From Dehalococcoidia bacterium (lineage in GTDB: Bacteria; Chloroflexota; Dehalococcoidia; Plut-88900): a DNA stretch of 64,000 nucleotides. The position numbers and the translations under genes are program-made. Below are positions 1 through 64,000 of this stretch, one piece after another. The stretch lies in contig OZ240215.1 in the NCBI GenBank assembly GCA_965197585.1, positions 416,001 through 480,000 of the forward strand, given 5' to 3'. Under the pieces are notes generated by a model. That model ran no database searches. It was not told where the DNA came from and saw nothing but the letters and a program-made list of their open reading frames with translations. Numbering within the stretch: the first letter of the stretch is position 1; every line of letters begins with the position of its first letter.

Positions 1-264
1 CGCCCGCACGAGGTTTCCGTGGCCCGAAGACCCAGTCCAAAATGCTCCCAGCTTAATTGGGGTGACCTCAAAGTAAGCCGAGTCCGCCATTTTTTGACCT
101 AGCGATTGCCAGCCGAACATCTCTCGACCAGTGGTGGGGCCATCTGGTCGTTGATTATATCATCATAAATCTATGATGCTTTTAGTTTGAGCTAGCAGCG
201 ACACCCTATTGTTAAGCATATACATCAGCTGATCCCGTTCACATAGAGGGGTGGCATCACCCTC

Positions 265-294
265 TTGACATTATAAGTACTTATGTTCTATATT
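265..294 (+). promoter_or_regulatory. sigma70-like promoter overlapped by a putative LexA (SOS) box
   Basis: TTGACA at 265-270 and TATATT at 289-294. AGTAC-TTAT-GTTCT (276-289) matches the Gram-positive/Chloroflexi GAAC-N4-GTTC SOS box with one mismatch. Confidence 0.55.
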
Positions 295-1441
295 GGAGCC
301 AGGTCTAGACCACTACCCTCAACCACCTTAAGGAGGAACCAAAAACTAGGGAAGCCCACCCGACCCACCCGAGGACTCAACGCCTCAGCCCATCCCAACG
401 GCCCTCGCGCAGGCCCGCGGCACAAGCGAAAGTCGCCATCTCCTCATCCCCACCGGGTCCCGTGCCCCCTTCCCTGACCACTAGGCGATGGAAGACGCCC
501 TGGACCGTACTTAAAAGTCTCCTTACGGAGCATCCCGTCCCATGGAGCGGAACGGGGCGGCCCGTAGCCGAGGTCCGCTCGGCTCTCCGTCCGCTTCCTC
601 AAATAAACTGGGCTGCCGCCGTCTCCCGGCTCCGGGACATCGTCGGCGAACCGGATATCCCGTACTCCTGCGAGGGGAACTGACCCTGGACTTTCCCCTT
701 CCTGCATCCGCCTCTCGCGGACAGCGCAGCCAACCCTGCATCGGAGCCTATGACGGATGACGGACCCGTACGTCCGACCATACTTCCAGGTCTAGGCGGC
801 GGCGGAGACCCGTCCCACGCTCCCGGGACGCCTCCATGCCCGCATTATCTAAATGTAGGGAGCCTAATCCAGCAAGCGTCTTTCATCGCCTTCCCAAAAC
901 CTAACAGACAGAACTGAAACCCCACAATCGAAGATCCGCCTCTGGAGGACTGAAGAAAAGGCCAGTGTGTCACTAATCTATCGACCGAATACATCAGCTT
1001 GCGGCACGGTCTTTTGACGATGTAGACCGAACTCCGGCTTTAGCAAGCTCCAGGATTCCGGGGTCAGTTTTGCTTGCCGACCATTTATACTGGTGCATGT
1101 TTTGGTGACTTTGGAATGGGATCCGGAGTATAGTATGTCTAGGGAACACGCGATGGCCACAGACGCCATGACCATGAGTGTCGCGCTGGCTGCTCCCACG
1201 GCAAGCAACTCTAAATCATCCTACTTCTCCCCAGACGTTTTTAGTCATCGCGCTAGCGCCCACCACATCCCCGTCCTCCTTTCTCGACACTTTCATCTTG
1301 GGTTATCTACAATGTGTATAAAGGCAGTCTAGCTTCAAGGATTGAGGTTGGACGCTTGGCTGGGCGCTAGTCAACGGCCATATAGGGGACTCAAAGGATA
1401 AAAGGCTGAATATAACTGACAAAAAGATCAATCCCGCGCTG

Positions 1442-1466
1442 AGCCTACCGTCCGTAGTAGGCTTTT
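1442..1466 (+). terminator. intrinsic terminator-like hairpin
   Basis: AGCCTAC-N8-GTAGGCT followed by TTT. Confidence 0.45.
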
Positions 1467-1635
1467 CTAGTCTGAGAACGCTCTTGTTACCTTATGATGC
1501 GTACGTTGGCCCAACTTCAAGAACGATTGGAGGATGGAAAGCGGCGATGACGTTGAGCGACGCTCTAGCAACGAATCAAACCGACAGAGCTTCTCGCTCC
1601 GCCGCCCGGGGCTGCCTCAGATTGAAGGGTGCGCC

Positions 1636-4113
1636 ATGAGCAAGATACTCGATAAGTTGAGCTGGCTGATCACGGCCCGCCCATACATCACGCTTCTAGT
1701 TATCCTGATCATCACCGTTCTGCTAGCCGCGGGAGCGACGCGGCGCGCACCGCCACCGGAGCCCACGGCGACGCTTCCTGATGGGAGCGCCATCACCGAA
1801 GCGATGGCCGAAATAGATAACCTCTTCGGAGACTCCGGGGAGACCAGTGTTGTAACGCTGCTCTTCCGGGGGCAGCCGTTCACGCCCAACGGGCTTTCGC
1901 AGATGGCAGCTCTTATCAATGACATCGCCAGCGACCCGAGCGTGGAAGTGTTGCTGACGCGAACAGATCCGATCGTCGCGCCGTCGTCACTGATCAGCGT
2001 ACTGCTTCAGGTAGACACCTTCGAGTCGGTCACGCAGGCGAAAATCGACTCAGCTCCCAGCCCCTCGGAGATCAAGGAAGCGCTCGCCGCGTTGACTGGG
2101 ACTGACGAGGACGGCACTCGGGTCGCGATCGCAACCATTCGCCTGCGCGATACGGGCGACGAACGTATTGAAGACGCCGAACGTAGAATCAGCGGGCTCG
2201 CGGCCGTGAGCGAAGGCCCGCTGCGCGTGAGCAGCATCTCACCCGTGGTGATTGAGGATGAGTACAAGAAGGCAACGGAGGAGGGAATGCTGCCGCTGAT
2301 AGGGCTGGCACTCCTTCTCATCCTGGCGCTGATCCTGCTCTTCATGCGCACCCTTTCAGACCTTCTTCTCACGCTGGCGGGGCTGCTTATTTCGCTGATC
2401 TGGATTATCGGGGCGGAGGGCTGGCTGGGGCCGAACGCACTGGGTCTTACCGGACCTCCCAACTCCCTCACGACGTTGGTCCCGATCATCGTGATCAGCC
2501 TCACCGTAGACTATGCCATCCAGATCGTCTCTCACTACCGCGAACAACGGACTGCGGGCTTGCCGGTGTTGGTGGCCGTTCGCGCGGGAATGCGAAACGT
2601 TACCGTACCGATAACGCTGGCAGCCGTCACTACGATCGCGAGCTTTTTGGCAAGCCTGTTCTCCCCGGTCGGAATAATTGGGGACTTCGGCATCATCGCG
2701 GGGCTGGGTGTGGGGATGAGCCTGATCTTGATGCTGACGCTGGTCCCGGCAGGCCGGACTATCATCGACCGGCGGCTCGAGTCCCGCGGTAAGTTGTCGC
2801 CGCCCCGCCCAATATCGCAGGCGTTGCCCGGTGTCGGGCGGGTGGCAGAGCTGCTGGGAAGGAGCGTCACGCGTAGGCCTGTCCCCTACTTCCTCGTGGT
2901 CATAGCGGTGACGATAGGTCTCGGAATTGCGGCCACGGGGCTCAAGTCGGAATTCAGCATCCGCGACATTCTGCCGAGAGGTGGGGACTTGCTGCAGGAT
3001 ATGAACACCCTCGATGAGGCTGTAGGTGGAACAACGGAAATAGCCAGCGTAATCGTTAAGGCAGAGATCACGGAGACCCGTACGCTTGTAAACCTGCAAG
3101 ATCTGACGGCCGCCTTCCAGGATGTGCAGCGCCGACCGAGCGCAGCAGCGGGACCGATTCAGACATCGTACGATTTGCTCGTACAGAATTGGACCAATGA
3201 TAGTGGGGAACCCGGCGACAAGTATGATCAAGAGCTCGAGGCACTCTTCCAGGAAGCCTCTGCGGGTGTGAGACTCGATCCAGGGCTGATCCAGGAGTTT
3301 ATCGACAAACTCGAAGCGAAGGACCCTACGGCAGCGCACCTTCTGTTCAACGATTCCGAGGGCATCGACGCAATGCTGCTCCAGTTCCCAACCTATTCGG
3401 ACGATCCCTCTCGAACCAAGGTGCTCCAGGAAGAAATAGAGGCACTCTGGTTCGGTGACGACGACGCCATCACAGCGACTTCGGTGGCAATCATCTCGAT
3501 CACGATTACCGATGCGATCACAGAAGGGCAGACAGAGGCAATCGGGTCCACCGTACTGGTGGCGCTAGCCGTTCTCGGCATCTTCTTCTGGGTCACGGTA
3601 CGGCAGCCTGCACTGGCGATAATCGCGGTAGGGCCGATAGTGCTCGTCGTCATTTGGGTGCTGGGTACGATGGCGCTGCTGGGCATTCCCTACACGCTAA
3701 TTACCTCGATCATCACAGCGCTCTCAATTGGGATCGGCGTGGACTACACAATCCATATCATTTATCGCTACCGTGAGGAGTACTCCCACGAGCGCGACCC
3801 GGAGAAAGCGGCGATTCGGACGCTTTCTACCATCGGATCGGCGCTATTGGGCTCTGCGATGACCACGGCGCTCGGGCTGGGAGTCCTGGTGGCCTCGCCT
3901 CTGGCTGCGTCCCAGCAGTTCGGCATCACGGCGGCGCTAACTATCGCCTATTCGCTGATAGTGTCCATCCTGGTGGTGCCACCGGCGATGACAGTGTGGG
4001 GCGCTTACCAGAATATGAGGCTGCGCTCGAATATGCAGCGCTGGGCGGATGAGCTCGACGTAACGATCGATGCCGTGCACCGACGCCACGGGGAGGAGCA
4101 GGACTCGCCGTAG
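1636..4113 (+). CDS. MMPL/RND family membrane transporter
   Basis: Two repeats of (1 TM + large loop + 5 TM), with SLTVDYAIQI and GIGVDYTIHI motifs. Start placed at the ATG of MSKILDK (1636), downstream of GAAGGG. Confidence 0.9.
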   Translation: MSKILDKLSWLITARPYITLLVILIITVLLAAGATRRAPPPEPTATLPDGSAITEAMAEIDNLFGDSGETSVVTLLFRGQPFTPNGLSQMAALINDIASDPSVEVLLTRTDPIVAPSSLISVLLQVDTFESVTQAKIDSAPSPSEIKEALAALTGTDEDGTRVAIATIRLRDTGDERIEDAERRISGLAAVSEGPLRVSSISPVVIEDEYKKATEEGMLPLIGLALLLILALILLFMRTLSDLLLTLAGLLISLIWIIGAEGWLGPNALGLTGPPNSLTTLVPIIVISLTVDYAIQIVSHYREQRTAGLPVLVAVRAGMRNVTVPITLAAVTTIASFLASLFSPVGIIGDFGIIAGLGVGMSLILMLTLVPAGRTIIDRRLESRGKLSPPRPISQALPGVGRVAELLGRSVTRRPVPYFLVVIAVTIGLGIAATGLKSEFSIRDILPRGGDLLQDMNTLDEAVGGTTEIASVIVKAEITETRTLVNLQDLTAAFQDVQRRPSAAAGPIQTSYDLLVQNWTNDSGEPGDKYDQELEALFQEASAGVRLDPGLIQEFIDKLEAKDPTAAHLLFNDSEGIDAMLLQFPTYSDDPSRTKVLQEEIEALWFGDDDAITATSVAIISITITDAITEGQTEAIGSTVLVALAVLGIFFWVTVRQPALAIIAVGPIVLVVIWVLGTMALLGIPYTLITSIITALSIGIGVDYTIHIIYRYREEYSHERDPEKAAIRTLSTIGSALLGSAMTTALGLGVLVASPLAASQQFGITAALTIAYSLIVSILVVPPAMTVWGAYQNMRLRSNMQRWADELDVTIDAVHRRHGEEQDSP

Positions 4114-4285
4114 GCGGCAAGTGGAGGAGAGGGTTGCAGGCCGGCTACCTTCACGTGTGGCCAGCCCTTGGTGCCGGAATGGACGTCCTCAAGCTCTCCA
4201 AGGTGTCTGGTTGTCATAAAACGCTGGTGAGTGGCTCACTGCCGCCGTGGATGTGGTGGAGAGGGGGTTGAGGGGCTAGGGCGCG

Positions 4286-5610
4286 TCAGGCGGGTAACTC
4301 TCGCCTCTGCTCGGCAATGAGGAACTTCAGCTTCTTGCTCGGCTTCATCGAAGGCAGCGGGTTGAACCGTAGCTTGAAGTTTTCCGGGGACACCTTGAGG
4401 GTGAAGTAATGTGCGACCATAAGCACATTGACGGCAAGCTGAAGTTCCATCCACCGGAAGCCCAGACAAGTGTGCGTACCCAGCCCGTACGGAGCGTACC
4501 CGGGACTGCGGTGCTCATTGCGCGGAGGCAGATAGCGGTCGATATCGAATTTGAAGGGGTCGGGAAATACGTCGCTCATGTAATGAGCGGCCGTCTGGGC
4601 AATGACGACCTTTGATCCCACCGGCAACTCGTAGTCCTCGACCACACACGAATTCATCACGTGCCGCATGGACATCGTGACGATGGGGTACATGCGGAGG
4701 CATTCCATCAGGAATCGGTGAGTGACGTCGATTGAATAGGGGTGAAGTCCTCGCCATCCGGGTCGCCGTTGCCGAACAGGGCGTCGGCTTCAGCTTGGAT
4801 CTTCGCGTATATCTCCGGCTGCGACGCCTGGCGTACAAGGCGAAGCTAAAGGCATCGCCAAGGTATGCACTGGCCACCAGCACTGCAGTGAAGGCGAATC
4901 GCAGGTTCGATTCGGGTACAAATTGCGGATTGCTCGCGTGCAGGCTTAGGTAGTCGTCCACCAGGTTTCGGTGTGCTCCGGCTCGCTGGGCGGGGGTATG
5001 TACACTCTGGATTCTTTCAAGCAACGTTGCGATGTTTTTCGCGCGGCGCCTCATGCCGGGGGTTTTCAGCATGAACTTGGGCAGTACCTTCATGATGTGA
5101 ACGCTCAGTGTCCGTTCCTTGAACTTCAGCAGGTCGTCGATGATGTCCTGGGTCTCAACGCCGACCATGAGGGGTGAGATTTGAGCGTTTATCATTCGCC
5201 TGCTCATGCCCGTCGCAGGGTAGGAGTCCCCAACCTTCCAATGCGCCATATGCTTCCGCGCACGATCATAGAGTTCGTCCAATTGCTCCGCTAGTCTCTT
5301 GCGGGAATAGGCCGCCGACAAGGACTTGCGGAGCCGGAAATGATCGGCGCCATCCAGGGCAGGCAACACTCCAGTTGCACCATAAACTTTCTCGAAGTCG
5401 GCAAAATAGTCCCTGGCTCTCAGGTACATGCGCCCGCGCCGATGGACCCAGTGATTTGTCTACGGGCCGCCCAGGAATATCATCGGCTTGGCAAAGGGAG
5501 GGCTGATCTGCAACACCGGGCCATACTCTTGTGCAAGGTCCGCGAAGAGCGCCGGAATGTTGCCTTTGCGGAGGTGTGGATTAAACAGCAACTTGCGCAG
5601 GGAGACAGTC
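4286..5610 (-). pseudogene. cytochrome P450 pseudogene (5'-truncated, internal stop, frameshifts)
   Basis: ExxR (ECLR), FDIDRY and heme motif YGLGTHTCLG in 4286-4708. The middle is in another frame (4515-5429). The N-terminal part ...FLGGP*TNHW has a TAG near 5460 and no start codon. Confidence 0.85.
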
Positions 5611-5611
5611 G

Positions 5612-6616
5612 GAAGGCTGGTACTTCGTAGCCAGCCGTAAGGCTGTACTGAAGGCCAAGCTCATCCAAAAGACTTGGATGGGGGAGAACATCGTCGTCTG
5701 GTGTGACGACAACGGGCGAGTCTGTGTCGCCAAGGCCGTTTGCCCTCACCTGGGCTCCGATCTGGGGCCTACCGCAGGGGGACGCATATGTGGTGGACGG
5801 CTTGTCTGCCCCTTCCACGGCTTTGAGTTCGATGCAACCGGCCAGTGCGTAGCCACTCCCTTTGCCCCTCCACCAAGGTCCGCCAGGTTGCGAGTCTTCG
5901 AAACACAGGGAATTAGCGACCTGATATTCGCCTAGTGGGGAATCCGGGGACGAGTGCCGCAATGGAGCCTGCCCGCCGCGCCGCCCGATCAGGGTTGGAG
6001 CGACCACGAAATCAAGGCCATTCGCTTTCCAGGCCATCCTCAAGAAACAACGGAGAACTCAGTGGATTTGGGCCACCTGCGTTACATCCACGGCTACGAC
6101 AGTGTGAACCGCAGCAAGCCAATAGCTGCGGACGGGCCGTGTCTCGAAAGCCGCTTCGACTTCAGGTCAACCCGGAAGATCGCCAGAACCGCGACCCTCA
6201 CCTTTGACTTCTCGACCAATACCCGTGTCTTTTGACTGGGCTACTCGTTCGTGGATATCCGCGAGTGCTCTATCGGCATGGATATGCGTCTGTGGGTACT
6301 GGCTACGCCTGTAGACGGCATCCTAATAGATTTGTCGCTGGTCTCGCAGGTGCGGGAGATACGCAACCCGAGACGATGGATTGCAGGCCTGAGGTTTCTC
6401 CCACTGAGGCTGCGTGCGCCTATCATGAATAAGTTCATGGCATCTCAGCAACATAAGGATGTAATGCAGGATGTGGTCATTTGGAGCCGTAAACGGTATC
6501 AACCCAACCCGCTCCTCTGCAGTTCAGATGGCGAAATCATGACCTATCGCGCCTATTGTGCCCAATTCTATCCCGGTTGCAGATCGTCAGCGAAAATGGG
6601 AGACCAGAGGGGGTAG
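5612..6616 (+). pseudogene. Rieske non-heme iron oxygenase (KshA/sterol desaturase-like) pseudogene
   Basis: One frame: EGWYFVA, CPHLG...CPFHG Rieske motif, ENSVDLGHLRYIH iron site, QDVVIW. Interrupted by TAG (5933-5935) and TGA (6233-6235); no start codon. Confidence 0.85.
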
Positions 6617-6652
6617 AAAAACCCGAGAGATTTGAGGCAAGGTGTGGATGCC

Positions 6653-8041
6653 CTACGCGTAGCTCTTTTGAGGCTGCGCTTGCTGACGGGTGAAACTCCA
6701 GGGCATGCGTTTGAAATGGCGGCCCAGGCCCCGCTCAATCTCCCGCCACTTCCGCTCTTCATCCGAAGTGATTAGCGTCACCGCCTCGCCGGAGCGGCCC
6801 ATTCGGCCGGTTCGGCCGACCCGGTGTGTGAAGAGCAGCTTTGTGTCCGGCAGATCATAGTTGATGACCTGTTCGATGCCTTCGACGTCAAGACCTCTGG
6901 CCGCTACATTCGTTGCAACCAGGATTGGGCTGACGCCGGAGCGGAAGTCCTTCATCACGCGCTCACGGGCGTTTTGGCTGAGGTTACCTTGCAGCGCTCC
7001 CACCGGATAACCCAAGCCGTTGAGTTGTTTGGCCAGCTTCTTGACGCCGTGCTTGGTCTTTCCGAAGACAATGACCAGAGAGCCGCGCCGTTCATTCAGC
7101 AGGTCTTGGAGTACCTCTATCTTGTCGCTCTTGCGTATGGTGTAAACGAGATGGTCCACCGTAGGCAGGGATTGCAAGTCTGAGTCTACCTCGACTGTTA
7201 CGGGGGCTTTCAGGTGCTTGGCAGCGGTCTTGGCAACCCACTCGGGCATCGTGGCAGACATGAGCGCGGTCTGGCGTTCCGAGGGCGTCTTTGCAAGGAT
7301 TGCCTCGACATCGCGGGCGAAGCCTCTGTCCAACATCTCGTCGGCCTCATCCAGCACCATGAACCGCACAGACCGCAGGTCGAGGGTGCCTTGGCGTACA
7401 TGGTCGAGGGTCCGGCCCGGCGTGCCAATGATGATGTGGGCGCCGTTCTTCAACGCTGTGTACTCCGGCCTTAGAGACCTGCCGCCGTACAGTAACGTGA
7501 CGCGGAGGCGCTGCGTCGATGCCAGGGCTGCTGTGACTTGGGCCACCTGAATGGCCAGCTCCCGCGTGGGGACCAGCACAAGCGCCTGAATCTTGCGGAC
7601 TGATGGGTTGCACTGCTCCACCATAGGAACTGCGAACGCAAGAGTCTTGCCGGACCCGGTGCGTGCCTGGCCTATCAGGTCGCGTCCCTCAAGCAGGTGC
7701 GGGATCGACTTCTCCTGTATGGGCGTGGGTTCGGATATGTCCATCCGTGCAATCGCCCGCCTGGTAGCGGCCTTCAGGGCCATTCCGGGAAATACGGCAT
7801 CCACGGCGGTAGCGATATCATCGCAGGATTCATACTCCGTCACTGGTTCGTTCACGCGCGTCTTGGCCGCGGCCCGTGGGGAGCGACGACGGAATTGGAG
7901 GCAAGGGTTGCAGTACACCGGCCTGTCGGGCCGAGGCTGGAAGGGGACGGATGTGGATGCGTTACAGTCGGTGCAAACTGCCTGGTAGCGTATCGTATGG
8001 TCGGGTTTGCGGGCGCGGGTGGTCATGGATGTGGATGGCAT
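6653..8041 (-). CDS. DEAD-box RNA helicase with N-terminal CxxC-x17-CxxC zinc ribbon
   Basis: PTPIQ, ARTGSGKT, PTRELA, DEAD, SAT, ARGLD and HRVGRTGR motifs; N-terminal CTDC...CNPC. Start moved to ATG 8041, after AGAGGT. Confidence 0.92.
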   Translation of the reverse strand: MPSTSMTTRARKPDHTIRYQAVCTDCNASTSVPFQPRPDRPVYCNPCLQFRRRSPRAAAKTRVNEPVTEYESCDDIATAVDAVFPGMALKAATRRAIARMDISEPTPIQEKSIPHLLEGRDLIGQARTGSGKTLAFAVPMVEQCNPSVRKIQALVLVPTRELAIQVAQVTAALASTQRLRVTLLYGGRSLRPEYTALKNGAHIIIGTPGRTLDHVRQGTLDLRSVRFMVLDEADEMLDRGFARDVEAILAKTPSERQTALMSATMPEWVAKTAAKHLKAPVTVEVDSDLQSLPTVDHLVYTIRKSDKIEVLQDLLNERRGSLVIVFGKTKHGVKKLAKQLNGLGYPVGALQGNLSQNARERVMKDFRSGVSPILVATNVAARGLDVEGIEQVINYDLPDTKLLFTHRVGRTGRMGRSGEAVTLITSDEERKWREIERGLGRHFKRMPWSFTRQQAQPQKSYA

Positions 8042-8245
8042 GCGGGAATAAAGTACCTCTTCTTGGTGGGTTGAAATAATGAGCCGACGCTGGTTGGGGA
8101 AAACTATACAATGGGGCAGATGATAGCCCACTTCCGAATAAGACGGGGTGCGCCGGTCAAATGCGTTGCCATATTGTAACAGAAATTCAGTGTCCGGTTC
8201 CTGGGCGGCTTGCGCCGCCACAAATCGCCGGCATTTCGGGGCCAC

Positions 8246-10108
8246 CTAGTCTCGAGCCCGGGCTCCGTCGCGGCGCTTGCGCTTGCGGTCCACGGAGGAG
8301 AGTTCCATCTTGCGTAACCGCAAGTTCTGGGGAGTGACCTCCACGAACTCGTCATCTGCAGTGAACGCCAGCGCTTCCTCAAGACTCATGTTCACGGTGG
8401 CCTTCAGGCGCTTCGTTATGTCGGCCGTTGAAGAACGCATGTTGGTCAGCTTCTTCTCCTTGCAGACGTTGATCTCAATGTCGTCACCGCGGGAATTGGA
8501 GCCTACGATCATGCCAGCATAGACCTTAGTGCCGGGGTCAATGAACGTGTCTCCCCTTCCCTGGGCGATGAGCAGACCATAGGTGACGGCAACGCCGCCC
8601 TCGGATGCGACAAGTACGCCGCTGCGCTGCGTCTGAATTTCCCCTTCCATCGGTTCGTACGACGTAAAGATGCTGCTCATCACCCCGTCGCCCCGCGTTG
8701 CGCGGAGAAAGAAAGCGTTGAATCCGATGAGTCCTCGGGTGGGAATCTTGTACTCCAGATAGACGTAACCGTCCTCGGCGTAGCGTATGTCCCTGAGCTG
8801 GCCCAAGTTGGCGGAAATGTGTTTAGTCAGCACGCCCACGTACTCTTCGTGGGTGGTGATATTCAATAGTTCCCAAGGCTCGTGTACCTTGCCTGCGATG
8901 ATCTTGGTGACTGGAGCGGGACGAGACACTTGGAATTCGAACTGCTCACGGCGCATGGTCTCGACCAGGATGGACAGGTGTAACTCTCCCCGTCCGGAGA
9001 CCACGAATACGTCGGGGCTGGAGGTGGTTTCCACCCGCATGCTTATGTTGGTCCGCAGCTCTCTCATCAGCCGAGCGTAGAGTTGGCGGGAGGTACAGTG
9101 TTCTCCTTCTATGCCCATGAAAGGTGAAGTGCTGACGCCAAAGGTCATGCGTACTGTCGGTTCGTTGATGTCTATGGTAGGTAGGGCTTGCGGGTTTTCA
9201 AGACAGGCGAGCGTGTCGCCTATGGACACGCCTTCGGGGCCGGTGACCGCAACGATGTCGCCGGCATGGGATTCGGAAACTTCAACCCGCTCCATTCCAC
9301 GAAACACGAATATGCGCTCCACAACGTGGGAGACGGGCTCGGTGTTGCGTCCCAGCAGGGCCACGTGATCGCGCAGTCTGAGCGTACCGTTGGTAATCCG
9401 TCCGACAGCAACTTGCCCGAGATAGCTGTCGTAATCGAGAGCCGCAACAAGCATTTGCAGTGGGGCGCTGCTGTCCCCGCTCGGTGGGGGCACAGAACTA
9501 AGGATGGCTTCAAAGAGAGGTTGCATGTCCAAACCGGGCTGGTCCAGGCTCGTTGTGGCGTAACCGTCCCGTGCAGACACGTATAGTACGGGGAAATCCA
9601 GTTGCTCCGCGTTGGTTGCCACCTCCAAGAACAGGTCCTGGACCATGTCTACCACCTCAGCTGCCCGGGCCTCGGGTCGGTCTATCTTGTTGATGACCAC
9701 CATGGGGGTGACGTTTTGCTTGAGGGCTTGGCGAAGCACGTAAGTGGTCTGGGGCATGGGGCCGTCTACGGCGTCTACGAGCAACAGACAGCCGTCGGCC
9801 ATGTTCATGACACGCTCCACCTCGCCGCCGAAGTCTGCATGGCCCGGCGTGTCGATGATGTTGATCCTGATGCCCTCGTATGAGACTGAAGCGTTCTTGG
9901 CCAGAATCGTGATGCCGCGCTCTCGCTCCAGTTCGTTGGTGTCCATAATCAAGGTACCTACCTGCTGGTGGGCGCGGAAGACCTGGCCTTGTTTTAGCAG
10001 TGCGTCGACCAGGGTAGTCTTGCCGTGGTCGACGTGGGCTATGATGGCCAGATTACGGATATCGCTGTTCTGATGGTCACTCAAATTTATTACCTCAGGG
10101 ACTGTCAT
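8246..10108 (-). CDS. typA: translational GTPase TypA/BipA
   Basis: [41 protein letters not shown] and C-terminal [11 protein letters not shown]. Confidence 0.97.
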
Positions 10109-10688
10109 AGAGCATTCTTCAACTGGAAATTGTAGTACAGTTTTGCCTAGGCCGCCCCGGATGGAGACGACCCTTTGCGTCGGATGGGTTGTGAGCGGGC
10201 CGTAGGCTTGATCGTTAACCTCGCAGGAACCTTCGTCTCGAGCGGCGCGCGACGAGCCGTAGGACCAACGTCGAACTCGTATGCCCCCAGCACCTTGAAC
10301 TATAGGGAGATCCGTGTGCGCCGGTCCAAGTTGTGCTCGGCCCGATCCCGGCGCAGTACCTCCATCAAGTCGTAGGTGCGTGCGAAACAGGCCGTTGACC
10401 CTTTTCGATGGCTCGAAGGACCGTCATTCTCTACTCACTACCCACGTCAGGGGACAGTCCTATTGGGAGCGTGGACAACGCTGAGGTCGCAGTGAATGGG
10501 CGAGTAATGAGAACAATGCGTGGTACCCTCGGCGAGAGCCATAATAGAGTTTCAAGGGCGTTCATAACGGTCCAAAACAGCGTACTTATGTCCTATTTTA
10601 GCTATTAGACTTAGTGTCATGTGGTGTTTTGACGTTTCATGAGGTTTCGGGTATTATCACTTATATAGTGATAACAGAAGGGGTAAAC

Positions 10689-11900
10689 ATGGAACGGCCA
10701 AGGACCTTATCGGCTGCATTCGTCAAGACAGTCAAGGCGCCTGGGAGGTATGGGGATGGTAGGGGGGGACATGGACTTACACTATTGGTCAAAGAATCCT
10801 CAACGGGCCGCTATTCAAAGTCATGGGCGCAACGTCTGAGGATCAATGGAGAACCTTTCAACGTCGGACTCGGCAGCTATCCGATTGTGACACTGAAGGA
10901 AGCGCGGGACAAGGCCCTTGAAAACCGACGTGCGGTTGAACAGGGCAAGGACCCGCGGGTCAAGAAATCGTCTATACCCACCTTCGCTGACGCCGCCGAG
11001 ATCGTTATCGGGTTTCATGCCAAGGGCTGGAAAGACGGGCGGCATGAGTCGAATTGGCGTCGCAGTCTGTCACAGTACGCCTATCCGCCCCTAGGGGCCA
11101 AGTTAGTATCCGAGATCACCTCACTGGACGTCATGGCCCTTCTCGTTCCGATCTGGAATGAAAAGCGGGAGACGGCTAGGAAGCTGAGGCAACGCATTGG
11201 AGCAGTGATGAAATGGGCAGTCGCACAGGGTTACAGAGCCGACAACCCAGCCGGTGACGCTATCGGAGCCGCTTTACCAAAGAACGGCCATGTCACCCAA
11301 CATCAAAGAGCATTGCCCCATGAGGAAGTCTGCGGCGCATTAGAGACCATAAGGCAGTCCGGGGCATGGGATGGAACGAAACTGGCCTTTGAATTCCTGA
11401 CTCTGACCGCTGCCAGGTCAGGGGAGGGAAGGCTTGCCAAGTGGCCTGAATTAGACCTGGAGACGCAAGTCTGGACAATTCCGGCTTCCAGGATGAAGCG
11501 GCAACGAGAGCACCGCGTACCGCTTTCAAATCAGGCCATGGAAGTGCTACGGCGGGCACATAGATTGAACGATGCTGACGGACTGGTATTCCCGTCAATC
11601 ACCGGTAAAGCGCTCACGGATTCGACCATCTCCAAGCTACTCCGAGAAAACAACATCGGGTGTGTTCCCCACGGCATGAGGTCTAGCTTCCGGGTATGGG
11701 CCGCCGAACGCACGGATGCGCCCCGAGAGATAGCCGAAATGTGTTTAGCCCACGTGGAGGGTAGTGCAGTGGAACTGGCTTATCGTAGGACAGATTACTT
11801 TATGGCCCGCCGAGCACTGATGCAGCAGTGGGCAGACTTTATTTCACCGTCAACTCAACTCTGGTCTACTCAGTCCCATTCACCCTCTCAAAGAGAGTAG
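10689..11900 (+). CDS. P4-family tyrosine integrase with Arm DNA-binding domain
   Basis: PGRYGDGRGGHGL arm domain; catalytic R (TAARSGE), K (RMK), HGMR, LAH and AYRR. Confidence 0.93.
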   Translation: MERPRTLSAAFVKTVKAPGRYGDGRGGHGLTLLVKESSTGRYSKSWAQRLRINGEPFNVGLGSYPIVTLKEARDKALENRRAVEQGKDPRVKKSSIPTFADAAEIVIGFHAKGWKDGRHESNWRRSLSQYAYPPLGAKLVSEITSLDVMALLVPIWNEKRETARKLRQRIGAVMKWAVAQGYRADNPAGDAIGAALPKNGHVTQHQRALPHEEVCGALETIRQSGAWDGTKLAFEFLTLTAARSGEGRLAKWPELDLETQVWTIPASRMKRQREHRVPLSNQAMEVLRRAHRLNDADGLVFPSITGKALTDSTISKLLRENNIGCVPHGMRSSFRVWAAERTDAPREIAEMCLAHVEGSAVELAYRRTDYFMARRALMQQWADFISPSTQLWSTQSHSPSQRE

Positions 11901-12263
11901 AAAAGCTGATATCGACGATCAAGTGCCAATACACCTGCTTGTTAGTTATGTTGGACCAGCATCTCATCTGCGCAGGGGGTGCTTGCCTTTTTTTGTCGAC
12001 ACATTCCAATAAGAAAGTGCCCTGCAATGACTACACATTTGAGGAAAGTATCGTGTCATGGTCTGAATTAACAGGCTATGCTAACTGTATAAGGAACCTC
12101 CGTTGCGCCCCCTAAATTTCGGTTCGTAGCTTGGCTTGGAATCAGGGGGCGATGCCTCTGCAGGAAGGAAACTTGATAAATGCCAGCGCGCAGTGTCCAC
12201 CCTGTCAGCTTCCCCGACCCGTTGAACTACACGTATGCCCGACGCGTAGTCTCAGTCTCATAA

Positions 12264-12533
12264 ATGGCAAGGACGAGGCTAAGCACGACTCGGGAAAGCG
12301 TTCAGGATTCGTGCGAAGGGCTAGCTGAGGTCCTAGCGATCGAAGCTCACCATATGCGCTACAAGGAGCAGTCCATTGACGAGATAGCCGAGCGGGTCAA
12401 CAGAGTCCGCTGCAATGTGTTCAGACATCTCGCAACGCATTTCGACCCTGAATCTGAATCGGGTGACACGAAACCCATTGGAGGGGAGATTCGTGATGGT
12501 AGGGTTGCCGGAGAGGGTGAGATTAGTATTTAG
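12264..12533 (+). CDS. small hypothetical HTH-like protein
   Basis: SIDEIAERVNRVRCNVFRHL resembles a helix-turn-helix; weak support. Confidence 0.3.
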   Translation: MARTRLSTTRESVQDSCEGLAEVLAIEAHHMRYKEQSIDEIAERVNRVRCNVFRHLATHFDPESESGDTKPIGGEIRDGRVAGEGEISI

Positions 12534-12750
12534 CTACGAACTACCTACCATTTGGTGTTCGCTACCACAATCGTTACCACACTGATAGGCCGAAAGTAAC
12601 CCTCCCTGAAGATTGCCTCGTAATGTATCGTATCACGCCTTCACCTAAGAATATGACCGGCGTAACTCAATCAGGCTTGCGGCGCACATCTAAGTCGCGG
12701 TCACGTCGGGCCTTGGCTAAAGGTTGCAGTCTGATCAGGTACACATAAGC

Positions 12751-12781
12751 GTACTGTATTGCGAACTTTTCGGTGGGAGGT
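12751..12781 (-). repeat. att-like half-site, copy of 44577-44607
   Basis: Reverse complement ACCTCCCACCGAAAAGTTCGCAATACAGTAC is 29/31 identical to 44577-44607. Confidence 0.75.
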
Positions 12782-12840
12782 TGCAATCTAGGTTGCATCT
12801 TCATTAGTCGAACGAGGTCCTTACCATTTTCATCCAGGCA

Positions 12841-12915
12841 GGTGGGTGATACTAGACTCGAAACAGTGGCCTCTTGCTCGTTAGGCAGGCGCTCTTACCA
12901 ACTGAACTAACTGTC
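12841..12915 (-). pseudogene. degenerate tRNA (Val-like) copy
   Basis: Minus strand reads TAGTTCAGTTGGTAAGAGCG (D arm), CCTGC-CTAACGA-GCAAG (anticodon arm), TTCGAGT (T loop) and ATCACCCACC 3' end. The acceptor stem is unpaired and CCA is lost. Confidence 0.7.
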
Positions 12916-12979
12916 AGGCCCTACACCCTCCCCCTATGCCATGTCCCCTTTAAATGCCGCTGGGCAGGATGGAATGTCT

Positions 12980-13939
12980 CTAAGGGGAGGCTTGAGCGGG
13001 GTTATCCGAGTCTATCTCCGAGCAGCTCCCACGGTTGCAGGCGATGATCCAATAGTAGTTCTCGCCATCATCAGGATCAGAGTGTACGTAAGTTGTCTCA
13101 GTGAAATTGGCAGCCAGTTCGTCACAAAACCTTGGAATGCCTTCCTTTCCCAACAAACACCTGTTGTCGATGAAATGGTGGTGGTAGACTTTGTAATAGT
13201 CCGCGCCATCCACCGCGTCCCAACTGACACGTATCGTCGAGCCGTCCCACCCATATTGTGCATCGGTTGGCCCGTTTGGCCGCAGCATAATCCCCCTTAA
13301 CTGGTTACCATCAAGGAACAGGACGGGTATCTTTCCCAGTTCAGCCGGTATCTCCCCGGTCAATTGGTTATAACTGAGGTCCAGGGATCTAAGGTTGGAG
13401 AGGTGGCCCAGTTCAGCCGGTATCGTCCCGCTCAACTGGTTATGACTGAGGTCCAGACTATACGGATTGAGTAGGTTACCCATTTCAGCCGGTATCGCCC
13501 CGCTCAACTGGTTATGACTTGGGTCCAGGGATCCAAGGTTGGAGAGGTTGCCCAGTTCAGCCGGTATCTCTCCGCTTAACTGGTTCCAGCTGAGCCGCAG
13601 GCTCCTAACGACGCACTCTCCCGTGGAGCGCCCATTTACAGTCTTGTCACTGGCGGTTACACCGGCCCGATCGCTAATTGGAGCGTCCGTGAGCCAGTTC
13701 GTATTGTTCTCCCAGTTCAGGCCATCAGTGGCGTTGTAGAGCGCGACCAGCGCCTCTGCATCCTCCCTTCGGGACTCGGATCCATCTGTACAACTGATCC
13801 CAGGCGATACGTCGGGAAACGAATTTGGAATGTCCGAGAGATCAGAACAGGAAGATGCATCACAGGCAGATAGAACGACGGCGAGCAGGACCCCTAGAAC
13901 AGCAGACTTTGGGAAACGAGTCTTGACGGCAAAGTTCAT
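12980..13939 (-). CDS. leucine-rich-repeat lipoprotein (plant-RLK-type LRRs, C-terminal FN3-like domain)
   Basis: Lipobox VLSAC; N-cap EALVALYNATDGLNW; 24-aa LDLSxNQLSGxIPAELGNL repeats; IRVSWDAVDGADYYKVY. Confidence 0.85.
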   Translation of the reverse strand: MNFAVKTRFPKSAVLGVLLAVVLSACDASSCSDLSDIPNSFPDVSPGISCTDGSESRREDAEALVALYNATDGLNWENNTNWLTDAPISDRAGVTASDKTVNGRSTGECVVRSLRLSWNQLSGEIPAELGNLSNLGSLDPSHNQLSGAIPAEMGNLLNPYSLDLSHNQLSGTIPAELGHLSNLRSLDLSYNQLTGEIPAELGKIPVLFLDGNQLRGIMLRPNGPTDAQYGWDGSTIRVSWDAVDGADYYKVYHHHFIDNRCLLGKEGIPRFCDELAANFTETTYVHSDPDDGENYYWIIACNRGSCSEIDSDNPAQASP

Positions 13940-14426
13940 AGCTGTGTTGCCTCGGCGGCTGCAAGGAGCAGGATTGTAAAGAGCAGGGCCAGACCCCACG
14001 CGGATCGAATGCGAGCGCGGCGGTTGCTGTCATATGAGTCTTCTCAATGGATTCCTCGGCATTCCACTAGTGTACTTAATTGTTGGCAACCAACAAGATT
14101 TGCACACTCCGAGACCCGAGAGATCAACCGAAATATCAAGGGTAGTCTTGAGGTTTTGCGAGCTCTCTGAGCGTCCTCTTGCACTGTCTCCACCGCTCGA
14201 TCAATTGAGCCTGCACTTTCCTTCACTGCCGCAGTATGTCTTCTCGCCATCGCAAACTAAGTCAGGTACGATGCAACGAGCCTCCCCAGATTGCCTTTCC
14301 CCCGACGACTCCGTAAGGTTTGCCCGAACCCGCTCTGCGAAGTGCATATGTATCTATCCCCTCTGTTACAAACGAACCTTTTCACAGGAACCGTACAGCG
14401 TAGACTACTTTTGTTGAGGCTTTGAT

Positions 14427-15686
14427 TTGGAGATGACTATACGAAATGCGGTTGTTCAGTCCCGACGGGCGGTCGGGCGTACTGGTATTGACTACCTGCG
14501 CTTCGGACTGAGGATTTCAGTATGGGTCCGACGGTTCGCGGTAATTGCGTGGTTGGCCCAGCTGCACCATCAAGTCTCCTTCGCGCACCCCGGCTATATC
14601 GCCCAGATGCTGTTCGGGGTGTTGCTGTTGGCACTGAACGGCTACGTCCTCTACCGTATCGAAACGAAACGGACGGCGTCGTGGCGGTGGGTCTTAGCAC
14701 TGAGTGCGATGGACGTAGTGATGCTCACGGGCGGGCTGGTGGTCTCAAGCGGATTCGGGGACGACTTCTTCGTGCTGTATTACGCAGCACTTGCCATGTT
14801 CGCCGCAGTGTGTGCGTCCATCAGGGTCAGTTTCGTGGGCGCCACGGCTATATCAGCAATGTACATTGCTCTGAGTCTGACGTCAGAGCCGGGCGGCGGC
14901 TTCGAATTCGAAGAAGAGGAGGTCCTGCTCTCTAGGATTATCGCCATGTACGCTGTGGTAGCAGCAGTCGGTCTCGTGGCAAGGTTCGAGAGGATCAGAT
15001 CGAGTTACGATCGAGCCAGAAGACGGAAGGCGGTGGAACGGGAACGCGAGCTCCTGCAGGAGCGGATCGAACTATCACAGACCATCCATGACATTATAGC
15101 CCAATCGGCGTACCTGATTGGGCTTGGATTGGAGTCAGCTATTGAGATGGCCGAGGCCCGAAGAAACGAAAACCGTAGAGAGCTTATAGCCAAATTGGAG
15201 GCCACCCTGGCACCGTCAAAGTCCGCCATGTGGGAACTGAGGCATCCCATCGACATAGGAGCGATATTCGAAGGGCAAGGCCTGAGTTGGGTGCTGCAGT
15301 CCCACGCTTCTACATTCACCACCGTCACTTCGATTCCTACTGAAGTACTCCAGTCTGGAAAGGAGCCGGAACTTCCGACGGCCACGCGGAGAGCGCTATT
15401 CTCAATAGCCCACAACGCCCTGACGAACGCATTTCGCCACTCGAGAGCCAGCAAAATTATTATCAAGCTGGACTTTGAGGATGATTGGCTTCGAATGTCC
15501 ATATTGGACGACGGTATCGGGCTACCCGACGACTTTTCTGACCGAGGCCAGGGCTTCAGGAACATGAGGGCCGACGTGGAGCGTATAAGCGGCAGTATGG
15601 TGGCCGGCCCAGGCGAATCCGGACAAGGCACTACCGTATCCTGCACTATTCCATACCACCCAGATAAAGAGGGGTTGGTGCATTGA
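14427..15686 (+). CDS. membrane sensor histidine kinase (HisKA_3, NarX/DesK class)
   Basis: About 5 TM helices; H-box ELSQTIHDIIAQ; HATPase motifs NALTNAFRH, DDGIG, GQG and GTT. Confidence 0.9.
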   Translation: MEMTIRNAVVQSRRAVGRTGIDYLRFGLRISVWVRRFAVIAWLAQLHHQVSFAHPGYIAQMLFGVLLLALNGYVLYRIETKRTASWRWVLALSAMDVVMLTGGLVVSSGFGDDFFVLYYAALAMFAAVCASIRVSFVGATAISAMYIALSLTSEPGGGFEFEEEEVLLSRIIAMYAVVAAVGLVARFERIRSSYDRARRRKAVERERELLQERIELSQTIHDIIAQSAYLIGLGLESAIEMAEARRNENRRELIAKLEATLAPSKSAMWELRHPIDIGAIFEGQGLSWVLQSHASTFTTVTSIPTEVLQSGKEPELPTATRRALFSIAHNALTNAFRHSRASKIIIKLDFEDDWLRMSILDDGIGLPDDFSDRGQGFRNMRADVERISGSMVAGPGESGQGTTVSCTIPYHPDKEGLVH

Positions 15687-15937
15687 CCCCAGAATCACAA
15701 ACCCGATTGATGCTCGTGGACGATCACGAGATTATGCGGGACGGTCTCCGCGAAGTCCTTGAGCATTCGGGTGAGTTCCGAGTTGTTGGCGAGGCCGGAG
15801 ACGGCGACGTGCGGCCCATCCGGACAGTCACAACGACCATCCGCCGCAAGCTGGGCGACGATGCTGACAACCCGACCTATATCTTCACCGAGCTTCGTGT
15901 CGGCTACAAAATGCCGAGGGCGGATGCGCCGAAATAG
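15683..15937 (+). pseudogene. internally deleted response regulator
   Basis: NarL-like receiver start (LMLVDDHEIMRDGL...VVGEAGDG) joined to a KdpE/OmpR-type tail (IRRKLGDDADNPTYIFTELRVGY); no phospho-Asp region. Confidence 0.75.
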
Positions 15938-15960
15938 TGGAGCGCAAGGGGGCGGAGTTG

Positions 15961-16190
15961 TCGGCCCGGGCGTTGATCATCCGGGCCCCGATCTTCGGGT
16001 CCTTGGCCCAGAAAGGTACCAGCCCCCAGCGCATGAGCGCCGCCTCTCGACCCTCCACCTTCCTGACAGTCAGAACGCTCTCGGTGGGTGCGATGTTGTA
16101 TCCGGGGTCGTAGCTGAAGTCACTGCCGTCGAACTCAAAGCGCTGGGCCAGGTCTCCCAGGTCGGCTATCAGAGTGTATCTTTCGCACAT
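15961..16190 (-). pseudogene. SOS response-associated peptidase (SRAP/YedK), 3'-truncated
   Basis: MCERY, YNIAPT, MRWGLVPFWAKD, MINARA; homology stops there. Confidence 0.85.
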
Positions 16191-16239
16191 ATGACTGTCT
16201 CGCCTCCTACGGGATTATCCCATCGACAGAGGCGTCCTC

Positions 16240-19200
16240 TCAATGCCAGTCGTGGGCGTCGGGCATCCGGGCCCCGACATCCAACGTCCTCACACTGGAC
16301 ATCGTGACATTGGTGGTACCGTCATGGCGGGAGACTACACCCCTGGCAAGGAGTACGTGGTTTCCCAGCTCCCTCTTGTACCGGGTGAACACCCGCGGCC
16401 ATACGATGAGCTGCACGTCCCCCGTCTCGTCCTCAATGGTCACGAACACCGTACCCTCCAGGCCCCTGGGATGCTGCCGGGCCACGGGCCACCCCGCCAC
16501 CAGCACCTCTTTGCCCTCGGGCAGGCTGTCGATGTCGGCGGCGCGCAGGACGTCGGGGCGCAGGGTGGGCCTGACGAACTCCATGACGTGGCCCCTGGGA
16601 TAGATGCCCATGACGGCATACTCACCTGCCATCTTCTCCCTTGCGGTGAAGTCCTCCATCTCGGGGATGTTGTCTCCCGTGGAGATTGGCAGGGCCCTCT
16701 GCCCGTTCCTCGGTGGCCGGACGGGCAGCCCCGCGTCCCAGAGGGCTTCCCTGCGGTTTGACATCACCCCGTCGAAGGCCCCGGCCATCACCAGGGAGTG
16801 GACGGCCTGGGGCCTGAGCCCGGTCCTACGCACCAGGTCTCCGGCCCCCGAGTAGGGCCCATGGCGCTCCCTCTCTTCAGCTATCGTTCTAGCCGACTTC
16901 TCTCCAACGTCCTTCACCTTGCCGAGACCCAGCAGCACCGAGCCGTTGTGGGAGCTGCACTTCACCCCGCTAAGGTTAACGCAGGGATTGAGGAAGGGCA
17001 CCCCGAAGCGCCGGGCATCCTCCTTTATGGTCTCCACCGGGTAGAACCCCATGGGCTGGCTGTTCATCAGGGCGACGAAGAACTCCAGGGGGTGGTAACG
17101 CTTGAGCCATGCTGCCTGGTAGGCGGTGACAGCGAAGGCGTGAGAGTGGGACTCGGGGAACATGTAGTGCCCATTGACCTTGTCGAAGATCTTCTCGGCG
17201 ATGTCTTGGGGAACGCCGTTGGCGAGCGCCCCCTTCAGGAACCTACACCGGTGCATGGCTATCAGGTGGTCGCTGTTGGGTCTGGCGAAGGCACGACGTA
17301 TCTCGTCGGCCTCCGAGGTCTTCATCCCAGACACGTCGGATATCAGCTGCACCACCTGCTCCTGCCAGACAATGATCCCACACCCCCGCTCTAGGGCCCG
17401 GCGCTCCAGCGGGTGATCGTAGTCCCACTGAGCCCCGTGCCGGTACCGGTCCACGAACTTCGACACGGCGCTCCCCTGCACCCCGACGCCCGGCCTGATG
17501 AGGGCAACCTGGTAGGCCAGGTCCAGCAGGTTGCGAGGCCTGAGCCTCTGCCCCATCTTCAGCTGGGCCGGAGACTGCAGCAGGAACACCCCCTTGGATC
17601 TCCCCTGGCCCAGCATCTCGTATACGGTGGGGTCATCGGGGTCTATGGCCGAGATATCGGGCCTGCGGCCCTCCCGGCGCTCCACCAGGTCCAGGGCCTC
17701 CTCGATCTGGTCGAGTACCGGCAGGGAGAGGAGGTCTATCTTGGCGAACCGGGCGTCGGCGGTGCTGTCCCTGTTCCAGTCCATGATGTAGCGCCCGGCG
17801 ATGGCACCCTGCCGTATGGGCACCATCTCCGGTATGGGGGAGTCGCTGAGGACCATGCCCCCCACATGCTGGCTCAGGCTCCTGGGGGCGTGCATAAGCT
17901 GCGGCGCCAGGGACAGCAGGTCACGCCAGCCGGGTGTCTCCACCTTATCCCTGAAGGCGGGCAGTTCCAGTATCTCGCCCCGCAGGTCCCGGGCGTCGTG
18001 GGAGTGGAGCTGTTTGGAGAGCATCCGCAAATCCTCTTTGGGCAGCCCGAGGGCCTTGCCCAGGTCCTGGATGATTCCCTTCACCGAGTAGGTGGAAACG
18101 GCCCCGGCCAGCACGGCGAACTCGGGCCCGAAGTGTCGGTGCACCCGCTCTATAAGCTCGTCCCTTAGAGATCGCGGAAAGTCCAGGTCGATGTCCGGCA
18201 GGGTGGTCATGTCCTCGGGGATGAACCGCTCCAGGCTGAGGCCCCAGCGCAGAGGATCGACATGGCTGATGCCGATGAGATAGCCCACCAGGAGCGCCAC
18301 CGAGGAGCCCCGCCCCCGGCCCGGGGGCCTCTCCTCCAGGGGCGTCTCCGGGTGGGAGAGGCCCTTCTCCTCCATGATCTTCTGGGCCAGGAGGACGATC
18401 TCCCTGTAAAGGAGCAGGAACCCGGCCAGCTTATGACTGCCTATCAGCCGGAACTCCTCCTCCAGCCGGGCCTCGACCTCCGGTGTCACGGTCCCATAGC
18501 GCCGAAGCACGGCCTCGGAGCAGAGGCGTCTCAGGTAGCTGTCGGCAGTGTAGCCGGATGGGACGGCAGGATCGGGGAGGGTGTACCCGAGCCCCGTGGC
18601 TAGGTCGAACTCGCACTGTTCAGCGATCTTAAGGGTGTTGGTGATGGTCTGGGGATGGTCTTCAAAGAGCTTCACCATCTGGTCTGGGGACTTAAGGTGG
18701 AGGTGATGATTGGGCCGGATGTGGGGTAGGGCACGCTCCATAGTCGTGTTTAGCCGGGCGGCGACTAAAGCGTGCTGGAGCCGGTACCGCTCCGGGTCGT
18801 GGTAGTGGACGTCGTTGGATGCGACGATAGACACACCCAGGTCCCTTGCCAGCCCCACCGAGGCCCGTGTGAGCTCGGCGTCGCCCTGCAGGAAGTTGCG
18901 CTGCACCTCCACGTAGACTGAGTCCGGCCCGAACCACTCCATGTAGTCTTTCAGCAGGGCCCCGGCATCCGTGCGTCGGCCTTCCAGCAGCAGCTTCGAC
19001 ATAGGCCCATCCCGGCCACCGGTGAGGAGGACCAACCCTTCCGCGTGGTGGGGCAGGTGCTTGGGGTCCAGCCGGGGCTCCCTGCGGTCCACGGTATTGG
19101 CGAGGGTGAACAGCCGGGAGAGGTTGCCGTAGCCCCGGCGGGTCTTTGCCAGCAGCGCCACCCGTGTCCCGTCCTTGAGAGTCAACTCCCCACCTGTGAT

Positions 19201-19386
19201 GGGCTGGATGCCGAGGCTGTCGGCCAGCCGGGCGAACTCCAACGCCCCGCACAGGTTGGTATCGGTCAAAGCCAGGGACTCGTAGCCGTATTCCTTGGCC
19301 CGGGCCAGCAGCTCGTGGCCGTGGGATGCCCCCATGCCGAAGGAATAGAAGCTCTTGGCGTGAAGCTCGACGTAGGGAGTCATCAC
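16240..19386 (-). CDS. dnaE2: error-prone DNA polymerase III alpha DnaE2 (ImuC)
   Basis: YVELHAKSFYSF PHP start, GRGSSV, PDIDLD, SQPMGFY, OB fold, C-terminal AHDWH (SRDFH-like). Confidence 0.95.
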   Translation of the reverse strand: MMTPYVELHAKSFYSFGMGASHGHELLARAKEYGYESLALTDTNLCGALEFARLADSLGIQPITGGELTLKDGTRVALLAKTRRGYGNLSRLFTLANTVDRREPRLDPKHLPHHAEGLVLLTGGRDGPMSKLLLEGRRTDAGALLKDYMEWFGPDSVYVEVQRNFLQGDAELTRASVGLARDLGVSIVASNDVHYHDPERYRLQHALVAARLNTTMERALPHIRPNHHLHLKSPDQMVKLFEDHPQTITNTLKIAEQCEFDLATGLGYTLPDPAVPSGYTADSYLRRLCSEAVLRRYGTVTPEVEARLEEEFRLIGSHKLAGFLLLYREIVLLAQKIMEEKGLSHPETPLEERPPGRGRGSSVALLVGYLIGISHVDPLRWGLSLERFIPEDMTTLPDIDLDFPRSLRDELIERVHRHFGPEFAVLAGAVSTYSVKGIIQDLGKALGLPKEDLRMLSKQLHSHDARDLRGEILELPAFRDKVETPGWRDLLSLAPQLMHAPRSLSQHVGGMVLSDSPIPEMVPIRQGAIAGRYIMDWNRDSTADARFAKIDLLSLPVLDQIEEALDLVERREGRRPDISAIDPDDPTVYEMLGQGRSKGVFLLQSPAQLKMGQRLRPRNLLDLAYQVALIRPGVGVQGSAVSKFVDRYRHGAQWDYDHPLERRALERGCGIIVWQEQVVQLISDVSGMKTSEADEIRRAFARPNSDHLIAMHRCRFLKGALANGVPQDIAEKIFDKVNGHYMFPESHSHAFAVTAYQAAWLKRYHPLEFFVALMNSQPMGFYPVETIKEDARRFGVPFLNPCVNLSGVKCSSHNGSVLLGLGKVKDVGEKSARTIAEERERHGPYSGAGDLVRRTGLRPQAVHSLVMAGAFDGVMSNRREALWDAGLPVRPPRNGQRALPISTGDNIPEMEDFTAREKMAGEYAVMGIYPRGHVMEFVRPTLRPDVLRAADIDSLPEGKEVLVAGWPVARQHPRGLEGTVFVTIEDETGDVQLIVWPRVFTRYKRELGNHVLLARGVVSRHDGTTNVTMSSVRTLDVGARMPDAHDWH

Positions 19387-19401
19387 AGGTTTGCCTCGGG
19401 A

Positions 19402-20847
19402 CTAGGCACTCTGCCGGTACCAGCAGCCGCCCCTCTCGTCCCGGAACAGGGTGGCCTCCACCCCGTCTTCATCCCTTACCCGGTAGTAGGTTCGGGTCAG
19501 GGGCCGGGACATCCACCACAGGTCGAAGCCCCACTCCTCCTCGATGTGGGCCACCCTTTTCCACCGGCTCCCCAGCCGCACGGCCTCGGGCCTACGGTCC
19601 CGTCCCTCCCGCACGACAACAGGTATGGGACTCGACATGGGTCTCACATCGGCTCCCCCTGAGGAGTCGATAGGGATACGCACAACCCGCATCTCGGGGG
19701 CCGGGTGCCAGGGGGCAACCTCGACCACCCGGTAAAGCGAGGGGCTCCCACCCGTGCGGGCCCGCAGGCCCCTGTCCACCTCGACCAGTCGCCGCTTATC
19801 CGACTCCCTGGCCTCGGGAAGCAGTCCCATCTGCACTCCCGACTCCCCGGTCAGGTCGTCCAGGGTCAGGGTCACGTCCTCTACGGGCCCCGACGGGTGT
19901 TCCTCCTCCAGCCGGGCCTTGATTATCGATAAGGCTCGCTTCCGGTTTCCAACGCCTCCCTTGAAAGAGAACTCCCTGGCCCAGGTAGGACCTCCTTCCA
20001 GGGCACACTCCAGCAGCGCTTTACCGGCATAGCGGCCCTTCATCGAAGGACGCGAGAAGGCACTCGCCAAGAGGGTGTCCACCACGGTGATGAGCAGTTC
20101 CAGGGATGCGGATGAGAAGGGGAGGGATGAGCGCTCGACTATAGTCTCGGTGTGGGCTAAGGGTACGACGGGGGTGTCATCCATGCCCCGGGAGAGGCGC
20201 CATGCACTCCGCCCCTCGGCTCCGAACCGGTCAATCATGGGTGCCTCTGTCAGCGAGCCCACGTCACCCAGGGTGTGGAGGCCGAACCGGTGCAGGGCTG
20301 CCCGCAGGTCGGCGGGTACAGGGAGCAGGTCGACGGGGTGAGGGGCAAGGAATGACACGGCATCAATAGGAACCTGGGTGGCCCTTAGGGGACCGCTCGC
20401 CTTGGCGGCTACGAAGGCTGGGAACTTGGCCTCGGCGACGCCGACCCTCGGGGCAAGGTCCTGGGGGACGGCGTTCAGCAGTGCGTTGACCAGCCGAGCT
20501 TCGCCACCGTGCAGGTGCTCCAGGCCGTCCAGACGGACATAGGCCGTACCCAGCCCCGATCCCTCCACCCGGTCACTGATTCCCTGCAGGGAGGCGATAA
20601 CTTGAGCGAACACCCTGCGGTAGTGAGGCTCGTCGGCTTCGAGGACGAGAGCGGTGGGTTGGATGGAGAGGGCTTCCTCTAAGGTATCGCCGGGGGATAC
20701 GCCACTGGCGGAAGGCGTGGAGTCGACCACCTGTGATCTTCCCATGGAGCGCTCTACGATGATGGCGGGGATGTTCTTCAGGTTGGGATGGCGGCGCATC
20801 TCGACCTTGGCTCTAAGGTGGGTGATGAGTAAACAGGCAACCTTCAT
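19402..20847 (-). CDS. imuB: ImuB, inactive Y-family polymerase homolog
   Basis: Y-family IMS-like fold lacking catalytic acids; LHRFGLHTLGD; C-terminal WW...RTYYRV...LFRD domain; directly upstream of dnaE2. Confidence 0.85.
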   Translation of the reverse strand: MKVACLLITHLRAKVEMRRHPNLKNIPAIIVERSMGRSQVVDSTPSASGVSPGDTLEEALSIQPTALVLEADEPHYRRVFAQVIASLQGISDRVEGSGLGTAYVRLDGLEHLHGGEARLVNALLNAVPQDLAPRVGVAEAKFPAFVAAKASGPLRATQVPIDAVSFLAPHPVDLLPVPADLRAALHRFGLHTLGDVGSLTEAPMIDRFGAEGRSAWRLSRGMDDTPVVPLAHTETIVERSSLPFSSASLELLITVVDTLLASAFSRPSMKGRYAGKALLECALEGGPTWAREFSFKGGVGNRKRALSIIKARLEEEHPSGPVEDVTLTLDDLTGESGVQMGLLPEARESDKRRLVEVDRGLRARTGGSPSLYRVVEVAPWHPAPEMRVVRIPIDSSGGADVRPMSSPIPVVVREGRDRRPEAVRLGSRWKRVAHIEEEWGFDLWWMSRPLTRTYYRVRDEDGVEATLFRDERGGCWYRQSA

Positions 20848-20891
20848 GACGGTTCTTGGGTGGAGACAACTCAGAGGATTGGGCAGGGGGA

Positions 20892-20920
20892 AGGATATAG
20901 AACATGCGTGCTTTTGTCAA
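20892..20920 (-). promoter_or_regulatory. imuB promoter with LexA box
   Basis: Minus strand TTGACA-17 bp-TATCCT; the spacer holds AGAAC-ATGC-GTGCT (20899-20912). Confidence 0.7.
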
Positions 20921-21150
20921 GCAAATGCGGTTGCCGTAATAGCCCAATGAAGTTGGTTGAGGTATCTTGCTGTGCATTGCCGTTCGACCGTTGGGCGATA
21001 TAGACGAAAGTAGCAGGCGCACCGGAGATGCCATTGTCACCACGTGGATCATCGTACCTCCCTGGTCGGCGACGGCGCGTTAGAAGGCCTTCCGAAGGGA
21101 GGGCTGGATCTTGATACCGATATAGAACAGTTGGCTGGATTTAAGAGGTA

Positions 21151-21810
21151 GCATGGTTATTGAGTAAGCACATTAGAACTGCCGCACTGGCAATGGGGGT
21201 TTACCCCCCCTCCTCCCCGTAATACGCAATCCCTCGCCTGTAGGGGCATGAGGATGCGAATAGCCACCCCGTGAACGGCGTGGCCTCCATCGACCGGACC
21301 ATAGTGGTTCTTCCCAATGGCAAGGAGTGTCGCGTTATGCCCACCGACCTGAGAGTCGGGCAGACGCAGGCCATAACCGTTGACATGGTCGGCAAGGTTT
21401 GCAGATAGACTGCAAGCAAACACTATGAGCCCTTCTTCAGCACGTCGGCCAACTCATTGCGCCGCTTCTCTAACAATGCGTTGTAGGTGGTGTCTAGGAG
21501 CAGTCAGTCGCCTACTTCTCCGAGTCCATGGAGGATAGGACGACCTGCTGATTTTTTGCAGGGGTAGAGATTTAGGGGGCGGCATGGCTATTGAGTAAGC
21601 ACATTAGAACTGCCGCGCTGCCAATGGGGGTTTACCCCCCTCCTCCCCGTAATACGCAATCCCTCGCCTGTAGGGGCATGAGGATGTGAATAGCCACCCC
21701 TCGGACGGCGTGGCCTCCATCGACCGGACCATAGTGGTTCTTCCCAATGGCAAGGAGCGTCGCGTTATGCCCACCGACCTGAGAGTCGGGCAGACGCAGG
21801 CCATAACCGT
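21151..21810 (+). repeat. ~230-bp direct repeat, two copies
   Basis: 21151-21380 and 21582-21810 are near-identical. Confidence 0.9.
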
Positions 21811-22328
21811 AGCCCGTACTGAACCGCCCTCTACTACCCGGCCAGCCCCGGCGCAGGCAGCACTTCCGCGTATCCAGCCTCCGTCTGAAATTTCGACTGC
21901 ACAGATGGATCTTGTTTCTGCATTTCCTTGCAAGGGAATCCTATTTCGCCTGCTGGCATTCCAACCAGTCTGTGCGTTCAATATCCCCTTGTTCGAAGCG
22001 GGCTGTAACGCTAACGGGGAATTGGCCAACAATGATGGCTCAAAACGGGCGATAAGCGGTTATCGTATGGTTGCGAGTATCGCATTTGTCACGGAGTTAT
22101 GGGCATTTGCACCCCACGGTTTATCCGATCAATGAACTAGGTAAGGGAGGGAACCATGCAGGAAAAGAAAGGTCGAGATGACATTGGCTTGGAGACTCAA
22201 TTCGACCATAAGGGAGCGGCCACGCGAGTGGTGGCCCGCAACCAAAGAGAGGTGGGTCGCCAGGGTTTCGCGCTTGACGACCAGAGCTTGACCGTTACGA
22301 ATCAGAGGAAAACTAGGAGGTGATTAGG

Positions 22329-22538
22329 ATGAAAGAGAAAATCCTGAGGCGTCGAGAGGTCGAAAAGATCACAGGCTTGAGCTACTCAACCATATATCGG
22401 CAGATGCCGAATGGTCAGTTTCCTCGGCAGGTAAGTGTCGGCGATAGAGCTGTCGGGTGGAGGGCAAGCGAAGTCTACGCTTGGATTAAGTCAAGGCCAT
22501 CGGCTCAAGGAGAAGATGGCGGTCTCACCGAGGACTGA
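22329..22538 (+). CDS. AlpA-family regulator/excisionase
   Basis: ILRRREVEKITGLSYSTIYRQM...FPRQVSVGDRAVGW. Confidence 0.85.
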   Translation: MKEKILRRREVEKITGLSYSTIYRQMPNGQFPRQVSVGDRAVGWRASEVYAWIKSRPSAQGEDGGLTED

Positions 22539-22599
22539 GCGCGATCATCGTGATCAACGTCCAAACTTGGATCCGTTGCTTCAACCCTCCATCAGTGGG

Positions 22600-23148
22600 C
22601 CAGTCAAGTAATCTGCCCACGTTTGCATCAGTGCCCTGTGGCGTTCGAACAGGTCTGACCTGGCTAGGCCAGCTCAGTTGAATTGGCTTGGGTGCGGGCA
22701 AGGGCCGCCCCTGAGACAGCCAAGGGCGAATCCGTTTGCTCGAGTGTCCAAATCTTAGAGCTGGTGCGAAAGCCACGAACAGTCGCGCGCGCCGCGATCC
22801 CCGCAGAGTCGATGACCCTTGTCAGCGTAATGTCAGAAAGCTGTGCTCCACGCTTCTGAGGAGATGGGAACACCAAGTTGGTCTCGTCACGCAGGGCAGA
22901 TATCTAACTAAGCAGTTCAACCGCTTGCCTGCACAGGGGCACACGGTGGCCCAAGCCCGCTTTCATCCGCCGGAATTGTATCCGCCATACTCGGCCTTAG
23001 AGATCGATCTCACTCCAGGTTGCGCCACGGGCTACGCCTGAGCGCGCAGACGCGAGAACCAAGAACCGTAGGTACAGTCTTGCGGCTCTGGAAGCCTGGG
23101 ACGCCTCGACCGTCTCAAGAACTGAACCGACCTCTTCATAGGGCATTG
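22600..23148 (-). pseudogene. decayed P4-type integrase (catalytic half only)
   Basis: Reads AMPYEEVGSVLETV...ARSGVARGATWSEIDL*...VRGFR..., collinear with the C-terminal half of 30732-31928; several stops. Confidence 0.85.
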
Positions 23149-23224
23149 CTTTTTCGCATAGTGATAAGGATAGTGATAACTTATAAGCATGGGCATAGCA
23201 TTTATACCTAGAAGTTCGGTCCCT

Positions 23225-23299
23225 TGGTACCCCCGGCGGGACTCGAACCCACGCTTCCAGCTCCGGAGGCTGGCACTCTATCCTCTGAGCTACGGGGGC
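23225..23299 (-). tRNA. tRNA-Arg(CCG)
   Basis: GCCCCCGTAGCTCAGAGGATAGAG...CCAGC-CTCCGGA-GCTGG...GGTTCGAGTCC...GGGGGTACCA cloverleaf. Confidence 0.96.
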
Positions 23300-23427
23300 G
23301 TGCCTAAAGGATAGTCCTGCTCACAGGTGGGCGCAAGGATGATACAGGCATAGATGTCCTGTTACTGGACGGTCTAACAACCCTTCGCCTCGGGAGCCGT
23401 AGCCTTCGGAGAACCCACTCCTGATGC

Positions 23428-24834
23428 TCACTCCTCTTTTTCAATCTCTTCAGCCTGTTGCTCCGACGGAGTGGCGAGAGCATGAGGCAGAATTCGTCCT
23501 TCCAGGCTCGCTCGAATCCCGGCCTTGTCGCCCGAGAAGAGCGGTTGAAGCGCGAGGGGCGCCAGCAGGGTGGTCACTATGGTCATGAATACTGTGACCC
23601 CGAAAAGCTCGCCCCCGATTACCCCCTTGCTCAGGCCGATGCCGGCAATGATTAACGCAACTTCGCCCCTGGGAAGCATCCCAAACCCTATCCTGGAGGC
23701 GCCTAGCTTGTTGAATCCCAGACCCAGGGCGGGAAGTCCGGAGCCAAATACTTTGGAGACGATGGCCAAGGCTGAGAGAACCAAGCCGAACACAAGCACT
23801 CCTCCGAATAGGGTCACGTCCACCTGCATCCCCTGCACTACGAAAAAGATGGGGACCAGGGCATCGTGCAAGACCACGAAAGGAGGGTCCAATCGGCGTT
23901 CCCCGCTTTCGGCCCCTTCCGGAGAATGTACGAGCACCTCAGCAAGCTTGGTGCCTGAAAGCGCGAGACCGGTGGCGTACGCCCCGATGATAAAGGCTAG
24001 GCCAAAGCTCTCTGCTAGCCCGGAAGATAGCAGCGCGAGACCTAGCGAAATCACGATCGCCGCTCCCGTTACCTTTAGCGACAGGATGAACTTCGATAAA
24101 TACTTGGAGACCAGCAACCCTCCCCCGAACCAGACGACCAGAAAACCCGCTGCCTTCCCTCCTACGATCAGTATGTCAGTGATAGAAACTGCGCCAGTAT
24201 CGGCAACGCCCACGGCCAAGGTTAGGATAAGGATGCCGAGGATGTCGTCGATAACGGCGGCCGCCAAGATGGTGACCCCCTCCGGCGTAGCGAGCTTCTT
24301 CCTTTCGCTCAAGACTCGGGCGGTGATGCCTACAGAGGTCGCGGTCATGGCGGCGCCCATAAAGAGGGCCTCAGCGCTGCCTATGCCGTCTGCATAGCCG
24401 AACATGATGGTCGCGACAACACCCAAGATGAAGGGAACGATGACGCCGCCGAGGGCGATGACCGAGCCCGGTTTGGCGTAGCGCATGAACTGCCCAAGGT
24501 TCGTTTCCAGCCCAACGAAAAAGAGAAGGACAATAACCGCGATCTCAGATATGGAGAACAGCTCTAGGCTTATGGCCTCGGTCGGAATGTCAGGCTTGGG
24601 AAAAAGGGTTCCAAGACCCGAGCCGGGAATAATCTTGCCCAGGTTGATGTAGTTGCCCAAGGCGTATGGGCCTATGGCCACACCTATCAGCAATTCCCCG
24701 ATGACGGCTGGGAGCTTCAGAAAACGTGTGAATACCTCGCCTCCAAGCTTGGCCATAATCAGGATTACGCCGAGTTGGAAGACCAGGTGAGTTACGGCCT
24801 CAAAGACGTTGGACTCACCACCGGCAAACAGCAA
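23428..24834 (-). CDS. cation:proton antiporter (CPA2/NapA-like)
   Basis: Polytopic; LPAVIGELLIG, LLFFVGLE, ATSVGIT, AAVIDDILG and GMLPRGE motifs. Confidence 0.92.
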   Translation of the reverse strand: MLFAGGESNVFEAVTHLVFQLGVILIMAKLGGEVFTRFLKLPAVIGELLIGVAIGPYALGNYINLGKIIPGSGLGTLFPKPDIPTEAISLELFSISEIAVIVLLFFVGLETNLGQFMRYAKPGSVIALGGVIVPFILGVVATIMFGYADGIGSAEALFMGAAMTATSVGITARVLSERKKLATPEGVTILAAAVIDDILGILILTLAVGVADTGAVSITDILIVGGKAAGFLVVWFGGGLLVSKYLSKFILSLKVTGAAIVISLGLALLSSGLAESFGLAFIIGAYATGLALSGTKLAEVLVHSPEGAESGERRLDPPFVVLHDALVPIFFVVQGMQVDVTLFGGVLVFGLVLSALAIVSKVFGSGLPALGLGFNKLGASRIGFGMLPRGEVALIIAGIGLSKGVIGGELFGVTVFMTIVTTLLAPLALQPLFSGDKAGIRASLEGRILPHALATPSEQQAEEIEKEE

Positions 24835-25009
24835 GTTATATCCTCAGTGTTCGGGAACTTGGCTGATGTGGCTTGCCGTCTGCGGAGGGTCTCAGGGGTA
24901 TGAATAGGCGGGAAAACAAGGATATTTCAACAAGGTGAGATAGCGATGGCAGTTATCGGCACGGAGTATACCACGCAGTAGGCTACGCTAACGGGTAGGC
25001 CTCCTTAAC

Positions 25010-25038
25010 TTGACAGTCATATATGAGCTATTTATCAT
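25010..25038 (+). promoter_or_regulatory. sigma70 promoter upstream of glmU
   Basis: TTGACA-17 bp-TATCAT. Confidence 0.65.
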
Positions 25039-25122
25039 TTGCTCAGAGATTGAGATGATTGAGCTCGACGACCCTCCACATAGTAGGTCGACAGCCCGAA
25101 TAACCACATACTTGGACTAGCA

Positions 25123-25175
25123 GTCCTTTCTCCTCCCTCGCGCGTTCGGCGTGGAAGAGAGAGGGCTTATTTTAT
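25123..25175 (+). terminator. terminator-like hairpin in the glmU leader
   Basis: GTCCTTTCTC pairs with GAGAGAGGGC, inner stem CGCGC/GCGTG, followed by TTATTTTAT. Confidence 0.5.
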
Positions 25176-25181
25176 ACAAAA

Positions 25182-26534
25182 ATGGCAACATGGGCAGGGG
25201 TAATTTTAGCAGCGGGTAAAGGCTCCCGGATGAAGAGCCGCACCCCCAAACCTCTGCACCGGATAGCGGGCAGGGAGATGCTCTCTTGGGTCCGGCATGC
25301 AGTGTCGGAGACGCCGGTTGGTTTGACAGTAACCGTAGTCGGGCCGGAATTCCCGGTTAACTGTGGGGAGTCTTCTAACGGTGCAAAAGATGTCGTACAA
25401 CGGGAGAGACTGGGCACGGGTCATGCATTGCTCCAAACCGAGGCCCTGCTGGAGGGTCGCGCCGACCATGTGCTGGTGTTAAACGGCGATATGCCGCTCA
25501 TCAGCAGCGATACCCTAAACCTCATGATGGACCGGCACCTGGACGCCGAGGCAGTGCTCACCCTTCTAACTTGCGAAGTCGAAAACCCCGGACAGATGGG
25601 CAGGATGGTACGGGGGGGCCAGGGCGAAATTACTGAGATAGTCGAATGGAAAGAAGCGGGGCCCGAAGCCTTGGCCTCGAACGAGGTCTGCTGCGGGGCC
25701 TATTGCTTCCGCTCCGACTGGCTCTGGCCTGCGCTCCGAGCCCTCCCGCCTGCACCTAACGGGGAGTATTACATAACCACCCTGGTTGATAGCGCTTTCC
25801 GCAACGGCTTTCCCGTGGAAAGTGTTGCACCGATTAATTTTTATGAGGCATTGGGCGTCAATGATCGCGCAGACTTAGCGCGAGTCACTGCTGTCGTCTT
25901 TGAGAGAACCCGGCAGCATCTCATGGCGGATGGAGTCACCCTCATCGATCCGGCAAGCACATTCGTAGATGCCACGGTGCAGGTGGGCAAGGACACCCTT
26001 CTGCAGCCTGGGGTAATTGTCCAGGGCCAAACCTGCATAGGCGAAGGCTGCGACATAGGACCCAACGCAATAATAAAAGACTCAATCATCGGAGACGAAT
26101 GCCGTATTCAAGGATCAGTAATTGAAGAGAGTTCTCTAGCGCATAGGGTGCAGGTAGGCCCGTATTGCCATCTGCGTCCCGGGACCCGACTGGACGAGGA
26201 CGTGCACATCGGGAACTACGTGGAGGTGAAGGAGACGGTCATGGGACGGGGAACGAAGGTAGGGCACTTCAGCTACCTGGGTGACGCCGAAATCGGGGCT
26301 GGTGTGAACATCGGAGCAGGTACCGTTACTTGTAACTACGATGGTTCGGAAAAGCATCGGACTGTAATCGGAGACGGGGCTTTCATAGGGTCGGACTCTA
26401 TGTTGGTGGCCCCGGTACATGTCGGGGCCCGAGCCGTCACAGGCGCTGGGTCCGTGGTGACTAAGGACTTGCCGGAGGGAGCGTTGGCGTTCGGTGTTCC
26501 GGCGCGAGAAAAGCCGAGGACGGAAGGCTGCTAG
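25182..26534 (+). CDS. glmU: bifunctional UDP-GlcNAc pyrophosphorylase / glucosamine-1-P acetyltransferase
   Basis: ILAAGKGSRMKS, LGTGHA, GEYYIT, GVNDR, hexapeptide repeats, HFSYLGDA, CNYDG. Confidence 0.97.
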   Translation: MATWAGVILAAGKGSRMKSRTPKPLHRIAGREMLSWVRHAVSETPVGLTVTVVGPEFPVNCGESSNGAKDVVQRERLGTGHALLQTEALLEGRADHVLVLNGDMPLISSDTLNLMMDRHLDAEAVLTLLTCEVENPGQMGRMVRGGQGEITEIVEWKEAGPEALASNEVCCGAYCFRSDWLWPALRALPPAPNGEYYITTLVDSAFRNGFPVESVAPINFYEALGVNDRADLARVTAVVFERTRQHLMADGVTLIDPASTFVDATVQVGKDTLLQPGVIVQGQTCIGEGCDIGPNAIIKDSIIGDECRIQGSVIEESSLAHRVQVGPYCHLRPGTRLDEDVHIGNYVEVKETVMGRGTKVGHFSYLGDAEIGAGVNIGAGTVTCNYDGSEKHRTVIGDGAFIGSDSMLVAPVHVGARAVTGAGSVVTKDLPEGALAFGVPAREKPRTEGC

Positions 26535-26549
26535 GCTGAACGGAGCTAG

Positions 26550-27476
26550 ATGATAGAAGAGATGCAGCAAGAGGCGGGGCAGGCACAAAGGAAGGTGGGC
26601 AACGGCCGATCTAGGCCGGGCAACGGGTCTAAGGGCGGGTTCTGGGGCTGGCTACTGTCCCTGTTTGGACGGTCTCGAAGATCGAGAGAGGATGCTGCTC
26701 CGACCTTCGTAGATGAGGAGGGCCAAGCCCAGAGCCTGGAGGAAGATGAGACCCAGATGGTCCGGTCAATCCTGGAGCTGGACAAGACCCTCGCCAGGGA
26801 GATTATGGTCCCCCGCATTGACATCGTTGCGCTTGATGCAACGTCCTCCATTACCGAGTTGGTACGAACGGTGATAGACGCGGGTGTGAGCCGTATCCCG
26901 ATATATGAAAACACCATCGACAACGTAGTCGGGGTTGTGTATGCCAAGGATGTGCTGCGCTACTGGGGGCAGGCTGGGGACGGACTGAGCCTTACACAGA
27001 TAGCCCGGTCTCCCCACTTCATCCCTGAGACGAAACGGGTGGACGAACTCCTACAGGAGTTCAGGAAGAAGCGTGTCCACATGGCCATTGTGGTTGACGA
27101 ATACGGGGGAGTAGCGGGACTGGTGAGCCTGGAAGACCTGATGGAAGAGATAGTCGGGGAAATAGAAGACGAATTCGATATCGGCGAGCCGCAGATCGAG
27201 ACCATAAGTCCCGGGGAAGTTATAATGGATGCCGCGGTCAGCATCGATGATCTGAACGAAGCCCTGTCGTTGGATATCCAAGGCGAGGACTTCGACACGG
27301 TGGGGGGATTCATCTTCGACCGCTTGGGCAAGATTCCAGTCCCTGGAGACGAGATACGTGAGGATGGGTTCCTGGTCTCTGTGCTTACCACTACTGGAAG
27401 ACGAATACGCAAGGTAAAGATAACCAAGGCTTCTGACCCCAATAACGGGGCTGAACTCGCGTCCTCGTCTTCCTGA
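26550..27476 (+). CDS. CBS-pair/CorC_HlyC family protein
   Basis: AREIMVPR, SRIPIY, HMAIVVDEYGG, EDLMEEIVGEIEDE, DTVGG. Confidence 0.92.
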   Translation: MIEEMQQEAGQAQRKVGNGRSRPGNGSKGGFWGWLLSLFGRSRRSREDAAPTFVDEEGQAQSLEEDETQMVRSILELDKTLAREIMVPRIDIVALDATSSITELVRTVIDAGVSRIPIYENTIDNVVGVVYAKDVLRYWGQAGDGLSLTQIARSPHFIPETKRVDELLQEFRKKRVHMAIVVDEYGGVAGLVSLEDLMEEIVGEIEDEFDIGEPQIETISPGEVIMDAAVSIDDLNEALSLDIQGEDFDTVGGFIFDRLGKIPVPGDEIREDGFLVSVLTTTGRRIRKVKITKASDPNNGAELASSSS

Positions 27477-27544
27477 AGCTCGGACGAGAGTAGAATTGCC
27501 CGCTTCGCTCAAAGGCGGGCCGACACTTTGGAGGAGGCAAAGCA

Positions 27545-28675
27545 GTGGGTGACTACAGAATTATTTCATCAGACAACCACATCGTGGAACCCCCCGACCT
27601 TTGGACGGAAAGGCTTCCAGCCGACTTGAAGGAGCGGGGACCTCAAGTGTCGCATACTCCGGACGGGCCATTTTGGATCATAGACGGCATGACCCACTTC
27701 AACATCTTTGCCATGGGCGCCCAGCCGGGGGTCAGGTTGGAAGACGGCGGTGATCTAAAGCAGGTGGAAGAGTGGGAGGATGTGAGACCGGGTGCGTACA
27801 TCGGGGAGGAAGCGGTCAAGGACATGGATATAGACGGGTTGGACGTGGGTCTGGTCTACCCGAGCCTCACCATCTTTCTCTACCCCTTCGTGGAGGACAG
27901 CAATCTGCTGACGGCCATAGATAGGTCATACAACGACTTTGCAGCGGAGTTTTGTCAGGCTAACCCGCGCCGATTGAAGGGTGTAGCGGTCATCAACATA
28001 GATGACGTGGAAGACGGTGTGGAGGAGATCAAGCGGTGTGTCAAGAAGGGATTCGTCGGAGCTACAATCCCCGAATACATGGCCGCAAAAAGCTATCGAT
28101 CCCGCGACTACGACCCACTCTGGGAGTGTGCCCAGGACTTGGGTATTCCCCTCACCTTCCACATCTCGACTGCCAGGGTTCAGGCGGGCCGAGGCTGGGA
28201 CCGTGACCTGCTCGACCCCTTCGACTTTGCCAACTTCCTCCTTCATAACGCCGACTTCTGGGTTCGAGTCTCCTTAACCGAGGTAATCCTAGGCGGCGTA
28301 TTCGAACGGTTCCCGAAACTGAATATAGGCGTAGCCGAACACGAGCTAAGCTGGATACCGTATTGGCTGGAACGTATGGACTTCAGCTACAACGATAGGC
28401 CTGCCGGCCGCGACGGATACCGCATTCCCGGCGACCTCCTGCCCAGCGACGTTTTCCACACCAACTGCTTCGCAGACTTCCAGGAGGATGCGCTCGGCAT
28501 CCAGAACCGGGACATCATAGGTGTGGACAACATCCTCTGGGGCTCTGACTACCCTCATTCTGAGGGAACGTGGCCCAAGTCCCGAGATTTCATCGAAACT
28601 ACTTTGGCTGATTGCACTGAAGAGGAGAGGGCCAAGCTGGTCGGTGGGAATACGGCCAGGATATACGGGATATAA
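27545..28675 (+). CDS. amidohydrolase-2 family protein
   Basis: ISSDNHIVEPPDLW, GGVFERFPKL, WGSDYPHSEGTWP. Confidence 0.92.
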   Translation: MGDYRIISSDNHIVEPPDLWTERLPADLKERGPQVSHTPDGPFWIIDGMTHFNIFAMGAQPGVRLEDGGDLKQVEEWEDVRPGAYIGEEAVKDMDIDGLDVGLVYPSLTIFLYPFVEDSNLLTAIDRSYNDFAAEFCQANPRRLKGVAVINIDDVEDGVEEIKRCVKKGFVGATIPEYMAAKSYRSRDYDPLWECAQDLGIPLTFHISTARVQAGRGWDRDLLDPFDFANFLLHNADFWVRVSLTEVILGGVFERFPKLNIGVAEHELSWIPYWLERMDFSYNDRPAGRDGYRIPGDLLPSDVFHTNCFADFQEDALGIQNRDIIGVDNILWGSDYPHSEGTWPKSRDFIETTLADCTEEERAKLVGGNTARIYGI

Positions 28676-28717
28676 GCGGAATCCCAGGCTAGAGGGAATA
28701 GGGGTGTTGGAGGGCGG

Positions 28718-30367
28718 ATGACAAACCATAGGGGAAATGGCACAGGTGAGTGGGATGCCATCGTAGTTGGTGGTGGACACAACGGATTGGTCTGCGCCGC
28801 CTATATGGGCAAGGCGGGCCTCCGAGTCCTGGTGCTCGAGTCCCGTGAGGTCTTCGGTGGTCCCAGCGGCAGCTTCGAGTTCATGCCCGGCTACACCGCC
28901 AGCTTTTCCAACTCTCCCGGCTCCCTGGAGACCCGGGTGGTTGAGGAATTGGACCTGCCCGGCGCCGGACTTCGATTCCTACGCTCCGACCCTACCGTGA
29001 TCCAGTTCTTCCCCGAACAACCTTTCGTAGTATGGCGTGACATGGCACGGGTCTGCGCTCAGTTGGACGCCCTGTGCCCCGGTGAAGGGAACCGCTATCG
29101 GGGGTTTGTCGCCAAGCTGGAGGACTTCGCCACCCGGCTCAGGACGTCGATATTCAAGCCAGCGCCCGGCCTGGCTTATATGGCCGCTGGCCTCACCACC
29201 GAAGAAGACCGGGACACGTTCGAGCAGGTCTTTCACGGCAGCCTGAGCGAGATTCTCTATAGACACCTGAGGACCAACGAGGCCCGGACCCTGCTCGGTC
29301 TGCTCGCCTCCAACTCCGGAATGGTTCCGCAGTCTGCGCCCGGTACTGCGACGGGCCTGATTCTTCGTCCTTTGGCCTTGGCGTCTGCAGCCTCCCTTCC
29401 CAGCGACGACTTCCGACGGATGCCCTTGAGGGGATCTACGGGTCACCCAATTGGGGGCATGGGCGCGATCATTGACTCGATAACGGCCCGGTGTCGGGGC
29501 TTCGGGGGCACACTCAAGCTGAAGACACGGGTGGCGAGGATACTTCACAGCGGAGGCCAAGCCCGTGGAGTCGAGTGCGAAGATGGCGCGATCTACAAGG
29601 CGCCTATCGTCGTATCAGCAATTAACCCGAAGACTCTGTTCGGCAAGCTTCTTGACGACGAGGCGGTCGGGTGGACGATGCGTGAAGAAGTGCAACGGGT
29701 CCCGATGCGCGGGGCGGCCTTTAAAATGGCCTTGGCCCTGGACGGAATTCCCACCTATGCCAACCTCCCCGATGACCTCACACAGGAGCAGGCTTCCACC
29801 TGCCAGGTCAGAGTGGCCGCTTCGATGGAACACATAGAGGAGTCGACGGTCGGGGCCATAGCAGGCTACCCCTCGGAAACACCGATAATCTGGGGTCTGA
29901 TTCCCTCCGTAGTTTCGCCGGAACTTACGCCTCCGGGCAAACACATTATGAGTTGGAACATCTGGCATGCGCCCTACGACTTGGCGGAAGGGAGTTGGGA
30001 CGAGGAGAAGGACAAGTTTGCCAAGCGGTGTATAGAAACCGTGTCCAGGTACATGCCCGACCTACCCGACCACATCATCGACTACCGTAGCTTTAGCCCA
30101 GTGGACTGCGAGGCTGAGCTTGGCATCATAGGCTCCAACATCACCCACGGGGAGATGCTGCCTCACAACCTGTTCGGCCCGAGACCACATCGGCTAGCCA
30201 ATGACTATCGGACACCACTGAGAGGGCTATATCTCACGGGTGGTGGAGTCTGGCCGGGAGGATTCGTGACTGGAGTGCCGGGCCGTAACACCAGCCAGGC
30301 AGTCCTGGCCGATCTTCAAGTTTACCGGGAATCGGCAGCGCCTGTTATGGAAGCCGTGTACAGCTAG
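28718..30367 (+). CDS. phytoene-dehydrogenase-like FAD oxidoreductase
   Basis: DAIVVGGGHNGLVCAAY, HPIGGMG, YRTPLRGLYL...PGGFVTGVPGRN. Confidence 0.9.
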   Translation: MTNHRGNGTGEWDAIVVGGGHNGLVCAAYMGKAGLRVLVLESREVFGGPSGSFEFMPGYTASFSNSPGSLETRVVEELDLPGAGLRFLRSDPTVIQFFPEQPFVVWRDMARVCAQLDALCPGEGNRYRGFVAKLEDFATRLRTSIFKPAPGLAYMAAGLTTEEDRDTFEQVFHGSLSEILYRHLRTNEARTLLGLLASNSGMVPQSAPGTATGLILRPLALASAASLPSDDFRRMPLRGSTGHPIGGMGAIIDSITARCRGFGGTLKLKTRVARILHSGGQARGVECEDGAIYKAPIVVSAINPKTLFGKLLDDEAVGWTMREEVQRVPMRGAAFKMALALDGIPTYANLPDDLTQEQASTCQVRVAASMEHIEESTVGAIAGYPSETPIIWGLIPSVVSPELTPPGKHIMSWNIWHAPYDLAEGSWDEEKDKFAKRCIETVSRYMPDLPDHIIDYRSFSPVDCEAELGIIGSNITHGEMLPHNLFGPRPHRLANDYRTPLRGLYLTGGGVWPGGFVTGVPGRNTSQAVLADLQVYRESAAPVMEAVYS

Positions 30368-30481
30368 GGCACCCGTTTCGTACACGCGAACGTAGGCCCG
30401 AATCCGTAATCTCGTCCTCGGTTGACGGGCTTCTTTACAATAGTCGGCATTGCGGTAAACTTGCGGCGCGCTTTCCTTAAT

Positions 30482-30572
<91 letters not shown>

Positions 30573-30731
30573 CTAACTTCTTTTTCATTGGCCGCCGTTT
30601 TCCCGTTTTATGCTTGCTTCGTAGCTAACTAACACTTCTCAAGTGCTCGTTTAGGCCGTCTATTTCCTTTGGTATCTCTCATTAAGTGTGGTAACACCTG
30701 TGGGAACATTCTGAGATGAATTGGGACTTCG

Positions 30732-31928
30732 ATGACTCTTTCAGCAACAAAAGTGAAAGCCCTCAGGGAACCGGGGCGTTATTCCGATGGCGGTGGTCTC
30801 CACCTCTTCATCAGCAAAGCGGGACGAAAGTCTTGGGTGCTGCGTATCACGGTTGATGGGCGCCGGCGCGATATCGGGCTGGGCGGATACCCGACCGTAA
30901 GCCTGGCCCGAGCTCGCGAGAAGGCGGCTGACTACCGGGCCACCATTGCTGATGGGCGGGATCCCGTGGCCGAAAAGCGCGCCCCTGCGATGCCAACCTT
31001 GAAGGAAGCCGCCTATGCCGTCCACGAGGCTAACAAACCCCGCTGGCGCAATCCCAGGCACATGGCGGGCTGGATTCAGACCTTGGAACGTCATGCGATG
31101 CCGGTCCTGGGGAACACTCCCTTGGACCGTATAGATCGCGGAGACGTACTGCGTGTGCTGACCCCCATTTGGACGAGCCGGCCGGAGACGGCCCGCCGAG
31201 TGCGGCAGAGGATGAGGACCATCTTCCGGTGGGCAATGGCTCACGGTTTCATGGAGTCCAACCCGGCGGGTGAAGCCATCGATGGCGCCCTTCCTCCCAT
31301 GCCGAAGGTGAAGGCTCATTTCAGGGCCCTGCCCTATCAGGAAGTCAGCTCGGCCCTTGAGACTGTTGCAGCCTCCCAGGCCTCGATGTCCGCCAAGCTG
31401 TGCTTCCGGTTCCTAGTCCTCACCGCGTCCCGCTCCGGTGAGGCCAGGGGCGCAACCTGGGACGAGATCGACCTCAAAGACCGGGTGTGGAGGATTCCCT
31501 CTGAGCGGATGAAGGCGGGCGTGGAACACCGGGTGCCTCTTAGTGACCAAGCCCTCGAAGTTCTTGGCGAAGCATCTGTCCTGCGGGAGGATTCAGGACT
31601 GGTGTTCCCTTCACCTCTGAAACAGGGAGCTACCATGTCTGACATGACGCTGACCAAGGTTCTCCGTTCCGTCGGCCTGGCGGAGCAAGCCACTGTCCAC
31701 GGATTCCGCAGCAGCTTCAAGAACTGGGCACTGGAGCAGACGGACACCCCCTGGGTCGTATCCGAGGCTGCCCTTGCCCACAGCCTGGGCAATTCCACAG
31801 AGCAGGCATATGCCAGGTCCGACCTCTTCGAGCGCCGTCGCACTCTCATGCAGCAGTGGGCGGACTATCTGGCCGGCAAATCTTACCGGAGCTGGAACGG
31901 CCACTCCCAGCTCGTACTCCAGTCCTAA
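30732..31928 (+). CDS. P4-family tyrosine integrase
   Basis: PGRYSDGGGL, TASRSGE, RMK, VHGFR, LAH, AYAR. Confidence 0.95.
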   Translation: MTLSATKVKALREPGRYSDGGGLHLFISKAGRKSWVLRITVDGRRRDIGLGGYPTVSLARAREKAADYRATIADGRDPVAEKRAPAMPTLKEAAYAVHEANKPRWRNPRHMAGWIQTLERHAMPVLGNTPLDRIDRGDVLRVLTPIWTSRPETARRVRQRMRTIFRWAMAHGFMESNPAGEAIDGALPPMPKVKAHFRALPYQEVSSALETVAASQASMSAKLCFRFLVLTASRSGEARGATWDEIDLKDRVWRIPSERMKAGVEHRVPLSDQALEVLGEASVLREDSGLVFPSPLKQGATMSDMTLTKVLRSVGLAEQATVHGFRSSFKNWALEQTDTPWVVSEAALAHSLGNSTEQAYARSDLFERRRTLMQQWADYLAGKSYRSWNGHSQLVLQS

Positions 31929-31931
31929 CCG

Positions 31932-32156
31932 CTACAACAAGGCGGCGCTGGTCCTGTCGAACTCTCCCCTAGCCACCGGTCGAGACTCCACCCATGCCCT
32001 GATGTCGCTGGCCCTCCACCTGACGGCTGCGGGGCCGATTCTTACGGGTCTGGGGAATTCACCGTTCTGCATCATCTTGTAGATCGACGAGCGGCTCATG
32101 CCCGTGATCTCCTCGACCTGTCGACGTCTCAATAGTCTGTCTTGCATTGTCATCAC
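31932..32156 (-). CDS. AlpA-family regulator/excisionase
   Basis: LLRRRQVEEITGMSRSSIY...FPRPVRIGPAAVRW. Confidence 0.9.
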   Translation of the reverse strand: MMTMQDRLLRRRQVEEITGMSRSSIYKMMQNGEFPRPVRIGPAAVRWRASDIRAWVESRPVARGEFDRTSAALL

Positions 32157-32342
32157 CTATTCATGTAGTTCAATTGGTGGTAGCGAAGTGTCGGTTTTCC
32201 AGAAGGTCGTCGTGCAGCCTGGTCTTGTCGTTCGGTGTCCATCCAAAGGCCGAGTGCTCCTTGGCCCCGGGTAGCAAGCAGTCCTCTGGTACGGGGTGGT
32301 GAATCGGTAGAAACATCCGGGCTCCTTTGATTGATTTCACGG

Positions 32343-33302
32343 CTAGATAACCTGGTGAGCATGGGAGATGTGCTCGAAGGAGACACGGCTGAGCTGCGGA
32401 GCCAGAACCTTGCGGTCCCTGTAAGGCACGGCTACGAGGGCGATCTTGGCCAAGCGGCCATGCCATTTCACCAGCCTGGCGGCCACGGTGATGTCGTCAG
32501 CGTTCCATAGGTCGTAGCCGGTTACCCGCTCCACGTATACGGGTTCGCCCGTGAGAATGACCCGTTCTGCCACCGAGTACTGGGCAGGGGGATAGCCACG
32601 ACGGGGCAGCATTCCTCGGAGGATCGACAGGGGTCTCTTAACGGTTCTCAACCTGAACCCGGGCGTCCTCGCCACCACGGTGGCCGTGAACTCCTCCGGC
32701 GAAGGGCGTTCAGCCCATTTATGCGGGTCACGGTGGCCTTGGCGCTCGTACAGAACCGCCAGCAGGGGCTGATGACGCATCACCTCGGCCAGCCTGATGG
32801 TCAGGGAGGAGTAGGCCCGTCCATAGGTGCGCTGCAGGGCCATTACGTCCAGGCCCGTGGTCTCGGCAAATAGTGCAAAGAACCCGGGCTGCATCAAAGT
32901 CGCGGCGGCGAACCGGTCAGCCTGACGGCACAGAGGCTGACCCTGGGGACGATGAACTTCGGGATGGAGGTCGTTTAGACGCTCCCGGATGATCTCGTAA
33001 GTCTCGTGGAACACGGTGTGTTCCTGCGTCCCTTCCGTCTCGGAGGCGTCGTACCGGATGACGTAGGTCCCATTGTTGGTGCCCAGGTGCATGCCCCTGA
33101 GTCCTTTCTCGAGGTCAGCATCCGGCACAGTCTCGATACCAGCTTCCTTCAGCACCCGGACCATTTCTCCCATGCGGGGAAAGGGTGAGAACCCGAAGTG
33201 GCCCACGAACCTCCGGGCCACCTCTCCCGGCAACAGTTTCTCCGGGGGAGTCAGGCCAGCTTTGAGGGTATTGCAGAAGTCGTCAAGCATGATGCTGTTC
33301 AT
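32343..33302 (-). CDS. ImmA/IrrE-family metallopeptidase-like protein
   Basis: HTVFHETYE and QADRFAAATLM motifs, HTH-like middle, extended C-terminal domain; overlaps the XRE gene stop. Confidence 0.7.
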   Translation of the reverse strand: MNSIMLDDFCNTLKAGLTPPEKLLPGEVARRFVGHFGFSPFPRMGEMVRVLKEAGIETVPDADLEKGLRGMHLGTNNGTYVIRYDASETEGTQEHTVFHETYEIIRERLNDLHPEVHRPQGQPLCRQADRFAAATLMQPGFFALFAETTGLDVMALQRTYGRAYSSLTIRLAEVMRHQPLLAVLYERQGHRDPHKWAERPSPEEFTATVVARTPGFRLRTVKRPLSILRGMLPRRGYPPAQYSVAERVILTGEPVYVERVTGYDLWNADDITVAARLVKWHGRLAKIALVAVPYRDRKVLAPQLSRVSFEHISHAHQVI

Positions 33303-33706
33303 TGTAGAAGCCTCTTTCCCGTGTATCGTTCGTACAACTCGACTATGAAACGCTTGGAATCAACGGAGAGGGGCCCCCTGGGACGGGTGCCCACCCGGAA
33401 GACGGGATCGGATAGGACGTACTGGTAAGCCCTCTCCACCTCCGTGGCCTCGTCGGCTTCGGGCTCCCTCTCCTCCCTATCCAGGTAACCGGCCTTCTTC
33501 AGCATTCCCTGCAGGCCCACTCCATATAGGGCCGCAAGTCTCCTGAGAAGCTTGGGTCCGGGATGACGGAGACCCTTCTCTATCTGGGAGAGGTACGCGT
33601 TGGAAATGCCGGTAAGGCGCTGGACGCCCCGCAGGCTTGTATCCCCTCGCAGCCTCTTCAGCATCTGACCGATATCCTCATCTCGGCGGTCGATATCCTC
33701 GTTCAT
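33299..33706 (-). CDS. XRE-family HTH repressor
   Basis: IGQMLKRLRG..SLRGVQRLTGISNAYLSQIEKG. Confidence 0.9.
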   Translation of the reverse strand: MNEDIDRRDEDIGQMLKRLRGDTSLRGVQRLTGISNAYLSQIEKGLRHPGPKLLRRLAALYGVGLQGMLKKAGYLDREEREPEADEATEVERAYQYVLSDPVFRVGTRPRGPLSVDSKRFIVELYERYTGKRLLQ

Positions 33707-33945
33707 GGAAGCCCTCCGTTTGACCTGTAAGGATTCACTCACGGATCACATTGTAAGGCATTACCGGCACTGTTTGTTACATTATTGCAAGCGTTATCTA
33801 AGAAGTGCTTGCTATGTTGTGATGAAGTGATTGCAAAGGTTAGAGCGTTGTTGTTAGACTGCCATAGCATAGCTTAATCGTTCTAATAACGTAATCATAC
33901 ACCTGTATATGACGGGTTGCCAGCTTCTTGTAAACGAGGATTGCC

Positions 33946-34146
33946 ATGGAAATGGAAATCGCAATGAGCAAGGTCCGACTCACGAGGGAGCAGGAGGAGA
34001 TGCGGCTGCAAGGATTGCGAATCCTGGCCCGCATCATAGCCCGCCAATACCTGTCCAACCCTGATCTGTATCCCGGGGGTTCCACAGGTAGCGGCAGCGC
34101 AGTTCCCGTGGAGGAGGACAATGAATTGAAGGGGGATGTGACATGA
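33946..34146 (+). CDS. small hypothetical protein (GLRILARIIAR motif)
   Basis: First gene of a divergent operon; GAGGA RBS; ATGA overlap with the next gene. Confidence 0.55.
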   Translation: MEMEIAMSKVRLTREQEEMRLQGLRILARIIARQYLSNPDLYPGGSTGSGSAVPVEEDNELKGDVT

Positions 34147-34382
34147 AAGGACGACGCCCTGCATCGAGGGTGAGGCTCAAGCAACGGGGCGTATGGGACC
34201 GTCTAGATCAGCTGAACATGAGCCAGAACGAACTGGCACGGACGGCCGGCATCACCTCAGGTTATCTCTCTCAACTGATGAGCGGATCCCGCTGCCCGTC
34301 AGCAGAGATGCGACAGCGTCTGCAGGAAGTCCTAGGAATCGACAGTTTCGACGACCTGTTCATCCTGGAGCTAGTCCAGTGA
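34143..34382 (+). CDS. XRE/Cro-like HTH protein
   Basis: MSQNELARTAGITSGYLSQLMSG. Confidence 0.85.
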   Translation: MKGRRPASRVRLKQRGVWDRLDQLNMSQNELARTAGITSGYLSQLMSGSRCPSAEMRQRLQEVLGIDSFDDLFILELVQ

Positions 34383-34750
34383 GTCGCAGCTCCCTACTTC
34401 CCCCTGAAACCCTGTACTGCTTGTCTTTCCTGCCGGATGACTTTGTCGACCGTCTTGAATACTTCAAAAGTATCAGCGGCCTCACCTGGGACGGTATGGC
34501 CTACTGCATGGGCGTAGATCCCCGGCAGGTCCGGCGCTGGCGTCATGGCACCAAGCCTTGTGGAGACACGCTGTTCGCCCTGCTCACTCTGGCCGCCCGG
34601 TTCCCGGGTGGTGTCCACATCCTGCTAGGGGTCGACATCCTTCTTCCAGAGCCAGGAGTTCTTGATGTCCTAGGTGAGGGAGTCGATTTCAGAGAGGCAC
34701 TAAAGCCCCGCATTTTAGCCGGCTCCGGTGGGGAAGGCCGGAAGGATTAG
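34379..34750 (+). CDS. HTH protein
   Basis: GTGA overlap start; PDDFVDRLEYFKSISGLTWDGMAYCMGVDPRQVRRW. Confidence 0.65.
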   Translation: MSRSSLLPPETLYCLSFLPDDFVDRLEYFKSISGLTWDGMAYCMGVDPRQVRRWRHGTKPCGDTLFALLTLAARFPGGVHILLGVDILLPEPGVLDVLGEGVDFREALKPRILAGSGGEGRKD

Positions 34751-35051
34751 CATCTTGGGTGTGCAAAGAAGGGTCCACAGGCCCATTAAGGTTGTCTTCC
34801 CTGAGGACTTCACTGAACGACTTGTGCGTTTCAAGGAGGCTAGTGGGATGTCCTGGCGGTCTATTGCTCGTCTTCTTGGCGTCAGTCCTTACCGGCTAAG
34901 GGAGTGGAGATTCAAGGGAGTCATACCCGGTTCCGCTCATCTCTTCTGTCTCTTGACCTTGGCTGAGAGCATGGGGCTCCGGGATAGGGTGCTGATGTGT
35001 CCCGACCGGGATCTACCCAACGGCGGGGATATCGAGGTATTCCCCCGATGA
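34728..35051 (+). CDS. HTH protein (paralog of upstream gene)
   Basis: PEDFTERLVRFKEASGMSWRSIARLLGVSPYRLREW. Confidence 0.65.
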   Translation: MGKAGRISILGVQRRVHRPIKVVFPEDFTERLVRFKEASGMSWRSIARLLGVSPYRLREWRFKGVIPGSAHLFCLLTLAESMGLRDRVLMCPDRDLPNGGDIEVFPR

Positions 35052-35165
35052 AGTGCTTAGGCTTCACCAGTCTCAGGTCTGAGAAGCTTAGACACCTAAT
35101 TAGAGTGCTCACCTTGGAAGTGTAAGTGCTGGAGTTAGGGACGTTGGGCAGTGCCGAGAAGAAGA

Positions 35166-35909
35166 TCACAATGGAAGGGACTGCCCGGCCTCTCGTAGGT
35201 CCCTTCGTCGTTGTTGAGCGTCTGGCAGAGCCCTGCTCACGAGGCTCCAGAAATTCGCCGAATGATTCTTAACCCTCATATGAGCGAGTTCGTGGACGAC
35301 GACGTACTCAAGCAGCTTGGTAGGAAGCATCACCGTCCGCCAATTAAAGCGCAGTGTGCCATCCGGGGCACAGCTCCCCCAGCGAAGCCGCTGATCCCGT
35401 ATTAACACACGGGACATCTCACCCGAGCCAAGGAGAGGCCACCAGCTTTCTACGGCCGTGACTAGGCGATCAGCTGCACGGCGCCGATACCAGTTCACGA
35501 ACGCCCGACGTATACGGTCACAGCGACTCTCATCGTCAAGGCCTGGGGGAATAGAGACCCGGAACCTCCAGTGATCGAATCGCACTTCGGCCGTGCGTCG
35601 GTTCTCAGTCTTAATCACCATGCGGATGTTACGACCTAGGTAAGGCAGAGTTTCGCCACTGACAAAGCGCTTGGGGGGAACAGCCAGCAAACCAACAGAG
35701 GAGTGGTCGAGGATCCAGGGTGCGCGCTTGCGGACAATTTCCCTTAGCTTGGAGTCCTCCGCCGTGGAGGGCGCTGCAACCTGCACGCCTCCCCCGTCCA
35801 CTGTAACCTGGACCGTCTTTCTGCGCCTAGTGCTCCGCCGAATATTGTACTCGATGGTGGTGTCGCCGAAGCGAATCTTGTCCCGAGAATTCATCGGGCA
35901 CTTCTCCAA
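35166..35909 (-). CDS. M48/YgjP (DUF45)-like metal-dependent hydrolase
   Basis: RWGSC, YVVVHELAH, NHSANFW; typical position after hsdR. Confidence 0.9.
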   Translation of the reverse strand: MEKCPMNSRDKIRFGDTTIEYNIRRSTRRRKTVQVTVDGGGVQVAAPSTAEDSKLREIVRKRAPWILDHSSVGLLAVPPKRFVSGETLPYLGRNIRMVIKTENRRTAEVRFDHWRFRVSIPPGLDDESRCDRIRRAFVNWYRRRAADRLVTAVESWWPLLGSGEMSRVLIRDQRLRWGSCAPDGTLRFNWRTVMLPTKLLEYVVVHELAHMRVKNHSANFWSLVSRALPDAQQRRRDLREAGQSLPL

Positions 35910-38900
35910 GCCACCAATTCCACGATGCGGACGGCTAGGTTGTCTATCTGCGGCTCCGTGAAATCGCCGACAGGACGCAACTGGTGCTTGATATCCCGTC
36001 GCATCATTCGTTGTACTTCATCGTTCGCCTGCCAATCGACAATCTCCAAGTGTTTGTTTAGTTGCGTTTCAACGTTCAGAGCAACGGACTTGAGGCCCTC
36101 ATCGAAGTGGGTACGGTAGGATCCCTGTTCCTCCTGCAGTACACCAGCGGTTGCGGACTCCCCACTCTCGATACTTTCAAGCATCTCGTAGATGGCGAAG
36201 GACACGGGAGAGAGGCCGTGTTTAGCGGCGAAATCAGCCTCGCTGCGCACCTGCCGCCTCAAGGCAAGTTGCCTGCGGCAGGCCTCTGCGGCATCTATCA
36301 CTTGATTTCGGAGGTCCTGGATTATGCGGTCAAGTTGGGTCGACAGCTTCTCGTAGTAGACGGGGTTGCCTGCTATGCGCTCGTGTATCTGGGCCCGGAT
36401 GGCGTGTTCCATAATCGAGGCCCGCGCTTCATCATTCGGCAGGTCCGCAATCTTCTCCTCGAAGTCTTGGTCAAGAACGGACACTGGACTCATGAGCTTA
36501 CGAACTTCGGCGCCGATGCGGTCGTCAATGAGTTTCTTTACCTTTGCCCCTACAGCAGTCCAGTCCAAGTTGGCATCTTCCCGGAGGAACTGGGCCCGGG
36601 CGTAGGCCCGTATCTCGGTCAGGCGAGCGAGGCGATCAATGTAGTCAAGGGCGGCGGGATCGGGGAGATAGCGGTCCATGAGGTGGGAGAAGGAGCGATA
36701 GTCATAGTCAAAGCGCTGGAACAGGTCTGCCTTGTAGGAGCCTTCAGTGGATGCATCGGGGGCGAAGAGGGAGACACATGCCCAGGTATTGTTGAGGTCC
36801 CGACCCTTAAAATGGGATTCGGCCTGGACGGCTGCGGCTTCGATGACGGGACCCGGATCTTCTTCCATCTCCTTCATTGATTCCTGAACGTCAGGCCAGT
36901 CGAAGGTTGCTAAGACCTCCTCCAGGTTTCGGGACACACCATGGTAGTCCACGACAAGCCCGTGGCCCTTCTCAGTGGGCACTCCATTACGTTCGTGGGA
37001 GAAGCGTCGGTTGACTCGAGCTATGGCTTGCAGCAGGCCATGTTCCTTCAGGGAGCGGTCAAGGTAGAGGGCCTGCTCTACGGGTGCATCGAAACCGGTT
37101 AGCAGCATGTCGACCACTACTAGCACCTCAGGCTCTCCCGTGGGATCGACGAAAGCGTTGGTTATCTGCTCCTGGTCTTGTCCTCTTGCCGCGTCGAACT
37201 CGGGGCCGTCATTACGGTCTGTCGTGATGATCGGATAGGCCTTTAGCCCGAAGTTCTTAAGGTGTTCGTAGTATCGCATCGCCGAGGCCCGACTTGGCGC
37301 TACAACCTGGGCCTTGAACCCGTTGGGCCGGACGTGCTGCTTGAAGTGTTCGGCGATGTCAAGGGCGATCATCTCGATCCGCCGTTCCGCCTCGGCAACG
37401 GTCTCTTTGTTAGCGTAGCGGCGGCGGATCTGGGCCCGGTCTTCCTCTGATTCTTCGGAGAAGAGGGCGTCGAATATGCGGTCCAGGGCCTCGGGGCCCT
37501 CGATGGAGAGTTCCGGCAGGCGGGCCTCATAGAAGATGGGAACTGTAGCTCCGTCTTCAACCGACTGGGGGATCGTGTAAGAGTCGATGAGCGACCCGAA
37601 ACGCTGCATGGTGCTACGACGAAATCCCCTGTCTATTGGCGTGCCCGTGAATCCGATCAGCGTGGCCTTGGGCAAGGCCCGAGACATGCGTGCTCCCAGG
37701 ATGCCGTACTGGGTGCGGTGGGCCTCGTCAACCATGACTATGACGTTTTCCGAAGGATTCAGGACATCCAATTCGCCTTGGGGGGTGGTTAGGGCGTCTT
37801 CGAACTTCTGGACTGTAGTCATTATGGTGCGGCCTGCGCCGACGGTTAGCAGCCGGCGCAGGTCCCGCGTGCTTTCCGCTTGCTCAGGGGCAGGAAAACC
37901 GCAGCGTTGGAAGGTTTCGGAGATCTGGCGGTCGAGTTGGCGTCGGTCGGTGACTACAAGGATGGTAGAGTTGGCGAGTCTCGGCTCCCGACGCACCTTG
38001 GTCGCAAGCCATAGCATGGTCAAGGACTTGCCCGAACCCTGGGTGTGCCACACCACCCCACCCCGCTCCTCGGGCTTGCGCCCCGACAGGATGCGGGCCA
38101 TGGCGGCTTCCACAGCCCGGTATTGCTGGTAGCGGGGTAGCTTCTTCACTACCCGACCCCTACTGGGCTCGTAGACCACATAGTTGCGCAGAACGTCTAG
38201 CAGCACTGGAGGGGAGAGGAGGCCGATTATAAGCTGTGCCTGGCCATGGGGCTCGATGCCGAAATGCGTCCTCACCTCTTCATCCGAGTATGGCAGTACC
38301 GATTTCCACTCACAGTAGGCGTTTTCGGGTGCGTGAAGGCCGGCGTAGGCGGCAGCAGCACCGCAGTGGGCGACACAGAGGAGGTTGTAGTGGAAAAGCT
38401 CAGGGGCGCCTTTGCCGTGCCATTGTGGGTCGGCCTCCTGGTAGCGGCGCAGCTGCCGGACGGCCTGGGTCCTCCAGACTTCCATCAGGGAAGGGGACTT
38501 GGCCTCCATGACCACCAGGGGGATGCCGTTGACGAAGAGGACCAGGTCCGGAATGACCATGCGCTCGTCGTCCTCCGGGCCGCGGTCAGAACTGCGGCGG
38601 ACCCGGAACTGGGTCGTGACTACGAACTCGTTGAGGCCCGACTCCGGGTTGTCGAAGTCGAAGAAGCGGACGGTGCGGGTGCGGCCCCCTTGGCCCGAGT
38701 CCACCGTGAAGGGCATGCCGTAGGTTAGGTATTCGTGGACACGGCTGTTGCGGGCCATGCCCGTGGCATCGACGTGTTCAAGGTCAAATATGGGCCGATT
38801 GGCCTGCTCTTCAGTCATCCATTCGTTGAGGCGGAGCAGGGCCCCCTTCAGCCGACCCCTGAGAAGCGCTTCCCGCTGGTCGTCGCGCTCCTGGGCTAGA

Positions 38901-39001
38901 ACTTCCCGGGGCACGTACGTCCAGCCGATCTGTTCAAGGAGAGCTCGGGCGGGGGTTTCAGCGTGGTTTAGCTCGTTGAGCTTGGAGGGAGATGTAGTCA
39001 T
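35891..39001 (-). CDS. hsdR: Type I restriction endonuclease subunit R
   Basis: PDLVLFVNGIPLVVMEAK, WHTQGSGKS, DEAHR, FTGTP, MLLTGFD, QAIARVNR. Confidence 0.96.
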   Translation of the reverse strand: MTTSPSKLNELNHAETPARALLEQIGWTYVPREVLAQERDDQREALLRGRLKGALLRLNEWMTEEQANRPIFDLEHVDATGMARNSRVHEYLTYGMPFTVDSGQGGRTRTVRFFDFDNPESGLNEFVVTTQFRVRRSSDRGPEDDERMVIPDLVLFVNGIPLVVMEAKSPSLMEVWRTQAVRQLRRYQEADPQWHGKGAPELFHYNLLCVAHCGAAAAYAGLHAPENAYCEWKSVLPYSDEEVRTHFGIEPHGQAQLIIGLLSPPVLLDVLRNYVVYEPSRGRVVKKLPRYQQYRAVEAAMARILSGRKPEERGGVVWHTQGSGKSLTMLWLATKVRREPRLANSTILVVTDRRQLDRQISETFQRCGFPAPEQAESTRDLRRLLTVGAGRTIMTTVQKFEDALTTPQGELDVLNPSENVIVMVDEAHRTQYGILGARMSRALPKATLIGFTGTPIDRGFRRSTMQRFGSLIDSYTIPQSVEDGATVPIFYEARLPELSIEGPEALDRIFDALFSEESEEDRAQIRRRYANKETVAEAERRIEMIALDIAEHFKQHVRPNGFKAQVVAPSRASAMRYYEHLKNFGLKAYPIITTDRNDGPEFDAARGQDQEQITNAFVDPTGEPEVLVVVDMLLTGFDAPVEQALYLDRSLKEHGLLQAIARVNRRFSHERNGVPTEKGHGLVVDYHGVSRNLEEVLATFDWPDVQESMKEMEEDPGPVIEAAAVQAESHFKGRDLNNTWACVSLFAPDASTEGSYKADLFQRFDYDYRSFSHLMDRYLPDPAALDYIDRLARLTEIRAYARAQFLREDANLDWTAVGAKVKKLIDDRIGAEVRKLMSPVSVLDQDFEEKIADLPNDEARASIMEHAIRAQIHERIAGNPVYYEKLSTQLDRIIQDLRNQVIDAAEACRRQLALRRQVRSEADFAAKHGLSPVSFAIYEMLESIESGESATAGVLQEEQGSYRTHFDEGLKSVALNVETQLNKHLEIVDWQANDEVQRMMRRDIKHQLRPVGDFTEPQIDNLAVRIVELVAWRSAR

Positions 39002-39369
39002 GGGGACGATTGCCCCATATCATCCAAGAGTTTTCTCAATTGAGGCAACAGATTGGGAATAGCGTCTTGAACAATGGACCAGATGACGCTGTCGCTGATG
39101 TCCAAGTAGCTGTGTGCAAGCTGATTGCGGACTCCCACTATCGCACGCCACGGTATATCGGGATGTGAATCGCGCACGCTGGCGGGAACGTGTGTCGCTG
39201 CTTCGCCAATCAGTTCGATGTTGCGCAAGGTAGCGTCGTAGATGAGTGTGTTGGCAATGAATGCGTCTTGGTCCAAACCATCTGTAAAGGAGAGTACCTT
39301 TTCCCCAAACTCAATCATGTCCTGAATGTAGAAGCGCCACTCACGCCCTGGGTGTCCAGCGTCACACAT
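38998..39369 (-). CDS. HEPN (DUF86/HepT) ribonuclease toxin
   Basis: IGEAA, IPWRAI, RNQLAH (RxxxxH) followed by SY. Confidence 0.92.
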   Translation of the reverse strand: MCDAGHPGREWRFYIQDMIEFGEKVLSFTDGLDQDAFIANTLIYDATLRNIELIGEAATHVPASVRDSHPDIPWRAIVGVRNQLAHSYLDISDSVIWSIVQDAIPNLLPQLRKLLDDMGQSSP

Positions 39370-39652
39370 AGATTGCCTCGCTTTCTACGTAGGGCCGAAT
39401 TTCGTGGCGTATTTCACTGTCGGTTGCGAGGTCCACCATCCGTCCCAGCAGGTCTTCCAGGTAGAATTGGGCACCGAAGTATGTGCGCCAATCCGGTGGG
39501 CTTGAAAACCGCACCAGGATGTCCACATCGCTCTTATCTGAAGCTTGGTCTCGAGCGAAAGAACCGAAAAGTGCGAGGCGCGTGACACCGAACCGCCTCT
39601 CAAGAGTCGGCTTGTGTTCCTTCAACGTATGGAGAACCTGTTCCTTGTTCAT
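39362..39652 (-). CDS. minimal nucleotidyltransferase (MntA-like) antitoxin
   Basis: LFGSFAR...SDVDILV...VDL; overlaps the HEPN gene. Confidence 0.92.
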   Translation of the reverse strand: MNKEQVLHTLKEHKPTLERRFGVTRLALFGSFARDQASDKSDVDILVRFSSPPDWRTYFGAQFYLEDLLGRMVDLATDSEIRHEIRPYVESEAIYV

Positions 39653-39832
39653 TGCCCTAACACCTAGGGAGCAGCGAATTCAGAAGCTATGGTCGTTCCA
39701 AGTGATGAGATTATAGCCTGAGCCACACGCGAACTGTTCTAGAGGGGCGAAGGCCAGTATTCGGCGCGGTTGGGTTTGGTGAGCTTGTTGGGCGAAGATG
39801 TGGCCATCAAGGCGTTGGGTAGAGTAATAGCC

Positions 39833-41080
39833 CTACCCAAGGTCATCTGCAAATTCAAACCCCTTTGAAGTAACGCGGAATATCTTTCCATCTCCGTGCA
39901 CATCCTCAATCAAACCGGCTTGAAGAAGCTCTTGAAGGTACTGTTCCCATTGAGCAGCTTCTCTAGCATTATCTGTATTGCAAAGGTGCTTGTTGTTTGT
40001 TGTAACCCTCAGCATACTCCCGTGCCGTAGTCTGATTATTTCCCCATCATCGCCTGACACTGCCTCCTTTAGAATGCAACATTCATCCTCTGAGAAATCA
40101 GGAAGGGCATCAATCGGCACTTGTGTCACCGCATCGGTTGTTGATTCTGGTGGCTTTTCATCTATCAGGGAAAGCGCAGCTTCAAAGTCTCCGGCTTTGA
40201 GCCAATCAGGATTCTCCAGTTTTATCGGGCACCCTGCCAGCTCCAGACGTTGCGCTAATTCTTGACGACTTTCGGGCGTGTCTTTGAATCGGACAGCATG
40301 AAGTCCAGCAATGTCACTGAACGGCCTGATATTGCCGAGTTCTACTAGCACCGTACGCTCATGGCTAGCAGCCATTGCCATACCTGCTTCGAACAATACA
40401 TTGGGCCTTGCTTGTCCAGTGAACTGTGTTTCATACGGAGGCTCGTTTTCGGACCAAAATTGTTTCTTAAGCCTGGCTTCATCATCCGGGGTGAGAAGTA
40501 TTACGACAGTGTGAGCGTGCGCGAAAGCGGCTTTCAAGATTTCGCCAATGTACGGGGATGGTTTACCAGTCATTGCGATTGCTTCGGTCCATGCTAGAGG
40601 GTGGAGGTCAATCGCTCTAAGGAATTCAAAAAGTGCTCCGCGGGCAGCGGTGTTCCTTCCATGAACAATGAACACTTCGCGAGTCTCTGCTGATGGCCTC
40701 TCAGCCAGACTGGGCTCGAGAGTTGTCCCTACATCACCTCCTGGAGGACCTGTGATAAATTTGGTTGTTACATCGTCTCCCATATCAGCGAGTATACGAT
40801 GTGGCAGTTTCCCGTGAAGGTCTACAGCCATAAAGACATTTCGGGATCCCTGCTTTTGAAGTAGGGTTTGATTTAGGTTTGTAGTATCGTCCTCAGACTC
40901 ATTTATCTGAATGCGTTCTATGTCTTCAGAGGGTACAGTTCTTCCGTCGATCACTATCGGTAAACCCTGTTCATACCTATAGACAAAGCGCTCGCGGAGG
41001 GCTTCCAAGCTGAGGTCCACTTCAACTTCAACCTTCGATGGCTTGGACTTTGATGTAATGCGTATGTGGTAGTAGGGCAT
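39833..41080 (-). CDS. TIR-like (Cap12/Pycsar-type) domain protein with extra N- and C-terminal domains
   Basis: VFIVHGRN, VILLTPDD, QARPNVLFEAG (catalytic Glu position), PFSDIAG. Confidence 0.85.
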   Translation of the reverse strand: MPYYHIRITSKSKPSKVEVEVDLSLEALRERFVYRYEQGLPIVIDGRTVPSEDIERIQINESEDDTTNLNQTLLQKQGSRNVFMAVDLHGKLPHRILADMGDDVTTKFITGPPGGDVGTTLEPSLAERPSAETREVFIVHGRNTAARGALFEFLRAIDLHPLAWTEAIAMTGKPSPYIGEILKAAFAHAHTVVILLTPDDEARLKKQFWSENEPPYETQFTGQARPNVLFEAGMAMAASHERTVLVELGNIRPFSDIAGLHAVRFKDTPESRQELAQRLELAGCPIKLENPDWLKAGDFEAALSLIDEKPPESTTDAVTQVPIDALPDFSEDECCILKEAVSGDDGEIIRLRHGSMLRVTTNNKHLCNTDNAREAAQWEQYLQELLQAGLIEDVHGDGKIFRVTSKGFEFADDLG

Positions 41081-41087
41081 ATAGCAG

Positions 41088-42380
41088 TCAACTCCCTCTT
41101 CTAAGCACCCGCACCCGACCCGTCAACAGCGCATTTGACGCAGACTCTTTCAGCTTTCGCAACCCCTCCCCTGCCCCTCGCCCATTTTCTATCAACTCGT
41201 CTGAGGAGTCCAGAATGGCAGCAATGTTTTTCTGTTCGGGAAGAGACGGCAGGGGAATCAGAATCTTCTTCAATCGAGACCCAGTGATTGACGGCACCGT
41301 ACTTACATTTGCGAATTCGGAGAGATCGATTGACTCAAACCACGCATAAAGATATCTGTAATCGCACCTCTGTCCTTCAGTTACAGTGATACCGACCATA
41401 TTGTTGTCGATAATAGTCGGAATACTCAATACTCTCTTCTTGTTAGTAGCTATAGCTGCCCCTACTTTAGGAAATACTATGCTTCCATACTGGAATATAT
41501 TTGCACCAAGTTCCTCAATGTCATTTAGGTCAACATAGTTATTGGCGCGACGTATGTAGCTCTCGTTGCCTTCCAAGGTCATGTCTGAGACCTTGATGAA
41601 GGGGAATTCACCTTGACGGCGTCCTTGTCTGTTCAGTGGAAAGCCAACGCCTCCCTTAACATCAGCAAATTCTCCCAGGGGGGTCACCTCCCAGTCAGTA
41701 GGGATGGTGCCTAGGCCCGGGACCTCTTTCCATTCGGTGTGGTGGCCGGGGAGGCCTCGGGTGAGGAGGTTGTGGAGGAGGGAGTCTCGGAGTTGCTCGT
41801 TGGCGGAGACCAGGGCGTCGGTGGCTTCGATGGCGTGGTCGATGGAGTCGAGGATGTTGGCGATGGCTCGCTGCTCGGGGAGGGGTGGGAGGAGGAGAGA
41901 TAAGGCATGCAATTCGTTCTTAGTGACGCCTTGTATGGTAGTACCTCGGGACTTACGTCGAAGTGATGTCGCTTCCCGTAACAATTGGCGGCAAAGAAAG
42001 CCTGGGTCTACATCATCGTTAGATGTTAAGCGGGTGATGTCTTGACTGGCTCCCATAACCTCAGTGGTCAATCCTGCGAGTCCTACTCTTGTTCTGGTGG
42101 CAAGCAACAGTGTCCCAGGTTCGCAAACTACTGTTTGACCTGAATGGAGCCCTTCGATAGTAAGGAATGAGCGGGCGTGCCTCCTGCTTAAGCGAAAGTC
42201 GGTTAAGTCAGCGCCCGTTAGGAACGGAATTTCTCCATTCCAATAGTCCGCCTCATTCTTGCGGGGAGTTCCTCCCTGACTTGTGGTCACTACGTCCCCT
42301 AAGGCCACGACGCACCACCCGTCTGGGACGAAACTATCTGACGATGCTGCAGTTCTTGAATTGGACAACGCCGTTGACAT
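41088..42380 (-). CDS. hsdS: Type I RM specificity subunit S
   Basis: Two TRDs; PPLPEQRAIA and PSLPEQKNIA; GTIPTDWEV; C-terminal LLTGRVRV. Confidence 0.93.
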   Translation of the reverse strand: MSTALSNSRTAASSDSFVPDGWCVVALGDVVTTSQGGTPRKNEADYWNGEIPFLTGADLTDFRLSRRHARSFLTIEGLHSGQTVVCEPGTLLLATRTRVGLAGLTTEVMGASQDITRLTSNDDVDPGFLCRQLLREATSLRRKSRGTTIQGVTKNELHALSLLLPPLPEQRAIANILDSIDHAIEATDALVSANEQLRDSLLHNLLTRGLPGHHTEWKEVPGLGTIPTDWEVTPLGEFADVKGGVGFPLNRQGRRQGEFPFIKVSDMTLEGNESYIRRANNYVDLNDIEELGANIFQYGSIVFPKVGAAIATNKKRVLSIPTIIDNNMVGITVTEGQRCDYRYLYAWFESIDLSEFANVSTVPSITGSRLKKILIPLPSLPEQKNIAAILDSSDELIENGRGAGEGLRKLKESASNALLTGRVRVLRRGS

Positions 42381-42768
42381 CTTCTAAATCACCCAAGAGT
42401 TTCGCAACGGAACCAGCACTTAGGCTCACAACCTGGGAATCTCGGCGGAACTTGCACTCAATGTATTTGTCTGGCCCCCCATATACCTCCTTGATGTGGA
42501 ACTGAACCGTGGATCCCGTGATATTGGTTATGGGGCCTTCGAATACACTGGACCTTTCAGCGTTCTTATAGGTCTCGACCCGAGTGGGATTTCGAGCCAA
42601 TTCATCTTGATAAAACTGGTACAACTCCTTGACGGGCATACTCGTGGGCAGGGGAGTAGGGGTAGGCACAGGAGTAGCGGTTGAGGCAGGCCCACAATAT
42701 GATGATAACAGCAACGCCACTCCTGCTAACGCCAGTAAACCGATCGTCGAATTCTTGGGGAATTTCAA
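42334..42768 (-). CDS. exported/membrane-anchored small OB-fold-like protein
   Basis: GGAG RBS and TTG start, hydrophobic signal, PTPTP linker, beta-rich domain ending FKNCSI. Confidence 0.55.
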   Translation of the reverse strand: MKFPKNSTIGLLALAGVALLLSSYCGPASTATPVPTPTPLPTSMPVKELYQFYQDELARNPTRVETYKNAERSSVFEGPITNITGSTVQFHIKEVYGGPDKYIECKFRRDSQVVSLSAGSVAKLLGDLEDVNGVVQFKNCSIVR

Positions 42769-42880
42769 TTTACAAACTCCTTTGCAATGTTGAATTGAAT
42801 CATGGCATCCACTGAACTCAGGTAAAATGGCCAGTTGAGGACTTGGTCGTCGGCAATGAAGACAACGCTCATATGGCTCC

Positions 42881-43909
42881 TTATCGGTGGTAGCCCAGCT
42901 CTGCAAGCAGAGCGTCCATCTTGGCAACGGCCTCGTCCCGGCGTTTTTCGGCCTCCCGGAGTTGGACCAACGCTTCCTCGACACTCATTACCTCTACCGG
43001 CTCCGTTGTGTCCACGTAGCGGCTGATGTTCAGGTTGAAGTCGTTGGCCTTGATCTCGTCCAGATCGGCGACGTGGGCGAAGCGGTCCACCTCCTCGAAG
43101 GCTTCATAGGCCTCGACGATCTTCTCGATGTGCTCCTTGTAGAGGAAGTTCTGGGCCTTGCCCTGCCGGAAGTAGTCCGGCTGGGCCGCGTCGATGAAGA
43201 GGACCTTTCCGCGTCGGGGTTCGGGCTTGGCCTTGTTCAGCACGCAAATGGCTACCGGGATGCTCGCCCCGAAGAAGAGGTTCGGGGCCAGGCCGATGAT
43301 AGCCTCGAACATGTCCGCCTCGACTATCCCCTGCCGGATCTTTCCCTCTGCGCCACCCCGGAAGAGGATGCCGTGGGGCATGACCACGCCGACCTGCACC
43401 GCCTGTCCCTGTACGAGATTGTACGCAGCGACCTCGCCGGAATACGGACTCGCAACAACCTCGCCGGACGCCCGAAGCGACTCCAACTCCAGCAACTCCG
43501 AACGGGCTAGGGCCAGGGCATCGGGAGCCGCATCGGGATTCGCTTCGAGAGTCGAGAGCCGGGCGCGAGCGAGTGCCACGTGCCGGCTCAGCTCGGGTAT
43601 CTTGATAAAGGCGATGGGCTGCCCCACCTCTACCGGGTCGCCCACATCGACCGGCACGTCGATGACGTTGCCCGTGATGTCGGAGATGACCGTGTAGCGT
43701 TCACCAGGCTGCGCGAGGACGCACTCGGAAGACAGGCTCCTCTCGACGCTTCCAAACAGGCCCCAGGCAACGAGGCCCAACAGCGCAATCCCCAGCCCGG
43801 CCACGATCACCCATTCATGGGGAGCCGTGACACGCAGCAGACCGTCTAGGGGCTCCGTCTGCCCCCTGCGCGCGAATGCCTCCTCGCGGAATAGCCGTCT
43901 CCTCGCCAA
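42881..43909 (-). pseudogene. in-frame chimera: NHLM-type HlyD secretion adaptor N-terminus fused to HsdM C-terminus
   Basis: LFREEAF..EPLDGLLRVTAP, TM helix and lipoyl-like segments, then VVMPHGILFRGGAEGKIR...NLFFGASIP...NDFNLNISRYV. HsdM SAM-binding and NPP(F/Y) motifs are absent. Confidence 0.85.
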
Positions 43910-44494
43910 ATGTCCATTCCCCCACGCGCTCTTTCTGGCGAGCGTTCAGGTCTCAGGCTCATGCGTCATCAGTGAAGCCGACACGGGTTCTGGTGAGCGC
44001 CGCGCCGGACTTCAGAGTTGCTCGTCGGAGCGCCTGATGTCCGTTCTGAACCCAGGGGAGAACACTTAGAGCGGGTGAAAGAGTGCCGGGTTGTGTTAGG
44101 GTAGGATGCCCGGCGAGTTGCTCCGATGTCTCGGGGCACCTTTTAGTCGGCCCCTCTTCTGAATCGAACGGAATCCTCTCGCGCCATCCGAGCTTCCATA
44201 GTCTATATTTTCGTAGTGTCAACGGTCAATGCAACGCGGCGAACCATCGACACCTGAGAATAGTCAGCGGCGCGGTACACACTTGCCTCTGGTCTGAGCG
44301 ACTTCTCGTGTTGAGGACGCGCCGTCGAGGCCGGTGCGACCGGCCCTGTCTTCGTCGGGGCGCATCAGCGAAAATGGGATTGCACCGCCCTTGTACCCGC
44401 TGGTGGGTGTGGCGTGGCCGCCCCCGATGAAGTGGTTGAGCCTCCAACCCTGGCGGGCCGGAGGCACCTGGGGCCTATCCGGTGTGGCCTGAGC

Positions 44495-44647
44495 GACTCC
44501 TTATATTAGGACCTCCCAGCGAAAAGTTCGCAATTCAGTCTTATCAGGCCCACGACACTGGACTCCTTACAGCAGGACCTCCCAGCGAAAAGTTCGCAGT
44601 ACAGTACACTCTGGCCCCACCAGACTTGGCAAAATCAAGAACCTTCA
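44495..44647. repeat. 66-bp tandem duplication plus dyad att-like site
   Basis: AGGACCTCCCAGCGAAAAGTTCGCA at 44508 and 44574; dyad GTTC-N14-TCTGG-CCCCA-CCAGA-N14-GAAC at 44592-44642. Confidence 0.8.
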
Positions 44648-44957
44648 CAATCAGGTTTTCTTTGTTGGTGTAATCGGTCATACATCCCCACACTACCCAA
44701 ACGCGAGTACCCATGCCTCTGCAGACGAAGCAGGGGCATTACTAGTGAACCAACCACCGCACGGAAACCCTGCCTGATAGTGCCCAAACAACACTCCGCT
44801 CGGCAGACCTGAACGCGAACGATGCTGACACGCCGCGTGCTTGCCCCTTTCTCTGCATCCTCACTATCATGTTATTCAAGAAAGTGGGGCTGTATCCGAA
44901 GTCCAAGTAAGTTACTCTACTTTTACCGGCGTTCAACGAAACTAGACGGCTGGAATA

Positions 44958-47900
44958 ATGTGTATGGGCTACTGTGATTCAGAGGATACAAACATCCCGG
45001 AAGAGACACTTAGTAACACTGGTTCATCGGAGTCGTTGGTGGGCATGAGTCCCTACGCCACTGGCGGAGGGGGCTTCACTTTTGAGCGGAAGGTGGCGGT
45101 CAAGTACTTGGCCCATCTCCTACTTGGCGACGGAGCGGTCGAATTCGGAGAAGGTCGACTTGCCGTCAACGTGGAGTTCCAGCAGGCTCCAGACTATCCA
45201 GTAGACGACTTGGTCATTCGCGCAGCGCGCCCTGAGGAGGCACAACCATCATTGGAACTCGCACTCGGAGTTCGCCGTTCACCGAATCTGGTGCGGAGTG
45301 ATGTGTCAACCCAGAAGTTGATCCGGGAGTTCGTTCGTGCCGTGATCAACGGAACTGCCGATTGTCTGGAATCACGCGTAGGGCTGGTCGTAGCAGGACC
45401 GCAGAAACACGCACAGCAACTAGGAAGCCTAGCTGGTCTTGCTGCAGCTCAGATGGATGCGCCCGGGTTCTTTGACCTAGTCCACACGCCAAAAAAATTC
45501 GATGAAGGGGTTCGAGGCCGACTTGAACACATGGAAAGCCTAGTAGAGAAAGCGCTGCGCGACCTCGGCGAGGCAAATCCTGATGCGGCACTGGTTCGGC
45601 AGCGCACGTGGCAACTGCTCTCGCGGCTCACTGTCCTGATGCCGCGGCTTGAGTCTCCGGATGAAACTGATTGGTCGGAAGTCGAGAACAAGTTAATACC
45701 TGTGGCGCGAGGCATAAGTCTGCCAGGAGCGGAGAAGTTACGCGACCGACTCTTCACCTTGGCTAGTGATTATTCTCCGAGATCTGCGAGAGTCGATCTC
45801 ACGATTTTGCGCCGTGATGCGCATGAAACTCTGGACACGAACTACCGGCGCCACCAGCAAGGATGGCAGATTCTCGATCATCTTCACGGTAGTGCGCTTC
45901 AGTCGTTGCGCTACGAGGTTACAGACAGCGACAGAATTCGCCGCGTGAGTCTTGATCGAAGTGCCGCAACCGACCGTCTCATCACAGCAGTTGGCGAGGT
46001 TGACGCTGTCATCGTAGTAGGTGAATCGGGTGTGGGGAAGAGCGCACTAACCGTTCGAGCTCTCAGTGCCGGGGACACTGACACAATGGGAGTTTTGTGC
46101 ATCAACCTACGACAGATACCGAGGCTGACAGTTGAATTCGAGGCTAGACTGGGCCTTCCCCTCGCCAATCTATTAGGGGAATTGAGCGCACCACTCCGTG
46201 TGCTTGTAATTGATGGAGCGGACGCCATCGCCGAAGGTATGGAAGACGCTTTCCGCTACCTGGTCATCTCCGCTGAGGAAAGCGGAGTGAAAGTCGTGGC
46301 TGTCTCCGGCATGGATGGCATGCAGGTCGTTGACGACATACTCACCGATCGCTTCGGTGACGGTGTGGTTAAGTTTCCGGTGGAATCATTAACCGACACC
46401 GAGCTAGAAGAAATAGTTGAGGCCTTCCCAGAACTGATAGGGCTCACCTCCAATCCCCAATCGCGGGAGCTATTACGGCGGCTCGTAGTAGTAGACCTAC
46501 TTGTTCGTGGCCAACTTGGAGGAGTTCCGCTTAGTGATGCGGACGCGATGCTGGAAGTTTGGTCGGGTCTCGTTCGTCGACATGAATGGTTGGATAAGGG
46601 ACATCCGGACGCCCGGGAGTCCGTGCTCCTGCGATTGGGAGAGTATTCTCTCAATGGCGGCGATAGGCTCGGAGTCATCGATCAACTCGACACGACCGCT
46701 ATCACTGGGTTGCGGCAGGACGGCTTGCTGCAAGCGTCAACTGACAATCCTTTCGTTAGTGGACCCGACTTCGCTCACGATGAGGTGCGCCGCTACTCGG
46801 TCGCTCGTCTGCTCATGCTCGAAAGAGACCCAGCCAAGAGTATCTTGCGCGCCGGAGCGCCGCGATGGGCGCTTGGGGCCGCGAGACTAGCGTGTCAGGC
46901 GTTGTTACAGGAGCCAGACGGAGCCACGTCACCGCTCCGCGGCAGATTCGATGCCTTGCAGGCCTCCTTCGACGCCCTCATACAAGCGAAACATGGGACC
47001 CGCTGGGGCGATGTGCCTAGTGAAGCCTTGCTTTCTCTCGCTGATCCTAGTGAAGTCCTCCGGGACGCGTGGGGTGCATTGCGCTCAAATGATGACGCGG
47101 GACTGAAACGGCTAGTTAGGCTTGTAGATCAGCGACATCGCGATAACAGCGGCATAGCAAATCTCGTTGTGGTAGAGCCAATAATCACGCTATTCCTAGA
47201 AGCCAGTGCGCCATGGCAGTCTGGCGATTTCTCCAGCAATCTACTGAGGCAATGGCTGATTGCGCACATAGTTGCGGGGACTCCGGCCGGATATCCTTTG
47301 CGCATTCTGCTTCGTGAGCGTCTCCTGAAAGCATATGTCGAAGGAGATTATCTGCTTCGGGAACAACAAAAGGCAGAGGAAGCAGCCCGAGTCGCTCGAA
47401 CGCTGGAGGAGGCCGAGGAAGAGCGCCCGCTCATGAAAGGCCCCCGCGACCTTTCTTCGACTATAGGCTACGGTGGACGCCAACGGCGCCAGCGGCCAGC
47501 AGTTCCTCGTGAGTGTAGAGACGAGGTATTCGTGGAACTGCTGGCTTTACTCGGGCCAGATCTAGGTGAGGAGGGAGAAAAAATCCTTCTCAGGATCGCT
47601 CGTGACGCACCTTCTTGTCTAGCTCCCGCGTTGGAGGAGTCACTAACGGGAGACGCACTCGCTGGCTATCGCCGCGGCCTCCTGGCCCATCTGACCCAGG
47701 CATACTACCTTGACGACGAGGCGGATGCTTCAGCATTTCTTAACGACTACGGGATCCGTGGTCACCGAAGCCGAAGACGAAGGGTGTTTGGGCCTCCCGC
47801 TGCTTGGTACCTTGGACCGTTTACGAGTTTATTTTTTTCTGACTTCCGCAACGGCGTCCGGGTACTCAACCTAATGCTCAACCACGCTGCGATCATTCGT

Positions 47901-50183
47901 GCACGCACTGTTGCCCGCCTGATTAGCATTACCGAAGACCATCGCGACATGGATGTCGAGCCTTACAGGGCACACCTAGGAATCACTGGAGCGAGTCAAG
48001 CATATGCCGGCGACGACCAAGTTTGGAGATGGTACCGAGGGACAGGAGTTGGCCCTTATCCATGCATGAGCGCATTGCAAGCACTTGAGCGTACGTGCGA
48101 CCAAATGATAAGAGTTGGCATTCCGATTACAACTCTGGTTTCGGTGCTGCTCGATGGTTGTGAGAACCTTGCGATGGTCGGCCTCGTCCTCGGTATTTTG
48201 GTGAGGCACGTTGAGCAAGCAGACTATTTACTATATCCGTACTTCACAGAACCTATCCTCTGGAGGCTTGAGTTCAGGCGAGTAGTCGACGAACAAGGCA
48301 TGTTTGCAGCCAGCTCTGAAGGAATCGAGGCACCCGACCGGCGCAAATGGTCGCTGCGAGAAGCAGCGATGTCCATGGCATTGGGAGCCACGGACGAGCG
48401 AGCCGAGGATCTTCGGTTGTTAGGAGAAACACTTATCGAAACAGCACGTCGAGAAATCAAGCAAGGACAAAGCGAAGATGGAATAGAGAATCAGGCCAAT
48501 GGCGGCGAAGACATTGAACAGCTCTTGGCACCTGTCCGTGCATGGGCCAGTAGCCTCGACCGTAACAAGTTCCAGGTCCGAGAGGCTGCGGATGGACTAT
48601 ATATCCAGGCTACGCCACCTCACGAAGTCGTTAAAGCACTTGAACTTGCAAACGAGGATCTGGAGCGGACTTCAGAGGAGATTCGGCTCACGGTTCGCTA
48701 CTACGTAAATCGCAAAGAGACTGAAGCAGAAGGAATCGAGGCTGGGGAATTGGTGGTCGACTTAGAGTCCGCACGTATGTTACTGGAGAACCCTCCGACT
48801 GTCAGTGCACATCTTCCCTGGGATGTGCCGGCCCTAGTAGTTGCTGCGGCACTCGAGGCCTACGTACTACAACAAGTTGACCTGCCAGGTGATGCATTGA
48901 CGTTCGCCGTTGACACGGTGTTACAAGTCTCAGAGATTTCGGAAGATGAAGCGTTCCGGAGACCCTTCGAATTCGAGGGCACTCTATTCGAACAAGGCGC
49001 AGACCGCAGTGCCGCGAGGGTTGTGCCACTGCTACTGACACCTTCTGCTGAGCCTTTGCGCGCGATTGGGGCGTCCGCAGACGAGTCGGTCACCGTCAAG
49101 CGCATTTCTGACGCTGGCTTGCTCCTTGCACGAGCCGTAGCCGATGAAGTGCGGCTCCACCTCGCACGCGGACTTCACCACCTCTGGGCAACGCCGTGTG
49201 TTAACCACGGGACTTGCCATCATCATACAGGGTTCGAGATCGTCAACGAGACCTTGCGCGATTGCGCGCTCGGTGAATGGGATCCCGAGTTAGAAAGACG
49301 TTCTATAGTTTTGCTTGACGAACCTATATCCGTCTCACTAGCGAACACATCTGACGATGCCATTATTGTTAGTCGCCTTGATGCATCGATACGAGCACTA
49401 GCACCTGCGTCCGCGGCTAATATTTGCGTCTCCAGCTTTGCAAGGGAATTGCTTATGGTCGTCCTCACCACTCAGAGACGATGCTTGCTCAACTACAAAC
49501 ACCCCAGCGTGGATGATCGAGGAGATCACTCCCTTGTGAGTGCGCGAGCTTTGTTGACATTAGCCGAGCACGGCGATGATGGTCCCCTACACGAGCACAT
49601 TGGTGCTTATTCTTACAGCCCGGGTCTCCTGAGCAAGCTGCTTCAAGCGCTGTCGGCGGCAGCGGAAGAGACTGAAAACCTCGCCTCAACCGCACGGCGG
49701 ATCTGGCCAAGCGTGATCCGTCAGGTAATGGACATGCCATACGCAGGACATTCACTGTTACAGGGCAGAAACTATGAAGGGACACCCATATCAGTGCTCT
49801 TGCCAAATGCAACCCCGCAGAATTCATATCTATACCAAGAGATCCGAGGAATGCCAATCGTTTGGTGGGAACCACTGGCATTAAAGGCGGAAGTCGATAC
49901 ATGGATTGGGTCTGCAGTTGGGAAAGCAAGGTGTGCCGACCAACTCATAGGTTTTCTCAGGCCTCTTTCCGCAGAAGATCAGGCTCGCGTTGGGATACCT
50001 TGGTTGTCCACTATCGTATCAGGGAATCTTGGTGACATTGCCAAGAGTAGTTTCCTGTTGACTGATTGGCTGATTGAGACGCGTTCTGCTGCTGCCGCGG
50101 TCGGCCTCTCAGCTCAATGGCAGCAGATGGTTGACGCCCTCGTAGTTGAAGGAGTCGCAAGACTTGCGCCATATTCCGAATAG
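44958..50183 (+). CDS. large STAND/NACHT-like NTPase with N-terminal nuclease-like domain (Avs/NLR-like defence protein)
   Basis: N-terminal GGGGFTFERKV...VDDLVI, Walker A GESGVGKS, Walker B LVIDGAD, FAHD, long helical C-terminus; start uncertain. Confidence 0.75.
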   Translation: MCMGYCDSEDTNIPEETLSNTGSSESLVGMSPYATGGGGFTFERKVAVKYLAHLLLGDGAVEFGEGRLAVNVEFQQAPDYPVDDLVIRAARPEEAQPSLELALGVRRSPNLVRSDVSTQKLIREFVRAVINGTADCLESRVGLVVAGPQKHAQQLGSLAGLAAAQMDAPGFFDLVHTPKKFDEGVRGRLEHMESLVEKALRDLGEANPDAALVRQRTWQLLSRLTVLMPRLESPDETDWSEVENKLIPVARGISLPGAEKLRDRLFTLASDYSPRSARVDLTILRRDAHETLDTNYRRHQQGWQILDHLHGSALQSLRYEVTDSDRIRRVSLDRSAATDRLITAVGEVDAVIVVGESGVGKSALTVRALSAGDTDTMGVLCINLRQIPRLTVEFEARLGLPLANLLGELSAPLRVLVIDGADAIAEGMEDAFRYLVISAEESGVKVVAVSGMDGMQVVDDILTDRFGDGVVKFPVESLTDTELEEIVEAFPELIGLTSNPQSRELLRRLVVVDLLVRGQLGGVPLSDADAMLEVWSGLVRRHEWLDKGHPDARESVLLRLGEYSLNGGDRLGVIDQLDTTAITGLRQDGLLQASTDNPFVSGPDFAHDEVRRYSVARLLMLERDPAKSILRAGAPRWALGAARLACQALLQEPDGATSPLRGRFDALQASFDALIQAKHGTRWGDVPSEALLSLADPSEVLRDAWGALRSNDDAGLKRLVRLVDQRHRDNSGIANLVVVEPIITLFLEASAPWQSGDFSSNLLRQWLIAHIVAGTPAGYPLRILLRERLLKAYVEGDYLLREQQKAEEAARVARTLEEAEEERPLMKGPRDLSSTIGYGGRQRRQRPAVPRECRDEVFVELLALLGPDLGEEGEKILLRIARDAPSCLAPALEESLTGDALAGYRRGLLAHLTQAYYLDDEADASAFLNDYGIRGHRSRRRRVFGPPAAWYLGPFTSLFFSDFRNGVRVLNLMLNHAAIIRARTVARLISITEDHRDMDVEPYRAHLGITGASQAYAGDDQVWRWYRGTGVGPYPCMSALQALERTCDQMIRVGIPITTLVSVLLDGCENLAMVGLVLGILVRHVEQADYLLYPYFTEPILWRLEFRRVVDEQGMFAASSEGIEAPDRRKWSLREAAMSMALGATDERAEDLRLLGETLIETARREIKQGQSEDGIENQANGGEDIEQLLAPVRAWASSLDRNKFQVREAADGLYIQATPPHEVVKALELANEDLERTSEEIRLTVRYYVNRKETEAEGIEAGELVVDLESARMLLENPPTVSAHLPWDVPALVVAAALEAYVLQQVDLPGDALTFAVDTVLQVSEISEDEAFRRPFEFEGTLFEQGADRSAARVVPLLLTPSAEPLRAIGASADESVTVKRISDAGLLLARAVADEVRLHLARGLHHLWATPCVNHGTCHHHTGFEIVNETLRDCALGEWDPELERRSIVLLDEPISVSLANTSDDAIIVSRLDASIRALAPASAANICVSSFARELLMVVLTTQRRCLLNYKHPSVDDRGDHSLVSARALLTLAEHGDDGPLHEHIGAYSYSPGLLSKLLQALSAAAEETENLASTARRIWPSVIRQVMDMPYAGHSLLQGRNYEGTPISVLLPNATPQNSYLYQEIRGMPIVWWEPLALKAEVDTWIGSAVGKARCADQLIGFLRPLSAEDQARVGIPWLSTIVSGNLGDIAKSSFLLTDWLIETRSAAAAVGLSAQWQQMVDALVVEGVARLAPYSE

Positions 50184-50222
50184 TCCACATATGGAATTCA
50201 TGGCAACACGTGAGAGACGAAC

Positions 50223-50260
50223 TGTCGGCCCCTCAACAACTGGTGTTGACGGGGTCGACA
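50223..50260 (+). terminator. strong hairpin after the STAND gene
   Basis: TGTCGGCCCC-TCAACA loop TGTTGA-CGGGGTCGACA; no U-tract. Confidence 0.4.
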
Positions 50261-50362
50261 TCTGATAGAGGAAGGTCGCTTGACTCATGCCGGGCGACTG
50301 CCGGCAATACTACACTAAGGCGAACCTCATTGCGGAATGGATTCGGATCCTATCCTTACCGA

Positions 50363-50394
50363 CCCACCAGACTTGACAAAATCAAGAACTTTCA
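50363..50394 (+). repeat. att-like half-site, direct copy of 44616-44647
   Basis: CCCACCAGACTTGACAAAATCAAGAACTTTCA, 30/32 identical. Confidence 0.8.
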
Positions 50395-50583
50395 TTTGAC
50401 GGACTCAATCGACACGGAAAACTTAAGTACTCGTGGGCGGTCGGTTTGGGTCCGTTCAAGCCAGGTCAGATTGTTAGACAGTAGTGTGCCACACAACAGC
50501 CTGCCGGAGAGGATGGGGCCGCTGGGACTATGCGTGATGCGAGCAGCGGCCCCGCGAGATTCCCTCCAAAGCGGCCCGCGTGG

Positions 50584-51258
50584 TCAATCATCCAGCAGCC
50601 CGTTCTGCGCAGCCCACACCACGACCTCCTGCTTCGAGTCGACGCCCAGCTTGATCTAAATGGTGTAGATGGCGTTTCGGACGGTGACCACCTTGACTCC
50701 CCTTGCCGCCGCAATCGCAACGTATGACATGCCCCGGCAGAACGACACAAGTATCTCCTTCTCCCTCTGGGTCAGGTTGACGTCCTTCGCTCTCGCCCCG
50801 CTCCGCATCCTGTGGAACACCCGCCTCACCACCTCGGTCGGCAGACGCCCCTCGCCCGCAGCCGCGCTCTTCATCATGCCCAGGACCTGGTCCATCCCGG
50901 CCACCTTCTGAAGATAGCCGGCCGCACCGGCGGCCACCGCCTCTATGACGGCGTTCGCCTCCGTCGAGGCGGTCAGCATGAGCACCCGTGTCTTGGGCAG
51001 AGACTCCATGATCTCCCGGCACGCCTCCACCCCGTCCATCTTGGGCATCATGACGTCCATGACGATCAAGTCGGGCGACAGCTCGGAGGCCGCCTTCACC
51101 GCCTCCACTCCGTCCCTGGCCTGCCCCACCACCTCGAACTCCTCGGACCGCTCCAGAATCACCTGAAGACCTTCCCGCGTGACTGAATGGTCGTCGGCGA
51201 GCAGCACCCTTATGCGACGAGACTCTGTTGACAATTTATCCCTCCTGTTGTCCGCCAC
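50584..51258 (-). pseudogene. NarL/LuxR response regulator with premature amber stop
   Basis: Intact receiver (LADDH, MDVMMP, YLQK) and LTQREKEIL HTH. After TAG at 50656-50658 the frame continues IKLGVDSKQEVVVWAAQNGLLDD*. Confidence 0.85.
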
Positions 51259-52459
51259 CGGACAATGGCATCACGCAGGTCACGCTGGCGCCCCCGGCCG
51301 GTCCCGTGGGCTCGACGATAAGGCGTCCGCCCAGACGCCCGGCGTACACCCGCATGTTTGCGAAGCCGTGGCCCCGCTCCTCGTAGTCGTCGGGAAGGCC
51401 CACCCCGTCGTCCGACACCGACAGCCTGAGCTCATCCCGTCCGAAGTCGAGATCGACCAGCACCCGGCTCGCCCCGGCATGGCGAAGGGCGTTGGCGAGG
51501 GCGTTGTGGGCTATGGAGAACAGGAGACTCCTGACCTCCACCGAAAGCGGCGGCTCCACACCGTTCTGCGTCAGCTCCGCCGACACCGACGTGATGGACT
51601 TGAACGTCGCGACGTGCGAGTCCAGGGTCCAGCCCAACTCACCGCCCTCGAATATGCGGCCCATGTCAATCGGGTGTCTCAGCTGCCAGACGGCGGTCTT
51701 GGAAAGCCGTGAGGTGGCATCGAGCCTGGCGGCGAGCTCTTCGTTCGAGTCTCCGGCAACCTGTCTGGCCGCGTCTATCCCCAGGCCGATCATGAAGGCG
51801 GTCTGGGCGGCCGTATCGTGAATGGCCTGGGAGAGCTCGATCCATTCCCGTTGCAGCTCCCTTTCCCTTTCTATCGCCGCTCTCGCCCTGCGCCGCTGAA
51901 ACCGGGTGATGAAGTTGACAACCAGGACAACCCCGAACATCGCGAGCACCCTGGAGAACAGCATCTTCTCGTTGATCCCATCGAAGGCCATGCCCGAGCC
52001 GACGGTCAGGCTCACGCCGATATATATGGAGGCGGTGATGGTCGTCCAGGTGAGATTCAGCAGAGCGGAGGTGAAGATGGCGGCAAAAGCGGCGAGGGCA
52101 GGATAGTAGGGAATGTAAAGGAAGTTGTCGAAGCCCCCATCGACGCCGCCGCTGGCCGTGATCAGGGCTATGTCCATGGCGCTGAGGACGAGCAGGTGAC
52201 GCCACGTCACCCTGCGCCGGGAGAGCAGACGGTAGTGCACGTAGCCGTTGAGTGCGACCAGCGGCACGTGCATGAGCATGAACGGAATGTACTTGGCATG
52301 GGTGAACGTCGGTCGATAGGCGAGTTCGATCACGGCGCCGGCCCAGAAGAGCCAGCGTAGCCACACCGTGACCTTGGCGGCGTACGATGCCTCGCCCGGG
52401 TCGAGCCAGAGCATCTGGAGAAGCCGCGTCTGTATTGCGCCCATCGATGTCTTTATCAA
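51236..52459 (-). CDS. membrane sensor histidine kinase (HisKA_3), paralog of 14427-15686
   Basis: ELSQAIHDTAAQ, WQLRHPIDMGRIFEG, NALRH, DDGVG. Confidence 0.9.
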   Translation of the reverse strand: MIKTSMGAIQTRLLQMLWLDPGEASYAAKVTVWLRWLFWAGAVIELAYRPTFTHAKYIPFMLMHVPLVALNGYVHYRLLSRRRVTWRHLLVLSAMDIALITASGGVDGGFDNFLYIPYYPALAAFAAIFTSALLNLTWTTITASIYIGVSLTVGSGMAFDGINEKMLFSRVLAMFGVVLVVNFITRFQRRRARAAIERERELQREWIELSQAIHDTAAQTAFMIGLGIDAARQVAGDSNEELAARLDATSRLSKTAVWQLRHPIDMGRIFEGGELGWTLDSHVATFKSITSVSAELTQNGVEPPLSVEVRSLLFSIAHNALANALRHAGASRVLVDLDFGRDELRLSVSDDGVGLPDDYEERGHGFANMRVYAGRLGGRLIVEPTGPAGGASVTCVMPLSGGGQQEG

Positions 52460-52896
52460 CTACAGGCCCCTATTCCGATACGCAAACTAACCCCCCTGAT
52501 GCCAAGGGGCGCCGGAGCCCAGTTGGATGACACCGGCCCGCCGGTCGAACTTGCGCAGCAACCTCGCGCCAGCTTGCCCCCAGCCTCTGCAGCGGGAACA
52601 GTGGCACATACACGGTGTGGCGCTCCAGCCAACCCGAGGCCGGTACGCCAGCTGCACACAGCTGAAGGCGGTCACGAACCGGTGTGCCCGGACCAGTTAG
52701 GCCGCGACGTATCTCAGCCAGTCCGGGTCCAGGAGGATGAACATCGAACCGCTCCTCCCGAAAGACTCTGGCGGCTATCCCCGTTGGATGAAGGCCCCGG
52801 CTTTGGCGAGGCGCCTGAGACATCTCCTCTCCTGTGAGCGCGTGAGACCATGGAGTGTTTGGTGGTCACGACGGTGCGTAGATGACTATCAATCTA

Positions 52897-53032
52897 GCCA
52901 CTTTAGATTATGTCTACAAGAGCAAAAAGTTGCAGAAACACACTCTCTCAGAGCTAACACTATTGCCGTCCCAAGAGTGTGATTGGGCACTTACCAAAAC
53001 GATGCAGAGCCTCTACCGTTTTCATGGGCAAT
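52897..53032 (+). promoter_or_regulatory. conserved upstream element, copy 1
   Basis: Collinear with 55776-55912; both copies lie upstream of surface-protein genes. Confidence 0.6.
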
Positions 53033-53127
53033 ACCGTTCAGATGACAGGCGGAGCTTAAGGCTGGCACCCCACTCAAGATAAGGGTAGTTCTACCGGAGG
53101 ACCTGTTCCCGACGCAAAAGGGAAGCT

Positions 53128-54393
53128 ATGACATTTCGAAGACCCAAGCTGCCAATCAAGACTGCGGTAGCCATGGCGCTGCTGGTGACGGCCGTCGTTG
53201 CCGCCTCAATGTCCATCCCGCCGAGTGGTACGGTCCTGGCCCAGTCTCCCGGCATCTGCGGCCGCACGCAGAAGGTGCAGGACGCCATCCTTGCCAAGCT
53301 GTCAGACGTTACCGCCTGCGGGGACGTCACCGATGCAAACCTGTCAGGGATAACCGGGACGCTTGCTCTGTCCGATATGGGTGTGACCACGCTCAAGTCC
53401 GGGGACTTCGCCGGTCTCAGCGGGTTGCAGGAACTGAAACTGGACGACAACCAGATCAGCTCGCTGCCCGAGGACATCTTCTCCGGACTCGCCGGACTCG
53501 AACGCCTGAACCTGACCTTCACCGAGGTGAGCTCGCTCCCGGAGAACCTGTTCGACGGCCTGACCAACCTACAGAACCTGAAGCTGTACCAGAACGGTCT
53601 TACGGCGCTGCCTGAGGAAATATTCGATGGCCTGACCAACCTGAAGGATCTCACATTCACCGCCAACAAGGTCAGCGCGCTCCCGGAGGAAGTGTTCGAT
53701 GGGCTAACTAGCCTCAACTCACTGGAGCTCCCCAGGAATTCGGTCGCTGCATTGCCGGAGGAGGTGTTCGACGGGCTCACCAACCTGATGGCCCTGAACC
53801 TGCACCAGAACAAGATCACCGCGTTGCCCGAGGGGGTGTTCGACGGCCTCGGCAATTTGACGTGGTTGTACCTGAGCAGGAACGAACTCACGGCGTTGCC
53901 CTCGGGCGTATTCGAAGACCTTGGCGAACTGCAGCAACTGACCCTGTTCAACAACAAAATCACGGCGTTGCCCTCAGGCGCGTTCGAGGGTCTGGGCGAT
54001 TTGAATTCCTTAGTCATGAGTCATAACCAGATATCAACATTGCCCGCAGGCGTGTTCGAAGGCCTCGGAAATCTGGATAGCGTGGAATTCGACCAAAACC
54101 CCGGGGCGCCGTTCACCATCACTGCGGAGTTGGAAAAGAAGGGCGCCGGTGTGGTCGTCAGTATCGACGAGGGAGCTCCGTCTTCGTTGTCGGTAACCCT
54201 TTCGGCCACGGGGGGCACGCTTTCCACGGACACTGTCACCATCGCTCGTGGCGCCCTGGAGAGCGAGACCGTCACCGTGACGGCATCCGGCACGGTCACG
54301 GTCAGCGTCGATTCGGTTGCTAAGAGTGGGACCAGGCTCATAGGTCTTGAGATAGTCGCCGGCAGTGACCTGACGCTTGTGGGGGGGATGTAG
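53128..54393 (+). CDS. secreted leucine-rich-repeat protein
   Basis: Signal peptide, Cys N-cap GICGRT...CGDV, about 10 LxLxxNxITALPEGVFDGL repeats, beta-rich tail. Confidence 0.9.
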   Translation: MTFRRPKLPIKTAVAMALLVTAVVAASMSIPPSGTVLAQSPGICGRTQKVQDAILAKLSDVTACGDVTDANLSGITGTLALSDMGVTTLKSGDFAGLSGLQELKLDDNQISSLPEDIFSGLAGLERLNLTFTEVSSLPENLFDGLTNLQNLKLYQNGLTALPEEIFDGLTNLKDLTFTANKVSALPEEVFDGLTSLNSLELPRNSVAALPEEVFDGLTNLMALNLHQNKITALPEGVFDGLGNLTWLYLSRNELTALPSGVFEDLGELQQLTLFNNKITALPSGAFEGLGDLNSLVMSHNQISTLPAGVFEGLGNLDSVEFDQNPGAPFTITAELEKKGAGVVVSIDEGAPSSLSVTLSATGGTLSTDTVTIARGALESETVTVTASGTVTVSVDSVAKSGTRLIGLEIVAGSDLTLVGGM

Positions 54394-54532
54394 ATGGCCC
54401 GCCCATACAACAGCGGAAGAAGCACGGCCATGGACGGCGCACCGCGTCGCTCAGCATTCGAGCTACACAGGGTCCCACCGATAGGAGTGACAGATTGAGG
54501 GAACCCACATGGAGACGGAGAGGAGGAGACCG

Positions 54533-55609
54533 GTGAGGAAGCTGCGATTCCAGACGACGGCCGTTCTGGCTGTCCTCGTCCCGCTTCTCCTGGTCGCCTG
54601 TGGTGATGGGGATGCTGGGTTGTCCCGCGCCGAGGTTGAGGAGATCGTGCGCGCGGAGATTGCGGAAGCGCCTGCGACGCCCCAGTCGGAACGCGGGCTT
54701 ACCCGCGCCGAGGTGGAACAGATAGTGCAGGACGCCATCGCGGACGTCCCCGACCCGCAACCGGGACTCACGTCCTCGGAGGCAGAGCGGATAGCCCGCG
54801 GCGTGATCGCGTCCATCCCGCCCAAGTCCGCCCTTGCCGAGTACACCCGGTACTTCGTGGGCAACGCCGTCAGCCTATACGAGACCCAGGGACTCGACGC
54901 GACCCTGGCCTACTACAACCGCCCGGAGAGCATCGACGGCCAGTGGTACCTGTTCATCATCGACGAGAATGGCCTCGCCATCGCTCACCCCGACCCGGGC
55001 CGCCTGGGACTCGACCTAAAGGGCTGGGTGGGGACCGACGCCAACGGTTACAACTTCGGGCCGGACATGCTCTCAGCCACCGAGGAGGGCAAGTGGGTGT
55101 CCTACGTATACAGGAACCCGGAGAGCGGCGGACTCGGTTCCGACAACACCGGGGCCATGCAGCTCAAGAACGCCTGGGTTGTGAAGCACGATGGGCTGCT
55201 GTTCGCCTCCGGCTGGTATGTCAACGCCGACGAATTCACCAGGTCCCTGGTGTTCGCCGCCGTTAACAAGTTCCGTTCGGCAGGACTGGAAGCGACCATC
55301 GCATACTTCACTGGCCCCGAGAGCGTCTATTCAGGACTGGCAGCGACTATCGACTACTACAACAGCGCCCAGACCGTCGAAGGGGAATGGTTCGCGTTCA
55401 TAGCCGACAGCAGCGGCACGATCGTAGACCACTACAACAAAGCACTGGTGGGAACGGACCTCAAAGACCTGCTCGGCACGGATGTGTTCGAGGCCACCGC
55501 AGAGGGCAACTGGGTGACCACGGAGGACGTGCGCGTTTGGGTGGTCGGCTACGACGGGATGACCTTCGGGTCGGGCTGGCATAGCGGCCACGACGAATCG
55601 GGTAGCTGA
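54533..55609 (+). CDS. stand-alone tandem Cache-domain lipoprotein
   Basis: AGGAGG RBS and GTG start, lipobox LLVAC, three GLxxAEVEEI repeats, YLFIIDENG..IAHP and GKWVSY...FASGWY Cache motifs, then a second copy. Confidence 0.75.
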   Translation: MRKLRFQTTAVLAVLVPLLLVACGDGDAGLSRAEVEEIVRAEIAEAPATPQSERGLTRAEVEQIVQDAIADVPDPQPGLTSSEAERIARGVIASIPPKSALAEYTRYFVGNAVSLYETQGLDATLAYYNRPESIDGQWYLFIIDENGLAIAHPDPGRLGLDLKGWVGTDANGYNFGPDMLSATEEGKWVSYVYRNPESGGLGSDNTGAMQLKNAWVVKHDGLLFASGWYVNADEFTRSLVFAAVNKFRSAGLEATIAYFTGPESVYSGLAATIDYYNSAQTVEGEWFAFIADSSGTIVDHYNKALVGTDLKDLLGTDVFEATAEGNWVTTEDVRVWVVGYDGMTFGSGWHSGHDESGS

Positions 55610-55775
55610 GCGGAGGGGGACCCGTCGCTCGGTTTTCCGGGCAACAAGGGCCGCATACATGGATACGTCCGAGCTTCGAAGGCGGCGGGAGAACGGGCTT
55701 GCTTAGGCCCTCCCGGCTGACGGCTTGGACATCCCATTGCTTAGGGGATTGCGGTCGTCCGTGAGAAGGATTGGT

Positions 55776-55912
55776 GCCACTTTCGTTTATGCCGGCAAGA
55801 GCGCAAAGTCGCAGAAACACTCTCCCTGAGAGCAAACATATTGCCGCCCCCAAAAGTGTGATTAGGCACTTACCAAATCGATGCAGAGTCTCTAGTGTTT
55901 TCATGGGGCAAT
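55776..55912 (+). promoter_or_regulatory. conserved upstream element, copy 2
   Basis: Collinear with 52897-53032. Confidence 0.6.
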
Positions 55913-56187
55913 GCCTAAGAAGAATGACAACATAAGCGGAATCACAGGCCGCCGCTCTACGTGCGGACAGCGGAGGAGGCCGTAGGCTCCGCTCATCCCG
56001 CCCGTGCAGAGGGAGGCATTCATTTGGCGCTCGACAGACCGGTCCATGCACCTGAGACGGCGGATGGAGGGATGGCCCCTGCCGTCGCTGCACCGGTCGC
56101 TCTGGGGTCCGCAGCGCGCGGCGACCTAGCACAGATGCCCCCCCGGGTTTATCGATTCTTCGTGCTGGGTAGAAAAAGGGTGGTGCC

Positions 56188-59100
56188 ATGACTCTACCCA
56201 GCCGCCGTGCTCTTCTAACCCTCCTCATCCTTCCCGGGCTACTAGCCCTATTCGCCCTGTACTTGGTCATACCCTGGTCCACAGCCTCCGCGCAGCAAGC
56301 CTCACAGGAGGGTACGTGTCCCGGAGCCGACTCAGCCCCGACGCCGACCGTGGTAGAGGTTGGGGCCGTTCCTATCGTGGTCGAGTCTACTACCGACGAG
56401 TACTTCGTGCTCTATGTACGGCACGATCTGGACGCGGACACCACGTTTGAAGTACCGGTCGGGGTAACCCTGGGCCAGGACGGCGCCACGACGCTGACCG
56501 AGAGCTTGGAGGCACTGCCCAAAGAGCGCTACCGGGTGGAGAAATACCTCGTCAGCGACCCCGCCGATGTCGATGGCGATTGCACTGATGACATTACAGA
56601 GCTGGCGGACCCGGTGGGCATGAACCCGGTGAACCCTGTCCCAGCCATGAGTTTTGACGATGGCGCGGCGGCCATTCCTAACCGCGAGACGTATGTGTCG
56701 CTTGCCTACAAGGGCGACAGCGGTATCGACAGCCATCTCAGGAACCTGGAGGCCGTCAAATTCCATATGGTCGACATGAACACCGACCGCCCATCCGTCT
56801 ATTTCATGAACACCAAGACGTACCGACGACACGATGACTTCCAGGCGGCCGTTGGTCTCGAGGTCAACCCACTCCACGGACATGAGACGATGGTCGCCGA
56901 GATGGTATACCACCCGAAAGCGGTCGCTCCCGACGGGTCTCTGGGTGTTTATCGTTTCCAGTTCGGGGCCAACGATGTCTACTCTTTCAAAGAGATCTCC
57001 TATGCGTTCACGGTTCTGGCAGCCAGCATGCCGCTGCTGGAAGAAAACCTCGCCTATTACCCGATGTGGTCGAAGGCGGTGGCACGCTATCACGAGGATC
57101 AGTCTCTCTATGATGATTCCCGGGTCGACGTGCTGCTTGCAGAAGACATCGCTTTCGATCTGGATTTCATCTCCCTCAACCCAGGGGAGGGGTTCGGATT
57201 CCTGCGGGTCATGTCGCTGGAGGAACGCCCCAACCCTCGCGACATCGTGATCTACGAGACGCTGCCAAACGATCTCTCCCGCGTTGCCGGAATCATCACC
57301 ACCGTACCCCAAACGCCGCTTTCGCATGTCAACCTGCGCGCGGTGCAGGACGGCGTCCCCAACTCCTTTATTCGAGACGCCCTCGAAGACGGCGACATCG
57401 ATGGCCTGATCGGCAGCTACGTCCAATACCTGGTGGGCTCGTCCGGCTACTTCCTCCGCGCCGCCACACCCGAGGAAGTGGATGCCCACTACAAAGCCTC
57501 GCGGCCCTCTGAGACGCAAACGCCGGAACGGGACCTCACGGTCACGGAGATCACGGCCCTGAGCGACATTGAATTCGACGACTGGAACGCGTTCGGCGTC
57601 AAGGCGGCGAACGTGGCCGTTCTGCGGACCCTGGGTTTTCCTGACGGCACCGTCCCAGACGGGTACGCGGTGCCGTTCTATTTCTACGACGAGTTTATGA
57701 AGCACAACGAGTTCTATGACGATGTGGAGGAGATGCTGGCTGACTCGGACTTCCAGTCGGACTTCGAGACCCAGGAGAAAGAGCTCAAGAAACTCCGCAA
57801 GAAAATCAAGAAGGGCGAGACCCCGGAGTGGATTATCGCGGCGCTGACGGAGATGCACTCCAAATACCCTGAGGGGCAATCGCTGCGCTACCGGTCCAGC
57901 ACCAACAACGAAGACCTGCCCGGTTTCAGCGGCGCGGGGCTGTACGACTCCAAGACCCAGCATCCCGATGAGACCGAAGAAGACGGGATTGCCAAATCGC
58001 TCAAGCAGGTGTACGCCAGCCTGTGGAACTTCCGGGCCTTCACCGAACGCGATTTCTATCGCGTCGATCACCTGGCGGCGGCGATGGGGGTGCTGGTGCA
58101 TCCCAACTACTCGGACGAACTGGCCAACGGCGTCGCCGTCAGCTTCGATCCTATCCGAATGAGATACGGAAATTACTACGTCAACACGCAGCTCGGGGAG
58201 GACCTGGTCACCAATCCCGACGCGCACTCGGCGCCGGAGGAAATCCTGTTGCACCAGGGCGGTGAGTATACCGTCCTCGCGACCTCCAACCAGATGCAGC
58301 GGGGGCAACTCCTTATGAGCGACGCCCAAATGGATCAGTTGCGCCGTCATCTCGAACTGATCCATGACGAGTTCGCCAAGCTGTACGGCATCGAGGGCGA
58401 TGAGCCGTTCGCCATGGAGATCGAGTTCAAGATCACCAGTGACGATATTCTGTCGATCAAGCAGGCCCGCCCCTGGGTCTTCGGCGACGACGTGCCATCG
58501 GAAAACGACCCGGCCACCGGAGCGCCCACCATCAGTGGGACGGTTCAGGTGGACGAGACGCTGACGGCGGACATCTCGGGCATCGCCGACGCCGATGGGC
58601 TGACCAGCTTGTTGTACGGCTCCCTCTACAGCTACCAATGGATTCGGAACGATGGAACGACGGAGACGGACATTGAGGACGCCGCAAACTCCACCTATAC
58701 CCTGTCGGACGCCGACGTGGGAAAGACCATCAGGGTGCGGGTGAGCTTTACCGACGACCGGGGCTACGAGGAGACGCTGACCAGCACAGCAACCACTGCC
58801 GTCACCCGGCCCAACAGCCCGGCCACGGGAGCGCCCACCATCAGTGGGACGGCTCAGGTGGGCGAGACGCTGACGGCGGACATCTCGGGCATTGCAGATG
58901 CCGATGGGCTGACCAGCTTGTTGTACGGCTCCCTGTACAGCTACCAATGGATTCGGAACGATGGAACGACGGAGACGGACATCGAGAATGCCACAAGCTC
59001 GACCTATACCCTGTCGGACGCCGACGTGGGAAAGACCATCAAGGTGCGGGTGAGCTTCACCGACGACTGGGGTCATGAAGAGAACTTAGTCAGCGCGGCG

Positions 59101-62100
59101 ACGACCGCTGTGCAGCCTCGTCCCAACAGCCCGGCCACGGGAGCGCCCACCATCAGTGGGACGGCTCAGGTGGACGAGACGCTGACGGCGGACATTTCGG
59201 GCATCGCCGACGCCGACGGGCTGAATAGCGTTTCTTACAGCTACCACTGGATTGCCAACGATGGGACCACCGACACGGACATACTGGGAGCGACCAGCTC
59301 CACCTACACACTGTCGGACGACGATGTGGGCAAGACCATCAAGGTGTGGGTGAGCTTCACCGACGACTGGGGTCATGAAGAGAACTTGGTCAGCGCGGCG
59401 ACGACCGCTGTGCAGCCTCGTCCCAACAGCCCGGCCACGGGAGCGCCCACCATCAGTGGGACGGCCCAGGTGGGCGGGACCCTCACGGCGGACGTTTCCG
59501 GCATCACCGACGCCGACGGGCTGACCAACGCTTCGTACATTTATCAGTGGATTGCAAACTATGGGACCACCGACACGGACATAAGCGGTCAGACAGGCTC
59601 GACCTACACCCTGGTCTCCGCCGACGTGGGCAAGACCATCAAGGTGCGGGTGGGCTTCACCGACGACGCCAACAACAGCGAGACCCTGACCAGCGAGGCG
59701 ACGGCGACGGTGCCGACGGCGGACGAGTGGTGGGCGGATATGTTGGTGGTGGATTACGGCACCGGCGCCATCGGCGCCGCCAGCGCCGATCTCTTTTCGA
59801 ACTCCGGGGGCAACGCTGGCCTTGAGGCAAAGTGGCTGTGGTACTACTCTCCGGAGCGGAAGCTTCGCTTGGCTTTTACGGATAACGTTCCCAACGTCAT
59901 CGACCTGACGCTGCTAGTTGGCGATGTCGCGCTGGCATTACAGGGAGGGGATGCCACCTTTACCTGGGAAGACGTCGACGTCGATTGGGAGGACGGTCAG
60001 ACCCTTACGACGCGCATCGTACGTGATTGGACGAGTGCGGTCGTCGCCCTCAACAGCCCGGCCACTGGGTTGCCGACCATCATTGGCACGGCTCAGGCGG
60101 GCGAGACGCTGACAGCGGACGGTTCCGGCATCAACGATGAGGACGGGCTGACCAGCGTTTCGTACAGCTACCAGTGGATTTCCAACGACGGGACCACCGA
60201 CACGGACATCCAGGACGCCACGGATTCCACCCACACCCTGACCGACGACGACGCAGGCAAGACCATCAAGGTGCGGGTGTCCTTCACCGACGACGCCGAC
60301 CACGAGGAGACGCTGACCAGCGGGGCGACGGGGGTGGTTGCGGCCAAGCCCAACTCTCCGGCCGCGGGAGCGCCGACCATCATTGGTACGGCCCAGGCGG
60401 GCGAGACGCTGACGGCGGACGTTTCTAGCATCGCCGACGTCGACGGGCTGACCAACGTTTCCTACAGCTACCAGTGGATCAGGAGCGACAACGGCACCGA
60501 CGCCGACATTGGGGGTCAGACAGCTTCGACCTACACCCTGTCCGACGAGGACGAGGGCAAGGCCATCAAAGTGAAGGTGTCCTTCACCGACGACGCCGAC
60601 CACGAGGAGACGCTGACCAGCGCGGCGACGGGGGTGGTTGCGGCCAAGCCCAACTCTCCAGCCACCGGGTTGCCGACCATCATTGGCACGGCCCAGGCGG
60701 GCGAGACGCTGACAGCGTACGTTTCCGGCGTCAACGATGAGGACGGGCTGACCAGCGTTTCGTACAACTATCAGTGGATTGCCAACGACGGTAACACCGA
60801 CACCGACATATCGGGACAGACGGACTCCACCTACACCCTGACCGACGCTGCCGCAGGCAAGACCATCAAGGTGCGGGTGTCCTTCACCGACGACGCCGAC
60901 CACGAGGAGACGCTGACCAGCGCGGCGACGGGGGTGGTTGCGGCCAAGCCCAACTCTCCAGCCACGGGAGCGCCGACCATCGGCGGCACGCCCCAGGTGG
61001 GCGGGACGCTGTCGGCGGACACCTCCGGCATATCGGACGACGACGGGTTGACCAACGTCTCTTACAGCTACCAGTGGCTGTCCGGAGGGTCGGACATCGC
61101 CGGAGCCACCGGGTCCAGCTACACCCTCAAGGACGTGCAGAAAGGGCAGACAATCCAAGTGCGGGTCTCCTTCCGCGACGATGCCGACAACGATGAGACG
61201 CTGACCAGCGATACGACGGCGACGGTGGTGGGGCCGCCGCTGACCGTCGGCAGCGATTTCACTCTGGACGCCGCCAACGGCTATCCGACCGGCATCTGGT
61301 CGGACGGGACCACCATGTGGGTCGCGGACTTCGAGGACGCCAAGCTGTACGCCTACCGGATGTCCGACCGGAGCCGGGATTCAGGTAAGGATTTCACTCT
61401 GGACGCCGCCAACGGCTCTCCGGTGGGCATCTGGTCGGACGGGACCACCATGTGGGCGTCGGACTTCGCCGACGGCAAGCTGTACGCCTACCGGATGTCC
61501 GACCGGAGCCGGGACTCGGGCAAGGACTTCAACACGTTGTCCGCCGCCGGCAACCTCTTTCCCGAGGGCATCTGGTCGGACGGGACCACCATGTGGGTCG
61601 CGGACACCGGCAACGACACGGTGTTCGCCTACGACCTGTCTACCAGGGCCTGGGACTTCGAGAAGGACATCACGCTGGGCCCCGGCCACGGTTCTCCGAT
61701 GGGCGTCTGGTCGAACGGATCCACGATGTGGGTTTCGGACTGGCGGGACGCCAAGCTGTACGCCTACCGGATGTCGGACCGGAGCCGGGACGCCGGCAAA
61801 GACTTCGCGCTGGACGCCGACGATGAATCTTACGAGGGCATCTGGTCGGCCGGGTCCACGATGTGGGTGGCGTCCCGCGACGACGCTAAGCTCTACGCCT
61901 ACGACTGGAACAATCCTGCCACGGGAGCGCCGACGATCATCGGCAGGGTCCGGGTGGACGAGACGCTGACGGGGGGCACCCGCTCCATCGCCGACGCGGA
62001 CGGGCTGGACGCCGCCATCTTCGAATATCAATGGGTTTCGAACGGCGGGAACGCCGACACGGACATCGCGGGCGCGACCGATTCGACCTACACCATCGTC

Positions 62101-64000
62101 CCCGGCGACCGGGGCAGGACGATCAAGGTCAGGGTGTCCTTCACCGACGGCGCCGGCAACGATGAGTCGCTGACCAGCGAGCCGACGGGCCGGATCGGGG
62201 CCTCGGGCATCTGCGACCGGACGCCTTCGGTGATGGCGGCTATCGTCGCCGGGATGCCCGGCGTCGGCGACTGCTCGGAGGTTTCCGAGACGAGGCTCAG
62301 GACGTGGACCGGCTCCCAGCACTTCGGCCCCGACGTCACGCCCGGGCTGTACCTGCAGGGGAGAGGACTGTCGGCCCTGCAGGCCGGGGATTTCCGGGAC
62401 CTGCACGCGCTGCGCGCCCTGGACCTGAACAGAAACTTCCTCCAGACGGTCCCGGATGGACTCTTCGATGACCTCCGGGCGGTGGAGGAGCTGTATCTGT
62501 CGGGAAACTTCATTGACGAACTGCCTGACGGGACGTTCGCCGGCCAAACCGCGAATCTGAGCGTTCTGGACCTGTCGGCGAACGGCCTGGAGACGCTGCC
62601 GGACGGCGTGCTGCGAGACCTGGCCGGACTCGTCTCGCTGTCGCTCGCGGGCAACGGGCTCGTGCACCTCCCGGGCGGACTTTTCGACGACCTGGCTAGG
62701 CTCGAAGTTCTGGACCTGTCCGCCAACTCGATAGACGAGCTGCCGGAAGAGGTGTTCGGCGGTCTCGGCGACCTGCAGAGTCTTTCCCTCGCGGGGAACG
62801 ACCTGAAGAGCCTGCCGGAGGACGTGTTCGCCGACCTCGGGAGCCTCGGAGAGCTGGACCTTTCGGGAAACGAGCTCAAGAACCTGCCCGTCGGCGTCTT
62901 CGAAGGTCTGTCGGGGCTGACGGACCTCGACGCAGGCGACAATCCGGGCGCACCTTTCACGTTCACCGCAGAGCTGGAGCGTCGGGGAGACGATACGGTC
63001 ATGGTCCGATTGGGCGAAGGCGCGACGCCGTTTGATCTTCAGATCGAACTGTCGGCCCGTAACGGAGATCTGTCCGCCGAGACCGTCACCATCGCATCAG
63101 GCAGTTCATATTCGAACGTTGTGGAGGTTCGTCCGCACGGGCATCATCTCGTCACAGTGGAAATCGACTCAGTTGCTTTCCTGGTGCCTGCAGGAGGCTC
63201 CACGTCGGGAATCCGCGCCGACCGCGGCAGTGACATGCATTTGTGGGTCGGCAGACCATTGGTTCAAAGGGAATGGATCCAGGACGAAGATTTTGCTCTG
63301 CATCCGGAGAACGCGGACCCGAAGAGCATATGGTCGGACGGCGAAACGCTGTGGGTCGGCGACGATGCCGCTGCCAAGGTGTTCGCCTACAAGCTGTGGG
63401 ACGACCCCGGCACCGAGGCCAGCGAGTACGGGACCCGAGACCCCGGCAGGGACGTTCCGAGCCTCGGCGAGGAGGACTTCTACGTCACCGGCCACGGCCT
63501 CCGATTGTACGTCGCCGAAGAGTCCCTTGACGGCGCCAGCCGGGACGTATTCGGCTACGACCTGACGAGTTTCACGCGCGCGGAAGATCGGGACTTCGTC
63601 TACGGGGGCTTGAACGTCGCCGGGGGAGTGTTCATCGTGCGCGGCACGGCGACGGACGGCCGTCACCTGTGGATCACCAACACCACGTCGCACGCGCACG
63701 CCTTCCGTCTGTTCGACGACCCTGAGACGCCGGAGGACGAATACGGGAGGCCGGACACGTCCCGGAAGCTGACGATGCCCGGCTCGGGCCAGCTGAGCGG
63801 CCTGTTCACCGACGGACGGACGATGTGGGGCGTCAGGTTCGCCTCGAACGACGCCTCGGTGCGGAGCGTGAAACTGTCCGACGGGACCGAGGCGGGGTAC
63901 GACTTTCCGCTCCACGAGGACAACGACCACGCCTCCGGCATCTGGTCGAACGGGGAGACCTTCTACGTCGTCGACGCCGCCGACGACATGATCTACACCT
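56188..64000 (+). CDS. giant exported protein (>2600 aa, runs off the window): dikinase-like module, Ig-like repeats, beta-propeller repeats and LRRs
   Basis: One open frame from ATG 56188. Signal peptide ending ASA-Q. TPLSHVNLRA (His at 57325), GVKAAN, RSSTNNEDLPGFSGAGLYDS, EIEF and QARP. Nine PATGAPTIxGT units, GIWSDGTTMWV repeats and an LRR block. Confidence 0.9.
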   Translation, partial: MTLPSRRALLTLLILPGLLALFALYLVIPWSTASAQQASQEGTCPGADSAPTPTVVEVGAVPIVVESTTDEYFVLYVRHDLDADTTFEVPVGVTLGQDGATTLTESLEALPKERYRVEKYLVSDPADVDGDCTDDITELADPVGMNPVNPVPAMSFDDGAAAIPNRETYVSLAYKGDSGIDSHLRNLEAVKFHMVDMNTDRPSVYFMNTKTYRRHDDFQAAVGLEVNPLHGHETMVAEMVYHPKAVAPDGSLGVYRFQFGANDVYSFKEISYAFTVLAASMPLLEENLAYYPMWSKAVARYHEDQSLYDDSRVDVLLAEDIAFDLDFISLNPGEGFGFLRVMSLEERPNPRDIVIYETLPNDLSRVAGIITTVPQTPLSHVNLRAVQDGVPNSFIRDALEDGDIDGLIGSYVQYLVGSSGYFLRAATPEEVDAHYKASRPSETQTPERDLTVTEITALSDIEFDDWNAFGVKAANVAVLRTLGFPDGTVPDGYAVPFYFYDEFMKHNEFYDDVEEMLADSDFQSDFETQEKELKKLRKKIKKGETPEWIIAALTEMHSKYPEGQSLRYRSSTNNEDLPGFSGAGLYDSKTQHPDETEEDGIAKSLKQVYASLWNFRAFTERDFYRVDHLAAAMGVLVHPNYSDELANGVAVSFDPIRMRYGNYYVNTQLGEDLVTNPDAHSAPEEILLHQGGEYTVLATSNQMQRGQLLMSDAQMDQLRRHLELIHDEFAKLYGIEGDEPFAMEIEFKITSDDILSIKQARPWVFGDDVPSENDPATGAPTISGTVQVDETLTADISGIADADGLTSLLYGSLYSYQWIRNDGTTETDIEDAANSTYTLSDADVGKTIRVRVSFTDDRGYEETLTSTATTAVTRPNSPATGAPTISGTAQVGETLTADISGIADADGLTSLLYGSLYSYQWIRNDGTTETDIENATSSTYTLSDADVGKTIKVRVSFTDDWGHEENLVSAATTAVQPRPNSPATGAPTISGTAQVDETLTADISGIADADGLNSVSYSYHWIANDGTTDTDILGATSSTYTLSDDDVGKTIKVWVSFTDDWGHEENLVSAATTAVQPRPNSPATGAPTISGTAQVGGTLTADVSGITDADGLTNASYIYQWIANYGTTDTDISGQTGSTYTLVSADVGKTIKVRVGFTDDANNSETLTSEATATVPTADEWWADMLVVDYGTGAIGAASADLFSNSGGNAGLEAKWLWYYSPERKLRLAFTDNVPNVIDLTLLVGDVALALQGGDATFTWEDVDVDWEDGQTLTTRIVRDWTSAVVALNSPATGLPTIIGTAQAGETLTADGSGINDEDGLTSVSYSYQWISNDGTTDTDIQDATDSTHTLTDDDAGKTIKVRVSFTDDADHEETLTSGATGVVAAKPNSPAAGAPTIIGTAQAGETLTADVSSIADVDGLTNVSYSYQWIRSDNGTDADIGGQTASTYTLSDEDEGKAIKVKVSFTDDADHEETLTSAATGVVAAKPNSPATGLPTIIGTAQAGETLTAYVSGVNDEDGLTSVSYNYQWIANDGNTDTDISGQTDSTYTLTDAAAGKTIKVRVSFTDDADHEETLTSAATGVVAAKPNSPATGAPTIGGTPQVGGTLSADTSGISDDDGLTNVSYSYQWLSGGSDIAGATGSSYTLKDVQKGQTIQVRVSFRDDADNDETLTSDTTATVVGPPLTVGSDFTLDAANGYPTGIWSDGTTMWVADFEDAKLYAYRMSDRSRDSGKDFTLDAANGSPVGIWSDGTTMWASDFADGKLYAYRMSDRSRDSGKDFNTLSAAGNLFPEGIWSDGTTMWVADTGNDTVFAYDLSTRAWDFEKDITLGPGHGSPMGVWSNGSTMWVSDWRDAKLYAYRMSDRSRDAGKDFALDADDESYEGIWSAGSTMWVASRDDAKLYAYDWNNPATGAPTIIGRVRVDETLTGGTRSIADADGLDAAIFEYQWVSNGGNADTDIAGATDSTYTIVPGDRGRTIKVRVSFTDGAGNDESLTSEPTGRIGASGICDRTPSVMAAIVAGMPGVGDCSEVSETRLRTWTGSQHFGPDVTPGLYLQGRGLSALQAGDFRDLHALRALDLNRNFLQTVPDGLFDDLRAVEELYLSGNFIDELPDGTFAGQTANLSVLDLSANGLETLPDGVLRDLAGLVSLSLAGNGLVHLPGGLFDDLARLEVLDLSANSIDELPEEVFGGLGDLQSLSLAGNDLKSLPEDVFADLGSLGELDLSGNELKNLPVGVFEGLSGLTDLDAGDNPGAPFTFTAELERRGDDTVMVRLGEGATPFDLQIELSARNGDLSAETVTIASGSSYSNVVEVRPHGHHLVTVEIDSVAFLVPAGGSTSGIRADRGSDMHLWVGRPLVQREWIQDEDFALHPENADPKSIWSDGETLWVGDDAAAKVFAYKLWDDPGTEASEYGTRDPGRDVPSLGEEDFYVTGHGLRLYVAEESLDGASRDVFGYDLTSFTRAEDRDFVYGGLNVAGGVFIVRGTATDGRHLWITNTTSHAHAFRLFDDPETPEDEYGRPDTSRKLTMPGSGQLSGLFTDGRTMWGVRFASNDASVRSVKLSDGTEAGYDFPLHEDNDHASGIWSNGETFYVVDAADDMIYT
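58510..61230 (+). repeat. ~300-bp intragenic repeats encoding Ig-like domains
   Basis: Units start near 58510, 58819, 59131, 59431, 60058, 60358, 60658 and 60958; a ninth lies near 61915. Confidence 0.9.

Follow-up and report, generated by a model that had tools for sequence, protein, structure and literature searches.

The repeats that flank a large STAND-like NTPase gene in the genome of a Dehalococcoidia bacterium (GCA_965197585.1, contig OZ240215.1) most likely record the assembly of a genomic island and do not reveal a new cassette system. They are attachment (att) half-sites of large serine recombinases (LSRs), overlapping the 3' ends of the recombinase genes, and they probably persist as orphan sites from serial insertions, the interval that holds the gene being the cargo of an R-ended element now deprived of its recombinase and its L end. 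The window is the whole stretch analysed, 64,000 nucleotides (positions 416,001 to 480,000 of the forward strand of the contig); positions are those of the window unless genome coordinates are indicated, and the left and right arms of the repeat are called L and R.

Repeats around the STAND-like gene

The features of the locus are as follows:

44437..44466, minus strand: hairpin of the L-side repeat unit, 11-bp stem, just past the stop of the minus-strand tail frame
44495..44553, plus strand: L1, P-type half-site abutting a brief stretch of foreign DNA on its right (attR-like junction); on its minus strand is a frame of 12 codons, TELRTFRWEVLI, closed by a stop
44561..44617, plus strand: L2, P-type half-site; LSR genes of the related genome G011 have its core GTTCGCAGTACAGTAC as their 3' coding end, and on its minus strand is the frame TVLRTFRWEVLL, closed by a stop
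44592..44642, no strand: attP-like dyad L2/R, with 43 nt between the outer GTTC and GAAC
44616..44673, plus strand: left R arm, with the intact 17-codon tail frame PDLAKSRTFTIRFSLLV and its stop at 44671-44673
44841..44870, plus strand: promoter-like site of the large gene (consensus scan only, 9/12 matches), inside the interval and outside the arm
44958..50183, plus strand: gene for a 1741-aa P-loop NTPase, STAND-like, Walker A motif GESGVGKS
50184-50362: x, the left flank of the right R arm, which is not an arm
50363..50399, plus strand: right R arm, its tail frame shortened to PDLTKSRTFI by a stop after 10 codons
50395..50527, plus strand: ~130 nt rightward of the right R arm, which accompany the R arm in relatives

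The first-pass annotation had described a dyad of the form GTTC-N14-TCTGG-CCCCA-CCAGA-N14-GAAC at 44592-44642, a tandem copy of its left arm 66 bp apart, and a 30/32 copy of its right arm across the STAND-like gene, and all three are present in the sequence. The two left-arm copies (44495-44551 and 44561-44617) agree at 82% of 57 nt and have an identical 25-nt core. The right-arm copies at 44616-44647 and 50363-50394 differ by two mismatches in 32, and none of 100 dinucleotide-preserving shuffles yielded two matches for either arm. The break of homology at the dyad centre, which had also been pointed out, is real and general across a 12-genome search: most right-arm-only matches begin at query 126-128 (window 44615-44617) and most left-arm-only matches stop at query 126-134 (window 44615-44623), one left-arm-only subgroup stopping sooner, at query 118-121. 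The repeats extend further than first described, from a left start near 44437, with a hairpin common to the G003 and G010 copies, to the end of the 17-codon reading frame into which the left-hand R copy continues. The stretch at 50395..50527 recurs at 74-87% identity in several places in G003, G011, G037, G005 and G006, its co-travel with the arm being read from matches to query 8364-8528 that start at the first bases of the arm.

The gene itself resembles known defence proteins only distantly. Its product has a weak AAA_22 match in Pfam and a weak match to the NTPase region of Avs4 (E 2.9e-4, 18 bits against a cut-off of 1500), PADLOC assigned no family either to it or to the 822-aa NTPase described below, and NACHT or nSTAND labels stand on 11-40% of the members of its atlas look-alikes; any role in defence is putative. 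The GC content is 55.1% at the gene compared with 62.6% and 62.3% in the flanks, and the consensus scan found two promoter-like sites where 0.3 were expected. The gene is present in one of 41 genomes, this one alone, with no relatives in the 40 related genomes or in the metagenome contigs. Four homologous loci occur in public genomes at 43-70% identity (Dehalococcoidia, Acidimicrobiia and Thermoanaerobaculia MAGs), and no arms were found within as much as 5 kb to either side of them (a shorter stretch on the downstream side of locus L022). The neighbours of the interval are type I restriction genes on the left and a two-component system on the right.

Two other readings of the arms and x were considered and rejected. 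An nhmmer alignment (E 0.007) hinted that x is a decayed L arm, but local alignment did no better than shuffles, scoring 14 where the shuffles averaged 15.2. A loose likeness of the arms or x to tRNA fragments was seen by eye only, and a search of 44350-50600 with Rfam matched neither tRNA nor any other family, even with E as high as 10.

Link of the arms to large serine recombinases and tRNA genes

Copies elsewhere in the genome and in relatives, which the first-pass annotation had suggested looking for, were found: the arm query gave 14 further matches in the own genome and 2-26 places in 10 of the 11 family genomes, so the arms are a dispersed family and not private to the locus. R copies of 94-100% identity occur in other genomes, and the partners joined to R include tRNAs, L arms, unrelated DNA and a FecCD gene truncated at position 250 of its 311-position profile. 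The peptides read from the arms at the outset (TVLRTFRWEV and PDLAKSRTF) proved to be conserved frames with fixed stops (24 of 30 R copies, 16 of 17 L copies).

The suggestion that these arms are LSR half-sites overlapping recombinase 3' ends was borne out by the LSR junctions in relatives and by read-through from LSR genes across an arm into tRNA sequence. There are 82 matches to the Resolvase domain, in nine of the 12 family genomes, and many of them form convergent pairs ~2648 bp apart (G011, G006, G008, G001, G003); in the five LSR pairs fetched, the common sequence is limited to the ~3.2 kb of both genes. At the tail-to-tail junction of both measured pairs (G011 and G006) lies a dyad that shares its outer motifs and R-side sequence with the locus, has a spacing of 42 nt, and whose L side is near-identical to L2 in G011 and a related L variant in G006. 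For LSR2 and LSR3 of the own genome and one LSR of G011, an L-type arm is read through into a reverse-complemented tRNA 3' end. The R arm stands straight after the CCA of tRNA-Val, tRNA-Ile and tRNA-Lys (six copies in relatives, one here) and, in seven copies, after L-type LSR 3'-end sequences. The best NCBIfam matches of the LSRs are CcrB models, far under the family cut-offs.

The window was correctly said to hold no serine recombinase: the four of the genome all lie elsewhere, the closest to the locus being 15 kb past the window end and of a different clade. Three LSRs of the own genome are of the matching clade, and LSR2, with ~80% DNA identity to one G011 LSR, might act on the sites of the locus; the closest L2-type recombinases are those of G011 and not of the own genome.

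The spacing of the arms matches the attP/attB geometry of LSRs, in which attP-type half-sites are longer. The site at 44592-44642 has the form usual for LSR att sites, an imperfect dyad of ~40-50 bp with the crossover at its middle. From the outer GTTC to GAAC there are 42 nt in eight of the nine attP-like sites measured and 43 nt at L2/R, whose centre has one C more than the eight other composites, leaving the LSR frame and the tail frame out of phase at this locus. The same distance is 36 nt at six of seven tRNA/R junctions and at three of three arm/tRNA junctions, and 42 nt compared with 36 nt implies half-sites of 21 nt and 15 nt. In the available text of Rutherford et al. 2013 (PMC3783163), the zinc-ribbon motif of attB is shifted inward relative to attP, with which the arm geometry agrees; the half-site shift given there for the Listeria integrase is 5 bp, and it is 6 nt per half-site here.

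This geometry, the sharp break at the centre and the swapping of partners would not be expected if the repeats were mainly transcription signals, small RNAs or MITE-like units, for instance a terminator and promoter module spreading with defence genes, with a merely secondary likeness to recombinase ends. We regard that possibility as highly improbable, although a stable hairpin that could act as a terminator follows a stop codon in the L unit, R contains TTGACA and lies 170-310 nt upstream of two ATPase genes, and the repeats are present in very many copies. The hairpin has no U-tract and folds no better than shuffles (z-score only -1.5, 96 nt folded), the promoter-like site of the gene lies outside R, the Rfam search gave no family for the arms, and terminal inverted repeats and target duplications were not seen in the copies inspected (unscored).

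Islands and a proposed history of the interval

Three further features place the locus within a larger island:

30482..30572, plus strand: tRNA-Ser(cga), the island attachment point (ARAGORN, Rfam)
30573..64000, no strand: in-window part of the 53.4-kb island, which extends to genome position 499953, ~20 kb beyond the window
30732..31928, plus strand: P4-type tyrosine integrase (Pfam Arm-DNA-bind_3, Phage_int_M, Phage_integrase)

The 53.4-kb stretch is a tRNA-targeting island with a P4-type tyrosine integrase. Its empty-site alleles are found in four of eight genus relatives (G005, G001, G006, G007), where the tRNA-Ser 3' end directly precedes DNA homologous to genome positions 499954-504000, and the last 19 nt of its far arm repeat the tRNA-Ser 3' end. 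Among the L-family copies, four long ones (155014, 428771, 499711 and 3384190, genome coordinates) lie at the ends of tyrosine-integrase islands, and the three that were aligned all finish in the 19-nt tRNA-Ser copy. These positions would suit arms that served as att sites of the P4-type integrases themselves. In the long copies, however, the L motif lies ~265 nt from the tRNA-Ser core that the integrases use, the short copies, those of the window included, do not have that core, and the crossover at which partners are swapped is the dyad centre and not the tRNA-Ser repeat, so that we consider this reading extremely improbable. An IS110-type element with a non-coding leader was also considered for the long copies and rejected: the genes ~380 nt downstream of them encode a tyrosine integrase and an amidohydrolase rather than DEDD transposases. 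An integron gene cassette, also considered, would call for an IntI-type tyrosine recombinase with attI and for cassettes that end in attC hairpins; the tyrosine recombinases characterised beside arm copies and tRNAs have P4-type arm-binding domains.

A sister site in the own genome shows the LSRs at the ends of an island. The 3' end of tRNA-Glu(ctc) adjoins DNA homologous to genome positions 296520-298985 in G003, G005, G001, G004 and G002, while in the own genome the two are separated by 84.6 kb, the five relatives representing empty-site alleles. The ends of this 84.6-kb island are occupied by LSR1 and LSR3, facing outward, and both have L-type arms, inverted relative to each other; the break falls at the terminal bases of the tRNA. 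A second NTPase gene (NACHT-like, 822 aa) lies within this island, also between L arms.

From this comparison a history of the locus can be proposed. The arms are the two half-sites of an attP-type site of CcrB-like LSRs that are common in the bacterial family, and crossover takes place within the recombinase gene, at its 3' end. In the L arm lie the final conserved codons of a plus-strand LSR and in the R arm likewise those of a minus-strand LSR, and past the centre each arm encodes another brief C-terminus and the stop that closes it; since both arms keep short frames and fixed stops, the tail of the enzyme would vary with the state of the element. The elements would target the CCA end of tRNA genes, plus look-alike sites. 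At the locus, L1 is probably an old attR-type junction (17 of 20 positions agree, counted by eye and unscored, between its right flank and that of the junction of LSR1 itself), L2/R would be an attP-type joint between two adjacent imported pieces, and x/R at 50363 the left end of another R-ended piece. With the recombinase gone, the 5.7-kb interval with the STAND-like gene would then be the cargo of an R-ended element, sitting in the mosaic 53.4-kb island. The order of these events is inferred, and the sites of the locus are presumably inactive at present.

Several observations fit this history less well. No allele without exactly 44616-50362, which the first-pass annotation had proposed to look for, was found in the 40 relatives, and the left and right flanks of the interval were adjacent in none of them, so insertion as a unit is unsupported. 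The arms are well preserved, the left R tail with its 17 codons being intact, which fits sites in use equally well as relics. The half-site shift of 6 nt, compared with 5 bp, the extra central C and the finding of the closest L2-type LSRs in G011 also sit uneasily with it. Standard attP x attB integration does not account for a chromosomal attP-type joint (L/R), which would have to come from a dimer, from an element that inserted at a hybrid site already there, or from carriage on another element.

The first-pass annotation had gone beyond the identification of half-sites, which stands, to propose that the gene is a discrete cassette loaded in trans at a reusable site. In such an active exchange L/R would be the dock, the gene with x/R would have entered as a circle and could exit again, and the LSR would be encoded elsewhere in the genome, much as ccr-less cassettes move in staphylococcal SCC arrays. 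The direct R repeats (30/32) around a single gene with its own promoter-like site, the GC dip between them and the bracketing of the 822-aa NTPase by L arms are consistent with it, as are the conservation of the arm frames, near-identical across genera, the three LSRs of the matching clade, and the best matches of the LSRs to CcrB, a family proposed in the available text of PMC3146451 to mobilise neighbouring elements. The two R copies that flank the gene are, however, the same half-site, attP-like on the left (L/R) and attL-like on the right (x/R), a pairing not known from the available text of PMC3783163 to be recombined by serine integrases; x is not an arm, the tail frame of the right copy is truncated, no homologue with arms was found among the public loci or the metagenome contigs, the 40 relatives offer no empty site of exactly this interval, and the locus as a whole lies within the tRNA-Ser island. 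The proposal of a discrete cassette is not supported, and active exchange in trans appears possible but rather unlikely.

The metagenome data, four runs from two studies, consisted entirely of assembled contigs, which cannot reveal rare forms. Contig depth was hundreds to thousands over the arms compared with ~14-48 over the gene in the two runs that best hold it, and contig continuations past 44553 and 44617 were heterogeneous. One contig joins 44614 to 50363, which would fit active exchange, but it has only 27 nt on its shorter side, lies wholly in repeats that are multi-copy in the community, and comes from a single run; other contigs join 44532-44543 to 50363 with 6-16 foreign letters, i.e. 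they are different composites. If the L and R stubs were live, together they would make up an exchange network across the community, where a small number of LSRs acting in trans shuffle defence and sensor modules between tRNA ends and existing junctions. The tail swap at each crossover (17 codons from R, 12 from L, or a tRNA-encoded tail when integrated) would then be a built-in switch by which the enzyme senses whether its element is free or integrated; this is an unlikely scenario.

Comparison with known mobile elements

Staphylococcal SCC elements form arrays moved by CcrA/CcrB, which also move ccr-less cassettes; their site uses the end of a host gene (rlmH), and all cassettes stack at a single locus. 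The family described here resembles SCC in its LSRs of the CcrB kind, its recombinase-less cargo blocks between repeated sites, and a site that overlaps a gene 3' end, so that insertion alters the tail of that gene. Unlike in SCC, the gene used here is the recombinase itself and the sites are scattered.

Within the same bacterial class, as judged by the nearest homologues of the gene, the ssrA islands of Dehalococcoides carry a CcrB-like serine recombinase, DsiB, and those without a recombinase module were proposed to move with their neighbours (McMurdie et al. 2011, PMC3146451). As far as the available text of that paper describes them, the ssrA islands share with the present family a CcrB-like LSR beside the edge of the island, a target in the 3' portion of a gene for a small stable RNA, and the adjacency of several islands. 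They differ, on the same text, in using one tmRNA gene, whereas the targets here are tRNA CCA ends and look-alikes at many loci; in boundaries of 20-bp direct repeats, compared with a constant arm and a varied partner here; and in that the site here lies inside the recombinase's own 3' coding end.

Site-specific accretion and cis-mobilizable elements, treated by Guedon et al. 2017 (PMC5704250), offer a further parallel. The features outlined in the accessible parts of that source (decayed elements with kept att sites, tandems arising from insertion into a resident att site, mosaic islands) recur here; the cases described there involve mostly tyrosine recombinases. A cis-mobilizable element needs attL and attR in the terms of that text, whereas the interval has attP-like and attL-like (x/R) sites and therefore falls outside the definition.

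With respect to the att sites themselves, the arms resemble those of canonical serine integrases, as set out in the available text of PMC3783163, in being imperfect ~50-bp dyads, in having the distal motif nearer the centre in attB-type half-sites, and in having hybrids of intermediate length. They differ from the sites presented there in the many recombinase-less attP-type copies within chromosomes and in the peptide tails encoded by both arms. As in multi-targeting LSRs (Durrant et al. 2022, PMC10083194) and Tn4451-type elements (per PMC5704250), in so far as the available portions of these sources cover them, one family has several targets that resemble each other and the joint of the element; unlike for the multi-targeting LSRs, the target range here is deduced from junctions only. 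A crossover inside the recombinase's own 3' end is an unusual site design, and no description of it was found in the literature, which was not queried for it directly.

Were the orphan sites still in use, serine recombinases would have their own equivalent of cassette systems, from which small natural attP/attB pairs aimed at tRNAs could be drawn; as relics, they would make the locus no more than an ordinary mosaic island. In this family the arms L and R reliably mark the start and stop of imported DNA, and can be used to dissect islands with restriction, TIR, NTPase and sensor genes.

Left and right arms around the large gene

The left arm is tandemly duplicated at a spacing of 66 bp and the right arm (R) is found again beyond the large gene with two mismatches, as the first-pass annotation had reported. 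The features concerned are:

44495-44551: left-arm copy L1
44561-44617: left-arm copy L2
44616-44647: left R copy, forming with L2 the dyad L2/R
44958-50183 (+): STAND-like large gene, 1741 aa, the one long gene between both R copies
50363-50394: right R copy

Two matches to either arm were obtained in 0/100 shuffles. The GC content is 55.1% between the R copies, compared with 62.6% and 62.3% in the flanks. The repeat extends further than first described, its left start lying at about 44437, where a hairpin is common to copies in two other genomes; the left R copy runs on rightward as a short reading frame with its stop at 44671-44673. The large gene has a P-loop and gave weak NTPase matches and no match to defence models. 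Of 41 genomes, one was found to contain it; the closest homologues (43-70% identity) belong to MAGs of three phyla, and no arms were found beside them.

More copies of each arm were detected by BLAST and nhmmer elsewhere in the genome. The window corresponds to positions 416001-480000 of one 3.43-Mb contig (GC 59%). A survey of 12 family genomes with the query 44490-44670 gave 15 matches in this genome, the query itself included, and 2-26 per genome in 10 of the 11 others. Matches with only the right arm start mostly at window positions 44615-44617, and those with only the left arm end mostly at 44615-44623 (a left-arm-only subgroup ends earlier, at query positions 118-121); the match ends therefore place the break in homology inside the central CCCCACCA, where it had been proposed. 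In public metagenome contigs the arms reach depths of hundreds to thousands, with heterogeneous continuations past 44553 and 44617; large-gene depth is ~14-48 in the two runs holding the gene best.

Arms, recombinase 3' ends and tRNA genes

None of this genome's four genes for large serine recombinases (LSRs) lies in the window, in agreement with the earlier statement that the window holds no serine recombinase. The family contains 82 Resolvase-domain matches spread over 9 of 12 genomes (38 of them in G006), many forming convergent pairs with catalytic-domain starts ~2648 bp apart. Five convergent LSR pairs were fetched:

L024: pair in genome G011
L025: pair in genome G006
L026: pair in genome G008
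L027: pair in genome G001
L028: pair in genome G003

All five consist of overlapping genes in a ~3.2-kb unit, with nothing in common beyond the two genes. Such a pair may be either a two-enzyme module or the joint of two elements. The two pairs measured (G011, G006) carry a dyad at the tail-to-tail meeting point of the LSR genes, which shares outer motifs and R-side sequence with the window dyad and has a spacing of 42 nt; on the L side it differs little from L2 in G011 and has a related L variant in G006. By our own reading of the printed sequences, the L arm in these two pairs corresponds to the final conserved codons of the LSR on the plus strand, and the R arm to the reverse complement of those of the minus-strand LSR.

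In LSR2 and LSR3, two LSRs of this genome from the same clade as LSR1, reading continues via an L-type arm directly into reverse-complemented tRNA-Glu 3' ends, and a G011 LSR with an L2-matching arm likewise reads into a tRNA-Lys end. R arms follow the CCA end of tRNA-Val, tRNA-Ile or tRNA-Lys in six fetched copies from relatives, and one in this genome likewise follows the CCA of tRNA-Lys(ttt); seven copies follow L-type LSR 3'-end sequences. At genome 168186-169067 (locus L003), a FecCD permease gene is cut at profile position 250/311, exactly at the R-arm start, and the lost end did not turn up elsewhere in this genome.

The L-type arms could be placed at an insertion outside the window:

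Genome 298986-383577 (loci L035, L037): 84.6-kb insertion at the 3' end of tRNA-Glu(ctc)

The site is empty in five relatives (G003, G005, G001, G004 and G002), where the tRNA-Glu(ctc) 3' end stands beside the homologue of genome 296520-298985, and in this genome the two are separated by the 84.6 kb; homology to the empty sites ends at the terminal bases of the tRNA. LSR1 marks the left end of the block and LSR3 the right end, the two genes pointing outward, and an L-type arm lies at each end in inverted orientation. This comparison of empty and occupied sites shows the L-type arms to be the half-sites joining such elements to the chromosome. In a circular form of the block, LSR1 and LSR3 would be convergent with a site between them. 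A second NTPase gene, NACHT-like and 822 aa long, also lies in this block and is flanked by L arms on either side.

Two further features were observed. At L007 (genome 1829675-1831766), an R stub is joined to the tRNA-Lys(ttt) CCA end, and after it comes a 601-aa SMC-like ATPase matching the PADLOC model mad3 (E 9e-38); between tRNA-Lys(ttt) and the next shared gene, G007 and G006 are shorter by several kb. A conserved stretch (~300 nt) lies upstream of LSR1, LSR2 and LSR3 (genome 301232-301530, 2665486-2665785 and 381686-381985, respectively); the printed sequence, as we read it, may encode a small ribbon-helix-helix-like protein, a candidate regulator or directionality factor.

Site geometry and reading of the locus

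Spacing from outer GTTC to GAAC in three site classes
attP-like composites: 42 nt in 8/9; window site 43 nt
tRNA-R junctions: 36 nt in 6/7; one of 38 nt
Arm-tRNA junctions: 36 nt in 3/3

Spacings of 42 and 36 nt therefore correspond to half-sites of 21 nt (element-type) and 15 nt (target-type). The motif shift is thus 6 nt here; Rutherford et al. (PMC3783163) describe an attB distal motif that sits 5 bp nearer the centre than in attP.

The peptides first read off the arms proved to be conserved frames: 24/30 R copies have an open 17-codon frame with a stop in the same place, and 16/17 L copies have a 12-codon opposite-strand frame with a fixed stop. The left R frame in the window is intact and the right one stops after 10 codons. 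At an attP-type joint, the arm peptides would be C-terminal tails of recombinases reading across the centre.

At the locus itself, L1 and its short right flank form an attR-type junction, and L2/R is an attP-type joint, whose centre has one C more than other composites, so its two frames are out of phase. The junction at 50363, between R and its left flank (50184-50362), is attL-type, and that flank is not an arm. The interval thus has two ends of the same kind, not the attL and attR that would flank a cis-mobilizable element, and recombination between attP-like and attL-like sites is not described for serine integrases (PMC3783163). Consequently, we read the arms as orphan junctions from successive LSR-borne insertions in a mosaic island, and we infer a sequence of insertion events at the locus. 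On this reading, the STAND-like gene would have been carried as cargo by an R-ended element whose recombinase was lost. The arms are well preserved, with near-identical copies in other genera, and so may still be active with a recombinase supplied in trans; we consider this unlikely, and favour orphan junctions.

SCC arrays are among the closest described systems. So are the accretion of decayed elements (PMC5704250) and the Dehalococcoides tandem ssrA islands, which have a CcrB-like recombinase and neighbours lacking one (PMC3146451). These three differ from the present case, in which the recombinase gene carries the site in its own 3' end, each arm encodes a tail, many tRNA ends serve as targets, and recombinase-less attP-type stubs are abundant. 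No description of a site of such design was found in open-access text, in which the feature itself was not queried directly.

The surrounding tRNA-Ser(cga) island

30482-30572: tRNA-Ser(cga), followed by a P4-type tyrosine integrase

In G005, G001, G006 and G007, tRNA-Ser(cga) directly adjoins the homologue of genome 499954-504000; the stretch from window 30573 to ~20 kb beyond the window end is therefore an island of 53.4 kb. The last 19 nt of its far arm duplicate the tRNA-Ser 3' end. Besides the arms and the large gene, the island encodes a two-component system and a type I restriction system that has a TIR gene between its subunits.

The TIR-domain gene (39833-41080 (-), 415 aa, between hsdS and hsdR) is of CAP12/Pycsar type in Pfam and PDC-S35 in PADLOC, with low GC (47-56%). 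hsdM (42334-44447 (-)) is apparently split across several reading frames; since some metagenome contigs show single-base insertions/deletions at 44054-44470, the breaks may reflect either genuine frameshifts or errors of assembly. The genes for a response regulator and a histidine kinase (50570-52459 (-)) form a multi-copy pair, with a 93% identical copy at genome 226210-227612, copies 86-92% identical in three other genera and metagenome-contig depth in the thousands. A second P4-type tyrosine integrase (10614-11900) is followed after ~600 nt by a ~290-nt conserved minus-strand arm, one end of which has an L motif and the other a degenerate tRNA-Ser 3'-end copy; the region 10614-12860 is probably another island's remnant. 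At 22787-23299, adjoining tRNA-Arg(ccg), a match to Phage_integrase is interrupted by two stop codons and is probably a decayed integrase.

Follow-up and report, generated by a model that had tools for sequence, protein, structure and literature searches.

Introduction

Dikinases that combine an ATP-grasp domain with a phosphohistidine relay are, to our knowledge, textbook enzymes of the cytoplasm or of plastids. We know of no exported ATP-grasp or His-swivel dikinase, and literature searches returned no paper on exported dikinases, on the family described below or on a dikinase-like cassette in giant repeat proteins. Eukaryote-like repeat proteins form a category of giant surface proteins in sponge symbionts.

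For glucan water dikinase (GWD1), the published description (PMC13553574) has the central domain first, then the His domain and, joined through a very short linker, the ATP domain; the central domain is all-helical, with 20 helices in ~440 aa, and the ATP domain aligns best with that of rifampin phosphotransferase (RPH). A second report (PMC12167813) places a substrate domain ahead of the His domain in HpeH and PpsA, and describes a T/SxxGGxxxH loop in RPH and the phenol dikinases.

The gene studied here was analysed in a window, the whole stretch of 64,000 nucleotides of DNA from a Dehalococcoidia bacterium, for which an exported dikinase-like enzyme had been proposed from the letters of the sequence (hereafter called the original prediction). 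It codes for a module whose domains (model residues 1-290, 291-394 and 416-739) follow the same order as those of GWD1 and PWD, and a PEP/pyruvate barrel occurs in neither. The module differs from GWD in being bacterial and exported, in having a Cys pair and an Asp cluster, and in lying often inside surface proteins of several thousand residues.

The giant open reading frame and its N-terminus

The open reading frame (56188..>63999, forward strand) remains open to the end of the window and corresponds to 2604 aa inside the window and 4167 aa in the genome. It can be called only with open ends allowed, which may be why it was absent from the ORF track. A signal-like N-terminus is followed by three parts, a ~290-aa N-domain, a swivel His domain and a PPDK_N ATP-grasp domain. 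The motifs quoted in the original prediction (ASA-QQ, PQTPLSHVNLRA, GVKAAN, RSSTNNEDLPGFSGAGLYDS and QARP) were all found in the translation.

The rest of the giant protein within the window (58510..63999, forward strand) consists of Ig-like, IWSDG, LRR and further repeats, assigned by Pfam and by repeat positions. C-terminal to the dikinase-like module there are nine copies of an Ig-like repeat of ~100 aa, five copies of a 45-aa 'IWSDG' repeat (aa ~1702-1930) and an LRR block (aa ~2124-2247); Pfam identified Ig repeats of the IG_AIR9 type (AIR9 A9-type) and LRR_8 downstream of the module, in agreement with the Ig-like and LRR repeats noted earlier. Beyond the window, up to aa 4167, Pfam found a GSDH domain and FN3. 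Pfam matches to Ribosomal_S28e, NCH3, DUF6346 and flgE_D3 coincide with repeat motifs and were rejected as false. The PEP-utilizers_C TIM barrel was absent by Pfam from aa 1-2604 and from aa 2501-4167, i.e. from the whole protein, so that the absence of a PEP/pyruvate barrel first noted for the window extends to the remainder of the polypeptide.

The first 35 aa (56188..56292, forward strand) contain RR, a hydrophobic run of ~23 aa and ASA-QQ (aa 33-37), as expected from the predicted signal peptide. With a crude hydrophobicity/AxA heuristic, rather than a trained predictor, 50 of 74 homologous ORFs had signal-like N-termini, compared with 0 of 35 cytosolic controls; of the 24 ORFs failing the heuristic, some can be recognised by eye as lipoprotein- or signal-like and others begin within a repeat. 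A paralog in the same genome has a typical AQA-Q signal, then 1800 aa of repeats and then the dikinase-like module (aa ~1826-2550). Cys44 and Cys132 are the sole two Cys among the first 780 aa of the window protein, and both are conserved. Export is favoured by the signal-like N-termini, the two conserved Cys, the invariant Asp cluster described below, the extracellular fusion partners and the layout of the paralog. Judged by the N-termini (heuristic) and the partner domains, the module appears to belong to Sec-exported or cell-surface proteins. The genome also encodes a separate cytosolic enzyme of 759 aa with PPDK_N and PEP-utilizers domains.

The family-specific N-domain

The secondary structure was taken from an AF2 model of the module (mean pLDDT 87.2, pTM 0.66). 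In this model the N-domain (56293..57162, forward strand; aa 36-325) consists of a beta-sandwich subdomain, an Asp-rich stretch (DPADVDGDCxDDITEL, 56557..56604, forward strand; aa 124-139) and a mixed alpha/beta subdomain, with about 11 strands and 9 helices across 290 aa. It is thus beta-rich or mixed, whereas the corresponding domain of GWD1 is a ~440-aa bundle of 20 helices (PMC13553574).

The region, previously pointed out as a domain of ~300 aa unlike known ones, measures ~290 aa and has no Pfam or PDB sequence match. Pfam was silent on aa 1-471 of the window protein even at E ≤ 10, and the N-domains of 40 out of 40 members had no match at the same E value, scattered noise apart. The best PDB profile match, to prolyl oligopeptidase, had an E of 0.19 and was rejected as noise; the best score of an ESM Atlas query with the N-domain was 0.78, to generic Ig clusters, and was set aside as below the useful range. 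These searches (Pfam, PDB profile and ESM Atlas) gave neither a recognisable fold nor a sugar-binding signature. No carbohydrate-binding family, including the starch-binding CBM45 and CBM20 types, matched aa 1-471 or the 40 N-domains, the presence of the CBM45 model in the library being unconfirmed.

Conservation was counted over 393 distinct modules from five phyla, each denominator being the number of modules in which that position is occupied. The Cys pair (C44, 237/240; C132, 296/322) is conserved, and the Asp cluster (D127, 320/321; D129, 321/321; D131, 321/322; D135, 322/322) and three further polar residues (K191, 306/321; H215, 328/332; R312, 335/339) are invariant or nearly so. Among the kept loci the N-domain has 41-62% identity, compared with 53-72% for the whole module, and its greater divergence fits a specificity domain. 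A profile search with the N-domain gave 395 matches to short proteins (147-517 aa), many of them probably fragments or split genes; in the 120 short-protein matches listed, the sole partner families were FN3 and cadherin-like ones.

The swivel phosphohistidine-type domain

The swivel phosphohistidine-type domain (57163..57477, forward strand; aa 326-430) was assigned by fold match and contains QTPLSHVNLRA. The predicted phospho-acceptor, His380 (codon 57325-57327, forward strand), lies within PQTPLSHVNLRA (aa 374-385, nt 57307-57342). With VIA-align, model residues 291-394 matched the C-domain of pyruvate kinase (2e28, Z 9.8, 98 aligned), Enzyme I (2wqd, Z 9.2) and the phosphoryl carrier of PPDK (2fm4, Z 8.1, rmsd 3.3, 99 residues), so that the His motif of the original prediction falls inside a domain predicted to fold like swivel phosphohistidine domains, the Z values being moderate (8.1-9.8). 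In the model His380 opens a helix (model residues 345-353) after a strand (model residues 333-336) and a loop, a swivel-type placement. An hhalign alignment to the His domains of PEP synthases (PEPS) pairs LSH with TSH of GGxTSHAAI and puts the His on the catalytic His, although weakly (E 0.12). The residue is kept in 342 of 345 modules; the other three are the only ones without a His.

No Pfam cut-off is reached by the His domain, which has drifted from the PF00391 profile (PEP-utilising mobile domain), with changes that extend to the GG loop preceding the His. At that place the window module has TVPQTPLSH, compared with T/SxxGGxxxH in enzymes of the RPH and HpeHI type (PMC12167813). None of 70 family His regions matched PF00391, for which the single match in the genome was the cytosolic 759-aa enzyme. 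Of the Pfam families belonging to the His-swivel dikinase superfamily, the His region of these 70 members matched PF22973 (GWD1_pHisD) alone, in 18 of them at E ≤ 10 and in all cases below the cut-off (best E 0.003). The paralog reached 13.2 bits against a cut-off of 27, and the window copy had no match at E ≤ 10.

The likeness to GWD put forward in the original prediction therefore stands for the order, His domain before ATP-grasp, and for the sub-threshold PF22973 matches, and fails for membership. GWD membership was rejected because PF22973 stays below its cut-off and the N-domain is not all-helical; the profile searches found no starch-binding module.

The ATP-grasp domain

The ATP-grasp domain of the PPDK_N/RPH type (57538..58512, forward strand; aa 451-775) contains GVKAAN (aa 470-475), RSSTNNEDLPGFSGAGLYDS (aa 569-588), EIEF and QARP (within aa 758-763). 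The Pfam PPDK_N model (PF01326) matched aa 469-763 over profile positions 4-309 of 328 (E 5.5e-25, 88.8 bits, cut-off 27), so the domain called complete beforehand is near-complete, with its residues intact and almost invariant. K472 is kept in 344 of 345 modules, R569 in 342 of 342, E744 in 334 of 338 and E746 in 336 of 338, and in the C-terminal motif Q759 is found in 337/337 and R761 in 334/336. The conserved Lys and Arg are taken by us to be the equivalents of K22 and R337 of PPDK; the PDB titles of 1jde and 2dik name K22/R337 PPDK mutants. Over the 393 distinct modules, conservation of His380 and of the nucleotide-site residues amounts to 98.8-100%.

The structure comparison suggested with the original prediction gave RPH as the best match of the ATP-grasp domain (5hv1, Z 28.0, rmsd 2.5, 294 aligned), followed by HpeI (9goj, Z 22.4) and PPDK (1vbg, Z 15.0) in VIA-align, and PEPS (2ols, 9.3e-15) in Foldseek. 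The family profile matched PEPS 9dae with an E of 2.6e-16, and the GGK, RSS..ED, D/ExE and QARP motifs align in the profile to the solved PEPS chains 9dae and 2ols. The VIA-align matches listed (best 50) are all to model residues 291-745; the GWD central-domain entries 9HA9 and 9QVI lie outside this list, which is uninformative either way.

The module's ATP domain, like that of GWD1, is closer to RPH than to PPDK. With RPH and the HpeHI, CreHI and PpsAB enzymes the module would share a His-swivel dikinase mechanism without a PEP barrel, and these include its best ATP-grasp structural matches. RPH, however, has the ATP-grasp domain first and a large rifampin-binding domain, and the 5hv1 match covers only the module's ATP-grasp; the NCBIfam RPH model gave the window protein 56.6 bits against a cut-off of 999. 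RPH and the phenol dikinases are moreover cytoplasmic and act on small molecules, whereas the module occurs on exported proteins. With PEPS and PPDK it shares a homologous ATP-grasp (PPDK_N, 9dae, 2ols) and the same swivel carrier fold (2fm4), but its His domain precedes the ATP-grasp, the reverse of their order, and the TIM barrel is missing from the 4167 aa. Membership of PEP synthase or PPDK was ruled out by the lack of PEP-utilizers_C and by NCBIfam scores far below the cut-offs (PEPS, 73 bits, cut-off 598; PPDK, 14.7, cut-off 843).

Distribution of the family

A 780-aa query matched 4319 representative proteins at E ≤ 1e-3, a result well beyond chance. The 150 matches listed all have E ≤ 1e-173, most of them over aa ~40-768 in one stretch; about 30 of the 150 are broken into two, and in about 15 the match starts or stops within the module. 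The unit of ~730 aa was confirmed as 584 stretches across species-representative genomes and constitutes a large undescribed family, the N-domain of which has no Pfam model. When the ESM Atlas was queried with the His and ATP-grasp domains, the matches were bacterial clusters of the PPDK_N-only kind, 440-580 aa long and with scores of 0.94-0.98. In one cluster PF22973 is present on 15% of the members, a lead towards a wider bacterial His-plus-ATP-grasp core family.

Five phyla contribute MAGs with members of the family, and their sequences are mixed with one another on the tree; some of the MAGs belong to genera named for sponges. Within the class the family is patchy (13 of 201 genomes, and in the genus itself none of 6 others) and multi-copy. 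The module is also represented by contigs from four RNA libraries with the label 'sponge metagenome', at up to 99% identity, for example one of 495 nt with 3 differences; such contigs can contain DNA and are no proof of transcription.

A survey of homolog architectures, also suggested with the original prediction, placed the module in proteins with cadherin, FN3, Ig, Big, Calx-beta, P-domain, SLH, sulfatase and sugar-dehydrogenase domains, at the N-terminus, in the middle or at the C-terminus of the carrier. GSDH occurs on the same polypeptide in the window protein and its paralog and in 12 of 354 family sequences, and sulfatase with SGSH_C in 2 of 18 long members (5 of the 354). One member has F5/8-C, SusE-like and arabinosidase-N-like stretches. 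Among 116 flanking ORFs there was no conserved neighbour gene, such as one for a phosphatase, transporter or nucleotide exporter; these ORFs are mainly transposases, defence genes and other repeat proteins.

The carriers resemble the giant repeat proteins of sponge symbionts in their signal peptide, their LRR, cadherin, FN3 and Ig repeats, their multiple copies and their patchy occurrence across phyla, and in having transposases and defence genes nearby. They differ in that the repeats carry enzyme cassettes, namely the dikinase-like module, GSDH and sulfatase.

Discussion

On balance, though with considerable doubt, we regard the module of ~775 aa as an exported, catalytically competent phosphotransferase of the dikinase type, a member of the His-swivel superfamily with a GWD-like domain order. 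The ATP-grasp domain would bind a nucleotide triphosphate and Mg; His380 of the swivel domain would attack the beta-phosphate, with release of AMP, and the gamma-phosphate would go to water as Pi. The carrier domain would then pivot to the N-domain and pass its phosphate to an acceptor; the N-domain as the acceptor site is a guess. Since the module is exported, alone or within surface proteins, the acceptor would be extracellular and, as with GWD, a polymer standing apart from the metabolism of the enzyme itself. The most likely candidates appear to be glycans or matrix polymers, either from the sponge host or from the bacterial surface. A glycan as such is proposed tentatively; it is hinted at by the GSDH, sulfatase/SGSH_C and F5/8-C-type partners, which are found in a small minority of the family. 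The scarcity of ATP outside cells speaks against an exported phosphotransferase.

It is most improbable that the hydrophobic N-terminus is no working signal and the protein an ordinary cytoplasmic ATP-dependent dikinase. The use of a heuristic and the h-region, unusually long at ~23 aa, would allow this, but the positive charges before the hydrophobic run would leave the bulk of the protein outside, cleaved or uncleaved, the paralog carries its module behind a signal and 1800 aa of repeats, partners such as SLH, cadherin and sulfatase are of extracellular types, and the cytosolic role has its own 759-aa enzyme in the genome. The problem of ATP supply would be solved if the giant protein, or a fragment of it, reached the sponge cytosol or a compartment, e.g. 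by phagocytosis, and phosphorylated a host molecule with host ATP. The LRR, cadherin, FN3 and Ig-like repeats beside the module resemble eukaryote-like proteins reported from sponge symbionts, and the sponge-named genera and the sponge RNA libraries agree with such a role. We nevertheless consider it unlikely, as Pfam and the flanking ORFs gave no sign of a translocation domain, a secretion-system signal or secretion genes nearby, the variable position of the module is unlike that of typical delivered toxin domains, and both the conserved Cys pair and the Asp cluster suit surroundings outside the cell that are oxidising and rich in Ca.

An exported and active module might also pass its phosphate to water or to nothing specific, converting ATP to AMP and 2 Pi with the N-domain only docking the enzyme, and so blunt host purinergic signalling or harvest phosphate. 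The catalytic evidence (fold, conservation and motif alignment) is the same for such an activity as for an exported phosphotransferase, and a dikinase would go from ATP to AMP directly. This would fit a report on a freshwater sponge, a different species, which contracts in response to extracellular ATP and ADP but not to AMP, and in which apyrase alters the response (PMC11883242). Pfam and PDB profile searches revealed no recognisable acceptor-type domain. Yet a three-domain swivel machine is elaborate for plain ATP hydrolysis, which apyrases and nucleotidases, much simpler enzymes, already perform, and the N-domain always accompanies the module, its invariant K191, H215 and R312 suggesting a second active site, so that we give this possibility a low probability, if a little higher than that of delivery into host cells. 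Reuse of a dikinase-like fold for binding or structure (nucleotides, phosphorylated ligands or matrix), with ATP turnover lost, would suit a module set among adhesion-type repeats, the lack of an obvious extracellular ATP supply and the departure of the His domain from the PF00391 profile, GG loop included. GWD, an active enzyme, likewise lacks a GG loop before its His. Such a relic is improbable: across the 393 modules hardly any variation is seen at the phospho-His, Lys, Arg and QxR positions or at the two acidic metal ligands, which would be unexpected without catalysis.

For an exported phosphotransferase, a wider role can be outlined that is possible, if rather doubtful in its full extent. 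The family would then represent the first branch of His-swivel dikinases to work outside the cell, a horizontally shared, multi-copy cassette mounted on giant surface proteins by sponge symbionts from at least five phyla. It would phosphorylate glycans of the host matrix or surface with ATP from host tissue, much as GWD phosphorylates starch, and so make them accessible to sulfatase and oxidase domains of the same polypeptides; it would also turn a host signal, ATP and ADP, into inert AMP. The multiple copies, the patchy and intermixed occurrence across phyla and the coverage in sponge RNA libraries make the module a candidate niche-specific symbiosis factor. A conserved exported form of these dikinases would imply that symbionts use extracellular nucleotides, or that extracellular polymers undergo a new kind of modification.

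Domain organization and predicted structure

The open reading frame of the window protein starts at position 56188 on the + strand and is open at the window end, coding for 2604 amino acids inside the window and 4167 in the genome, which is a single 3.43-Mb contig with 92 % completeness. The gene may be missing from the earlier ORF track because it appears only if open-ended frames are allowed. The original prediction's overall description was confirmed, and every motif it quoted was found in place: a signal-like N-terminus (RR, a hydrophobic run of ~23 amino acids and ASA|QQ, by inspection), a PPDK_N-type ATP-grasp domain (Pfam PPDK_N, aa 469-763, E 5.5e-25, 88.8 bits, profile 4-309 of 328) and, downstream of PPDK_N, Ig-like (IG_AIR9-type) and LRR_8 repeats. 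Amino acids 1-471 had no Pfam match, even at E ≤ 10. The NCBIfam models for PEP synthase (73 bits, cut-off 598) and rifampin phosphotransferase (RPH; 56.6 bits, cut-off 999) matched only with their N-terminal ATP-grasp parts. Repeats of 45 amino acids (GIWSDGTTMWV...KLYAY; window 61291-61980, + strand, aa ~1702-1930, and also at aa 2380 and 2584) drew spurious Pfam matches to Ribosomal_S28e and NCH3. Past the window end the protein runs 1563 amino acids further, including a glucose/sorbosone dehydrogenase domain (GSDH, PF07995, aa 3021-3352, E 1.3e-66), a predicted second enzyme cassette on the polypeptide bearing the dikinase-like module, and a terminal FN3 domain (Pfam).

The AlphaFold2 model of the module, numbered from aa 36 and built with a 62-sequence alignment, had a mean pLDDT of 87.2 and a pTM of 0.66, and a single-sequence fold a pLDDT of 33.6. 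[quoted passage not shown] Residues 291-394 (aa ~326-429) resembled swivel phosphohistidine domains, namely the C-domain of B. stearothermophilus pyruvate kinase (2e28, Z 9.8, 98 residues), Enzyme I (2wqd, Z 9.2) and the PPDK phosphoryl carrier domain (2fm4, Z 8.1, rmsd 3.3, 99 residues). In the model a strand and a loop lead into a short helix that begins with His380, the placement described for the catalytic His of GWD1 (PMC13553574). When the family's His region was aligned locally, profile against profile, with PEP-utilizers domains of 29 cytosolic enzymes, LSH stood opposite TSH of GGxTSHAAI, a weak match (E 0.12).

The N-domain (first 290 model residues) consists, in order, of a beta-sandwich, an Asp-rich stretch that is invariant in the family (DPADVDGDCxDDITEL) and a mixed alpha/beta subdomain. 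It had no Pfam relative in any of 40 members scanned, no relative by sequence in the PDB (best E 0.19) and no useful neighbour in the ESM Atlas.

Comparison with known dikinases

The enzyme superfamily of the module is already known. The module is ordered like glucan water dikinase (GWD) and, judged by its sequence and model, would work like it. GWD1_pHisD was the only Pfam family of this superfamily matched by the His region (18 of 70 members, best E 0.003), and genome-wide its sole match was the His region of a paralog (E 0.14). The original interpretation was supported in part, with the dikinase-type parts, their order and the export features standing. The module is not a member of GWD: every GWD1_pHisD match fell below the cut-off, and the N-domain differs from the central domain of 20 helices on the acceptor side of GWD. 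Searches of aa 1-471 and of 40 N-domains also gave no starch-binding module. Assignment to PEP synthase or PPDK failed on the missing barrel and the reversed domain order. The module is probably no RPH either, as the 5hv1 alignment was restricted to ATP-grasp residues and gave no rifampin-binding-like match. Bacterial PPDK_N-only proteins of 440-580 amino acids lay near the module in the ESM Atlas, which suggests that this wider set is its next of kin. The literature search found no paper on the exported setting or N-domain of the module, nor on its cassette-like spread in giant surface proteins or its cross-phylum distribution in sponge-associated MAGs.

Family size, conservation and distribution

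A 780-amino acid query matched 4319 representative clusters at E ≤ 1e-3 and 1259 at E ≤ 1e-30. Among the 150 matches listed, all had E ≤ 1e-173 and most spanned aa ~40-768 as one stretch, while ~30 were split in two and ~15 began or ended within the module; their carrier proteins had 658-3769 amino acids, and the module is N-terminal, central or C-terminal in them. The full module was present in 214 of 263 library proteins, 22 of these 214 being essentially stand-alone, and one library protein (P0002) has two modules. At least 584 module stretches were confirmed from 599 pattern matches (one genome per species). Loci L049 (9021-11789) and L064 have a second copy at most 4 kb away, and in L023, L037 and L056 the module is spread over two ORFs (frameshift, pseudogene or assembly error).

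Conservation was counted over 393 distinct module sequences, the denominator being the sequences not gapped at that position. His380 was kept in 342/345 (three modules lack it), Lys472 in 344/345, Arg569 in 342/342, Glu744 in 334/338 (Asp in the other four), Glu746 in 336/338, Gln759 in 337/337 and Arg761 in 334/336. The nucleotide-site motifs line up with GGK, RSS..ED, DIE and QARP in PEP synthase structures. Divergence is greatest in the N-domain (41-62 % identity vs 53-72 % over the whole module, kept loci), where the polar residues Lys191, His215 and Arg312 are nevertheless invariant.

The best 80 loci among the at least 584 stretches came from MAGs titled Dehalococcoidia/Tepidiformaceae, Acidimicrobiia (including Ca. 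Poriferisodalis, Poriferisocius and Aldehydirespirator), Acidobacteriota, Latescibacterota and Thermodesulfobacteriota. On a FastTree phylogeny of 66 modules the phylum labels require 12 changes against a minimum of 4, with starred branches forcing at least 7 for Chloroflexota, a mixing that could come partly from paralogy and binning errors. The near-identical sister modules of L046 and L047 (MAGs titled Terriglobia and Thermodesulfobacteriota; terminal branches 0.06-0.08) stem from a recent transfer or else from a binning artefact. In searches across the class, 13 of 201 genomes matched the profile of the N-domain, one of them with as many as 6 copies, and the 6 further genomes of the window organism's genus gave no match. 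Four RNA-seq runs from one study, labelled sponge metagenome, contain the window stretch: their contigs, 90-99 % identical to it, reached every one of the 30 bins of 54000-64000 (one stretch of 495 nt within the ATP-grasp has 3 differences), a coverage compatible with expression but no proof of it, as such contigs may include DNA.

Probable export, partner domains and gene neighbourhood

A signal-peptide heuristic combining charge, a hydrophobic window and small-x-small was positive in 50 of 74 homologous ORFs starting inside their locus, compared with 0 of 35 controls (long ORFs from cytosolic PEP synthase loci). Of the 24 ORFs that failed it, several can be seen to resemble signal peptides or lipoproteins, or begin within repeats. 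The module has only two Cys, both conserved (C44 in 237/240, C132 in 296/322), and the domains that accompany it are of extracellular kinds (cadherin, FN3, Big, Calx-beta, P-domain, PKD, SLH). In the Dehalococcoidia clade (window 56188-56292, L010-L018) the predicted signal peptides share an S/T-R-R-L/A motif ahead of the hydrophobic run and a final AQAQ or ASAQ, and their twin Arg may be Tat-like.

The paralog (G000:C1:228601-242724, L120, outside the window) is a 4707-amino acid protein with a typical AQA|Q signal and an internal module (aa ~1826-2550, 71 % identity); it further carries LRR, Ig-like repeats and GSDH (aa 1388-1716), the sugar-dehydrogenase domain it has in common with the window protein. 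The 45-amino acid repeat also opens the paralog, directly after its signal peptide. Among 18 long members scanned, two had sulfatase and SGSH_C, one GSDH, and one F5/8-C, SusE-like and arabinosidase-N-like stretches; among 354 module-bearing sequences, GSDH occurred in 12 and sulfatase in 5.

No conserved partner gene was found among 116 flanking ORFs, many of which encode transposases, defence functions or further repeat proteins. Directly upstream of the module gene is a Cache-domain protein (54509-55609, +), as also in L006 and L008, preceded by an LRR_8 protein (53128-54393, +), a two-component pair of response regulator and HisKA_3/HATPase_c histidine kinase (50656-52459, −), a 1741-amino acid ORF (44958-50183, +) whose sole family match is a weak AAA_22 (E 9e-4), and a defence-type cluster (39833-43909, −) of a CAP12/Pycsar-type TIR-domain protein, a type I R-M specificity subunit and an N6 DNA methylase.

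Proposed mechanism and alternatives

In the proposed mechanism the ATP-grasp domain would bind the nucleotide, the beta-phosphate would pass to His380 with release of AMP and transfer of the gamma-phosphate to water, and the carrier domain would then swing to the N-domain and phosphorylate an external acceptor. This type of mechanism is established for PPDK, PEP synthase, RPH, HpeHI and GWD1 (PMC12167813; PMC13553574). The main difficulty is nucleotide supply outside the cell. In a freshwater sponge, extracellular ATP and ADP are contraction signals and AMP is not (PMC11883242); ATP is thus present in sponge tissue, where an enzyme converting ATP to AMP might affect signalling as well. The main alternative, that the exported module acts as such an enzyme on sponge signalling, draws on this same response.

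Other alternatives are that the module is delivered into host cells, that it is a non-catalytic relic, or that it is an enzyme which is not exported. The residue conservation makes the family look catalytically active, and signal-like N-termini, paired Cys and extracellular partner domains make export the best-supported location. An exported dikinase-type phosphotransferase, its catalysis suggested by fold, order and conservation, is the best-supported reading, and the sugar-active partner domains, a minority, give a hint, though only a hint, that it may act on glycans.
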